From positions 6,148,729 through 6,212,728 of the forward strand of contig OZ037770.1 of NCBI GenBank assembly GCA_964035545.1: a stretch of 64,000 nt of DNA, read 5' to 3'. The notes below the pieces were generated by a model. It was given only the letters and a program-made list of their open reading frames with translations, was not told the DNA's origin and searched no databases. This DNA is from Bugula neritina (Eukaryota; Animalia; Bryozoa). The translations under genes were made by a program, and so were the position numbers. Positions 1-64,000 of this stretch are shown in pieces. How positions within the stretch are numbered: position 1 is the first letter of the stretch; every line of letters starts with the position of its first letter.

Positions 1-349
1 GCAGTTTCAAAATCAAACACAACAAACATGGTTAAAACAACTGTGACAAAAACCAATAACACTCAAGTTTCTATAATACAAAATGTCCTGCAAATTTTTC
101 TACTAGAAGTATTTCTGAGACTATGTTGTATCCCTAATACTGATAGAAAATGTTCATAAAGTTTAGGGAGGACTAGATAACAAGATTTCATGCTGAAGTA
201 TTAGTGGTTATATTTTATCAGGTTTAGAGCCACATGACTATTCTAAGCATTTTGAGCTGCAGTCCTGACAGTCAATCATGTAGGACAAAAACTGATACAG
301 ACTTATTTTATGGACAGACATGATTCTGTCTTGAGAACTGTTTGCTCAC

Positions 350-2100
350 CTCAGCATCTTCCTAACAGTAGTCACATGGTGTATACCAGAGGAGACAATA
401 TCTCTAATCTTATTGGCTACAGGAGGAGAAAGTCTGGTATTTCTTCTTTCTAAAATACAAAAGAGGAATATGAGAATATATTAGGAAACCATACCATAGG
501 TTTACCCTCCAAGTTGAGTTGAAGGAAAGCAGCAAGAAAGAAACACCATTTCTCTACAAACTCCGGACAGTGGGAGTAGGAAGCTCTGCACCAACCTCAG
601 CCCCACCCACATCTGATCAGTTGATGAAAACTGTTCTAAGAGGACTGCTGGAACAGCAGAAACTTCATATTTATTACAGAACCTAATCCTATCAAACAGA
701 CACAGCCTTGACAACTACTTAACATTACTCTCACTGTAACAATAACAATAACTGATTCTTCAGGCACTGTAGTTCCATTCCTTCGAATGAATCTGCATTG
801 ATTTGTACACATAGGTTTGTGGTTGTGGTTTGCATTCACTCATGGTTGTGGTTTTATTGGATACAAATCTTCTCAAGAAACATTTATTGTATAATGCAAA
901 GCAATGGAAATGCAGTAACTAGCAGAGGAGAGAGTTTGACTTGGGCATATAAAGGTATGTTACAGTTGAACTGACCTGGTGGAGACACATTGTACGTCCT
1001 GGTGATGAGAGGTCGCTTAGTTAAGGTGGAATCTGCAGTGTGATACTCGTGTGCCGCAGTAGTTGGTAGCTGCAGATAATGCCTGCAGTACAAAAATGTT
1101 CCAGATATGTTCTAGAAACACCATAGTATACAGGAAATAGTTAACTGTATAGCAATACAGCACACAGATACAACATAAAACTAAATTATAAACTATTCCT
1201 GACAATGTTTGATGGATAGTGTAATAGTATAATGAAGAAAATGCACCGAGCCATCCCAGTGCCAAAAAGGTAGGGACGTACCGCTCCTCCCCGCCTTCAC
1301 TGAACCCCTGTTCCTTCAGAACCTGAAACGCTCTGTCCATCAGCTGTTTGAGCACTTTCCTGTTAACGTCTGTTGGAACTGAGCAGTTTGGGAATTTGCG
1401 TACTTTCTTCACATAAATACGAGCTGGACAAGCGTGTTTGTAGTCTGTAATCAGTATTATAATATTATTATGATTAATTAATATTTTATATACCCAACTG
1501 TTTATGTAATCTAGTATGTTTAAAATAAACCTAATGGGGGTTTGATATTAGTTTAACGCACACACAAAGCAATTCTTAGCTTATAACACTTGATAGTACC
1601 CACAAAACTATGTATGAGATTCGGAAAGAGGGTAAAACTGTGTTATATTCTACACGTGTACATTATACTACAGAGTGTATATACAACTTGACATCAGAGA
1701 AGAAAGATTAGAAGGAAAACTATCCAAATAAACATGCACATCATCTTGATTGGCACTAATAAAAAAAAGATTTGAATGTTAAAAACTGTCTTATATTTCC
1801 AATAGCAGATAAAAATAGACAGAAAAAGTTATCATTTTTGTAACACAAATACAGCTAAAAGCTCGTTCTATATAGCTAAATAGGGGAGTATAACTGCTAC
1901 TTCACTGCATATACTTTGATTAACAAGTTACTAGATGATATGGGGAAAGAGCAGTGAGCTATGAAGTTAGTTTCATGAAGATTATCAGACACCAGTATAG
2001 ATATACACTAACCCTCTCCTGTTCCTTCTCCTGTACTATCAGCTTTAGACCCTTTCCTCCTTGGTCCGTATTGGCACTCCATCACAGCGGCCCGAATCAT
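350..2100 (-). pseudogene. CARF: 5'-truncated duplicate of the CaRF gene (4 exons visible: 2100-2013, 1444-1282, 1082-976, 449-350; continues past the left edge). Pseudogene or truncated paralog.
   Basis: Exons and introns align with about 44010-46004. Peptides VMECQYGPRRKG, YKHACPARIYVKKVRKFP, HYLQLPTTAAHEYH and RLSPPVANKIRDIVSSG are intact with GT-AG sites. Similarity breaks at about 2096, inside the SRATVMECQYG exon. Confidence 0.85.
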
Positions 2101-2736
2101 TTGTTTTGCTTGCTCAAATTGTGTTGTCTATAAAGAACTCAAATTTTAATGCATGCAGCATGTTAGTAGGCTACTATTTGAAAAGGATTACCAAAGATTT
2201 TAAAAATATTTTTGTTTTGCAGCATTTTAATAAATTCTGTCATTCAAATAACTTCACTAAAAAAAGTCATTTCTCATAGATGAAGGTTGAGCTAGTTGAA
2301 TCCCAAATTACATTTTTTATCATACATTTTGAGAAAATTTGTTGCCAATTTAAAGGTCAACACGATGAAAGTAGTTCATATGTTGATGTTTTTGCCCAGT
2401 AAAACTAAATAACTCATAAATATTTTGCTCACTAAGATAAAGCCCATATTTGGCTATAAAGTTTTTAACACAATGTGTCCTGAAAGGAGGAAGTAGAGCC
2501 ACACTGTATGAAGGTTGAATCAGTACTATTTATTGTATAATTTATATTGTTTCAACTATTTAGCAAGCAGCAAACAGAGTTTTATTATGCATTAGCAAAA
2601 AAGTGTTTTATTCAACAGTATTTTGCACCTCCAACCCCATGGATATACAACTAATAATTACAACCGTTGTATTTGATAGCAATATAGTATTCTTTATTTA
2701 ATGACAATAGGTAGTTGTAAGTTGTAGCCTGGCACT

Positions 2737-4184
2737 GTGAAGAATTTTGCGAATCTTAGCTCTAAACCTCTAGCAAATATGTTATTCAAAAGTTTCATCA
2801 TGTCCCGCATCGCCTATTGTTTACCTACTATTTTTACTTGTATCTATGCCAGTGATAAAAAGGCTATTCGAAGAATTCTCAAAGATTGCTCAAAACTCGG
2901 AATTGAGTATCTAAACATTGATTCGCACATTCAGAAACTCACTAAAGAACTTGCCATCAAATATATAATAGACAATGACCATTTCATCAATAACTTTCTG
3001 AGTCAATGCCCTTCTGGAAGATATCGAACCATCAAATATAGAGGGGCATGGGGCAGAGATAGCTTCTTGCGACATCTTGTAAATACTTTAAATGAGCTTC
3101 TATTTTAAATAATCCAACAGAGTTTTGATTTTTTTTCTCTTATTTTTGTTCATTCCTACTTAGGGGAAACCTGGGTGATATGGGCCACTTAAGCCCACAG
3201 CCCAGGCTGACTATGGTTGATTGAAAATTAGTATTTCATCATGTGGGTGCTATCTCTACTGACATACAAAGAGAGTTTGAACCTCCTATACAGATGCTTG
3301 ACTGAGCTATAATTGAAAATTGGTGGACCATATCACCCGGGAACTTTTTGAAATTTCGGGTGATATGGGCCACCACAGACTCCGTCACATAAAGTCAGCT
3401 TTTTTGTGTTGAAAATGCATTTTGCTATATTAAAAAGTAACATAAAACAATAGATTTAAAATAAGTGTGTAACAGCTTCTTTTAGTGCCTCCTGACTCCA
3501 AGCATTTTAAATATTTTTGAAAGAATATCTTGGCATCTAAAATACATTGCGTGAGTATGAATATTTCAAGCACATATTCTACAGCAACTGGCTATATTGT
3601 TGTCTAATCAATATTTAGAAGTTTAATGCTTCATCATTTTTTGAAACACTTGAGAAGTAGTATTATTTTTCTTCAAACAAGTATATGAATAGAAAAATTC
3701 ACGGTCCATATCACCCCCCAGGTGGCGGTCCATATCACCCCAAAATCATGTCACCAAAAATTTTGAATTCCTACAGGCAGAGAGTGGACAAGTATTATAT
3801 ATACTATTTGGGTATTTATACATACCTTCTACACATTATCTGTAGATACAGGCCACTTACTTCAGGTAATTTTTTTCAATGAAAATATATCCACAAAGTT
3901 TGTGAAAAGTTATAAGAAAATGAGCAAAAAGAGAAAATGTGTCTTTATTTTCTAAGACAAAGAGACAAGTCTAAAATATGTAGACAGGAAGTTAGATATT
4001 CCTATTTCTAAACAATGAGACACTTTCCAACTTTCTGGTAGCCTTGGATACTGCAAAACATGCATGGTCCATATCACCCGGGTGGTTCATATCACCCAGG
4101 TTTCCCCTATTATAGCCAGTATTTACACTGAATTTTGCAACGTGTTGTCATGTTTGTGATATGTAATAAATCAATCAATCAATC
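2737..4184 (+). mobile_element. 3' fragment of a non-LTR retrotransposon (CR1/L2-group-like LINE), interrupted by a MITE
   Basis: ORF 2737-3108 (LFKSFIMSRIAYCLP...PSGRYR...RDSFL) resembles the post-RT C-terminus of LINE ORF2. The 3' UTR resumes after the MITE and ends in AATAAA followed by a (TCAA)n tail at about 4165-4184. Confidence 0.7.
3163..4107. mobile_element. Non-autonomous DNA transposon (MITE), Tc1/mariner-pogo-type TA target duplication
   Basis: TIRs GGGGAAACCTGGGTGATATGGGCCAC (3163-3188) and GTGGTTCATATCACCCAGGTTTCCCC (4082-4107), 24/26 match, flanked by TA on both sides. Internal CCATATCACCC motif copies near 3328, 3358 (inverted), 3707, 3730 and 4069. Confidence 0.85.
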
Positions 4185-4581
4185 ACTTTAAACGTTTGTT
4201 ACAATATTACTGTCATGTATTTATAACTATTTTGCTGCTAGTACATGGTAATACTAGTCATGTAAAGGTGATTATTGTGTAGTTTGCTATTGCTAATTTA
4301 TAGAGTGTAATAATTTAATTTAATTCCAGTTTAAACTCTAGTCATTTTAAGTGTTAGATTATGTTTATTGATCTCTTAAAAATAGCATATCAGTTCACAA
4401 TTGTTAATTTGTTAAATACCAGTTTGGAATTTTAATAAGTTGATACACAACTTTATAGCAACTATTACTAAATAATTTTTTTAGTTATTAATATTATAAG
4501 CAAACAATAATAACACTCATATATAATCTTTCAATAATATATAGATAAGACTGTACGTAATAAGTTATGAGCAAACACTGC

Positions 4582-6592
4582 ACCACCAGTTTTTTCATAA
4601 TGTGTAAGACTTGATTAAACAAAGGGGAGTTTCATTGACGTATCCATCATCTCAGAGATAAGAATCACGAGGGTAAAGTATGTCTCTATAACCAGTTAGT
4701 CTCAACAACCAATCATTATCTTCACTACTCAGCAGCTTGTCACATCTCAATCACACCTTGCCGAGCTGTTAACAAGCCACTATTTATAAATATCAGTTCC
4801 AGTCAAACTCAACAATATGGACAAAGACTAAAGAGGCTGGTAAGAATTTTGCTTCAATCTGTAGCATACATGTATTGTATTTTACTCAGAAATTAGCAAA
4901 AAGTGTTCATAAAATATGCTTCTGTATATGAGAACACGTCTCATAAGTGTATATATGTCAATATGTTATTTATACGCCACCCTCGCAGCACCACGGCAGT
5001 GAGAGGTGACCAAAGGTGGTCAAGCCTATAATATATAAACTTTATTATTGAGTCATTGCTTTGCAGAAGACTTGAGACAAAATTATTGTTATTAAGCAGC
5101 ATTTGCTTATTTATTTGATTGAATTTTTAACTTTCTATAATATTGCGACTGCAGAAACCCTGTTAGGCCCGAAGTAGCATATGTGCTACATTAAGATTTT
5201 ATAGTTAATCAGGTAATATTATATGATAACTTAATCACTGATAACGTATTCATGCCCTGGTAATTTACTTATATTAAATATAGCTTATATAGCAACTGCA
5301 TTGCTTTATTTAAAGACATGATATTATTCCGGAGGTCAAATCTCAGGGTATGTCTGTCATAATTCCTCTTAACGCTAAAACTTTCTTATTATGATATCAG
5401 CTCAGAAATGAGGTAATAATGTCTAGCAGCAAGTTATCAGTGCATATAATTATGCTTATTTACTCAGTCAGCGTATATGTTCATGACTGACATATTATAA
5501 TGTTAGAATAATAGTTGTATAGCCTGTCAGCAATTATTATTATTATGTGATCCACTGCTAGTCTCCAAGTAGTATTTTAGTTGCTGGGCAAAATTTTACA
5601 ATAATTTTAATAAAAAAACTATTCAACTGGTCAGCAGTAACATTTTTAATTATATTTTTAAGTTTTAGTTCAGAATTATAAGTTTAAATTTTACTAGTTT
5701 GAAGAACTATAACTTATATTAGGTGTTTATATTATTTTTATTACGCTCATAAAGATAGCATATCAGTATATGAGAGCAAGGAACATGTCAAGTGCTGCTT
5801 TGATAATTTATATTTTATAGGGTAATAGACAACTCCATAATGTAGCAACTATCACTAACTAGTTTATTAGCTGCTGATGTAAACAAATTTTCAATGTTAT
5901 GTTTCATTAGGTTAGAATTATGAAATTAAAACAACATTCCAACAAAATATATTTGGTTGCATATTTACTGCCAAAAATTTGCTGAATTTATAATCACAAA
6001 ATTCTAGTATTTAAAGAAATTTCTATTCTAATTTATAGTTCATTTTTACAACCAAAAATTTCTAACAAGGCTTGGATCATTTAAATTGCAATTGTGAAAA
6101 GTTATACCAAAATACAATTAAAGCCTTATAAACCCATACAAGCATTATAATATCAATTAATTTTATTGTCAGAATTATGATACATTTAGTAATCAATGAT
6201 CAAAGGTGAAATCGTGATGAATAAAAACATACAACCTTGCATTAGACCAGATAGCCATAGTTGGGTGTTTTCAACAAGCACAAAGCTTGCTGCAGTGAAT
6301 GTGGTAAACCAGTCGAATGTAGATAACACTTAATAGCATACAGGAATGCATGCGGCTCTCACACTGTGTTATCAGTTTGAAGAGAGGCACAGTTCTTAGC
6401 CCAGCAGTGGTTAAGACTTTTACCACCAGTTTCTCACAGTGATAGAGCCTTTAAACAAACAAGAGATTTATTGACATATTGACTATCAGAGATAAGAATC
6501 ATGAGGGTAAAGCATGTCTTTACAACAAGTTATCATCAGCAACAGTCATTGTCTTCACCACTCAGCAGCTGGTCACATCTCAATCAAGCTTG
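4582..6592. repeat. Pair of diverged ~175 bp direct repeats (about 4582-4760 and 6422-6592)
   Basis: Shared blocks ACCACCAGTTT, TCAGAGATAAGAATCA.GAGGGTAAAG and CTCAGCAGCT.GTCACATCTCAATCA in the same order. Confidence 0.7.
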
Positions 6593-8356
6593 TCTGGTGA
6601 TGCTGAATATTATAGTTTTGAACTAGAGGTAGATACGAGTAGTAATAGCTCATGTCAATACATGTCGGACACCGATTGAAGTTAGTAATACTCAACCAAA
6701 TGATTATGTTATTCAAATTTTATATAAATATTATTTCGATCCTAATTATCTATTCATGCATGATCTTGACAGTAATGCAATGCATAAATTAATCTAAAAA
6801 GTGAATACTAGTATTTATTATGAATATGAATATGATTGCTTATGCGATTTTGATGCAACACTTGTAGCAGTGTGAGTATGAATATTTCAATAATATAAAT
6901 ATTTTTGATGGTAATAATTAATAAGTAGTACTATGCTTAGCTCTGTTCGGTAAAAATGCCACATTTTCAACAGTTAGGTTAAAGTTTGAGATGGTGTATT
7001 TAGGTTTGAGGTTTGAGTTTAGAATTGGGGCATCAGGTTTGGAGTTTGTATGTCGAATTTGTGTAGATTCAGCCTTAGTTTGCCGTTTCTACCTACTTTT
7101 GCAATTGTCACACTACTGCCTGCGCTATTATTACCAGTGCCACTTTTATCATTAACAATTTGGACAGGCTATTTTATCTAAAATTATTGTTTATATTGCT
7201 GTAATTTTATGCTTAGTAAAAGCTTTTATAAAATTGGTATGGGTTATTCGTCAGAAACAAATACTCAAAACATTTATGTTGCTCATTGTTATGAGAGAAC
7301 AGAGAGAAGTATTCATGTGTCAAACTTAAAATCTAACTGATGTGCTATAGTATTTCATTCCACTTAAATATGGTAGAATGTTTTTATCTGTTTGGCTCGT
7401 CACATTCAAACTATTGACTGCTCGTTGACGTTTTTTCGGCGGTCCTGAGACTAGTGCTAGGCACCCTGGTTGTATGAATCTGTCAGATAACCAGAGCTAA
7501 AAGAACACTTGATGATCCAAAGCGAGGGTCGCCCCGAAAGCGGCACTTGCGGTTGCCAGCCTCTCCACAATCTCGCTCTATCCGTGCTCTTGTGTCAGCT
7601 GTGGTCCAGTGGGGCCTTTTTGTTAGCATTTGTGGAAGGGCTAGCTGTTGGCACGCAGGCTCCTCTCTTAGCTTTATGTCTTCTTCTGACGGAGGGTCGT
7701 CGGCTGGGGGGAGGTAGTGTTCTCCTCTGGGTGGTTAGGAGGTACAGGCTGAGGTGACAGAGGCCCCTGCGGGCTGACAGCAGCTGTCTCCGGAGTTACT
7801 CGGGGTGGGGAGTCCCAACCTCCTCACATTCCATGGCTTCTGCAACAGAAAGTAGAGGCCGTGATGGGCCGATTTGGTCGATGCCCAAATTCGGCATCTC
7901 TTTGTAAGGAACTCTCTGACTGAGTGGTAAATGAGGTGAAAGTTGAAGAGCCACTCGTCCGATTTCCTGATCTAGCAGGTAGTCGTGGACTGGGGACTAT
8001 TCTAAATCTACCCCACACTCACTGTCATGGAATAATTCAGTTTCCAACAAGGTGAAAATGAATCAAACGAGCTACTATACTCCGTAAAAGAAGGTTCTAG
8101 TATGTTGGAAATACCTGATCGCGTAAGTGTGTTGGTAATTTCAGTGGTTGTTGGTTCCGTTTTCTTTTTGGTTCTGATTACTAAGTTGGAAGCACATCTG
8201 TTCTCTTTCAAGGCAGTGGTGAAAATGGCCAAGTTTTGAATTTTAAATTCCAAATTCGCGGAATCGCCAGTCACGTAATCGGTCAATTGGTCAGTTAAGT
8301 TGGGTAACTCCGGAGATCGGTTTGTCTCCGAATTTCGGTTTCGAGTTTCTCTAGTT

Positions 8357-9558
8357 TTAGAAGTATTTATTGCCTAGGTTAAGGCTGTGAACTGAATTTA
8401 TATTTGTTTGGAGCAAACAATTCGAAATTTTGGGGTTGGTTAGACATCCAATGTGGTAGTCAGCCCAGTATTTTGGGGGTCTTCTATCCCTTTTTCTTTT
8501 TTCTAAGATGTTAGCGGCTGAAGTATCTGGCCGGTCTGGAGTGTTTTGTATTGGGGGTGCTTTTTTTAGGTTTTCTGGTGGTGCGATAGGCCCTGGGTTC
8601 TCTGGTGGTGGTGTGGGGTCCTCTGTCATAGGGCCACCGAGGTCAAGCCCGGGATTGGCCGATCCTCTAGCTGTGGCTGGGGTGGTGGCCGCTGTGTGTC
8701 ATTAAGCTCTTCAGAAATGCGGACAAAGATCTCCCGGTTTCTAGGCCGAGCTACCCTCCCCCGAGAGACGGGTTGGCGGGAGGGGGCTCCAACAGTGGGG
8801 GTGCTTGTTTTGCTGATTCTGGGCTTTTGTAGTAAGGTTTTAGCCGCTGCTCGTTTTGGACAGCGGTTTGTCCTGAGCGCTTCACACGGTATGTGTGGTT
8901 GGGAAAAACCTCATCTACGCAGTAGGGTCCGACGAACTTTGGCTGCAATTTGCCGACTGTCCGTGACGCCTACGGTAGCTGACCATCCACACCCAGTCCC
9001 CTTCTTTGTATAAGGGAAGCTCCTCAAAATCTTCTGTTCGCACTGCCCACTGTTTCTTTCGCAGGGCTTCGTGCGCTTTCCTCATGGTCTCGACCAGCTT
9101 TCCTACATACTCATGTACGGGAAATTCGGGAGCTGGAACGTGGTAAGTGAGATGTCCCGGAACTCTAGTTTCGCGGCCCAACATCAACAGACTTGGTATT
9201 TCATGTGTACTAGAGTGAGAGGTACTCCGATAAGCTCGCATAATTTGTGGTAACATAATATCCCGCTCTTCTTGACTCCTCCCCAACAAGAGACTCTGAA
9301 GAACATCACCCAGCATTAGATTGTTTCTTTCTATCACCCCGTTTCCTTGAGGGTGGTACGGGGTGGTCCGGCTTTGATTCACCTCCCATACTTCGCAGAG
9401 GTCTTTCATTAGTTCTGATTAGAATTGGGCGCCCTGATTGGTGTGTATCTGTTCCTGTAGGCCGAAGTAACAGAACACGTGTTGGTCCGGGACCTGGGCT
9501 ACCGTGGGTGCCGCTGCATCGGGGATAGCCAAGGCATCCGCCCACCGTGTGAAGTGGT
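8357..9558 (-). mobile_element. Degraded Ty3/Gypsy integrase fragment related to the neighbouring full-length element
   Basis: Frameshifted pieces 8915-9409 (NQSRTTPYHPQGNGVIERNN), 8751-8948 (PKFVGPY) and 8357-8629 (RDRRPPKYWADY, integrase tail). GC-rich element-like sequence continues to about 7450. Confidence 0.85.
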
Positions 9559-9634
9559 AAAACCAAAATACTAAAACTAAAAGTAAAACTAAAAGTTATA
9601 AAATTAAATGATAAAATATTATAATGATAATTAT

Positions 9635-9938
9635 TGTTATAGTTTTCAGATTTAGGGTTGATGTGCCACCAAGAGAGTCTATTTATCACTAGAGAAACTT
9701 CACCAGTTAAGTCGAGTAGATATCGTTATATTTAATACAAGAATACATAATAAAATCCAATGTACAACAGTAATGATACGCACGTCTATTTAATTTACAG
9801 CACTATCCTCAACTGAGCTAGTAGCGCGAAGCGGCTACTATTACTTAACAAACAGCTTAGCTAATTGGCTAATACATTGTTCCGGGTCAATACGCAACCT
9901 TGCGTATTGTGTTGCTGGTAGCTCCACGAGCCACCACA
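9635..9938 (-). repeat. 3' LTR of Gypsy A
   Basis: Near-identical to 16769-17072; preceded on the - strand by a polypurine tract. Confidence 0.95.
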
Positions 9939-10203
9939 CTGCCCCCTCCAGCAGAAAGCCCACTTTCTGATAAAATAAGATTCACATAAAAATGTATACT
10001 TCGTTGTGGGGGGGTAAGAGAACAGTATAAAAGTAATAAAAAAAAACAACAACTGGTAAAAAATATACAGGTATATATAACGTGCACTAAGTGATACGTA
10101 AGAGAAGGTCCTATCTACATATAGAGTACGTGCCACCATTACGGTAGGGAATGCCACAGAGAGGTAGGGGAATGAGTAGTAGGGAGTGGTAGGTAGACTC
10201 GAG

Positions 10204-11277
10204 TTAACTGCGGGCCGCACGCTTCATGCGTTTAATAGACTCCTGTAAGTATTTGAGTTCACTGGAGGCTGCCTGTATCCGTGGGGCCAGCCTGTACACT
10301 TCCTGCTCCAAGTCATGCGCCCTAGCTTCTACCTCACGTAGGTTACGGGTCCAGGGGGACGAGCGAGAGGAAGTTGGCTGCCTGTGTCGTTTCCGCTCTG
10401 AGGATGGGAGAGGAGGAGGGAGTGTATACGCATTTGTGTCTACTCTCTGTAGTACGACACGAGGGAAGGTATGCGGCATGCGTATAGGACTGTGAGGTGG
10501 AGAGTTAGCAGACTGTGTAGGTTTATCTGCGGCTCCAGAGATGATGGGTCGCGGGGAAGGGAAGCCTTGCTCCAGGCGAGATAGCCGAGCTGAGTCAGTG
10601 ATGAGTGGTTTGATGGCGTTGAGAAAGGCAGGATATGATGATTCGTCTACTTCATAGACATGTCCTGGATAGCACTGCATAGTACGTTGGTGCCGCAGTA
10701 AGTAATCACGATTATAGCTATATTCTCCGCAAGGGCAGAAAGTGGTGATGTAGTGCTGCGGCAAGTGCACCTTTAGTCTGCGGTGGGTTGTGAATCGCTG
10801 CTGGCAGAGGTTGCATTCACGATTACTCTCACTTCCTTGATGGGTCCTGATTTCTCTCTCTGTGGCAGGGGTAATCCAGTTGGAGGTTGCTTCCAACTGG
10901 GGTGGTAGTTGCCTGGTGGTAGGGGTTGTTGGGGCCGGCTCTGGGTCCCACGCCATCTCTAGGGAAGGCATGCCCGTAGAGACGGGCGCGAGTGTGTCTA
11001 CAAAAGTAGAATTATTGTTAGATCGCGGTGGATCTTTACAACATAATTCTAGTGACTGTCGACCGTTGCTAGCCTGAGAGTCACAGCTTTTGGAATGCAC
11101 TCGAGGAACTGATGAATCATGTGTGGACTGACCAAGAACAGTGTCTAGCTCCAGGTCTAACAGACCGTCGGCCATTACAGTGTCTTCATCGTCATTCACA
11201 TGAAACGTGGTTCCCAGTAATTCTGATTCAATCTGCTGAATTAGTTCAGAATTTACTGGCATCGAGCCCGTTTCCAT
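10204..11277 (-). CDS. Gypsy A ORF3: zinc-finger plus C-terminal coiled-coil protein (357 aa) in the env position
   Basis: CNLC-x12-H-x3-H C2H2 finger, then FCPCG...H...C; Pro/Ser-rich linker; heptad tail LREVEARAHDLEQEVYRL...LKYLQESIKRMKR. Homologous to 55993-56805 and 32024-32389. Confidence 0.85.
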   Translation of the reverse strand: METGSMPVNSELIQQIESELLGTTFHVNDDEDTVMADGLLDLELDTVLGQSTHDSSVPRVHSKSCDSQASNGRQSLELCCKDPPRSNNNSTFVDTLAPVSTGMPSLEMAWDPEPAPTTPTTRQLPPQLEATSNWITPATEREIRTHQGSESNRECNLCQQRFTTHRRLKVHLPQHYITTFCPCGEYSYNRDYLLRHQRTMQCYPGHVYEVDESSYPAFLNAIKPLITDSARLSRLEQGFPSPRPIISGAADKPTQSANSPPHSPIRMPHTFPRVVLQRVDTNAYTLPPPLPSSERKRHRQPTSSRSSPWTRNLREVEARAHDLEQEVYRLAPRIQAASSELKYLQESIKRMKRAARS

Positions 11278-11294
11278 GAATAGGAATACAAGAC

Positions 11295-14200
11295 TTATAC
11301 TGGCTTACCTGGGAACTCGGTATTAATGTCCATACTCAACGTTCTTGGTAAGATTGGAGCTGGTTGTGAGATACGTCTGCCTTTGGCGATGTCAGCATAA
11401 GAAAAGGCTGAGCATCGTTTCTGAGGCACGAGGTCGGGACTATTTGCTTTACGCGCATTAATTCCTCCCACTATTCCGCCCTCGCAAAAGTTGATATTTG
11501 CGTGGGGTTCACAACTCCAACATTTTATCGTACGGTTTTCCCCTAGACTTTCATGTGCGCCGCTTCTAATGCAGTCACAGATGAAGTCTTTCAAATACGG
11601 TGGGGGTTTCCTCGTACGCTGTCCCCTTTCTAGGGGGGGTGACACGCTTGCCGGTTCGTTAGTAGGGGCCTCTAATGGCGTCTCTACTTCACCGTTAGCG
11701 GTCGCCTCTTCTTGTTCTCCGGATGGAGCCCCTCCCTCCGTGGGGGTTTGCACTTCCGGAACCGGCTCGGTTTCTGGAAGTGATGGAATTAGACTTGGCG
11801 GTGGCGGACACGCTTCTGTTGACAAAAGCTGCCGCTCCTCTCTCACCAAGTTTTCCTCCCGCGGTATGACCACTTCGTATTCAGGTCCATGCCGCCGTCG
11901 CCCGCGCGTCGTTGTCTGCCTCCTGGGCTCTAACAACGGGGGGCTTCTCCCACTCCGTCAGGGCTAGCCCAATACGGTTTCAAGCGAGACTCATTCTGGA
12001 TAGACACCTGTCCTGAGCGCTCGATCTTGTACGTATGATTGGGCATAGCCTCGACGACCACGTAGGGGCCTACGAACTTAGGCTTCAGTTTGTCAGCCTG
12101 TCCGCGACGCCTACGGTAATTGACCATCCACACCTTATCTCCCTTTTGATAGAGAGGTGGTTCATCGGAATCTTCGTGCCGCACCTTCCACTGCTGTTGA
12201 CGCAGTATATCGTGTGCGGCCTTCATCCGTTCCACTAGTTCACTGGCATACTCGTGAACCGAGTTGTCTTGCTCTGGAACGTGATAGGTGAGATGGTCAG
12301 GGACACGAGTCTCTCTCCCGAGCATCAAGAGGTTTGGGGTCTCACCAGTACTGGTGTGTGGGGTGCTACGGTATGCACGCATGACTTGCGGCAACACCGT
12401 ATCCCATTCCTCTTGACCTCGTCCAAGGAGGAGACTCCGGAGTGCATCACCTAGCATCCGGTTGTTGCGTTCCACCACCCCGTTACCTTGAGGGTGGTAG
12501 GGGGTGGTCCTGCTCTGATTTACTCCCCAGAGGTGGCAAAGGTCGCTCATCAGTTGAGACTGGAATTGAGCGCCTTGATCAGAGTGTATCTGTTCGGGAA
12601 GTCCAAAATAACAGAATACATGTTGGTCTAGTGCCCTGGCCACTGTTGGGGCTGATGCATCTGGGATAGCCAGAGCATCCGCCCACCTAGTAAAGTGGTC
12701 GGTTAGTACTAGGATCCAATTATTGCCTCTGGGGGTCAGGGGCATGGGTCCGACCAGGTCTACAGCGACTACTTGCCAGGGCCTACCAGCATATAGCCTC
12801 CGCCGTCCTGCTTCACCAGGGGGGCGGCTATGCTTACTGGCCTGGCAGATCTCACACTGTTTGACTCTGAGCCGGACGTCACGCTCCATCTGCGGCCAAT
12901 ACCACCGGAGTCGTAATTTGGATATCACTCGCTTGACCCCTGCGTGGGCCTGCTTGTGAGTATCCCAAATCAACTCACGGCGGATGGCTGTGGGGCAGAC
13001 TACCCTCTTCCTTTCCGGGTGTCTACCGCTGGCAGCTAGAGAGATGGTTAGCAACCCATCCTGCCCGATCCGCAGCGAGTCCCAACGCTGACAGTATAGC
13101 CGGAACTCGGCGCATCCCTGTCGTATGCGTTCCTCGCTGGGTCGTCGCCCTTCCCTTTTGGCCCGGTATATGTCTGCCACGACTCCAGGCAGCTCTTCTT
13201 GGAGCTTCTTCAGCTCTCGAACATTACCGGCCAGTACAGGGTTGGCGCGGAGGTTTTGTACATCCTCCGGGGACTCATCAACTCTTTGCCTGAGTTGACC
13301 TTGATCCCAGTCAAACGGTGCTCCGTGATGAGCCAGCGTCTCCAACTCACATCGTGGGGGACCTCCATCCCTCCTCTCGATGTTGAGACACTGTTTGCAA
13401 CCTCCGTCAGGTCGGCGACTCAACCCATCCGCATTGCTGTGTCTCTTGCCCGGCCGGTGTTCGATCCGGTACGAGAATTCAGCTAGGATTTCGAGCCACC
13501 GGGCGACCTGACTAGAGGGCTCTGCTCTCCTGCACAACCAGATCAGCGAGGCATGATCCGTACGCAGCCGGAACTTCCTGCCATATAGGTATGGTCTGAA
13601 GTGCTTCACTGACTTGATTACTGCCAGCAGCTCCTTGCGGGTAGTGCAGTAATTTCGTTCAGCGGGAGAGAGAGACTTGCTGTAGTAGGCTACTACTACT
13701 TCTCGGCCTTCCTGCACTTGTGACAGCACAGCGCCAACATTCTGGTCACTGGCGTCCGTGTCTAGGATGTACTCCAGAGTGGGGTCTGGGTAGGCCAAGA
13801 TGGGCGCCGTTAGGAGGCAGCCCTTGAGGCGGTCGAACGCTTCTTGTTCGACTGGAGTCCACTGCCACGTCACTCCCTTTGCGGTAAGCCGGTTTAACGG
13901 CTGGGCTATGCCCGCAAAGTCTGGTATGTATTGCCTGTAATACCCTACCAGCCCCAAGAAAGCCCGGAGTCCGGTCAAGTCTTGGGGGGTGACCCAGTCT
14001 TCTACTGCCCGTACCTTTTCGGGATCCGTTGCCACGCCGTTTCGACCGACAACGTGCCCCAGGTACTTGACCTCCGGCTGCAACAGAGCGCACTTGGAAG
14101 GTTTGAGCTTAAGACCGGCACCTCGGAGTCTCTCGAAAACCTCCTGCAGACGACTGACATGTGTCTCGAAGTCTGGAGAGATTACGATGACATCATCGAG

Positions 14201-15862
14201 GTAGACCAGCAGTGTCTTCCAATGGAGTCCGCTAAGGACTTGTTCCATCAGCCTCTGGAAGGTGGCTGGGGCGGAGGTTAACCCGAAGGGCAGCACCTTC
14301 CACTTCCACAACCCGTCCCGTGTGATAAACGCCGCTTTCTCTTGGGCGTCGGGACTCAGAGGAACCTGCCAATAGCCGCTTAGCAAGTCTAACGTACTGA
14401 AGTACTTGCTGCCGGCTAGGGCGTCCAATGACTCGTCAATACGAGGTAGAGGGTAGGCGTCCTGTATGGTTACGCTATTGAGTTTGCGGTAGTTCACACA
14501 GAACCGCCAACTGCCGTCTTTCTTCCGGACCAGTACGACTGGCGAACTCCACGCACTATGGGCGGGCTCTATCAGTCCCCGGTCCAGAAGATCCCGTACT
14601 TGTCGGCTAACCTCCTTCTCTTTCTCCGGCCCCAGCCTGCGTGTGGGCTGCCGGACAGGGACTGTCCCTGCAGTCAGCGGTATTTCGTGTCTGACAATTC
14701 CAGTCAGTCCCACGTCATGCTCTCCGCTGCTGAACACATCACCGTAGTCGCGTAGTAACTTGGCCATAGCTTGGCGTTCTCTGTTACTCGCGCAGCCGCC
14801 ACTGGCTGTTTCGTATAACTCCCGGAGATGTGTTGGGACTGCCCCTCGTCCCTGAGTAGGGTGTCGAGGGGGTGCCTCCGTCGCGTCACCCAGCGACGGG
14901 CCCACGTCCTCTTCCTGGACGGAATGGAACCGGCCTAGCATTGACCCAGCTGGGAGCTCAATGGGCTCGGTAAAGGGGTTGACGCACTGCACTAAGACCT
15001 CCCCTCGCTCAGTTAGTCGATTTAAACTACTGGCGAGTTGGATCTTTTCGTGCGCGCTTTCAACGACCCCGAGCCTGGCTATCCGGTTGCTGTTCACTCG
15101 GCAGTGGATAGTAGCTCTGGAGCGTCCGGGTACGGTGCAGTTTCGAACTACCTGAACACCGCCCACCAGAGGACGCCCAAACTTATCCACACAGGCGAGT
15201 TCTCGCCCGCCCATCAGCACCACCGACTTACTGAAATCTATTCGGCACTGGTGTTGCTTCAAGAAGGGCATTCCGAGGATAGCCTCTTCCTCCAGTTGAC
15301 CTATGATAAAGGTCTCCTGTACAGCCTGATCTCGGACACGCCCAGGGAGCTCGATAATACCATAAAAGGGGATACATGACCCGTCTGCCAGGGTGCCATG
15401 TTCTCCAGTATACGGTCGTACTCTATCCCTGTCCCGGCGGGGCAGTGCCTCAAAGACTCTACGACTGAGAAGGTTGGTAGTACAACCGGAGTCGAGCAGG
15501 AAAGTGACGGCGTTGCCGGCCACCTTTCCGGGTAGGAAATAGCTCTCTCCATGTGGTTGTACTTTCACCCCCCCCCGCATGTGCTGTCCTGGGTTGACAG
15601 GACGGCGGGGGTTTCACCCGTGGTTTACGGGGCTTCCGGCGGCGAGGTTGGTGCCGGCGGGGTTTGGGCCTCTCCACTGGGCCTTCTGGCTCCATTTCAG
15701 TGGCGGGCTCCTCCTCCCGAGGTAACCGGTGAAACCGGTTAGCGAGTGGCAGGGAGAAGGTACTGGGCCGTTGTGCGGGCCTACTAGTCCTGCGTGGTAC
15801 CTGCCACTCGGGTGGAATGTTCCGCCGTGTCCGTACGGACAGACGACGGCGCGTTCCACCAT
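11295..15862 (-). CDS. Gypsy A pol (protease, RT, RNase H, integrase), split by frameshifts at homopolymer runs
   Basis: LLDSGC protease, YLDD RT, TDAS RNase H, HHCC and DDE integrase, GPY motif in ORF 11930-15580. Continues in 11295-11936 after a 1-nt loss in a G run (6 versus 7 in element B). A second shift is likely at the 9-C run 15568-15576. Confidence 0.93.
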
Positions 15863-15920
15863 ACTCCTTTAGTTGCGGCCCGCGGGGAGGGAGTGTGTCC
15901 GCGGGCCGTGACAGTTTAAC
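15863..15920 (-). other. Predicted -1 ribosomal frameshift signal (G_TTA_AAC plus pseudoknot) of Gypsy A
   Basis: GTTAAAC (15920-15914) in gag frame, 5-nt spacer, 10-bp stem CGGCCCGCGG/CCGCGGGCCG, loop ACTCC complementary to downstream GGAGT. Confidence 0.7.
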
Positions 15921-16735
15921 GGCCCCTGGTATTGGGGTCGTCCTTTCTGTCCCTGGTCTTGATCAGCGCTACTCCAGCCCTGCCCCACAGGTGTTGGGGG
16001 CATCCGCAAGGCTTGACCGGGGCCAGCACCGGCCAGAATGGTTACCAATTGTCCCAGCATCTCTACCATACGGTCCACTTCGGCTTCCAGCGGGAGGGCT
16101 TCGGAGCCTGTCGTAGCCCTGGCAGCGCTGACTCCAACTACTGGTGGGTTCCTTTGTGCTCGATGCATTTGGGTAGCCAACAGGTAAGCTTCTCCAGCCT
16201 TCAGGGCATCCTCTATTCTGGTTATCCCTTTAGCTCGTAAGTGATGGTCTAGGCCCAGGTCGTTTAGGGACTGGACAAAGGCGTCATAGGTGTAACGCTC
16301 TTGGTGTTGTGCTGGCAGATCGCTATATGCAATCTGCGCCAGCTTCTTCACCGTCGCGGCATGTTCTTGCAGCGAGGTCCGCGGGGTGCGGCACAATCTC
16401 TCCAGCTTGGTCCTAGCGTCTATGACGGAGGTGCCAAAACGGGCCCGCAGCGCAGCCAGTATGCCGTCTACGTCCGTTCCCACTCCGTACGGCTTGGCTT
16501 GCTCCGTCACCGCTCTCCGCAGTTGAATAAGGGCCACTCTAGGCGGCCATTGAGCAACTTCCATTACCTCTCTAAATTCTTGTATAAATTGTTCGACATC
16601 TTCCGACCCAGTAAAGGTGGGAGCTTTCAAGCAATGTCTATAAGCTTCTTCTCCTTCACGATTCACAGGATTAACAGCATTTCTACGCTCACCTTCTACT
16701 GGGGGTGGTTGCATTCTAGCATTTTCAGTCTCCAT
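15869..16735 (-). CDS. Gypsy A gag (288 aa), no CCHC zinc knuckle
   Basis: Starts just after the PBS; LKAPTFTGSEDVEQFIQEF capsid-like motif shared with the gag ORFs at 50495 and 40221. Confidence 0.9.
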   Translation of the reverse strand: METENARMQPPPVEGERRNAVNPVNREGEEAYRHCLKAPTFTGSEDVEQFIQEFREVMEVAQWPPRVALIQLRRAVTEQAKPYGVGTDVDGILAALRARFGTSVIDARTKLERLCRTPRTSLQEHAATVKKLAQIAYSDLPAQHQERYTYDAFVQSLNDLGLDHHLRAKGITRIEDALKAGEAYLLATQMHRAQRNPPVVGVSAARATTGSEALPLEAEVDRMVEMLGQLVTILAGAGPGQALRMPPTPVGQGWSSADQDQGQKGRPQYQGPLNCHGPRTHSLPAGRN

Positions 16736-16749
16736 CTTTGATATACACT

Positions 16750-16767
16750 ATCCCACCGCTGCCACCA
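16750..16767 (-). promoter_or_regulatory. Primer binding site, tRNA-Leu (AAG/TAG type)
   Basis: TGGTGGCAGCGGTGGGAT, 1 nt after the 5' LTR, complementary to the tRNA-Leu 3' end ...AUCCCACCGCUGCCACCA. Confidence 0.9.
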
Positions 16768-16768
16768 C

Positions 16769-17072
16769 TGTTATAGTTTTCAGATTTAAGGTTGATGTGC
16801 CACCAAGAGAGTCTATTTATCACTAGAGAAACTTCACCAGTTAAGTCGAGTAGATATCGTTATATTTAATACAAGAATACATAATAAAATCCAATGTACA
16901 ACAGTAGTGATACGCACGTCTATTTAATTTACAGCACTATCCTCAACTGAGCTAGTAGCGCGAAGCGGCTACTATTACTTAACAAACAGCTTAGCTAATT
17001 GGCTAATACATTGTTCCAGGTCAATACGCAACCTTGCGTATTGTGTTGCTGGTAGCTCCACGAGCCACCACA
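16769..17072 (-). repeat. 5' LTR of Gypsy A
   Basis: TGTGGTGG...TATAACA on the - strand, followed by the PBS. Confidence 0.95.
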
Positions 17073-20000
17073 TTATTATATTAAATATAATATTTATTAT
17101 ATTATTATTGAATATATTATTTCATTAGAAAATAGGTTGCAGCTTAGCATGATTAAAATTCAGTAAAAATTAGTTTACCAACAGCAAACATGCATGCGTC
17201 TTGTCAACATTCAATTCGTAGTGCCATAGCGAAGCCAGATTATTGGTAGTACGACTACTAGAACTACTACTACTACTAGTGATGGATTACAGATCCTTGG
17301 CGATTTTAGCTGTGAGTGACCTTCACCTCACATTCTCGTCATGTGCGCGGCATAAGACTAAGTAGAGGGTATAAAGCACTGAGCTGGAAAAGAAATAATA
17401 TATTTTAATTATAGGTAATACTAATAGTAATATAATTTATGGTAATATATAGGTAATATTATTGAGTTCTTTGGTATGGAGTATAGACCTATCACTGATA
17501 GTATCAGTATCAACTACCACTTACGTACTACTTCAACTTATAACTTACCTTCAACTCAAACTGCTTGGAATCATTTGTCTTTGATCATATTGATATTCAT
17601 ATTGGCATTGTCATTGTGATTGTAATAACTATTAATATTTTTAGTTCAACATCAATGCCGAACATATTGTAATAACTAATAGTAATAAGATAATCATAAG
17701 GCTGATATATTTTGCTAATACTAATACTAATAGTAATACTAATAGTTATAGTAATTCAGTGTCACTCTCACTCTGGTGGAGTGAGACTCAGAGTTAGAGA
17801 CAGAGTGAGTCCGAGTAAGTCTGAGTGTTGGTAATAGTAATAGTCATATAAATTTAAATTATATTTACTTATTTCTAGCAATCACAATGGCAATAGTTAT
17901 AGTAACTTTCACTTACTCTTAAATCATTGAACCTGAACTAAAAGTAAAATTAAGCATTATGATTATCATTATGATTATACCTATGATTTTATTATGTTTA
18001 AATTAAAAATCAATATCATGATAATATCATAGTGATAGACATATTATTGATAAATTATAATATAAAAGTAATTTGATAAATTATACATTGATTTTGAATT
18101 AAGGTGATACTGATACTAGACCCGTACTGAAAGTGATAGTAATAGTAATAGTCATAGTCATATAAATTTAAGTTATATTTACTTATTACCGGCAATCACA
18201 ATGGCAATAGTAACTTAAACTGTAACAGTAATGGTATGGGTATGTTTGAAATTGTCACTATCAATATTGCTATGAATCAAAATATAATGCTATCATACCA
18301 ATAATTTAAAATAGTATTACAAAGCTTCAGTAGCAACTTTTACTTGTACCAGTTTGGAATTTTGAATTATACATATTCTTAGTTGAAGTCTTCAAGTTTA
18401 TTGTCAAAATGAACTTGAAATTAAAGACTTAGTAGTAAAAATTAAACTAAGACTGACTGTAAGTGACTAAAATTAAAAATAAGTAGTTTTGAATATCGAT
18501 TTAGTATTTTTCTTACTCTTTGTCTTAAAATTGACTTTTATTTTGCACCTACTCCTGGTCAATGATTCTTTTTTCTATTTATATTACTATTGCTATTAGT
18601 ATAATTGACTTAAATTTAATAATAGATATGATTATATCTTTATAAATGTGATATTTGATTTTATGAATAGTAATTCGAAAACTCTTTGGTATTATTTATT
18701 TTTGATCATTGTAGTTATTATCATTATATTTGTATAATAATTATGATTATCAAATTCAATATCGATATTTGTATTATGGTATGGATATCTGCCTCCATCC
18801 CATGTTCTGTTTTGCAGTGCCTTTTTACATTCACGTCTAGGTTCACATTGCGATGGTCATACTGATAGCACTTGGGGACAGTGATGAGCATAATGATTAT
18901 CACTAATATTAAGATTATCGTTATTAGGATTTAGAATAATTTAATAAACAAGCAACTTAAAACAAATGTTTTTACTAATATACATATTATTTACTAATAT
19001 AAATATACTACTATGAATATTATAATTATTATACTTTACAATTCAAAGTAAGATAATCATAATACGAACTGGTAAAACTAAATATAAAGTAAATGTAATA
19101 ATAATAATAGTAGTTATCCATTCCCCTTTGGTTTCACATACTAATAATTGGAAACCTCTGTCCTAATATTATTTCTATTAATATTGCTCAAAGTTTGGCC
19201 CCTATTTAATTTTATAGTTCACTCACCAGCTACATAATTTTATTAAAATACATGTGGTATTGGTTATAGTACTAGTGAAACTTGAAGTTGAATAGCATGC
19301 TTATTACTCACTGCTCTTTGCTTACATTATTAGGGTTACTCTTTAGTCTTAGAGATACCCTAACATAAACTTGAAAGCTGGAGGTAGTACTAGTCTAGTG
19401 CTGTGTTAATCCTACACTGTTGACTTATCAACACTGTGACTATAATTATGACTCCTAAGTCAAAGTCATTTTCATATAGTAGTAATCACTATGACAGACT
19501 GAAAGTCAGGAAGACTAAATATAATGGTAAAGTGTGTAAGAATAAATCATACTTAATCAATTACTTTTAGTTTTGTTACCAGTGTTGGGTCAACTTTCAG
19601 AATAAAGAATAAATATAATTATAAAGATAAATGGATAAAAATTCCAATCATGGTTTAATGTGCCTATTTTAAGCTGTTAATTTAATTACTATAATATAAG
19701 TGCTCAAAATACAACTTTTGATTTTCATAATTATGTTTTAATTTAATACAGATACCATAGTATCATATACAGTAGAATCAGTTGTATCTTATTTAATAAT
19801 GAAGTAACTTATTGGAGCTTTCACAGTTATTAATTATTTACTTGTTAGTCTTTGAACTGGGACAATGTTTGAAACTTGAAGTAGAATGAAGTTTGATTTC
19901 AGTTACCGCAATGGTATCTGCAGTCACAATAGGAATACGCATATAACTATGTTTATATTTGTGAAAAATATATAGTCAAAACTAGATAAGGTAATAGTAA

Positions 20001-20405
20001 TTATAATTGGTTTCACTTTTAATATATTCCTATAAACTGGAAAATAGACAGAAGCATTTAATCATGAAAGTAAACCTAGTGGAAGTAAATCAATTCACTA
20101 AGTATAGTAAAATATTTACTATTCAGTAAGTTTATTTACTTTAGTTAAAATTTGTACTTGATTATTTCTGTCGGTTTTTCAGTTGATTTTTCTACCTTTT
20201 GCTATAGCATATCAAACTACCACAAAGTCATGCTTCCGTATTACAATTATAAACATAGTGTTACTGTGTAATGTTATAGTAATGTAGTAGTAATATTTGG
20301 ATCATTGTAAGTATTTCTGTTGTTGTACTGATTGATAAATATTTTTTAGCTTGCATGGATATTTGCAACGATCAAGATGTCATTTGAACCTGGACTGGAA
20401 TAAAG

Positions 20406-21000
20406 ATGGCAAATCGAGAAGCTAGCTACAATTATTCTGCAGAAAGAAACTTGGTAAGCAAAAATAAGCTGCAGCATTAAGCAGTAAGCAATATGACGAT
20501 GAACTTTGCTTGATTTTGATTGACCTTAAAATATCTGGTCACCTTTCACCAACGTGGTCCTGCGCGGGTGGCGGGTGACCTTAAAATGTCTGTTGCACGT
20601 AAAATAAATTTTGTGACAGTCAAAAGTATGCTGATCTTTTTCGTATTTCAGTGCATCAGTGTTTTAGCTTAAGAGCTGAACCCAACAATTATGATCTAAA
20701 GCTGTTTTTTACTAGAAAGTGATTTTACTGTCTTTTTGATTATTCTTGGTTTTTCAGCTTGATGAATTGAATAAATGGATTTGATTTCGGGTATTATGTA
20801 ATGGATGAAAGAAATTTTTCTTAAATTTGTACTGAGCAATTTTTGCTATTGCTATGATGTTTAGTGATAAAATTGCACCCTTAATAACCCTGAAAATTAT
20901 CATTACTAGCATTTGTTTATGTTCATTTTTAGGAAATTAAAATGAAGACACAACTCACCGATGCTATCTCACTGTGCCTGCATGCAGTTTATCTAAAAAG
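20406..21000 (+). CDS. Candidate small upstream coding exons (20406-20453, 20933-21000), possibly the 5' end of the ROCO-caspase gene
   Basis: ATG...MANREASYNYSAERNL followed by GTAAGC; then tttttAG, EIKMKTQLTDAISLCLHAVYLK, GTAC. Phases (0, then 2) are compatible with the phase-2 acceptor at 26396, but the link is unproven. Confidence 0.3.
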
Positions 21001-21194
21001 GTACTCCTATTAGCTGGCTCTTGCCCAATACCTGGTTGTCTCTGTAACTATTTTTTGTTCGCAGATGAGTTTTTTGAACTTGACATTTTATTGATTTTGA
21101 AAGTTATAGTGAGCTTTGAACTTGCTAGCATCGTTTTTAAAGACTTGCTGCAGTTTTTATCAACATTTTTTAAGTCAATGGTGTTAGTCTGGAA

Positions 21195-21462
21195 GCTCTC
21201 TCACTCCTCTCTCTGTCTCTTTCTCCCACACCTTCCACTCAACCTCTCTCTCTTTCTCTCCCTCTCTCCCACCCTTCCTCTCTCCCACCCTCCCTCTCTC
21301 CCACCCTCTGTCTCTCCCACCTTCTCTCTCTCCTAACCTTTCTCTCCTCTCTTTTCCACTATCTCTCTGACTCTCTCCCTTTTTCTCTTCTACCCATCTC
21401 TCTTCCATCCTCTCTCCTAACCTTTCTCTCCCACCCCCCTCTCCCACTCTCTTTCTCTCTCT
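21195..21462. repeat. CT-rich polypyrimidine low-complexity tract
   Basis: Degenerate (CT)n/CTCTCCC repeats over about 270 bp. Confidence 0.9.
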
Positions 21463-24400
21463 AGTTTGCATGGCTTTACCCAATTTTGGTTTATTTTTTA
21501 TTTTGTTTCAGAGTATCCAAATGGAAAGCTAAAATTTATTTAATATATATTATACCAAATTGAGCTTTACATATAATATCAAATAAATGCTGTGTTTTGT
21601 TAAAATCAATGTTTGCAACTTTGTAGTATATTCAAATTCATAATTTATTTGTAGAGTCACACAACAAGACACTACTCTGACACACTCACAAGTTGCCACT
21701 GATCCAGCAGTATAGATGATTGTTTTCTCCACTGGCTATGCTGTCACGCTTTACTGATGTGGTGTTTGAAACAAACCAATTGTTTGCCTACGCAGACTAG
21801 GGTGAGAAAAAAAGTGAAAAATGAAAGCTGTTTTTAATACCAACTACAATTAGTTTTTATTGAATGAAAAACAAAGTGAAATCATTAGTTATCAGTTAAA
21901 TGACTAAATCACTGTTTATAAAGATGAAACACAAATAATCTTATAATATGCTAATGAAATTTGGCTTTCAAATAGCTTTTTTCTGTATATTTGTCGAGGA
22001 AGTTTATCTTCAACAAAACTTCGTAGCTGTTGAATATGTGGAGAGTATTTTATGTTGCATAAATTTATAGAGTAAAAGGTTCTAATCAAAATTTTTCAAC
22101 TTGGCTCATCTACGGTTTAAAAGTGTGAGTCACCCTTCACACTAGAGTTTTATAAAGTTTTAATGAATGTGCAGTATTTCATAAAATATTGTGTGTCTCG
22201 TAAATTTAGCTATTTATACCTTTTCAGTGAGATTGGAGTAAACACACCTCAAAATTCACATCTGGTATCACATTGATTTATCGCAAGTCAAAGTACACCT
22301 ACTATATACTAACTCGTCCTTCCTTAATACCTGCTTGCTTTTGCACTTCTATAACTCATTTCATATACCTAACTTTCTCTTGCAGATGAATTACATCTTT
22401 TAATTTGTAAAAGCCTTAAATATCATGAAATTAATGAGGTTTAAACCGTGGCCACACTAACTATTGATGCGTTTATTGATGGGTCAAATTACACGAAAAT
22501 ATTGTCTCTTTCTTTTTAGTTTCACCTAAAGTATTACATACTATTGATGGAGGCTTTGCTGAAGTTTTTGGGTGATGATTTGTCAATAATTTTCCAGAGA
22601 AGATGATGCCACGATGGCTGGCATCATTATGCAATTTCCAAATTTCTTTCGGCTTTGCTCTAGTGAAAATGTTGGAAAACAATCAACAAAAAGGTTTGTA
22701 CCATAAACAAAGTTATTGTGTGCATGTTGCCAAAGCATAAAGTGTGCTGGACATTTTTAAGTTTCTGTTGAGTTGCGTTTATGCTTTTCCTGCATGAAAA
22801 AAGTTCCAGTTTCAGGTAATATCACTAGCGGAGTGCCCACCTATATTTTAAATCATATTGATGCATAAGTTCTTTTTGTAATATTAAATGTATAACTTGC
22901 TTAATTGCTATTTAATGCCCTTTGAAGTTTCCAACTGTAATTAATTAGTTGATTTGGCAGCATGGTATATCGATGATTGATGAAGGCAGCCGATATAATT
23001 ATAAGCATAAATATCTATATCTACATGAAGATGTCACTCCCAATGATTGTTATTCTGAAATCAGCTGATTAAGTTATCACAAACTAGACATTTTGACCAG
23101 CGGCTTTTACAATGCAACTCGGTGAAATTTCAGACCTAGATTAATTGAATTTCTTACTGAAAATCGTGAAGGTATTAAAGTTTAAAGTGAAAGTTTAAAG
23201 GGTCATCTCTCTGCGAATTCTAATAGCATGGTGCCAATTAGACTTGAAAAAAATTCAAGGCACTATAAAGCACTAAGCCCATTCTTACAAGTAGTTTCAA
23301 AGTGCACTGGAATTTCAGTTTACTTGTCATTGTATAGAATCCTGATCTACACTATATAGCATTCACTATTGCCTGCTTCTTCTAAGCATCTATAATGTAT
23401 TAACTACAGTTTGCTTTGAGAAGTGAATTTCTACTTGGTATTTTTTCCTTATCGTTCTGTTGTTTGCCAGTAGTCTTAATTTAATGGATTTTCCCTTTTC
23501 AAAAGTGGTTGTGACAATCAAACACATCATGCAGCCTGCAACTACACAATCAGTCAGTAATTTCTTCCATTAAAGTAGCTCTTCTGGTTACTCTTGCTCA
23601 CCTAAAAGCCTGAGCCTCATTCAAATTGCAAGTTTTTAGAGTTGTTAATTTTTCATGCAGTCTTTCATTTTTTTTGGTTAGGCACAAAATTAGTATTCAC
23701 TAGACCTAATATTTCATCTGCATGTATGCCTATTGTTTGTTCATTAAAGAAAAACCTCTGCTGAATATTGAACTAATAATGAAAATGAATTCCCTAAACT
23801 AAAAGTAGCAGTGTGATTTTGGTATTACAATTAGTTGTTAGCATAGAGTCAAGTTATTGACAGGAATTTTCAAATTGAAATGAATGAATTTCATTGTAAG
23901 TCAGCAAGATTTAGTCTAAGTAAACATAGCATTACATCGTGTTTTATTTAGCATTTGTAGAAGGCAGCATATATTTAAAGGATTATTGTAAACTTAAATG
24001 TAATTTTAAGTACTTTCCATGTTTGTTATTGTAGATGGTCTTGTTCTTTGGAATGGATGTGACAACTCCTTGTGTCAAACTTAACTGATTGACTACTGAA
24101 TCCCAATCATATGTTTTGCCAAAAAATGTGAAAATGGAGTGCATGTCTACTTTATTTGAGAAAATATTAAAAATACTTTTGAAACTTCATCTAGCCAAAC
24201 AATACAACAGTTTCATTTTATTAAAAAATATCATTTGCCCAAAATGTATTATGTAATCGAACAATTTCTAGAAAAAAAGTGCTTTCCTCCAGTTTTGCTA
24301 ATGAATTACATATTTCATTACATGCTTGTCTTTATAATTTTATTAATTGTTTTTTCTGGTGAGTCAATTAAAGTCAATTCAACCTAGAAAAGTCTGAATT

Positions 24401-25534
24401 TCAGACTTAATTTCAAGCTAGAATATTCACATTTTTAGGTCTGCGTTTGCAAACATTGTTGTGTTACTTTACTTTTATATTTTTTGAAATAAATATTTTT
24501 TTAGCTTGTGCCTATTCATGGTTAGAATAGTATAATAATATTTAACTTTTCTTCAATTTTAATAGATGAAAATGTTGATCAGTTGGAGTATTCAGTTTAG
24601 CTGAATTTTACTTGCTTCTGCCAGAACAATCTTTTGGAGTTGTCTGCCCTTTCTTTAGGTAATATTTTGACCTATGGTAAACGCAATAATTATAACTTTT
24701 TAAAGATGCTTGTGAACCTAACAATATAGCATAACTATCAAACCACATTATTTATTCAATATATGCATAAAATTTAGCCGATAATCTGCCACCCAATGAG
24801 CTCGAAAAGATATTAGAATTCTAGCTCAGTGCTGCCATCAATGTAGATATTTATAATGATATAAAGCCAAAACTCATTATTTATAATGATATAAAGCCAA
24901 AACTCATTTTTTCATGAAATTATCTAACCATTCCTGACAAAAAATAGAGATAATAACTCCAAAGTTGGTCAGTTGAAACCACAGCAATAATACTTTCATC
25001 TTTATAATTGTCCGGTTTAATTTTATACCAAGCCCCAATAAGTACATATCACTATGACAACACAGCCTAAGCACCTCCAATGCAAGAAATTTAGTATTGT
25101 GGTGCTACAAATCCTCCAGTTACAAATGAGTAGAGCTTTCATGATTATTGGTCTACCATAATGTTTATTTAGTTTTAAGGACTAGCATAGATGCTATTAT
25201 ATGTGGGAGGTATTTGAAAAGCTTCCAACTCCATCTTCAACTACGGGCTATTATAATTATGCCGATAAACGAGATACTACACTCAGACTGCCCTGTTATA
25301 GTACTATGATTGGCTACTGCAAAATTTTTGCCGATAGACAACATTTAATTATCATGTAATGTATCTCGTATTGGTACATAAGTGTTATGTCTGAGGACGA
25401 GATACTGTGAAATTATGCCCTGCACAATTAATATGACAGTACCCTCACCTATTGCCTTTATGTCTTGCTTGGGTAGTGGGTGACTGCCAGAGGCCTAGCT
25501 TAAATAAACTTTTCTACATAACTCTATCCTGAGG

Positions 25535-26190
25535 GTCTTCTTCGTTGAGAAAACAGAATTGGTTATTTTTCCTGATTGCGTCCTGCTGACTACGCTATGA
25601 GCATCTCGATTTCTCTTTACTCTAACTCTCATCACATGTACTCTTCTCATGTCATCTCTATTCTTTCTTTTATATATATGTGCAAATACTACCTAATGCT
25701 CTCGCTGGTTTAGTCATCTTTAAGATTGATTCTCGCTTACGCTACGCTAAAACTTTCAGCAAGGTAATCGGTCAATGCAATGGCCAAGGTTTCCGCTCGA
25801 TACAGTAGAACTGGTAATATTACTGTCTTGTGAATAATCATCTTTAGTTTCTTTCGAACATTATTGTCAGCTCTCTTCATTTCTCCTTTATTGTCTCATA
25901 TTACCCCAGTCAGTTTTCTCCATTTATCCTAGGTGTTGCCAATGCGCACCTGTACCTCTACATTTTGTTTCCTGGTGAATTGTATTCTCCAGGTATTTGA
26001 ATGTGGTTTTTGAAAAAAAGTTCAATGTTCAGATCTATTGTATTCCATTATTCTCGTGTCAATGCAGATTTTTCTGGTAATAGGCACACAGTTTTATACC
26101 TGCTAACTTTTAGGCCGGCACCCTCTAATATCATTTTCCAGTCTTCCAATACTTATTCTATGTTTTCTCTACTCTCAACACACAACACTA
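25535..26190 (-). mobile_element. Degraded RTE-clade LINE 3' fragment
   Basis: Manual - strand translation gives LEDWKMILEGAGLKVSRYKTVCL, FKYL, KWRKLTGVI and KTVILPVLLYRAETL, with stops; ends in a short GAAGAAGA tail. Confidence 0.75.
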
Positions 26191-26395
26191 ATTTACATAT
26201 AGTATATATATAATATGATGATTGTGGCTTATATGTACTTGTTTTCTGTAGCTACCATAAGGCTGATTGCTAGATGGTTAAAAGTGTTTCATATGAGCTT
26301 ACTATAGTCACTATCACACAATACTATTTTGCCTAATTATTGTATACCAACTACCTCTAGTTTATGCTGGTAATAGAAATATAATATTTTATTAG

Positions 26396-29300
26396 GATGC
26401 AGAGTCTGCAGGAGCTACAGACACTAGACATAAGTGGAAATAATTTCACCAGTCTACCATCTTCAGTGTGCAGATTGAGTAATCTGCACACACTGAATCT
26501 TTCCCTCAACAAATTCATGACATCCTTGAACCCAGAGATGCTACAGCTAACACGTCTTCACAGACTGCATACAGATGGTTGCAATGCTCTTACATCTCCT
26601 CCACCAGAAGTTCGTTGGAGAGGATTAAATGCTGTGCGACAATACTACACAGATTTGGCTAAGGGCACTGGTAGAAACTTGCCATTTGCTACAATAGCAG
26701 TGTTAGGGAACACCATGGCAGGTAAAACCAGTCTAATCAAAACATTACAGAGCACTGACAGGAAGAGAGTTCTGACTAAGAGAAGTTCGAATGCAGAGTA
26801 TGATGAGACTACAAAGGTGTTTAATGTGGAAGAGGTGGAGGTGGATGGTACAACTCTTCGTCTCATAGATATGGGAGGCCAGGAGGTCTACCATATCACA
26901 TACCATTTGACACTGAGACAGAATTGTGTACCAGTTATTGTAGTCAACATGGAGCAGTATGACCAGATTTCGAAAGCATCTACAGACAGAGAGGCTGTGA
27001 GAAAGTTGGCTTTTGACTTCATGTCTCACCTCTATCTCGCTCATCCATCTCTTGGCCCACCTAAACTTGTCTTCACACACAAAGATAAGTTTCAAAATCA
27101 GAAGTGTCAACAAATAAAGGACAACTTTCTTAGAGTATCTGATGAACTGTGCAAAGAAATTCTTGATGAAGAGAAAAGCTCAGATGGGGAATTTGTGAAA
27201 ATTCAGCATTTCAATTCATGGAATGGAAAAGTTTTTGTCAGTGAAGATATATATCAGATCGGAAAGAAACACGACTATGCTGATTACGATTTGATAAAAA
27301 GCTCCCTTCTAGAGAGCAGTCAGCATTTTGTTAAGCCTTTGCCTTTGATATGGGAAAAAGTGAATGAAAAAGTTTTGTCTTTACCTGGAGCACTTTGCTC
27401 CTTTTGGTTTATTCTGCTTGTGTTAAAAAAAGACGGCTTTGAACTGAAGCCAAGCCAGCTAGATACTATTCTCACATACATGCATGACTGCGGCAAAGTA
27501 TTGTGGTACAAGAATATTGATACACTCAGGCCATACGTATTTCACAAGATCACAGAAGTAACCAAACTGTTGTGTGTTTTGTATCACCATGACCCAAACA
27601 TTTGGCAGAGTCGAGTTGATCAGTTCAAATCATATCATGCCATAGAAGGAGTCAGGATTGAAAAGCAAGACTTTGAAAAATCTGTTAATTGCTTCAAGAC
27701 TAGTGGCATGATGATGCAACCTCTTCTAACATATTTGATTGCGGAAGAAACTTCCTTCAAGAGTTCTGGTGATGTTGAAATTGCTGTTTCATTGCTTAAA
27801 ACATTTCGGTTGCTGTATGGTCCTTTGGAAAATGATGCTAAGGAATCATACTACATTGTCCCACAGTTTGCCAAGGAGCTATATAGTACTTCCTACACAT
27901 CATCGAAAGACCTGTTACTTGTTGCTGAGACACAGTTTAATGGTCTGGCATTACCACAGCATGTCTACCACCAAATGACTGTGGGTTTGCTAGAACTGTT
28001 TCCAGAGGAGTTGGCTGTAAGAAGGGTAAAGAAAAATGGAGTAAATGTTTACCAAGATCAAATATACACACAGCTGATACATGACTGCAAAGCAAGAAGA
28101 GTTTTACTCTATGTGTCATCTGATGCTGCTCACATTTCCAAAATGTGGGAGAAACTCATTTCAGCCAACAACAACATCCTCAGACATGTCATAGAAACTT
28201 GGACTGCTAGTCGACCAGTCACTGCCTGCTTCTGTGCTCACTGTGTCATGCTTGGGGTTTCTTGCCCTGAAAAAATAATTCGTCCTAATTGGTGTTTTCG
28301 CTCCTTAAGCAACCCATCACCAGATGTAAAGAAGTGTAGTGGATCTTCAACAACGCTGTGTAACAACGAGGAAGTGCCCAGTGCTTTAACCTACCCATGT
28401 ATGTTAATTCATAAATATTTTTACTGAAACTTTCTTTTTTTATAGAACATAATGCATTTTCAAATGTTGAAAGTACACAAGGTCAGTTTGAGTTGTTAGT
28501 TTAAGTTACGAACTCCTAATTTGAATTCATCATAACTAGATTAAACACCAAACATTGCGTAATTGTGTTTCTGAATATTTCATCAGTTTAAACTATTCAA
28601 TTAAAACTTTTTTTCTTCTAATATATACGTAATATCCTTTAGTTGTGTCGATATTAGGATTTGGTAGTAAAACCTATCTCGTTATAGTTATAGTCAAAGT
28701 TATGAGGTAATTCATCTAATCAGTTTTATTCAGGTGAGGCGTTGTCAAAAACAGAAATTGGTATGTTGGAGACGCTGTTGGCAAAGCTCAAACTACGAAG
28801 AATAGAGCAGAAGGACTTAACTGGTAAACTTCTACAGTATAGTTAATTTTTAGCTTCTTTTTTCTGGATAGAGTTATGTTTGAGAGAAAAAAACAACTTG
28901 CAGAAGCCGTTGACTAATTTCAAACAGCTGTATAAACAGTTTAGAAATTCTGATAATGTAAATTTCTTTGACTCGTTTAGCAAAGCTATTTCCGGCAAAA
29001 TCTAATGTTTATTTGTTTGAAGTGAACAAATATCCTATGTTTATCAAATACTGACAAAAAAATCTTGTTGCTGTAGACGATGATGATCTAAGTGATCTCT
29101 CTGATGATGATGAAGTTTTACAGACTTGTGAAGAGAAGGACAAGGATATAAAGTTGATAGAGCTCAACTTAAAGCCAACCAGCAATCCAAGGATTAAACT
29201 CCTCTTTTCAAATACTGTCAAGGTTATTACATTGTTTATCGGCTGTTCTTAGCCATTTTGGTTTGGACAATCAATACACTATAGTGGTATAATTATTCCT

Positions 29301-31457
29301 TTATTCCCACAGCTTGATAATAAGAATACCTGAATGTAGAATACGTGCTTTCTTTACAAAGTATAAGCTTTATTGTAATATAATTTGATAATTTTGTGCT
29401 TTGGCGAAATTGGCTCATAACATTTATTTAGTGAAATTTCATGTCACCACTGTACATGGTATTCTAAACATTCTTGCCTCCAGGTGTTCAGTATGACCAG
29501 AAACAGAGGAAAAGCTCTGATCATAAACAACAAGAATTTTGTTGAAAGACCAGACTTATGCAGGGAAGGTTCAGATGCTGATGTTGAAAACATGTCTGTC
29601 ATGTTGAAATCTCTCAAGTTTGATGTTGAGACACACACAGACCTGACAGCAGAGGTATAATATTTTAGAATGACAGCAATAGTAGTGAACTATATACACG
29701 GTAGCATGCTATTTCTTTAGAGAAGTAAAAATGCTTTTTGTGTGAAACTGTATTCAAACTTTTATCGTCAAGCTTATTCTTCAGTATTTGCTTAACTTAC
29801 ACACTGTTCTAATATTACTTAAGGTTTGCTAAAATGGGTGCACATTTTGGCATACTTGCTTGTGAGTCAATATTTATAGTTATCAATAGTCATACTAATA
29901 GAAGTGAATGCTCTCATTTACCTGTATGGTTATTATTACTTACACAGCTCAACTTGGCTAACGTATTAGCTTTTCAACTGAAAATACCTATTACTATTGA
30001 AACAAGACTTAGCAACCTCCTAATATTGTCAAGTTGCAGTTATGCTATAAATGGCTGATGGGCCAGGATTATATAAAAAAATGCAGCACTTTTTAGAGAT
30101 ATAATAAAATTTTATAAAATTAATGTAGGAAATGCTGTCTGCTGTGAAGTCCGAGATAAAAAATGAAAGAAACAACGGCTTGGGCTGTCACATGCTGGTA
30201 GTCATGAGTCACGGTGAAGAAGATAACTGCATCTATGGAACTGACCTTGAGAAGGTCAATCTTACAGACTTGTATGATTTACTCGCTCCTCTAAGTCTAA
30301 AGCGTAAACCTACAGTTGTCATCCTAGAAGCTTGCAGTGGAGGTAATTACAGCGTTTTATAGAAAATTTTCATTTTTAGTTGAGTTGTGGAAGTAATACA
30401 AAGATCCTTGAAAATCGCTCTCTGTATTGATTGAATTCCTTTTTTACTCAAGATGCAAGCTTAAAAATTTTTGTTGCAGCAAACATTGAGGTGAATCCAG
30501 AGGGATCTGGTCTTGCAGCAGCTCAAGAAGAAGAAACTGAAGCTGTCTCTTCTACACATTCTGAAGCTGATGATGATATTGTATATCCTGAAACACCCAT
30601 TGTAATAAGACCCATCAGACCTGTCTTACCACCAGAATATAGAGTAGAAGAGCGGTGGACCAGACTGGATGTTGATAATCTTCTTGTTCTAAAGAGTAAC
30701 GTCTGCAGTACGTATACTAAATAGTGATTGGCTAGTTTTACATGTGCACAGTTGCAGTTATTTAGAAAATTGTCTCTCCTTAATTCAATCTTGTAAACTT
30801 GTCTTTAAAAAGTATATCAAACAAACACTGTTAAAAATACTGAGCTTGCTTTCATTACACCATAATTTTGGCTGCATTTAATTTTATTATAGCATCAAAG
30901 AGACATCCTGAATATGGATCTCTTATGATTAGAGCTCTTGTATCTTCAATCTACAAACATGCCTGTCACCGTGATCTCTACACCATTTTCATGCAGGTAA
31001 GTTTAGAATGATAATTTTGCTGATTTCTGGTTTCATACAAAAATATTTCTTTTATTTCAGCTGTTTATTATTCATATTTTTTGATTGACATTTTTCTATC
31101 AGCCTGTTGTGAAGGTTTACAGACTGTCTTAGTCTCACTGCAATGATATATCTTATATTTTTGACTGTAGCAGACAGTTCTCAAGATTTCACTGCTTAGA
31201 TTTGATACAAATAAGACGGTATATTCCAGCAGCTTAGAGTTGTAAATATTTATCTCATCTGGAAGTATATTCGTACACAATCTTACTAGTCATTACTTAC
31301 TCTACAGGTACAGACTAAAGTAGTGAAGAAGCTCTATGCAGATGAAGATTCAGAGAGAAGCAGAAATTTGGTTGTAATCTGGAAGACTCTTCCTTACCGT
31401 AAAAGACTTTACCTGTTTCCTGGCTTGGATGGGTTGGATGAAGAAGAAAAACCCTAA
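26396..31457 (+). CDS. LRR-ROC-COR-caspase fusion (ROCO-family GTPase with C-terminal peptidase C14 domain), at least 1034 aa
   Basis: Exons 26396-28398, 28734-28823, 29077-29222, 29484-29654, 30129-30342, 30480-30707, 30893-30996, 31308-31457, all GT-AG and phase-compatible, no internal stop. LRRs (LQTLDISGNNFTSLPSSV), LTSPPPEV cap, G1 GNTMAGKTS, G3 DMGGQEVY, G4 THKD, COR (PLIWEKV; YMHDCGKVLWY). Caspase motifs RGKALIINNKNF, REGSDAD, VMSHG, KPTVVILEACSG, SKRHPEYGSLMIRAL, KRLYLFPG. Confidence 0.9.
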
Positions 31458-32023
31458 GTCAGTAGAGAGGATCATTCCTAAGAATTATCATATGATGTAA
31501 CTCGTAGCATTTACCCGCTTTGGGTATCCAGCATGATCTGTTGAATTGAACAAACAATTAGTTTAAGTTAATGAATTAGGAAGAGTTATTCTATTAGTTT
31601 AATTGACAAGAGATTTCCACTCTTATACATACTTATGTATAATTATATGTTTTTGGTAATCTGACAGTTGCTAAGACTGTCTATCTGGTGGATTCTTTAT
31701 CTACTATTTATATATCTTATAGTGTTGTGGACTAGTATATCATACTGATTTGTATATTGGCTGATTTGTTGTTGAGTGTGCTTTAATTACTTTGTACTGG
31801 ATATTTTTTCGCTGCTTTTTTATGCCCCATAAAGCTTTGACAATGTTTATCTTTGCACTTGCTTTAATCAATTAAAAATTTATACTTAATAATATTTACA
31901 TGCATTAATATCACATATTTTGCTGTTTTTTTATTCAAGTGTTATTTCATATTTCTTTGATAAATTTTATTTGAACTACACATTTTTGAGAGTCAATTTT
32001 TGTATGGGTTGTAGTAGTTTTAC

Positions 32024-32560
32024 TCATAGGAAATCAATCTGGTAGTAAATGTGACATGACGATGGGGGGGTTGGGACAAAAGTGGATTCTGTCGAGAACA
32101 TCGGGGATTTCCGGCGAGCAAATGTCAGTATGGTCTGGGACCCAGGCGTCAGAGCAGCTAGTGTTAAAGCCTTCTTGACTACCGGCTTGATGACGACTAG
32201 GTACTCCTGGAAGGTATCCTTATCCAAGACGTGGTTTTCTCCGGCAAAACAGTTCATTTTTTGTACAATCACGGGGTAAGGATATACATCATGATACCCG
32301 CAGGGGCAGAAGTTTAGCAAGAAGTGGGCGTTCACATGCGTAGCCTTAGTAAACGGTGTGACGGACGTTCCTCCTAGCAGACTTGGCATATCTGGCGGCG
32401 TCCCCTAGGTCCCCAGGCTTCTTCTATTTTTTCTCCATTGCCTGTGACACCCACTGATGGCGCCGGCGGAGTATCACGGGTAGTCCTCGTTTCATTTCTG
32501 GTTCCTCCTCCATGGGTAGAGGAGCCAACTGGTAATGTGACCGGGTGGCGGCCATTCGAG
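32024..32560 (-). mobile_element. Decayed Gypsy ORF3 (zinc-finger) remnant
   Basis: HVNAHFLLNFCPCGYHDVYPYPV...CFAGENHVLD...LVVIKPVVKKA closely matches ORF3 of element B; frameshifted upstream. Confidence 0.8.
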
Positions 32561-32958
32561 TGTGCCTTGAAAGACTTCAGCAGTATTAATGATTCTACAC
32601 TGAAGTACCACCATCATGTAACAGCCTGACAGGTTCTCTGTTCAGTTAGGCACTCGTAAGATTTGAACTAATGAATAGTTGGTTGAGAACACACACTGCA
32701 ATGGCAGATCGCTAGGACCTCTAAGTCAATCTATGTTTTCACCACTATATTTCATCACACAGGATGGTTAAGGGCAACCTTTTAGCTGCAACTGCCTTGC
32801 TGAGGTTTGCATTGTAATCATATAAGAATTCAGTACCAGTGAAATAAAATCTCACCTAATTGTGCTAGAGTCAAAATTAAAAAACTATGCTGTAGATCTT
32901 CTTTTTCTCCAGGGTAAGTTTTTGGAAATTTCAATTTTCATTTTTTTTGCAAAGTTAT

Positions 32959-35900
32959 TGTAGTATAATGTTGTTTACAATTGCTGAGTTATTTATATAC
33001 TTAACAGTAATATGCTATTAATACATATGATGTCGTAGATTTGTGATTCATTCCTATGTTATATATATATACCTTACACTTATGATCAGCAGCAGTTCTT
33101 TCTATGCTGTCAAGCTGCATACTTTATACCTTACAATAATAAACGTCACGATACATTATTCCAATGGTCTCATCTTAATTATTACCCACGCAAACGTACA
33201 ACAAACAAGAAACATTACATGGTGTCAGAAGTGTGTGACCTGAAAGAAGAATAATGGCTACCAGAGCACCGTCATCATTTGACTTCACTAACCCAAGTGG
33301 ATGGGGTGAGTGGATACGAAGATATAGCAGATATCACAATGTAACAAAAATGTCAAAAGAAGCTGACGACTTACAAATAGACAGTCTATTATATACGATG
33401 GGAGAAGCAGCCGAGGACATTTTTATACAGCTACCACTCACAAATGATGACAGAAAGAAATATGATAAGGTAAAGGAAGCATTTGACACATATTTCAAAC
33501 CTAGGACAAACAAGGCACATCACATTGTGCAGTTCAATGGAAGAACTCAGGAACCTAATGAAAACAATGAGGAGTATATCAGGGCACTATACTCTTTAGC
33601 ACAACATTGCGAATTTGGCAATGCGGTAAATGATAACATTAAATATAGATTGCTGACAGGGATGAAAGACAAGGCTCTGTCAATTGAGCTACAGCAACTG
33701 ACAGAAGATCAGTTAACGCTAGAAAACGTAACACAACGCATGAGAGCCAAGGAGATAATACAGAGAAACCTTGCGAGTGCTGCACCAGAGCAACCAGCAG
33801 ATGTAGATGCAATAAGGAAAAGAGATTACTCAAACAATTTTCAGCCAAAAAAACATACAATGGATATTATTAACAACTGCCATAGCTGCGGATCTAGTCA
33901 CAGAAGGAGACACTGCCCAGCGTATGGAAAATCCTGTAACAAATGTGGTAAATCTAATCACTTTGCTAAGGTATGTAGATCTAAGGCTATAACGAAATCT
34001 ACAACTAATGCTGTACAAGTACCAGATGCTACTACAGATGTCAATGAGGAACCATGCATGTTTAATGTAAGATTATGTAGCAATGTTAAGCTTAATGAAT
34101 GCAATTCTTCAGTTTGGTTTGAAAATTTTGTTTTTGGTAAAACTAAGGTCGCCATGAAAGTTGATACAGGTGCACAAGTTAATGTTTTGACAAGAGATAT
34201 TTTTGAAAATCTTGATGTAAGTAGGGAACTTAGAAAAGCTGGTACAAAGCTCACAGGCTACACTGGTCATGTTATTCCAGTGGATGGAGTCGTAGAACTG
34301 CCATTCAGTTTTAGGGGTAAAACCTACAAATCTGAGTTCTATGTAACCACTGCTAAAAACACACCTCTTTTGGGCTTGCCCACCGTCAAGGAGCTTGGTC
34401 TAATAGGAATAGATCAGGTAGAGCAAGTAGATACTGATAGCAGTAAGTTGATAGTTGAAGAATTCAAGGATGTTTTTGAGGGGTTTGGAAAATTAGACAT
34501 AGAACACCACATTACACTAAGACCTGAGTATGTAATGTTAGACCTGTTCCCATAAATGTAAAACCAAAGCTAAAAGCAGAGCTTGATAGGCTTGAGAAAT
34601 TAGAAATTATTCAAAAATGCAATGAGCCTTCAGATTGGGTTTCACCCATTGTAGTAGCGGAAAAGCCTAACAACCAAATAAGGCTTTGCTTAGATCCTAG
34701 GCTGTTGAACAAAGAGATCATGAGAGAGCACTATAAGTTGCCTACAACTACAGAGATATACAGCAGGATAGGCCAGTCAAAATTCTTTAGTACTCTAGAT
34801 GCTACAAATGGTTTTCACCAGATACCACTTGATGTAGAAAGTTGTAAATTGACAACATTTATTACACCCTATGGGCGTTACAACTACAAACGACTGCCGT
34901 TCGGGTTAAATTCAAGTGCTGAGGTTTTTCATAAAACAATGTGTCAAAAACTAGGTGATATAGAGGGAATTGAAATCTATATTGATGATTTGCTAATCCA
35001 TGCACCTACTAAAGAGATTCATGACCGGAGGCTTAGGGAAGTTTTGTTGAGATGCCGTGAGATAAATCTGAAATTAAACCCTGAGAAGTGTGCTATAGGT
35101 AGACAAGTAGTTAACTTTCTAGGCCATGAAATTTCAGGTGATGGAATTTTGCCAAAAAGAAATAGGGCTAAAGCAATTCAGGAAATGCTGACTCCCACAT
35201 GCAAAAATGATGTTCAACGATTTCTTGGGTTTGTTAATTATATGGGAAAATTCTGCCCTGATTTGGCAAATGAAACACAACCATTGCGACAGCTGTTGAA
35301 AAAGAATACAACTTTTATTTGGGAAAAGGCACACAATAATGCATTTGTTAAAATTAAGCAACTTGTCTCAAATGCACCACTTTTGAAGCATTTTAATTCT
35401 GATGAAGAAATAACACTGCAAGTGGATGCTAGTTCATTTAGCTTGGGGGCAGTTTTAATGCAAAAAGGCCAACCAGTGGAATTTGCAGCCAAGTCATTAA
35501 CTGACACTCAGAAGCGCTATGCACAGATAGAAAAGGAATTGTTAGCAGTGTTGTTTGGCTGTAGGAAGTTTCATTATTATGTCTATGGAGGTAGCAATTT
35601 TTTTGTGCAAACTGACCACAAGCCTTTACTAGGCGTAGTAGAGAAAAACATAGAGGACACAAATCCTAGAATTAGGAGAATGCTGCTTGAGTTAATGTCC
35701 TACGATTTCAAATTAGTGTACAAGAAAGGTAATGAAATGTACATAGCTGATATGCTGAGTAGAGCATCATACCCTGACATAGATACATCTGTAAATGTTG
35801 CTGAATTTGATCCTATGAACAAGTTGCCTGAAATGATGTTTTGTTCTGACCAAGCTAAAGCAGAATACAAACAAGCAGTTTTGAGCGACAGAGAGCTACA

Positions 35901-37635
35901 GGCACTCAAACTATTGGTAATTAATGGATGGCCGCCATATAGGAAATCGTGCAGCTTTGTTGGAAGAAAATATTGGCCATGGCGTAATGAAATTGGAATT
36001 TGTGATGAATTTCTATTTGTTGGTTCAAAGCTGATAGTACCAATGTCAAAACAAACAGAAATTTTGCAAAAATTACATAAGTCACATCAAGGCATTGTGA
36101 AAACAAAGGCATTGGCAAAAACAGTGGTGTTTTGGCCTGGAATAAACAATCAAATTGAGGAAATGATTCAGTCATGCGTGCAATGTATAGGGAAAACATT
36201 GAGCAGCAATGTAGGCAGCCAATGATGGCTAGTGAGATACCTAAATATCCTTTTCATACAGTAGCAGCTGACTTGTTTTCTTTGGACGGAAATGATTTCA
36301 TGTTAATTGTTGATTATTTTAGCAAGTGGTTAATTATTGAGCCATTAAAGACGACAACAAGCTCATCAGTGATTCAGTGTTTTGAGAAAACATTTGCTGA
36401 TTTTGGGGTTGCATGTGTACTTAGAAGTGATAATGGGCCCCAGTTTACTAGTCAACAATTCAAAATAATTTTGAATGAACAAGGCATTGAGCATTTGACA
36501 TCTTCACCAGGGTATCCACAAAGTAATGGGTGTGCAGAAAGGTACGTTAGGACTGCAAAAGCTTTACTAAAAAAATGCAAAGCTGAAGGCAAAACATTTT
36601 ATGGTGGTTTGAGAAATTTGAGAAACACTCCAATAAGTGATAAAATACCATCGCCAGCTGTACTACTACAAGGTAGAGTGCTGCCAGACACTCTTCCTAG
36701 AGATTTGAAAACGCTTTTTCCAAATAGCTATGACAAACAGATAATTCAAAATGAATTTGAGATTGTCAAATCTACGCAGAAATTAAATTATGACAGACAT
36801 GCTAAACCTGAACTTTCAGTTTTAAAACCTGGTCAGAGAGTTCGTGCAAAAATTAATGATAAGTGGATTTTGGGAAAAATTCAGAAACAAGACCTGACTG
36901 GTCCAAGGTCATACTGGGTAGTAACCGACGAGAATAAATTGTACTGTAGAACTAGAGCGGATATAACTTTAACAAATGAGCCTCAACAAATACCTACTCC
37001 TGTATTGCCCCCTATGCACAGATCTATCCCTGCCATACCTGGCCCTCCTATAGATCAAGCTGATGATTCAAACAGTTCACAATCTGAAAATAGTTCGAAT
37101 GTAAATCCTCCAGGTGCATATAGAACTCAGAGAGGAAGGTTAGTTAGAAAACCAGAGAGATTAGGTTATGACATGTAGAATTAACAATAACATGCCATGG
37201 GTAGTAGTTGAGGTTTGCACCAGCACCTAGCAATTAATAGCATGCAGAGTTTGTATTCATTTATTATGTCATTATAATCATTAGTGAGAATTAGTTTAGT
37301 TGCATGCCAACTTTTCATCATGCTTATACTGTTGTTTTAGGCTTTTCTATTATAAAACATTTAGAAAGGGGAGATGTAGTATAATGTTGTTTACAATTGC
37401 TGAGTTATTTGTATACTTAACAGTAATATGCTATTAATACATATGATGTCGTAGATTTGTGATTCATTCCTATGTTATATATATATACCTTACACTTATG
37501 ATCAGCAGCAGTTCTTTCTATGCTGTCAAGCTGCATACTTTATACCTTACAATAATAAACGTCACGATACATTATTCCAATGGTCTCATCTTAATTATTA
37601 CCCACGCAAACGTACAACAAACAAGAAACATTACA
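32959..37635 (+). mobile_element. Full-length Ty3/Gypsy element D (Mag-like), recent insertion
   Basis: 261-bp LTRs at 32959-33219 and 37375-37635 with 1 difference seen; 5-bp TSD GTTAT; PBS TGGTGTCAGAAGT 33220-33232 (tRNA-Leu CAA type); PPT AGAAAGGGGAGA 37363-37374. Confidence 0.97.
33254..37178 (+). CDS. Gypsy D gag-pol, broken into three ORFs (33254-34555, 34705-36225, 36174-37178)
   Basis: Twin knuckle CHSCGSSH...CPAYGKSCNKCGKSNHFAKVC, protease VDTGA, RT YIDD, RNase H VDASS, integrase HHCC and SDNGPQF. Frameshifts near 34530 and 36190. Confidence 0.92.
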
Positions 37636-38189
37636 GTTATTGACAAAAAAACTGCCCAATTTTGGCTAATTTTGCCTAAAAAGCTGACTTTTCAGTACCA
37701 GTAAAATATCTCAGCAGCAAAGCATGATATCTGAATAAAAATTGCACTGCTGGAATCCTAAGATATTTCTCCAGGGTAGCTTTTTGCTTTTTTCAATAAC
37801 TCTTCTAGATTGCCCATAAATCGATGATTTATACACTGAAAATGCCATATTTTTTCATGAGTAATTAGCAGCGCGCAGCACTTCACGTTTCAATGAGCAT
37901 GTAGAGATGAGAAGATATTGGCACGTACATGCTAATTACAGGCTTGCTAGCTGGCAGGCTATAATGAATAGCTTGTTTTGTACTTTGTTCATGTAGCACC
38001 CATAATGGAATGTTGATAGATAACGCAGCCCTAATGAAGGTTGCTGCTTATTGGTTGTAGTTTGATCTTAGGCTAAACAGTTGCGAGTAGGCAACACGCA
38101 TGCCACCTGCAGAGCAATATTATTCAAGAACCTAAACTACATTTTGAGAGAAATTTATGATATTCTTAGTGAGGATGCCCTTAACTATC

Positions 38190-40553
38190 TTGTGTGCCTC
38201 GTTCAACTCCTTGACGTGTGGTGGGACGGTTCCCCGCCCTTTAGACGGGCGCTGCTGAGGATCCTCTGCCGCGTCTCCCAACGATGGCCCCATATCTTCT
38301 TCCTGGACTGAATGGAAACGGCCCGACTCTGTGAAGGGGTTGACACACTGCACTAAGATCTCTCCTCCTGCAGTCAGCCGGTTAAGGCTGCTGGTGAATT
38401 GGATTTTTTCGTGTGCGCCTTCCACCACCCCCAACCCAGAGATCTGGCTATTGTTCACCCTACAGTGAATAGTAGCCCAGGAGTGGCCTAGTATCGTACA
38501 GTTCCGTACTACCTGCACGCCTCCCACCAGGGGACGACCAAACTTGTTGACACAGGTGAGTTCTCTGTCGCCCATTACCATCGCAGATTTATTGAAATCA
38601 ATGCGACACCCGTGCCGTTTTAAGAATGGCATTCCAAGGATAGCATCCTCATTAAGCTTACTAAGGATGAACGTCTCCTGGATGACCTGGTCTCGCACAC
38701 GTCCAGTCAGCTCTATGATGCCATAGAAGGGGATGCACGACCTGCCTGCCAGGGCGCCATACCCCCCATCATATGGCTCTAATTCAAACCTGACCTGAGC
38801 ACTGAGGGTGTCAAAAAGTTGACGGCTTATGAGGTTCGTGGTGCAGCCTGAGTCAAGTAGGAAGGTGGCAGCTTTACCGGCTATTTTATCCGGTAAGAAG
38901 TAGCTGTTCCCATGAGGCTATGTCTGTACCCGCTGTGGCTGCACCCTAATGGGGGACACCTCTCTCGCCGTGGGTCGAGGAGCTTGTGGCTGGCGACGGG
39001 TGCGGGCCGGTTGCGGAGGGAGAAACAGCACGCCTCTCGGCGTCTGCGCTGGTTCCCTCTCAAGCCCTGAGATTGACAACCCATCGAATCTGTTGTGGAG
39101 TGGCATAGAGAAGACATTCGGTGAGTGGCGTTGATAGCCTACCCGCCGTGGATGTTGCCATTCCCGTGTGTCAGTACGCGGCACCCGGCAGATTGATTTT
39201 CGTCTCTTCTTCCCTCTAGGGTTATTCGGCGGCCTGCAGTGGGCGGGAACATCTGCGGGCCGCAGTAGTTTAACCCCTGGTGGACAAGGGGGCAGTATCT
39301 CTGGAAATGTCCAGGTCTTCCGCATTCCCAGCAGAGATTTTGCCCAGTGCCTGGTGATCGCGCCAGCGGCCCTAAAGGTCTATGAGCGGTATCGACCTGG
39401 TCTTTAGGGGTCAATATGGAGACTAGCTTGGCTAACATGTCGGTCAGCTGCGCGACCTTCCATGCAGCCATCAGTTGTCCCACATTGGCTAATGCGGGGG
39501 GTCCCGCAATTGGATCGGCAAGAGCAGCAGAGGGCTCCATGGCCACTTGGCGGTAGGCCCCATGGTTTTTATGCATATGATTTGCCAGGAGGTATGCTTC
39601 TCCTTCAGCGAGAGTGCTCTTGATCGTAGTAATTTCTCTTGTCAGAAACTGGTGATGGAGTCCCAGGTCGTTAATAGACTCCACAAAATCATCATAAGTA
39701 TACCTTTCACGGTTCGCTTGAGGCAGGTCGCTGTATGCGATCTTAGCCAGCTTCATCACCGTGGCAGCATGCTCTTGTAGCGGCGTGTGAAGATCACGCC
39801 GTAACCTTTGTAGCCGGGCCCGGGTGTCGATGTCAAACCTGGCCCGCAGAGAAGCAAAGATACTGTTAATGTCAGGTTCCAACCCATAGGGTTTGGCCTT
39901 GTTCATTAACGACATTGTAAGTTTAAGCAGGGCCATCACATCATTAAATTCTTGGATGAACTGTTCCATTTCTTCTTCACCCGTAAAAGTAAGTGCCTTC
40001 AGCTGGTATCTATCTTCATTCAGCTCCCTAGGAGCTTTCACTTCTTTTACTGCTACCGGAGATACAGGAATAACATTGTCTTTACGCTTACCTTCTGCCT
40101 GTGGAACGGGTAGTTCAGCATCAGACGTTGCCGTCTTTGTTGTACACCCAATCCCACCGCTGCCACCACTGTTGCAGTTTTGTGCACCAAAAGTTTGTGG
40201 GGTTTCAGTGTGTATTATCAATCTAGCACATTAGTTCCTAGTTAATCAATCACCCTTGGTAGTAGCCAAATAATGAAACACTTTATTATTAAAGTTAAAT
40301 AGAAAAAACTAACATTACAATTATTTACGCTTTACAACAATATCCATTCCCAATACGGTATTTAATTCGAGCCCTCGCTTACAACAGCTCTAGCAGCGGG
40401 AACTCTCATTTAATTATCATTATTCATCTGACCCCAAACTGTTCCCATCACGTCATCATCACGTGTAGGCTGTATACAATATTCCCAGGACGGGGGGGGG
40501 GACAACACTTCACCTTATTATATTACGTGTGTGAGACATCACGAACCATCACA
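38190..40553 (-). mobile_element. 5' portion of Gypsy C (5' LTR, PBS, decayed gag and protease), same family as A and B
   Basis: LTR about 40170-40553 (TGTGATGGTTCGTG...CTGCAACA); PBS 40151-40168 identical to A and B; gag with CWECGRPGHFQRYC; GTTAAAC frameshift site 39268-39274; protease fragments; truncated before RT. Confidence 0.9.
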
Positions 40554-41720
40554 ATATAATAGTAGAAACACAACATAACTAATCAACGACTACTATTCAA
40601 CTGCCACTCCTCAAGCATGTTGCCTCCTAGTTAAATGTCAATAGCTCTCATCCCAATACATTACTAGTCATAGGCTGTAGTGTAAAAGATACTGACTCAG
40701 CTGATTAGCTATTGCGGTTATCAATAACGCAACAGTTGATTTGCTGTAAGCATATGCATCGTGCCACAATTAGTAATCAGGTAGAAGAAAGCTGGAGTTG
40801 TCCTCTCTTGACCTAAAGTTATCCTTTTGATATACACAGGGGCACAACCCCTACAATGTCATACTCACAGTGTTATAAACCATAGCTCTAAAATGTCTAC
40901 CTCTATGAAGTTGCAGTCGTATAAGTGAATGTTTGCTTTTATTTGAAAACCAACTCTTACACTTTTTATATAGCTTTATAAGAATTTTTGACATTTAATA
41001 TTTTAAATTCATGCATATGTTTGATTTAGAATGATATTTAGGTATTTGTGGTAAACCTTATAACTTATTCATCATAGTTAATGGCTTACAAAATGTAAAA
41101 CTTTGCAAACATCTGATGCAATAGTGGGCCAGAAGCTGAAGAGTTGAATTGTGACCTTCATACTGACTTCTTGTTATATGAACGCTCAGCACAAACATGA
41201 AGCTCACTTCTCAAAGGCCACATTCTGAAAATGTTTTAATGTCATCAATGAGTACCTCACCATTAGTTTATATAACATGATCATCCTGCTATAGCATATC
41301 ATCATTGTCATATTAATAAACTGTATCAACTTATTTATTAACTAATCAAGTCCATAACGTAGCCATCGTGTAATATCATTGAACTGATAAAAGGAATGAA
41401 AGTGAGGATACATTTCAAATTAGTTTTATTAAAATAAGATACAAAAAACAAGGAAACTTGTGCATTATGTATTTTCATGATAAGATTTACTATTAATACA
41501 ACAAATATACAGAATGCTTTTAACTATCAGGTAAAAGCTAACTAGTTTCAAAACTATCAGATTAGTTTTAAAAAAACTTAGAACTACAAACTGAGAGCTA
41601 ATGCTGTAGTGGACGGTGTAAAGGTGATGTCAACAATACTTGGTGTCTGTCATATGATGTATATATGTTACAAGAGTGTCAAACTGTATGTTATATAACA
41701 TTTTATATTATGTAACTCCA

Positions 41721-44700
41721 TCAGACACCTTCCAGAGATACTTCTACAAGAGAGTATGAGTATATATTACAGTGTGAAATGTACTTTACAATATGATATG
41801 TATATTATATAGATAGTGTATACTTAATATCATATATACTATATACTTAGTATCATATATACTATATACTTAGTATCATATGTACTGTATACTTAGTATC
41901 ATATATACTATATACTTAGTATCATATATACTGTATACTTAGTATCATATATACTGTATACTTAGTATCATATATACTGTATACTTAGTATCATATATAC
42001 TGTATAGTTAGTATTATATATCCTATATACTTAGTATCATATATACTGCATACATAGTATCATATATACTGTATACTTAATATCATATATACTGTATACT
42101 TAGTATCATATATACTGTATACATAGCATTACATCAGAGGCTGATATATATCTTACCATACCTGAAACTTGAGGCGGATAATGTAGTCCAAGGTCTAATT
42201 GAACACCTTCAGTAGGAAGGGCAGGCTCATGAACCTCCTCCATTTTACCAAATTCAGCTGGAGAGATGTGGGCTACGCTGCCATCTAAAGTATTATTACA
42301 TAAAAATTTCCTAGTTCATGATCTACTAATAAGAGTTGTGTCCCTTCAGCAGTTACATACTTCAACCTTAATATCAGGGAGCAGTCTCACTAAACGCCTG
42401 GCCTCACGATCGTGAGAATCATACGAATTTGTCTATTTGAAACAAAAACATCCGTACGAGAAAATCTGAGGGAATTCAAACGAAATCGTCCTCGTTGGGT
42501 GTACACACCGATGACTAGGGACGAAAAATCACAATCGACGATAAGTACCACTTGATTGTTCAATAGAATTTTAGCAACAGTAATTATTTCATTTCTACCA
42601 CTTTTCTCTATTTGGCAAATTTCTGCTGTTTTTACCTTGCGCAAGACTCATTCGCAGACTATGTCTATATATGTCTATGTGCAATATGTCTATCACCAAA
42701 TTGAAAAGGTGTATAGCATTGTTGCATATTGCATGTAAAACAGTCAAACTTTAAATTTCAGTTAAAGCATGTACCTGCTAACGGGGCACAACTCTTGATT
42801 GTAAATTGACATCGCAAACATAAGAAGAGAGTATATCACATATAAGTACTTTCTTGACTGTTAAATGGATCAGTTGATGGATGTGTTATATATATATTCA
42901 GATAACTGATAGAGTGGTCAAGATATAAACAGTAGGAAGAAGAAGTAATATCAGACCAGCAGATAATGTAATGCAGTAAACCAAAACCAATTCTCAATAT
43001 ATTATCTAAGATAATTACCAGATACTTGTTGGGGGGTTTCCTCCACATCCCCATCTTCTGACTTCTCAATTGCAACCTCGACTACCGTCTCTCCAGTATC
43101 TTGTATGCTGTTGTGTAACATATTAGAGTTGAGTCTTGCTAACAGAGTTGCTGTCTCAGGAGTCAGAGTTGAGCTGGTGTGGATGCTGCCATCTGACAGC
43201 TGTGTCTTCACCCTTGAGATCATGTGACCTGGGAGAGAAATCATGCGACCTGGTAGAGAGCGATCATGTGACCTGGGAAAGGGAAATCAAGTGACTGATT
43301 GATACTAACCTGACTCTTGACCTTCATGAGCGAGTGTTACTGTCACAGTCTCTAGATGGGGGCCTATATGTGACGCCCAGTCTTCAGTCCATACTCGATC
43401 CTGCTCTAATGCTAAAGTATCCACACTGCCCTACGAAGTAATTTATATACATAGTTACTCTGTGTGCATATAAAAACAACTTCAAAAAACAGACCACCAG
43501 CCAACCACAAGAAATCTTCCAACCTAATTGCCAATCGCAGGAGGTTTATTATTTATGTTCCAATCGCAGAGAAAAATTTAATGACGGCACAAAGTGAACA
43601 TAGTCTCATAGCTGTCAATGCGACATGCATGAAATAGTATAAAGAAGTAGCCAATCATGAGAGGTCATATTATTTACTTTCCAATCACAGAAACTTTTAC
43701 AATTTCACAAACAACACCACATGTATAGCAGTACCTCTTTGAGAGGCAGCACACCACTATCAATATCACGGAGAGCTGTGTGGATGTGATTCTTCAGATC
43801 GCTGACAGTCGGGAAGAAACTCAAGTCATGTCTAACTGGAGGCTCCTCATTACTGAACAATTCTTTCTCTACGTATTTCCTGTATGAGAATATCAGGTGG
43901 TATGAGTGTGGCTCAGTAGCTTTGATATTTTGATCTTATAGATAGTAGGCTATACAAGTGTTAAATAGCCAGCTAGCTTTTTAACACTTTCAAAATAGTC
44001 TAACGTCATCAAAATAAAACACAACAAATATGTTTAAAACAATTGTGTCAAAAACCAATAACACTTAAATTTTTATAATACAAAATGTCCTGCAAATTAT
44101 TCTACTAGAAGTATTTCTGAGACTAAATTGTTTCCCTAATACTGATAGAAAATGTTCATAAAGTTTATGGAGAACTTGATGGCAAGATTTCATGCTGAAG
44201 TATCAGTGGTTATATTTTTATCAGGTTTAAAGCCACATGACTATTCTAAGGAGTTTGAGCCGCAGTGCTGACAGTCACTCACACAGGACAAAAACTGATA
44301 CAGACTTATTTTATTGACAGACATGATTCTGTCTTGAGAACTGTTTGCTCACCTCAGCATCTTCCTAACAGTAGTCACATGGTGTATACCAGAGGAGACA
44401 ATATCTCTAATCTTATTGGCTACAGGAGGAGCGAGTCTAGTATTTCCTCTTTCTAAAATACAAAAGAAAAATATGAGAATACATTCGGGAGGTTTACCAT
44501 CCAAGGTGAGTTGAAAGAAACAGCAAGAAAGCGACAGGATTTATCTACAAACTCTAAACAGTGGGAGTAGGAAGTTCTGCACCAACCTCAGCCCCACCCA
44601 CATCTGAGCGGTTGACGAAAATTGTTCTAAGAGGACTGCTGGAACAGCAGAAACTTCATATTTATTACAGAACAAACAAACACAGCCTTGACAACTACTT

Positions 44701-47491
44701 AATATACTTTTCACCGTAACAATTTCAGTCCTTGCGGGTAACTAATAGACTGACAGTCTAAATGTAGGGTCAGATATCCTAACATATCACGTGACGTTGA
44801 AAATGTGAACTAAACGAGAGAGAAAACTCTCCAAATAAATCGACTGAAGATCCTGACAACTGATTGATCATCCTTCGAATGAACCTGCATACACATAGGT
44901 TTGTGGTTGTGGTTTGCATTTATTAATGGTTGTGGTCTCAGTCAATGCAAATCTTCCCAAGAAACATTTATTGTATAATGCGAAGCAATGAAAATGCAGT
45001 AACTAGCAGAGGAGAGAGTTCGACTTGGGTACATAAAGATATGTTACAGTTGAACTCACCTGGTGGAGACACATTGTACGTCCTGGTGATGAGAGGTCGC
45101 TTAGTTAAGGTGGAATCTGCAGTGTGATACTCGTGTGCCGCAGTAGTTGGTAGCTGCAGATAATGCCTGCAGTACAAAAATGTTCCAGATATGTTCTAGA
45201 AACACCATAGTATCCAGGAAATAGTTAACTGTATAGCAATACAGCACACAGATATAATATAAAATTGAAACTATAAACTACTCCTGAAAATGTTAAATGG
45301 ATAGTGTAATAGTATAATGTAGAAGATGCACCGAGTCATCACAGTGCCAGAAAGGTAGAGACGTACCGCTCCTCCCCGCCTTCACTGAACTCCTGTTCCC
45401 TCAGAACCTGGAACGCTCTGTCCATCAGCTGTTTGAGCACCTTCCTGTTAACATCTGTTGGAACTGAGCAGTTTGGGAATTTCCGTACTTTCTTCACATA
45501 AATACGAGCTGGACAAGCGTGTTTGTAGTCTGTAATCAGTATTATAATATTATGATAGGTTAATATTTTATATACCCAACTGTACATGTAATCCAGACCA
45601 CGGCTGCTCTAAGCCTCTACTGTTCACCACAATGAATATTAGGCTTGTTGGAGGCTACTCAAGTGAAGAGAGTCTGTTAGTTTATTGAACTAGAGAATCC
45701 AAAAGTGCTCAAACTAGATGCGAAAAATCTCATAGTGGAAACAGATTAGAAACTGGTTAATATTTGCAACTTTAGAGAGAGAGCTAAATAGGAGAATATA
45801 ACTGCTACTTCACTGCATATACTTTGATTAACAAATTACTAGATGATATGGGAGAAAAGCAGTGAGCTATGAAGTAAGTTTCATGAAGATTATCAGACAC
45901 CAGTATAGATATACACTAACCCTCTCCTGTTCCTTCTCCTGTACTATCAGCCTTAGAACCTTTCCTCCTTGGTCCGTATTGGCACTCCATCACAGTGGCC
46001 CGACTTCCTATATGCAAGAGTTGCGAGAAAAACTGAGTTGAGCAGATAAGTATTAGGACTCAAGTCAACATGCCAACAATACGGAAAAAGTCTCACCGTA
46101 GTTAATGAAAGGCACGCCGTCAAACGGCACATATTGGGACTTCCACATCATACGGGCGGTGGGCCGGTTACCGGCTGGGCTTTGCCGCGTGCCCCAAAAA
46201 CTGTGAGTTTGCTGCTTATGCAGAGTTAGTATAACATCCAGTTCCTGCTCTGTGTGCACCCAGCCCCGGTAGTAGTGACCAACTTTCTGCAAGATCATAA
46301 CAGCTGCATGTTACAACATAAGTGCTCATCCTATGAATATTTCACATATACTGAAACCATTTACACGTTGATACAGGCACTTGCTATAGAAATCTGAATC
46401 AAAAAATGAATAAAATATTGGATTGAAGTCCAATAGCATAACTATAATGCAGAGAGTACATAACTTGATTATATTATAAATATCAGCACTTGAATGTCAG
46501 GTTGTAAATTAATCAAATAGGCTCTGACATCATAACGGTTTATACTAGCCTCACAATCCTGAATCAGTGTTGCCCAGTGAGGGGCGTCTGCTAGCGTAGC
46601 CTTAGCTTGTGCGGTATTGACCAAGGTGAACTGGGTTTGACTTGTTGATGCCCCGACATTAGTAATATGCTGGTTTGGATCCCCAACTATGACAACCGAG
46701 TTGGCAGTGATGTTCAAGTTACTTGGCATAATCTGCCACACCTTGTCACCTGTAAAAACTTTGAATGTTTAATTTGAGAGCTACTGCTGCAACTTGACAG
46801 GGATAAGTCTTCAATCTGTGCATCAAGATTCCTTACCTTGGCTGCTATTCAACTCGGAGATCTCCACAAGCTCCACCCCTTTCTGGCCTGAGCCGTTGGT
46901 CGCAAGAATAACATTACCTCTCTCTATGTTAAAAATAAAATAATATTTAGTGAGTCGGTTATTGATCTGACCATTGGGAATGCATAGACTGAAACTACCA
47001 GCTTTATTCACTAATGGGAAAATGATTCTTAATTAAACATTAACTAGTTGATGAAAACTAAAATTTATTAATCTTTGAAACAGCTGAATAATTTTAAATA
47101 TTCGAAAGAAAATCCACTCATAAAGTAGCAATTAAAAAACCTGTTTGCCAACATATATCATCGTTCTTAAAACAAAGCTTCTTCTTTAAAAAAGAAAAGT
47201 TAGGCTATAGTTTCATGAAACAAGGCGTAACGGTTTACATAATAATAATAGTTGATTTCCTTCCATATTGAAAACATGAGAGTAGAAGTAATGAATTGTA
47301 CATCAACTACCTATATTTATTGGTTGTAGTGTACTAGTGTCGGTGTTTATTGTGTTGTCAGCGTAAATTACTATTTGCTCATTACACTCTTGTTCCTCGG
47401 TATAATGAGTCTGATCTTCTATAATCAAATGAGTACTCGAGTCCAAAACTTTCCCTTCGGAGTCGCCAACTTGGTTCAGACCAGCATTCAT
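41721..47491 (-). CDS. CARF: Calcium-responsive transcription factor (CaRF) homolog, about 578 aa, 13 coding exons
   Basis: Exons 47491-47311, 46923-46837, 46749-46550, 46286-46097, 46007-45921, 45529-45367, 45166-45060, 44452-44353, 43879-43735, 43430-43310, 43228-43019, 42284-42162, 41743-41721. Recognised CaRF motifs HKQQTHSFWGTRQS, MWKSQYVPFDGVPF, VMECQYGPRRKG, CPARIYVKKV, RHDLSFFPTVSDLKNHIH. AATAAA near 41425. Terminal exons are less certain. Confidence 0.9.
41818..42125. repeat. 23-bp minisatellite (TATACTTAGTATCATATATACTG, about 13 copies) in the last CaRF intron
   Basis: Tandem copies read directly. Confidence 0.92.
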
Positions 47492-48579
47492 AGTATTTTA
47501 GTCTAAGAGTTATTTGTATGTATTAAGATTATTACTAATAAATATAAGGAATGATAGAACCACAGCTTTAACTAAAGTAAATCACACTGACTATAGAATA
47601 GACACTTAATCTAAAATTATGAATTGGAAGCCTAATTCTAAAAATAATTAAAATAAAACAAGTTCAAGTTACAATTTATAATATTAGTCAAATTGAAAAA
47701 TAACTAGGCTGGTATAGGATAATTATATTAATCATATTAATTAGTGTAACTAGTGTTATTTTTATAGTAATAAACATAACCGCAAAGTTTCTAAAACTAG
47801 TTTTTAATCCCAGCTGCTCATAAAATTTGGGTTTGAACAGATTCAAACTCATTGCCTAGTTACTGCTTAAATTTGGTAAAAATTCTTATCTATACTGATA
47901 GTAACTGCTTCAACTTCAGTCTGAAACAGTGATTATGGTTATGACTTATCGATACAGGGTATTAGAGGTGCTGATAAAGTGTTGATACCAACTTTCATCT
48001 TACTCATCGGGTGATCCAGAGTTTTTATCACCAAATTGTTTTAATACCACACTAAATAAGCAAAAACAAGTACAATAATCTCTAAACTAGATATTCTAGT
48101 AGTCACTTACACAGTGTACAGTAAAATCCAAACGTTGAAGTTTACTGTGATACTATAACTATAAGACTAATATTATAAGCATAAGTACAAAGCTAAGTAT
48201 ATCTACTTCTACTACTACTAATAATAATAAGCTATTGAGTTTAACATTACTACTACTAGACAGTAGACTAGTATAACTACTAACTAGTAATAGTACTACT
48301 ATTAGTACCAGTAACACTAGCTACATACATTATTATTAGTATTACATTAACTCATAGTATTACTATAACTATTACTGTACTACTATTAGTATTACTATTA
48401 CTATTAGAGTATTAGTATTAATTATACTATTAGTAATACTAATACTAATAGTAATAGTAATACTAATAGTAAATCAAAATGTAATACTAACTACTAAGTA
48501 TTACTATTATAATTTAGAATTACTACTACTAATATAAATAGCAATACTTTAAAATAAAAAATATTATTAATGTAGGTTA

Positions 48580-49051
48580 CCGTTTAAAGAGTAAAAAATG
48601 CCAAATTCCCAGCATCTCTGTCTCCATTTAATCTAAACAAGTAATTAGTGGGTATACACGTATCTAGTAGCAACTTACGCGGTACTATCGTTTAAATTGG
48701 TAGAAAATATGATAACGAGACAGAAACCTCGACTGCAGTACTTGTACCTCGTTTCAATATGGCTGACCTTTTATACGCCGTGAGTGATTCGATTTTGTTT
48801 ACATCGACTGTTTATGAAGGCTTAGTTCGGCTTCAATTCGGTTTTAACTGCAAAACTTTTTGGTAAAGTATTCTATTCGTAGCGAGTCCATACATATTCT
48901 CGAAGGGAGTCCTTTCATAAAATGTTTAGGGTACGGTCATAACACCCCCAATAATAACTGATCATAAAAAGAGTTTCTCATAAACTACGCAAGTTTACGA
49001 GAGGCATAGTTCCTACCATGGCGACCGAGCAAGATGACCGCGACATTCCAG
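48580..49051. promoter_or_regulatory. Putative bidirectional promoter / first-exon region
   Basis: Local CpG enrichment between very AT-rich flanks; - strand donor-like sites (GTAAGT about 48678, GTAACC about 48580) upstream of CaRF; + strand ACCATGG exon at 49018-49051. Confidence 0.45.
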
Positions 49052-50158
49052 GTCTGTCATTATTATTATTTTCAGTCTGAAACTTTCATGTGTGAACCTT
49101 TGCATTAAAAAATTTTTAAGCATTATTTTATGACATTAGCTTTAGTAGCTAGTTTGAAACAATTTTCGTTTTATATTGATGACCGTTATATTTAATCATA
49201 ATGATAATCATAATCATTAATCAGTATCACTATCACATTCACATTGATGATTGATGATTCATGATTGATTATCATATTGATATTGTTATAATCATGATGA
49301 AGTGATTATGGTTTACTTTTAAAAATATGTTAGTATAAGTATTAAATGTAATTCATCATAATGATTTTTATTATCATGATGATTATCATTATCATTTTGA
49401 TTATTTTAACTGATACCGTAAGGCGTAAAGAGTTAGTGTTACTTCTAGTTTAGGTTTTACTATCACTATTACTATTAGTATTACTATTAGTATTAGTATC
49501 ACTATTAGTAATAGTATTACTATTAGTATTAAGTATTAGTATTACTTTTACTTTTTATTTGTCACTAATCATCTAATGACATTCACAGTTTGAAAGTGTC
49601 TTTGACTTTAGGTTTGACTTTTATTCTGAGTTTTTTCGTTTCATCTCAATAATGAATATCAATATAACAATATAACCAAAAGTAACTCATTTAGTTTAAT
49701 GATTAGTCATTATGATAATAATAAGTGATTGAAATTTAGCTTGCACTTGATGTATCGGTATCACTATGACTATGTGAGTTACTGTGTCCGTAAGTCGATG
49801 TGCTGTGTAGCTCCAGCTGTATTTGTATTACTATAGGTATAGGTATTAGTATAACTATAGTTATAGTAATTTTGATTATTTTTTATTATCAATGTAAATT
49901 TGGTAAAACGTTAAATAAAAACCTAATTTTAAGATGTTGTTACGAATACCAAAAACACTTGATGACTTTATATCATTGTCAAACTTAAAAAATGCGTTTT
50001 TCTAAACATGGTGAATGAGAAGCACCAATGACAGTGATTGCGCTAATTAGCATTAGTGGTAATCACGTAATAATCCAATTAGCATTGTGGGACAATCACT
50101 ATCACTATGATTATCATGTTTACGTGGAAATGCATTGCTATTGGATAGTTGGTAATAC

Positions 50159-50463
50159 TGTGGTGGTTCGTGGAACTACCAGCAGCACAACATGTAGGGT
50201 CGCGTAATTGACCCGGAACAATGGATAGCCAATTAGCGTAGTTGATAGTTAGCAGCAATTGTAGTTTCCCGCTGCTAACGCAGTCGAAGCTAGAGTGTGA
50301 AATAGATTAGATGTGTAACTTGTTTGAATATAATGTATCGTTTTTATAATGTATAATTGTGTGTAAAATATACTCGTTCACTCGACTTATCCTGGTGCAG
50401 TTCTATAGCCAATAAATAGACTCTCTGGATAGCACATCAACCCTAAATCTGAAAATTATAACA
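50159..50463 (+). repeat. 5' LTR of Gypsy B
   Basis: TGTGGTGG...TATAACA followed by the tRNA-Leu PBS. Confidence 0.95.
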
Positions 50464-50494
50464 GTGGTGGCAGCGGTGGGATAGTGCATCCAAG

Positions 50495-51448
50495 ATGGAG
50501 ACTGAGAATGCTGGAACTCAACCACCGGCAATAGAAGGTGAGCGTAGAGACAATGCTGTAGAGACAATGCCTGTTAACCATGTAGTAGAAGAGCGAAGGG
50601 TTCCGCGAGAACTAGCTGAGGACCGTTACCGGTTAAAGGCGCCCACCTTCACGGGTGAAGAGGAGGTGGAACAGTTTATCCAAGAGTTTAGCGACGTAAT
50701 GGACGTCGCTCAGTGGCCCCCTAGGGTGGCCTTGCTGAAGCTTAGAATGGCATTGATGGACAAAGCCAAGCCCTATGGGCTGGGCGTAGACATTGATAAT
50801 ATCTTTGCTTCTCTGCGAGCCCGCTTTGGCCTCTCTGCTACAGATGCCAGGGCCCGATTGCAGAGGTTGCGGCGTGATCCCCGCACTCCGCTGCGGGAGC
50901 ATGCCGCCGCGGTTATGAAGCTGGCACAGATCGCGTACAGCGACTTGCCCCCAGTCAACCGCGAGAGCTATACCCTCGACGCTTTCATAGCATCTGTCGA
51001 CGATCTGGGTCTCCACCACCAGTTTCTAGCTAGGGGAGTCACCACCGTTGAAGATGCTCTGACTGAGGGGGAAGCTTACCTCCTAGCTAATCAAATGCAT
51101 AAAAGTCGCGGAAGCTCCCGCCAAGTGGAGATAGACCGCGCAGACACGGCCGCGGGACAAGGGGAGGAAACCCCCGCCGCGGCTGCCGTGTCCCAGTTGG
51201 CGACGGCATCAAAAGTCACTCAACTGACGGACATGCTAGCCAAGCTGATAGCAACACTGACACCACAAAACCCAGTGAGTACCGCCCCTGAGCCCATGCG
51301 GCCATCGGCGCCGCCACAGGGAGAAACAGTCAGTTTTTGCTGGGAGTGCGGAAATCAAGGACATTTCCGCCGATATTGTCCCTTCCTAAATCAGGGGTTA
51401 AACTACCGCGGCCCGCAGATGTTCCCACCTTCCGCGGGCCGACGATGA
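50495..51448 (+). CDS. Gypsy B gag (317 aa) with CCHC knuckle
   Basis: LKAPTFTGEEEVEQFIQEF; CWECGNQGHFRRYC. Confidence 0.93.
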   Translation: METENAGTQPPAIEGERRDNAVETMPVNHVVEERRVPRELAEDRYRLKAPTFTGEEEVEQFIQEFSDVMDVAQWPPRVALLKLRMALMDKAKPYGLGVDIDNIFASLRARFGLSATDARARLQRLRRDPRTPLREHAAAVMKLAQIAYSDLPPVNRESYTLDAFIASVDDLGLHHQFLARGVTTVEDALTEGEAYLLANQMHKSRGSSRQVEIDRADTAAGQGEETPAAAAVSQLATASKVTQLTDMLAKLIATLTPQNPVSTAPEPMRPSAPPQGETVSFCWECGNQGHFRRYCPFLNQGLNYRGPQMFPPSAGRR

Positions 51449-54400
51449 AACCTCCAGGGAAGAAGAAACGTAGGTCACCCAGACGGGTACCGCGTATTGG
51501 CAACCAACAGTGGCAACAGCCACGACGGACCAGCAAGGGGCTTCGCCCCGCGGCTGCCTTTTCTATGCCCCTTCACAACAGATTCACAGGGCTACAAGTC
51601 CAAGAATCTGGATGGGAGCCCACAAAGGTAGCTGAGAATCTAGCCTCGGCACCCCCGAGGCCTACCTACCATTGCCTTAAGAGACCTCCTTCGCGACCCA
51701 AAGCGAGGGAGGTACTCCCTGCGAGAGTAAGGCCTGAAGGGAGAGTTCAGGTGCAGCCCCATGGGAACAGCTATTTCTTGCCCGGTAAACTGGAAGGCAA
51801 AGCTGTTACTTTCCTCATTGATTCGGGCTGTACCACAAACCTCTTAAGCCGCCAACTCTTCGACACCCTCAGTACTAGGGTCAGGGGTGAGATGGAAGCA
51901 TACGAAGGGGAATACGGCACCCTCGCTGACGGGTCGTGCCTTCCCTTCTATGGTATAATTGAGCTGACGGGACGAGTCCGTGATCAAACGATCAAAGAGA
52001 CGTTCATCGTCAGTCAGCTCAAGGAGGATGCTATCCTCGGGATGCCGTTCCTTAAACGGCACGGATGTCACATAGATTTTAGCAGATCTGCAATGATGAT
52101 GTCCGGGCGGGAACTCGCCTGCGTCGACAAGTTCGGCCGCCCTTTAGTGGGAGGTGTGCAAGTGGTACGCAACCGTATCATACCAGGCCGCTCCCGGGCT
52201 ACCATTCACTGCAGAGTGAATAGTAGCTGGATCTCTGGACTCGGGGTGGTTGAAGGCGCGCACGAAAAGATCCAACTTGCCAGCAGTCAGAATCAGCTGA
52301 CTGAGCAAGGGGAGATCTTAGTGCAGTGCGTCAACCCCTTTACCGAGCCTATCAAGCTCCCGGCTGGGTCGATGCTGGGCCGTTTTCACTCTGTTCAGGA
52401 GGGAGACGTAGGCCCGTCGCTGGGTGATGCGACAGAGGCACTCCCTCGACACCCTATTCAGGGACGAGGGGCAGTCCCAACACATCTCCGGGAGTTATAT
52501 GAAACAGCCAGTGGCGGCTGCGCGAGTAACAGGGAACGCCAAGCTATGGCTAAGTTACTACGCGACTACGGTGATGTGTTCAGCAGCGGAGAGCATGACG
52601 TGGGACTGACTGGAATTGTCAGACACGGAATACCGCTGACTGCAGGGACAGTTCCTGTCCGGCAGCCCACCCGCAGGTTGGGGCCGGAGAAAGAGAAGGA
52701 GGTTAGCCGACAAGTACGGGATCTTCTGGACCAGGGACTGATAGAGCCCGCCCATAGTGCGTGGAGCTCGCCAGTCGTACTGGTCCGGAAGAAAGACGGC
52801 AGTTGGCGGTTCTGTGTGGACTACCGCAAACTCAATAGCGTAACCATACAGGACGCCTACCCTCTACCTCGTATTGACGAGTCATTGGACGCCCTAGCCG
52901 GCAGCAAGTACTTCAATACGTTAGACTTGCTAAGCGGCTATTGGCAAGTTCCTCTGAGTCCCGACGCCCAGGAGAAAGCGGTGTTTATCACACGGGACGG
53001 TTTGTGGAAGTGGAAGGTGCTGCCCTTCGGGTTAACCTCCGCCCCAGCCACCTTCCAGAGGCTGATGGAACAAGTCCTTAGCGGACTCCATTGGAAGACA
53101 CTGCTGGTCTACCTCGATGATGTCATCGTAATCTCTCCAGACTTCGAGACACATGTCAGTCGTCTGCAGGAGGTTTTCGAGAGACTCCGAGGTGCCGGTC
53201 TTAAGCTCAAACCTTCCAAGTGCGCTCTATTGCAGCCGGAGGTCAAGTACCTGGGGCACGTTGTCGGTCGAAACGGCGTGGCAACGGATCCCGAAAAGGT
53301 ACGGGCAGTAGAAGACTGGGTCACCCCCCAAGACTTGACCGGACTCCGGGCTTTCTTGGGGCTGGTAGGGTATTACAGGCAATACATACCAGACTTTGCG
53401 GGCATAGCCCAGCCGTTAAACCGGCTCACCGCAAAGGGAGTGACGTGGCAGTGGACTCCAGTCGAACAAGAAGCGTTCGACCGCCTCAAGGGCTGCCTAC
53501 TAACGGCGCCCATCTTGGCCTACCCAGACCCCACTCTGGAGTATATCCTAGACACGGACGCCAGTGACCAGAATGTTGGCGCTGTGCTGTCACAAGTGCA
53601 GGAAGGCCGAGAGGTAGTAGTAGCCTACTACAGCAAGTCTCTCTCACCCGCTGAACGAAATTACTGCACTACCCGCAAGGAGCTGCTGGCAGTAATCAAG
53701 TCAGTGAAGCACTTCAGACCGTACCTATATGGCAGGAAGTTCCGGCTGCGTACGGATCATGCCTCGCTGATCTGGTTGTGCAGAAGAGCAGAGCCCTCTA
53801 GTCAGGTCGCCCGGTGGCTCGAAATCCTAGCTGAATTCTCATACCGGATCGAACATCGACCGGGCAAGAGACACAGCAATGCGGATGGGTTGAGTCGCCG
53901 ACCTGACGGAGGTTGCAAACAGTGTCTCAACATCGAGAGGAGGGATGGAGGTCCCCCACGATGCGAGTTGGAGACGCTGGCTCATCACGGAGCACCGTTT
54001 GACTGGGATCAAGGTCAACTCAGGCAAAGAGTTGATGAGTCCCCGGAGGATGTACAAAACCTCCGCGCCAACCCTGTACTGGCCGGTAATGTTCGAGAGC
54101 TGAAGAAGCTCCAAGAAGAGCTGCCTGGAGTCGTGGCAGACATATACCGGGCCAAAAGGGAAGGGCGACGACCCAGCGAGGAACGCATACGACAGGGATG
54201 CGCCGAGTTCCGGCTATACTGTCAGCGTTGGGACTCGCTGCGGATCGGGCAGGATGGGTTGCTAACCATCTCTCTAGCTGCCAGCGGCAGACACCCGGAA
54301 AGGAAGAGGGTAGTCTGCCCCACAGCCATCCGCCGTGAGTTGATTTGGGATACTCACAAGCAGGCCCACGCAGGGGTCAAGCGAGTGATGTCCAAATTAC

Positions 54401-55968
54401 GACTCCGGTGGTATTGGCCACAAATGGAGCGTGATGTCCGGCTCAGAGTCAAACAGTGTGAGATCTGCCAGGCCAGTAAGCATAGCCGCCCCCCTGGTGA
54501 AGCAGGACGGCGGAGGCTATACGCTGGTAGGCCCTGGCAAGTAGTCGCTGTAGACCTGGTCGGACCCATGCCCCTGACCCCCAGAGGCAATAATTGGATC
54601 CTAGTACTAACCGACCACTTTACTAGGTGGGCGGATGCTCTGGCTATCCCAGATGCATCAGCCCCAACAGTGGCCAGGGCACTAGACCAACATGTATTCT
54701 GTTATTTTGGGCTCCCCGAACAGATACACTCTGATCAAGGCGCTCAATTCCAGTCTCAACTGATGAGCGACCTTTGCCGCTTCTGGGGAGTAAATCAGAG
54801 CAGGACCACCCCCTACCACCCTCAAGGTAACGGGGTGGTGGAGCGCAACAACCGGATGTTAGGTGATGCACTCCGGAGTCTCCTCCTTGGACGAGGTCAA
54901 GAGGAATGGGATACGGTGTTGCCGCAAGTCATGCGTGCATACCGTAGCACCCCACACACCAGTACTGGTGAGACCCCAAACCTCTTGATGCTCGGGAGAG
55001 AGACTCGTGTCCCTGACCATCTCACCTATCACGTTCCAGAGCAGGATAACTCAGTCCACGAGTATGCCAGTGAACTAGTGGAACGGATGAAGGCCGCACA
55101 CGAGATACTGCGCCAACAGCAGTGGAAGGTGCGGCACGAAGATTCCGATGAACCACCCCTCTATCAAAGGGGAGATAAGGTGTGGATGGTCAATTACCGT
55201 AGGCGCCGCGGACAGGCTGATAAGCTGAAGCCTAAGTTCGTAGGCCCCTACGTGGTTGTCGAGGCTATGCCCAATCATACGTACAAGATTGAGCACTCAG
55301 GACAGGTGTCTATCCAGAATGAGTCTCGCTTGAAATCGTATTGGGCTAGCCCCGGCGGAGTGGGAGAAGCCCCCCCGTTGTTAGAGCCCAGGAGGCAGAC
55401 AACAACGCGCGGGCGACGGCGGCATGGACCTGAATACGAAGTGGTCATACCGCGGGAAGAAAACTTGGTGAGAGAGAAGCGGCAGCTTTTGTCAACAGAA
55501 GCGTGTCTGCCACCGCCAAGTCTAATTCCATCACTTCCAGAAACCGAGCCGGTTCCGGAAGTGCAAACCCCCACGGAGGGAGGGGCTCCATCCGGAGAAC
55601 GAGAAGAGGTGACTGCTGACGGTGAAGTAGAGACGCCATTAGAGGCCCCTACTAACGAACCGGCAAGCGTGTCACCCCCCCTAGAAAGGGGACAGCGTAC
55701 GAGGCAACCCCCCGCATACTTGAAGGACTTCGTATGTGACTGCGTTAAAAGCGGCACGCATGAAAGTCTAGGGGAAAACCGTACGAGAAAAGAATCGAGC
55801 AAATGTGGGAGTTGTCAACACCACGGAAATATCAACTTTTGCATCGGCGGAAATAGAAACAAAATTCATCCGCCGGGTGCACAAAGTCTTAATCACGCAC
55901 CCCAACCACGCTGCTCGATCTTTTCATACGCTGATGCAGTCAGGAGTAGACGTGTTTCTAAGCAGTAG
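51337..55968 (+). CDS. Gypsy B pol (PR-RT-RNaseH-IN), uninterrupted, in -1 frame relative to gag
   Basis: 1543-codon ORF with LIDSGC, YLDD, TDAS, HHCC, SDQGAQF, GPY and RTRQPPAYLKDF, plus a Cys-containing C-terminal extension. Confidence 0.96.
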   Translation: MLGVRKSRTFPPILSLPKSGVKLPRPADVPTFRGPTMKPPGKKKRRSPRRVPRIGNQQWQQPRRTSKGLRPAAAFSMPLHNRFTGLQVQESGWEPTKVAENLASAPPRPTYHCLKRPPSRPKAREVLPARVRPEGRVQVQPHGNSYFLPGKLEGKAVTFLIDSGCTTNLLSRQLFDTLSTRVRGEMEAYEGEYGTLADGSCLPFYGIIELTGRVRDQTIKETFIVSQLKEDAILGMPFLKRHGCHIDFSRSAMMMSGRELACVDKFGRPLVGGVQVVRNRIIPGRSRATIHCRVNSSWISGLGVVEGAHEKIQLASSQNQLTEQGEILVQCVNPFTEPIKLPAGSMLGRFHSVQEGDVGPSLGDATEALPRHPIQGRGAVPTHLRELYETASGGCASNRERQAMAKLLRDYGDVFSSGEHDVGLTGIVRHGIPLTAGTVPVRQPTRRLGPEKEKEVSRQVRDLLDQGLIEPAHSAWSSPVVLVRKKDGSWRFCVDYRKLNSVTIQDAYPLPRIDESLDALAGSKYFNTLDLLSGYWQVPLSPDAQEKAVFITRDGLWKWKVLPFGLTSAPATFQRLMEQVLSGLHWKTLLVYLDDVIVISPDFETHVSRLQEVFERLRGAGLKLKPSKCALLQPEVKYLGHVVGRNGVATDPEKVRAVEDWVTPQDLTGLRAFLGLVGYYRQYIPDFAGIAQPLNRLTAKGVTWQWTPVEQEAFDRLKGCLLTAPILAYPDPTLEYILDTDASDQNVGAVLSQVQEGREVVVAYYSKSLSPAERNYCTTRKELLAVIKSVKHFRPYLYGRKFRLRTDHASLIWLCRRAEPSSQVARWLEILAEFSYRIEHRPGKRHSNADGLSRRPDGGCKQCLNIERRDGGPPRCELETLAHHGAPFDWDQGQLRQRVDESPEDVQNLRANPVLAGNVRELKKLQEELPGVVADIYRAKREGRRPSEERIRQGCAEFRLYCQRWDSLRIGQDGLLTISLAASGRHPERKRVVCPTAIRRELIWDTHKQAHAGVKRVMSKLRLRWYWPQMERDVRLRVKQCEICQASKHSRPPGEAGRRRLYAGRPWQVVAVDLVGPMPLTPRGNNWILVLTDHFTRWADALAIPDASAPTVARALDQHVFCYFGLPEQIHSDQGAQFQSQLMSDLCRFWGVNQSRTTPYHPQGNGVVERNNRMLGDALRSLLLGRGQEEWDTVLPQVMRAYRSTPHTSTGETPNLLMLGRETRVPDHLTYHVPEQDNSVHEYASELVERMKAAHEILRQQQWKVRHEDSDEPPLYQRGDKVWMVNYRRRRGQADKLKPKFVGPYVVVEAMPNHTYKIEHSGQVSIQNESRLKSYWASPGGVGEAPPLLEPRRQTTTRGRRRHGPEYEVVIPREENLVREKRQLLSTEACLPPPSLIPSLPETEPVPEVQTPTEGGAPSGEREEVTADGEVETPLEAPTNEPASVSPPLERGQRTRQPPAYLKDFVCDCVKSGTHESLGENRTRKESSKCGSCQHHGNINFCIGGNRNKIHPPGAQSLNHAPQPRCSIFSYADAVRSRRVSKQ
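51397..51461 (+). other. Predicted -1 ribosomal frameshift signal (G_TTA_AAC plus pseudoknot) of Gypsy B
   Basis: GTTAAAC 51397-51403 in gag frame; stem CGGCCCGC (51409-51416)/GCGGGCCG (51434-51441); loop TTCCC pairs with GGGAA (51457-51461). Confidence 0.72.
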
Positions 55969-55992
55969 TTCAAACCATTTCACACATTCAGT

Positions 55993-56805
55993 ATGTCTTA
56001 CGACAACAGATCGTGGGATTACACTCGACCCGCTACAACCAGGGTACGGGATAGAACACTTCCCGCTCCGTATCCGGAGGAGTACGCTAGTGGTGACCGG
56101 CCTGAGCCACTACGCCGCCGTTGGCGGTGGGTGTCTCCACAAACAGAAGAAGAAATAGAAACAGCCTGGGGGTCCAGAGGACGGACGAGATGCCAGATCT
56201 GTGGTGAAGATTGCGCCTCTCACCGCTCCCTTAAACTACACGTCAATGCTCATCTCCTACTAACATTCTGCCCCTGCGGGTACAATGATGTGTATCCCTA
56301 CCCCGTCACCAGACACAGAGCGGCGGGCTGTTTCCCTGGAGAAAACTACGTGGTCGACGCTAAGCTATACCCGGAGTTCCTCACACTTATACGACCTCTG
56401 GTGAAGAAGGCCATGTTGTTAGCCGTTCTGTCCTCGGGGTTCCAACGTGTGTTAGACAACGCCCGCCAACAATCCCCGTTGGTGTCTGACCGTCCTCAAA
56501 TTACATACACCCCCGAGGAAATTACATATCCAGAAGAAGGAGAGATCTCTCCTACACCGGCGAAGAGACGAACCAGGTCCCCCAGTCCACCCTTGCGCCG
56601 CAGACGGACACCATCCCCAGACCCAGTACGCCTGGCTACCGTAGAAGAACGCCTCCTACGATTACAAGAAGAGTTCACCCAGCTGGCACCAGATCTACTT
56701 AACACTACCACAGGACTCTTCCAGTTAAAGGGATCCGTATGCCGTATGAAACGGAAACTGCGTACATGCCAAGCCAAGCACCGGCGTGCCCAACAAGGAC
56801 TCTAG
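55993..56805 (+). CDS. Gypsy B ORF3: zinc-finger plus coiled-coil protein (270 aa)
   Basis: CQIC-x12-H-x3-H, FCPCG...H...C, RS/SP-rich linker (KRRTRSPSPPLRRRRTPSP), coiled coil LATVEERLLRLQEEF...RMKRKLR. AG acceptor-like sequence just before the ATG. Confidence 0.87.
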   Translation: MSYDNRSWDYTRPATTRVRDRTLPAPYPEEYASGDRPEPLRRRWRWVSPQTEEEIETAWGSRGRTRCQICGEDCASHRSLKLHVNAHLLLTFCPCGYNDVYPYPVTRHRAAGCFPGENYVVDAKLYPEFLTLIRPLVKKAMLLAVLSSGFQRVLDNARQQSPLVSDRPQITYTPEEITYPEEGEISPTPAKRRTRSPSPPLRRRRTPSPDPVRLATVEERLLRLQEEFTQLAPDLLNTTTGLFQLKGSVCRMKRKLRTCQAKHRRAQQGL

Positions 56806-57088
56806 TTAGACTACCCTGAGTACTCCAACTCCGCCTCTTGGGAGAAGCCAAGATCGTGCAAATGCTTAACTGCTAGACAGGTTATTCCTTGTCTAATACC
56901 ACAGCTAGCTAGTATTCCTCGTCTATCTACAGCTGGCCAATTGTATGCAACGGATCGTTAAATGACTCTGCCTATTATTGTGTCTCTTCCTGTATATTAT
57001 GTATTATTTTGTCCACTGATGTATGCAATTACTATTGAATGTTTTTTTTATATATATCAGAAAGATGGCTTTCTGCTGGTGGGGGCGG

Positions 57089-57395
57089 TGTGGTGGTTCG
57101 TGGAACTACCAGCAGCACAACATGTAGGGTCGCGTAATTGACCCGGAACAATGAATAGCCAATTAGCGTAGTTGATAGTTAGCAGCAATTGTAGTTTCCC
57201 GCTGCTAACTCAGTCGAAGCTAGAGTGTGAAATAGATTAGATGTGTAACTTGTTTGGAAATAATGTATCGTGTTTTTATAATGTATAGTTGTGTATAAAA
57301 TATACTCGTTCACTCGACTTATCCTGGTGCAGTTCTATAGTAGATAAATAGACTCTCTGGATAGCACATCAACCCTAAATCTGAAAATTATAACA
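57089..57395 (+). repeat. 3' LTR of Gypsy B
   Basis: Matches 50159-50463. Confidence 0.95.
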
Positions 57396-57812
57396 ATATT
57401 AGGTATGACAACAGTCAATAAGGATTATACTTTTCGCAAAGGGCTTTACTATCAAAGCTAAAAAAATTCATTTGAAAATTGAAAATATTTACTTTTTACA
57501 AGAAGCCAATAGTTGTATATTTTCATTTTACTTTTAAATTTTATAATTAGTTCCAAATAAAATAACCTTTAAATAAAAGTGCAGTTACGTTTTTCATGAC
57601 AATGGTGTATGCTTTTTTAATTGTTTACTGTTTTCAATACTTAAATTCAGCATAAAAATGTTGTGGCTAGCAGTTAATTTGTAGTGCTTATATTAGCCTG
57701 GTAAAACTTTCAAATAATAAACAGTTATTTCTACTTAACATAAATTGAGAAAATTGCCTAAAACTTGATTTTGATATAAGTGCTTTCCTCATTATTGGAA
57801 ATAATTTTGTAG

Positions 57813-60800
57813 GAGAGTCATCTGGTTTGCAAGCACAGTCCACAGTGTCTGATGCAGATCATGGTAGGTTTATTAATTTGCATATTCTTAATTTGATGTC
57901 TTTCTGTGCAATTATGACTTTCAGCTTTACAACCTTTTTTGTTATATGCAGCACAGTTTCAAATTGAAAAAATATTAATTGATAGATTGACAGTTTTAGT
58001 TTGTTATACGCAACGTATTTTCAAATTAAACAATTGTCAATTAATAAATTGATAGTTTTGGTGCACCTAGGGAGATATTGTTTTATTGGTAATAAAAATG
58101 ATATTTTATTGTTGGAACATCTCAATTATACCTTTTGACTAAAAGAACTGAGCAAGAATGTAGCAAAGTACAAGAATTACTAAATTTAATAAAATTCTAT
58201 TGAAATTATAATTAATAGTACTTGATATACATGCTGGCTGCTGCAATTCACTTAATTTTGTTTTTTTTTCAGTGCACACCCTAAAGACACGACTTCAAAA
58301 TGGTAAGTCAGCATAAACCTATCGAAAATATTTACGGGTGGGGGATTGTAGTATAATTTGATGTCATCTAATTATGCAGATTATAGTGCCATAGATCATT
58401 AAAATGGGTTATGCCGGTTGACGTAACCTAAGTTTTAAAATTTCCCATACTTATTACTGTTCTTAACAACATAAATAACTGTGATCACGTTTTAAAATAT
58501 CTGTTTTATGTAAAGTTTTGTGGCATTGTAGCATCTCAAGCTGTTGCAATGCAGAGTTACCGATGTAGTAATAATGACTTTACATAATAGTTAGTCAAAT
58601 TTTGCAATAAAATATTATTTTTTTTGTCATTTATAGTCGAAGTTCATTTGTACATAAAGGAGGGAAGAACAAAAGATTGCTCCAAGATTGATTATTGCTA
58701 CTTTTGTAAGAAACCCATCAAGTCCAAGATATTTCGCCATTACAAATCTATCCATTCAACTGAAGAGATGGTGAAGCAATGCCAAAGTAGTAATGACAAA
58801 AAAGAGATTAACTGAGAGTTGGAGAGGGTGAAGAACTTAGGAAATTTTGAACACAATGCAAAGGTGGGCTCATAATGTTTCACAAGTCTTCTAGATGTAG
58901 CAACTTGCAGTTATACAATTATCATAGCCACTTAAAAATGTTTTCTTGAATTTTTATTTAGGTACTAAATGATGGTCAAGGAGAGTTGGTGGTGATTCAA
59001 CGCCCTTTAAAAGCTACACCAGCAGACAAGTATTTACCGTGCACCTTTTGCTATGGCTTTTATGCCAAAAAATCATTGGCTCGGCACATTGAGCGATGCA
59101 TGTTCAACAAAGAAAAGGCATCAGGTAAAGCTGCAGCCAAAACTGGCAGGGCACTGTTGTATAGCCATCTTACTACAACTACTGAGGACAAACAAAGTTG
59201 GGCAGAGCTCGTGAGTGGGCTAAGCGAAATACACGTGAATCCAGGTAAACATTACTTACTTAATTATTAGAAATGTTTTTAAAACTGATCGTTTATTATT
59301 AGTATGTCAGACTAAAGATGTTTTCACATTTTCAGAATTTTTCGAGTAGTAAATTAAATCTGGGAATTTTGGAAGCAAAGGTATAATTGCCTTTTCAATT
59401 TGTTTTAAACCTTAGAAGCTAAAGAGATCGGTTTGCGCAAGTTCTTGAATTTTGTCCTTGTATTAAAGCTTTGTGAGTAGGTAGCGATTAGTAGAAACTA
59501 AATGTTGAATTTCTTTTATAAATAACTGGATGCTAATATATATAGCTCAAAATGTTTGAAATACAGCCCCTAATACTGCTGAGTTTATTTATTGTGCAAA
59601 ACTGACAATAATAGTACTATCCGGCGTCCAATCAAACTGGTGCCTAAACTTTATTTATTAATTCAAGCAATCGCTGCACACACTGTGCTGCTCACACTGT
59701 GCTGCTCACACTGTGCTGCTCACACTGTGCTGCTCACACTGTGCTGCTCACACTGTGCTGCTCACACTGTGCTGCTCACACTGTGCTGCTCACACTGTAA
59801 CAATTTTTTTTCATTTATTGTAGGATTGTACAAAATTATAAAAACTGATCCTCTCATGTGAGAGCTAGGAAAGGTCTGCTAATAAGAATGGGCGACAAGA
59901 CATTGAGACGTCCCGGTGCAGCAGAACTCAACCTTGTCAGAGGGAAGCTTAGATTCGTGGCAAGATTATTTATCAAAATGCAAAATCGCTGCAGAGTTAA
60001 TACAGTATCAGAAGTGTTGGATTGTAAGCATTTTGATCATCTACTTTGTGCCGCTAGGGAAATGTCAATGGACAATACCCAAACTGGGTTAACAATGGGT
60101 GGGTATTTGAAGCAGCTCAACATCATAAAACGATCATTTGCTATGAAAGCAAAGGATTCACAAATGAAAGAAGACTGTGATGACTTTATGTGGCACATGA
60201 AACAAAAGTGGATTAATTAGGTGGCAGAAATTGCGTCAAAGAGGAAAAAATTGAATACATTGAATAAGCCTCAAGAACTTCCTCTAGACAGAGACTTGGA
60301 CACTCTAACATACTTTTTAAAAAAGAAGTTACTGGGTTTTCAGAGCCTCGCACCATCTGAAATAGCAAAGCTCTGCCTCACATATCTAATTTTGTTTAAC
60401 AAAAGAAGACCGATGGAAGTCGCAGAGCTGACAACAAGAAACTTTTTAGAAGAGCTAAAAAAAACCCAAGAGGACCATCAGCAAATTCTTGCATCATTGG
60501 ATGCAACCGAAAAAATCAATGCTGTAAGGTTAGTTTCTATTTACTTATTCTGTCAAAGCTATCATACAAATTTGTTGACTGATTTTAAATTATTGTTAGC
60601 AATTCAATATCTGCTAACTGAAAACTTTAATTTTAGAATTGTAATTGTTTTAGAAGAAAAGCAATAGAGGTTAGAGGGGAGTCAACAGGGCCTCTATGGA
60701 AAGTATTATTTTGATCTCTGAGTTCCTGATTAGTCCACTTAAGCAAGTATCTAGCTTAAACCGTCAATTTCTGTTTGAAAGGTAACGCAATTAAGAATTA

Positions 60801-61632
60801 TCAGCGACTTTTATATATTAAAATAAAAATAATTTCAAATGTATAGACCTAAATGAACATTCTTGTTTTAACTTATTTTTGCATTCTATAAATGCAACAG
60901 ATGGAACGTAAGTTTATTGCTTCTAAAGTACTATATAATTTCTAACCTTGGTAATAAGTTATAAATCCTCAAATACACGGTGTCCACATCTTACATGATG
61001 TACCTATTTTAACATGCTATTCCTTAAAAATTGTTGTGCTCATTTTATAACTTTCATAAAAGAAGTTATTTTATAGTTGTAGCCAATACTCAACTCGGCC
61101 CCCTTCTGGTACAGCAGTAATAAAGGAAGTTGTTGGCAGCTGCCCGGGTCTTGAGCGCCCAGACCTTTTGCATGCCCAAAAATTTAGAAAGTTCTTAGCA
61201 ACAATGTGTCAGGTTGGTTATTTAGTTTCGTTTTCATTTAAATTTTTTACATTAGCAAAAACCACAAACAGATTAGCACGTTAAAGTAACAAATTATATA
61301 ATACAGCCATCGCAATTTGTTGTAAAGTAAATTTTTATGAGCTTGCAGCTAATTCTTATGCATCTAATTCTCTAATATACTTTGGAAATCGAACCTTTGT
61401 TGTATTGCAGCTTAATAGCCAAATATTTTAATTTCAGACCAAAAATCTTGACAAAAATGAATTAGAGATGATGGCTGATCATCTGGGCCACTCAGTGAAC
61501 ATACACACTTCTGTCTATAGGCTCCAATCTAATTTAATTGAACGAACAAAAGTGGCCAAAATTTTAATGGCTATTGAAAATGGAGGCATTGCGAAGACTG
61601 CGGAAGCAAGGCAGTTAGACGAAATAGAAGTT

Positions 61633-61634
<2 letters not shown>
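57813..61634 (+). pseudogene. Spliced Crypton-like (CryptonV-type) tyrosine recombinase pseudogene with N-terminal zinc fingers
   Basis: Exons about 57813-57863, 58273-58302, 58637-58863, 58962-59244, 59824-60528, 60653-60781, 61077-61212, 61438-61634. Motifs CYFC...RHYKSIH, KNLGNFEHN, YLPCTFCYGFY...RHIERC, LILFNKRRPMEV, IEVRG, KFRKFLATMCQ, MADHLGHSVNIHTSVYRL. In-frame stops at 58813, 59859 and 60218. Confidence 0.78.
59678..59798. repeat. 14-bp minisatellite (CACACTGTGCTGCT, about 8.5 copies) in an intron
   Basis: Tandem copies read directly. Confidence 0.93.
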
Positions 61635-61684
<50 letters not shown>

Positions 61685-61812
61685 AATCTGTGGACAGCAG
61701 CTGTTTCGGGATTTGTCCCCTCATCAGCACAGAACAGAGTACCATGGCCCACACCTTCGCAATAGTAAAACTTATAGTTTTACTAAAGCATATTTAAAAG
61801 GTGTATACATAT

Positions 61813-61876
<64 letters not shown>

Positions 61877-61905
61877 GTATATATACGTGTGTGTATATGT
61901 ATATA
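61635..61905. repeat. (TA)n and (CA)/(TA) microsatellites (61635-61680, about 61803-61905)
   Basis: Read directly. Confidence 0.95.
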
Positions 61906-61980
61906 AAAACTTATATCTAAAAATAGTATATTAAAACTAATACATAAAATAATATATACAAGTAATGATGAGTAATATAT

Positions 61981-62317
61981 TGTAGTGAATTTTGCCAGTT
62001 CACTGTTATTATGTGTGGGTCAACTTAAACAAAGCCACTGCACCAGGTTGTTTACGCTAAGATAACTTTATTATTTACACAAATACAGGAAGGTTATTTA
62101 CTGCTAGCATGAATAGAAAACGATTACATAATTAGTGAGCCTAATACACAACTACTCTAAATGAAGTCCCAAGCTGCTCTGCCGGCTAGCTACTCAACGC
62201 ACTGCAACTACGAGTAGCTAGCTCCACCTGCTATCAATTAGTGTGACTGTCCTGATTGGTGGTTACTAGTGGTGCCACTGCTGTCCATAGCTACAATCCG
62301 ACAGGGTCGAACTCACA
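61981..62317. mobile_element. Probable solo LTR (337 bp)
   Basis: TGT...ACA termini with 4-bp direct flanks ATAT/ATAT; higher GC than the surroundings; internal inverted repeat GCTAGCTACTC/GAGTAGCTAGC. Confidence 0.55.
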
Positions 62318-63207
62318 ATATAATAAACATATAGAGTGAACCTTTTCGAATAATACAATAATAATTGCACTACTAAAATCCATCATAACACTGTTATGTT
62401 TTTCAGATTTAGGGTTGATGTAACGTCTACCCCAGTTTATTGATAACAGGTTGCACTGCTGGAGTTTTGCTTATTTTTATTGAACTAACTGGTAACCAAC
62501 GTGAAACTGCAATAATACAATAATACGATTTAACAATAAAGACATTATTGAAAGAAAAATGAAACATACAAAAAATACATAATTGTTGCAAAGCAATGTT
62601 TAACATACCTCTATTACCCTTCCTGGGGAGAGTTAGAATGAAGTATATAAAATTGTGATGGTGAGAGGTTAATCAAATAAAGAATGACTAGTTAGAACTG
62701 CAACAGTTAGTAGAGAAATGAAGGCATAAAACACCTTAGCTATTATAACTTTGCTAAAAGCTATAAAAAGCTGACAGCTATTCTGTTAGCAAACTCATTG
62801 CATTGAAATAATGAAAACAAAGCTATTTGTGGTTTAAGAAAAAGCTGTGGCTATGTGAGTAGCTAAGTGAATATAAGGGTGAATGGTATGCAGTAGTGAG
62901 TACTATAATAAAAAAATGATCAAAACGCTACACTCCCACCTAAAATTTAGGATGAAATTTTACTTGGTGCTTTTACTAAAACTACTAATTTACTCAATGG
63001 CCCGACGAGCCGACGGGCCTTCACTCCAGGGCATCCACGTACACCCAGTAGCAGTGTCACGGATTTCACTACTCATTTCAAGACGTTAGACTTGGCATTG
63101 ACTAGTCAAAAACCATGAGATCAATTGTGATCTAGTGTAGGTCCTAGACCTTGGTGAGCAGGAAGTGAGTGATGATGGCTAATTAGTAGCGCGGTCATCT
63201 GTGCAGA

Positions 63208-64000
63208 TTAGGGTAAGATGATAGGGTGCTTCTTATTATGTGACAGGGTGATACATTCTTGAAATCTCCCACCAATACGAAGTAGAGCTTTTGAGTCTAA
63301 TAATGGATCTAGCGTTGTCAGACAACTAGATTTTTTTTTTTTTTTCAGAGTCTGAGATGCCTTGAGCACGGAGATCTCATTTAAAAAATTACGCTGCATG
63401 AATGAGTTGAAGGATAGTTTGTTTGGCATTTTGAAAATTGAACGGGGCATTTTTGCTTAAGTGCTTTTTTATTGTGGCAGTTGCTCTGACTGCTCTGTTT
63501 CAGTCAGAAAACTTTTCCAAGCATTCATCGAGTGAAAAGTGAACTGTTTGTGAGATGAATGACAATGATGACTGTTTTACCTCCACATGTTTAGGGTTTA
63601 CGTACACCAATGGCTGTGTGGGTAAGATATTAGGTTCGGTCCTGGGAAATTGTTTCTACTCTCTTTGCAACACATGTGTGAAAATGATCAGCAATATTAC
63701 TTATATGGTCAAGAACAACAGTGGAGTCAGAATAGAAGTGTGTGCTGATGTTTGAAATGTCAAGTTCTTTGATATATTTTGTGATCGAGCTGACAGCACT
63801 TGCTGCTGCCTGAAGTTTGAGTCATGAAACTTGTCTCATTGGTGCGACTTGGGCTTTACCTGAAAGCAGTGCAACATGCACTCGCCTTGCCGAGTTAACT
63901 AGTCGAAGGTATGTGCAGTGATCACAGCCCACTGTACTGGCGTCAGCAAAAGTGTGGTTAAGCAGTTTCCTATGAATCAAAGTCATGAGGAGTGAGACAT
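63208..64000 (-). mobile_element. Decayed BEL/Pao LTR retrotransposon pol fragment
   Basis: LTTLDPLLDSKALLRIGGRF...KHPIILP is the typical Pao RNaseH-integrase junction; surrounding frames are broken. Confidence 0.75.

Follow-up and report, generated by a model that had tools for sequence, protein, structure and literature searches.

An LRR-Roc-COR GTPase joined to a caspase in a gene of the bryozoan Bugula neritina

A locus in a 64,000-nucleotide stretch of Bugula neritina DNA (contig OZ037770.1; hereafter the window) raises the question whether a single animal gene encodes both a ROCO GTPase and a caspase, and what such a protein might do. In NLR inflammasomes and the Apaf-1 apoptosome, a sensor and a nucleotide switch activate a caspase by induced proximity. 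For LRRK2, the way in which Roc-COR governs the enzyme attached to it is still an open question (PMC11052575), and a natural ROCO whose output is a protease would make the nucleotide and oligomer switch simple to read. A GTPase-based counterpart to NLR-caspase systems that had evolved repeatedly and expanded in a colonial animal would, moreover, add a class of invertebrate immune receptors.

Gene structure and domain order

Eight exons on the forward strand (26396-31457, Table 1) join in phase, as had been proposed in a sequence-only reading of this DNA, and every motif named in that reading was found at its place. Each of the seven introns has GT-AG ends; their phases are 1, 1, 0, 0, 1, 1 and 0. 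The frame read from ATG 26397 extends over 3105 nt, or 1034 stop-free codons (1034 aa), with no internal stop, frameshift or broken splice site. Intron positions agree with those of the Watersipora RefSeq models XP_067947674.1 and P0052. The spliced model was searched one exon at a time, and its exons were kept as separate rows in the alignment. Its domain order is LRRs, Roc, COR, acidic linker, caspase p20 and caspase p10. The LRRs within the model number only about three.

Table 1. Positions in the window of the exons, conserved motifs and neighbouring element of the gene.
Feature	Position	Strand	Content	Evidence
Decayed non-LTR retrotransposon fragment	25600..26190 (approximate)	-	occupies the spot of the paralogs' nearest LRR-module exon	translation
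Exon 1	26396..28398	+	internal-type, behind AG acceptor; last ~3 LRRs (aa 1-60), LRR-Roc linker, Roc (aa ~95-310), COR-A/COR-B (aa ~315-667)	Pfam and AF2
Roc G1 P-loop	26706..26732	+	GNTMAGKTS (aa 104-112)	G104, G109 and K110 each in 81/82 homologues
Switch-I Thr139 (G2)	26811..26813	+		invariant, 82 rows
G3	26868..26882	+	DMGGQ	D158, G160 and G161 in at least 80/82 rows
G4	27075..27086	+	THKD	T, H and D each in 80/82 rows
COR-B end	28233..28398	+	conserved C613-x-H615-C616, C655, junction Cys668	C613 and C616 invariant, C655 in 81/82 rows
Exon 2	28734..28823	+	post-COR helix; phase 1-1	RNA depth; joint to exon 3 in 3 runs; counterpart exon in Watersipora models
Exon 3	29077..29222	+	acidic, probably flexible caspase tether	joints on both sides; matching region pLDDT <50 in Watersipora model
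Exon 4	29484..29654	+	first part of caspase p20; S1 Arg773 (29562-29564)	Pfam E 9e-11; PDB caspases
Exon 5	30129..30342	+	p20 with His831 (30210-30212), Glu870 (30327-30329; usually Gln), Cys872 (30333-30335)	Pfam
Exon 6	30480..30707	+	acidic inter-subunit linker and p10 start	joints
Exon 7	30893..30996	+	p10 with second S1 Arg954 (30901-30903)	weak Pfam; matches p10 of Watersipora models
Exon 8	31308..31457	+	p10 C-terminal strand (LYLFPG) and stop codon	motif and frame

The Roc-COR module

On exon 1, Pfam detected Roc (E 1.6e-7), LRR and, below the cut-off, a weak COR-A (E 0.003). The AF2 model of this exon (pLDDT 90.6) matched LRRK1 (8e05, E 1.7e-24) and the Chlorobium Roco protein (6hlu) over about 600-750 aligned columns, and also matched an isolated COR domain (3dpt, E 7e-11). 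A COR domain follows directly behind Roc, and Roc itself, above the Pfam cut-off, carries the G1-G4 motifs expected of a ROCO protein. Motif conservation was scored over 82 homologue rows; the window matched the consensus in 76 of the 77 columns that are highly conserved. dN/dS was 0.10-0.15 in Roc, about 0.2 in COR and 0.21-0.29 in the caspase core (about 0.1-0.3 overall). The Cys/His cluster at the COR-B end may form a zinc site.

The 5' end of this copy

In the paralog loci L001, L002 and L009, LRR modules are encoded by symmetric 144-nt exons of variable number. No such exon was found in the 26 kb upstream of the Bugula neritina gene by HMM, by blastn or with the paralogs' LRR exons, and the LRR sensor earlier ascribed to this gene is therefore missing over that distance. 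A leave-one-locus-out HMM used as positive control recovered the LRR-module exons in the paralog loci with E 1e-22 to 1e-33. Neither tblastn with Watersipora N-termini nor a splice-site scan of 17100-26390 revealed an upstream exon. ATG 26397 is probably not the true start, because it lies directly behind a splice acceptor; it is in frame and could begin a short form.

These findings could mean that a birth-and-death family has left here a non-functional duplicate with a recently truncated 5' end; its conservation would then reflect recent ancestry. The surroundings of the gene fit such a history: homology with L010 stops at 26352, the retrotransposon fragment, which we take to be RTE-like, adjoins exon 1, young LTR elements lie on both flanks, and a DNA run contains sibling copies about 97% alike. 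Set against this are the undamaged frame and splice sites, the single departure from the consensus, the short form that the in-frame ATG could start, and a 26.5-kb intron among the LRR exons of a Watersipora relative, by which the LRR exons could sit beyond the window. A non-functional duplicate is a serious possibility, albeit one that we do not expect to be correct. As to truncation itself, the balance tips slightly towards a copy that has lost its 5' end; otherwise distant LRR exons lie outside the window. With its 5' end apparently missing, this copy is ill suited to represent the family in bench work, and full-length paralogs or Watersipora models are preferable.

The caspase module

Peptidase_C14 was detected by Pfam in exons 4, 5 and 7 (E 9e-11, 1e-6 and 0.07), and Pfam and PDB matches, exon by exon, recovered a caspase fold with p20, linker and p10. 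The full-domain fold was computed on the Watersipora RefSeq homologue, the model of which matched caspases with a target-normalised TM of about 0.8. The domain has diverged to about 25% identity with solved caspases, and the His-Cys catalytic dyad is present, as SHG and ACSG align with CED-3. Exon 7 has a dN/dS of 0.06-0.19, and exon 6, at 0.92 versus L010, is unconstrained; the linker in exon 6 contains candidate self-cleavage sites. The gene encodes a full caspase that retains its catalytic dyad and is under purifying selection. Pfam, folds and conserved motifs uphold the initial assignment of the locus to the ROCO proteins with an attached caspase, and the caspase looks intact.

The S1 pocket retains both arginines, and its Gln is replaced by Glu (EACSG), so that the canonical Arg-Gln-Arg arrangement (QACxG) is not found. 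This Glu, shared within a subclade, stands ahead of the catalytic Ala-Cys in the window and in L010, L002 and L009; L001 has His in its place, and Watersipora and amphioxus have Gln. L002 additionally lacks the p10 S1 arginine. Because the S1 Gln is Glu, canonical Asp specificity should not be assumed for this predicted caspase-fold protease, and the change could weaken Asp cleavage. Together with the divergence of the domain, this variation would suit a family of non-lethal signalling or processing proteases, or partly of decoys, with an altered specificity that serves a specific substrate or self cut instead of cell killing. We consider this unlikely, as the window retains the dyad and both S1 arginines, and in conflict systems a caspase effector usually goes with cell death (PMC8195603).

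Transcript support for the fusion

Contigs from three probable RNA runs (three studies) were compared with a DNA-like run. The joints 28823/29077 and 29222/29484, which had been singled out for checking, were present as GT-AG joints in contigs of all three RNA runs. In the joint table, 29654/30129 and 30342/30480 were each found in two RNA runs and 30707/30893 in one, and 30996/31308 was visible only as loose-end letters and approximate joints. Among the joints listed, the DNA-like run has none of the downstream exon joints. The RNA contigs are mostly 90-98% alike and may derive from sibling copies or alleles.

The joint from COR to the linker, 28398/28734, was not found among the contig joints listed and is supported indirectly. 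At the 28398 donor two contigs lose their alignment to the genome yet continue beyond it, and RNA depth is zero or nearly so in the bin of intron 1 (335 nt). Watersipora RefSeq models share this intron, codon and phase included, and the same exon order was found in the paralog loci L001, L002, L009, L010, L005 and L006. The GTPase-caspase fusion in the Bugula neritina gene is confirmed. Two adjacent genes, a ROCO ending at the 28427 stop, to which the open reading frame continues past the donor, and a separate caspase gene, would fit the absence of this joint from those listed and recall several Watersipora ROCO models that end without a caspase, but are very improbable in view of these contigs, the shared intron and exon order, and an intron with neither room nor evidence for a promoter.

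A bryozoan family

The gene has dozens of same-source paralogs, probably from Bugula, and at least 10 further Watersipora models carry a caspase. Its Roc-COR was placed in a bryozoan clade (support 100/100) that shares a conserved exon structure. The Watersipora subatra RefSeq models named 'MFHAS1 homolog' (XP_067947674.1, XP_067948342.1 and others) are alike in family, architecture and intron positions; they differ in their automatic names, which make no mention of a caspase, in QACSG instead of EACSG and in their full LRR arrays. Orthology to MFHAS1 is contradicted by the caspase and by the separate, long-branched clade, in a tree that contained no vertebrate MFHAS1. A NACHT or NB-ARC ATPase was not matched in the gene by Pfam or fold. 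Two candidate relatives, P0268 (LRRC8-like plus caspase) and P0255 (ankyrin plus caspase), proved to be unrelated fusions. Searching the ESM Atlas by features and fold gave generic ROCO clusters only, all below 0.9, with no Roc-COR-caspase cluster among them, and a blank there is uninformative. A literature search, with most subscription papers outside its reach, returned nothing on bryozoan ROCOs and no functional work on any ROCO-caspase.

Comparison with known systems

Although no characterised animal example had been known to the sequence-only reading, computational work has already recorded the LRR-Roc-COR-caspase architecture in amphioxus and in bacteria. The text of Zhang et al. 2008 (PMC2575513) describes amphioxus 'LRRs-caspase' hybrids and proposes them as a direct link from pathogen recognition to apoptosis; Roc-COR is not mentioned there. 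The amphioxus LRR-Roc-COR-caspase models (e.g. C3XQ16, C3ZI91, C3YRK1) are probably these genes. They share the domain order and four identical caspase intron positions with the bryozoan gene, but carry LRR-Roc-COR on one exon and QACRG. In one clade of amphioxus ROCOs the C-terminal domain is a caspase, an OTU or a conflict-type GT4 domain, much as in bacterial AP-GTPase systems (PMC8195603), and in the tree the caspase-bearing members nest among those with GT4 or OTU, away from the bryozoan clade. Because of these separate clades, the two fusions may be independent; an AU test against joining the caspase-bearing clades gave p=0.011, a value driven by one long branch, and the group tested had been named after a first tree.

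The bacterial AP-GTPase (Roco) counter-invader systems of Kaur et al. 2021 (PMC8195603) follow the same plan of LRR, AP-GTPase, COR and variable effector, with caspase among the effectors (e.g. OQX07365.1). They are prokaryotic and predicted only, and their Roc-COR forms a separate clade in trees, whereas the animal caspase is of the metazoan p20/p10 type and has introns. LRRK1/LRRK2, MFHAS1, DAPK1 and Chlorobium Roco have the LRR-Roc-COR core and fold in common with the bryozoan gene, but differ in their output (kinase or nothing), few copies and a structural-alignment identity of about 15%. NLRs and Apaf-1 share the sensor-switch-caspase logic, yet use a non-homologous switch, a STAND ATPase and not a Roc GTPase, and engage the caspase in trans via death-fold adaptors. 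Brown algal ROCOs with shuffled LRR exons have been proposed as immune receptors (PMC11378527), and LRR-Roc-COR-TIR proteins are reported from invertebrates (PMC5094078, PMC9334734); such candidates resemble the bryozoan family in expanded repertoires, exon-modular LRRs and immune effector fusions, but the relevant passages describe no caspase effector.

Proposed function

We favour, with reasonable though not strong confidence, a family of one-chain LRR-Roc-COR-caspase proteins that has expanded in the bryozoan lineage. Its members would most likely be intracellular receptors, for immunity or for self/non-self recognition, and would set off proteolysis and cell death. Binding of a foreign or damage ligand by the LRR array would release auto-inhibition, the nucleotide cycle of Roc would then alter the oligomeric state of COR, and the flexibly tethered caspases would meet, dimerise like initiator caspases and cut their own acidic linker. 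In Chlorobium CtRoco, the best-studied Roco protein, the nucleotide-free form is dimeric and GTP makes it monomeric (PMC11052575), and a simple model of GTP, dimer and death therefore has the wrong polarity; we infer both the sensing step and the polarity of the switch. The original notion of a sensor, switch and protease in one chain fits the expansion of the family, the LRR modules encoded as exons and the exchange of effectors among amphioxus relatives, and falls short for this copy, in which the sensor array is missing within 26 kb.

A wider, speculative and rather doubtful extension is that much of the intracellular surveillance for pathogens or allorecognition in bryozoans is carried by a large family of single-chain caspases under GTPase control. 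This family would have been assembled without common origin with its amphioxus and bacterial counterparts and would owe its diversity to the shuffling of LRR exons. The subclade of this gene, with its remodelled S1 pocket, would then have a non-canonical specificity, and LRR-less copies would be constitutive or helper partners.

Gene structure and splicing

The gene lies at 26396-31457 on the forward strand and comprises eight exons; its seven introns are all GT-AG and measure 137-474 nt. The sequence-only reading of eight exons in one stop-free frame holds: the intron phases chain, and the final TAA is the first in-frame stop after ATG 26397, giving 1034 aa. The region 25700-31650 was compared with contigs from one DNA-like run and from three probable RNA runs, each of a different study. 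The RNA identity of the three is the tool's guess, but their contigs cover the exons and leave the intron bins empty or nearly so. Among the junctions which that reading had singled out for an RNA check, 28823/29077 and 29222/29484 were both present as GT-AG joints in all three probable RNA runs. Joints 29654/30129 and 30342/30480 were found in two such runs each and 30707/30893 in one, and none of these was listed for the DNA-like run. The COR-to-linker joint 28398/28734, also singled out, was absent among the joints listed for the four runs, but one contig aligned up to exactly 28398 and continued for 64 more letters, and intron 1 depth was 0, 2 and 0 in the probable RNA runs versus 379 in DNA. 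A second contig ends at 28400, where the first two letters of exon 2 would fit equally well. Since most RNA-type contigs were 90-98% alike to the gene, they demonstrate splicing for the family or an allele rather than transcription of this copy. Independent support for the COR-to-linker splice comes from intron positions in two Watersipora subatra models, P0119 (XP_067947674.1) and P0052: their post-COR intron splits, in phase 1, the Cys codon that is split here too, and their caspase introns occupy matching positions.

Domain architecture and caspase residues

Pfam domains were assigned exon by exon. Exon 1 matched LRR, Roc (E 1.6e-7) and, weakly, COR-A, and exons 4, 5 and 7 matched Peptidase_C14. 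The AlphaFold model of exon 1 (pLDDT 90.6, pTM 0.88) resembles LRRK1, Chlorobium Roco and LRRK2 over its full length, and also an isolated COR domain. The proposed LRR-Roc-COR-caspase fusion is judged real. A Watersipora homologue, modelled from Roc to caspase, is predicted to fold into this module followed by a complete caspase (target-normalised TM ~0.8), with low confidence in the acidic tether between COR and caspase. Roc G1-G4 residues are near-invariant among 82 homologues. At the end of COR-B (28233-28398) a CxHC...C...C cluster is invariant and possibly a zinc site; the CxHC motif is visible in amphioxus protein P0208 too.

The caspase retains His831, Cys872, Arg773 and Arg954. The glutamine of the QACxG motif around the catalytic Cys is replaced by glutamate, as in the paralog loci L010, L002 and L009, and is retained in Watersipora and amphioxus. 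This glutamine helps to hold the P1 aspartate in caspases, and arginine-specific clan CD proteases carry an acidic residue at its position. As two arginines remain in the S1 pocket, the effect of the exchange is uncertain. The S1 pocket also varies among paralogs: L001 reads HACSG (L001:5549-5770), and L002 has lost its p10 arginine (L002:13959-14060).

A bryozoan family under selection

The nearest relatives of the protein are dozens of JGI metagenome proteins (45-77% identity), and the named matches are from the bryozoan Watersipora (30-40%). The downstream exon order is repeated in L001, L002, L009 and L010, and at least ten Watersipora models of the family carry the caspase. No published account of a bryozoan LRR-Roc-COR-caspase family was found in the literature. 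Pairwise dN/dS against the paralogs came to 0.10-0.15 in Roc, ~0.2 in COR and 0.21-0.29 in the caspase core; in the inter-subunit linker it reached 0.9. The gene departs from the consensus in 1 of 77 conserved columns.

It is doubtful that this copy is complete. In the paralogs, one to five or more symmetric 144-nt exons with two LRRs apiece lie within the few kb that precede the large exon. An HMM of these exons recovered those of the paralogs at E 1e-22 to 1e-33 in leave-one-locus-out searches, and Watersipora LRR exons as well, and found none within the 26 kb available upstream of the gene. Exon 1 is preceded by a paralog-like acceptor; similarity to the nearest paralog breaks off 45 nt upstream, where a decayed non-LTR retrotransposon fragment adjoins. 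Yet in a Watersipora relative one intron among the LRR exons measures 26.5 kb. The copy is accordingly a 5'-truncated one, a short form that begins at ATG 26397, or one whose remaining exons lie beyond the window.

Origin of the fusion and precedents

A dozen Branchiostoma models carry LRR-Roc-COR-caspase. In Roc-COR trees, where several ENA and Logan rows marked 'bryo' are without confirmed taxon, bryozoan-type and amphioxus proteins form separate, well-supported clades, and the amphioxus caspase-bearing ROCOs nest among relatives with GT4 or OTU ends. A single caspase-bearing clade gave p-AU 0.011, a value that hinges on one long unidentified branch. Both groups have caspase intron positions in common, but vertebrate caspase-2 and caspase-9 have them too, so that sharing them is no proof of one fusion event. 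These sequence comparisons somewhat favour independent fusions. C-terminal OTU or conflict-type GT4 domains occur in Branchiostoma ROCOs P0163, P0160, P0193, P0194, P0222, P0264 and P0265; two Branchiostoma models carry both caspase and GT4, and in P0268 (ENA contig) an LRRC8-like membrane/LRR protein is fused to a caspase.

Amphioxus 'LRRs-caspase' genes were described as recognition-to-apoptosis shortcuts without mention of Roc-COR (Zhang et al., 2008; PMC2575513); they could not be matched to the models considered here. Bacterial LRR-AP-GTPase-COR proteins carry at least 24 effectors including caspase, and the exact LRR-AP-GTPase-COR-caspase architecture is listed (Kaur et al., 2021; PMC8195603). 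Further papers describe ROCO-TIR and ROCO-death/CARD fusions in other invertebrates (PMC5094078, PMC9334734, PMC11378527). The earlier impression was that no characterised animal example was known; no functional test of any ROCO-caspase was found in the literature, but the architecture has a computational precedent.

Proposed mechanism

The analysis shows the anatomy, the selection, the expansion and, in relatives, the swapping of effectors. Most likely, the family members are intracellular receptors in which the variable LRR array would gate a Roc-COR switch that draws tethered caspases together; that the family senses a ligand and causes cell death, and with which polarity it switches, is inferred. 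CtRoco, the Chlorobium protein, is dimeric without nucleotide, monomeric with GTP and mixed with GDP, while LRRK2 dimerises via COR-B and is auto-inhibited by its LRR (PMC11052575). Activation could accordingly follow hydrolysis and re-dimerisation, or release from a restraining dimer and assembly of a higher oligomer.

Neighbouring repeats

Repeats and other features neighbouring the gene
Feature	Position	Strand	Details
Gypsy-type LTR element	9635-17068	-	LTRs ~99% alike; gag, pol and third ORF all open
Third ORF downstream of pol	10204-11277	-	Cys/His motifs
Related Gypsy-type copy	50159-57302	+	LTRs 93% alike
Third ORF downstream of pol	55993-56805	+	Cys/His motifs
Second LTR retrotransposon	32959-37635	+	261-nt terminal repeats identical
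Repeat of at least 2 kb	7-2095 and 44009-46003		two copies, 91-95% alike
Fragmented ORFs	59858-61797	+	
Tandem array	41740-42199		period 23 nt

The pol regions of the two Gypsy-type elements are 95% alike, and a Pfam search of their third ORFs gave zero matches. The two-copy repeat is probably a DNA transposon. The fragmented ORFs, which lack a Pfam match, resemble a tyrosine-recombinase-like transposon gene. The second LTR retrotransposon, a very recent insertion, sits 1.5 kb 3' of the gene, which is flanked on both sides by young LTR elements.
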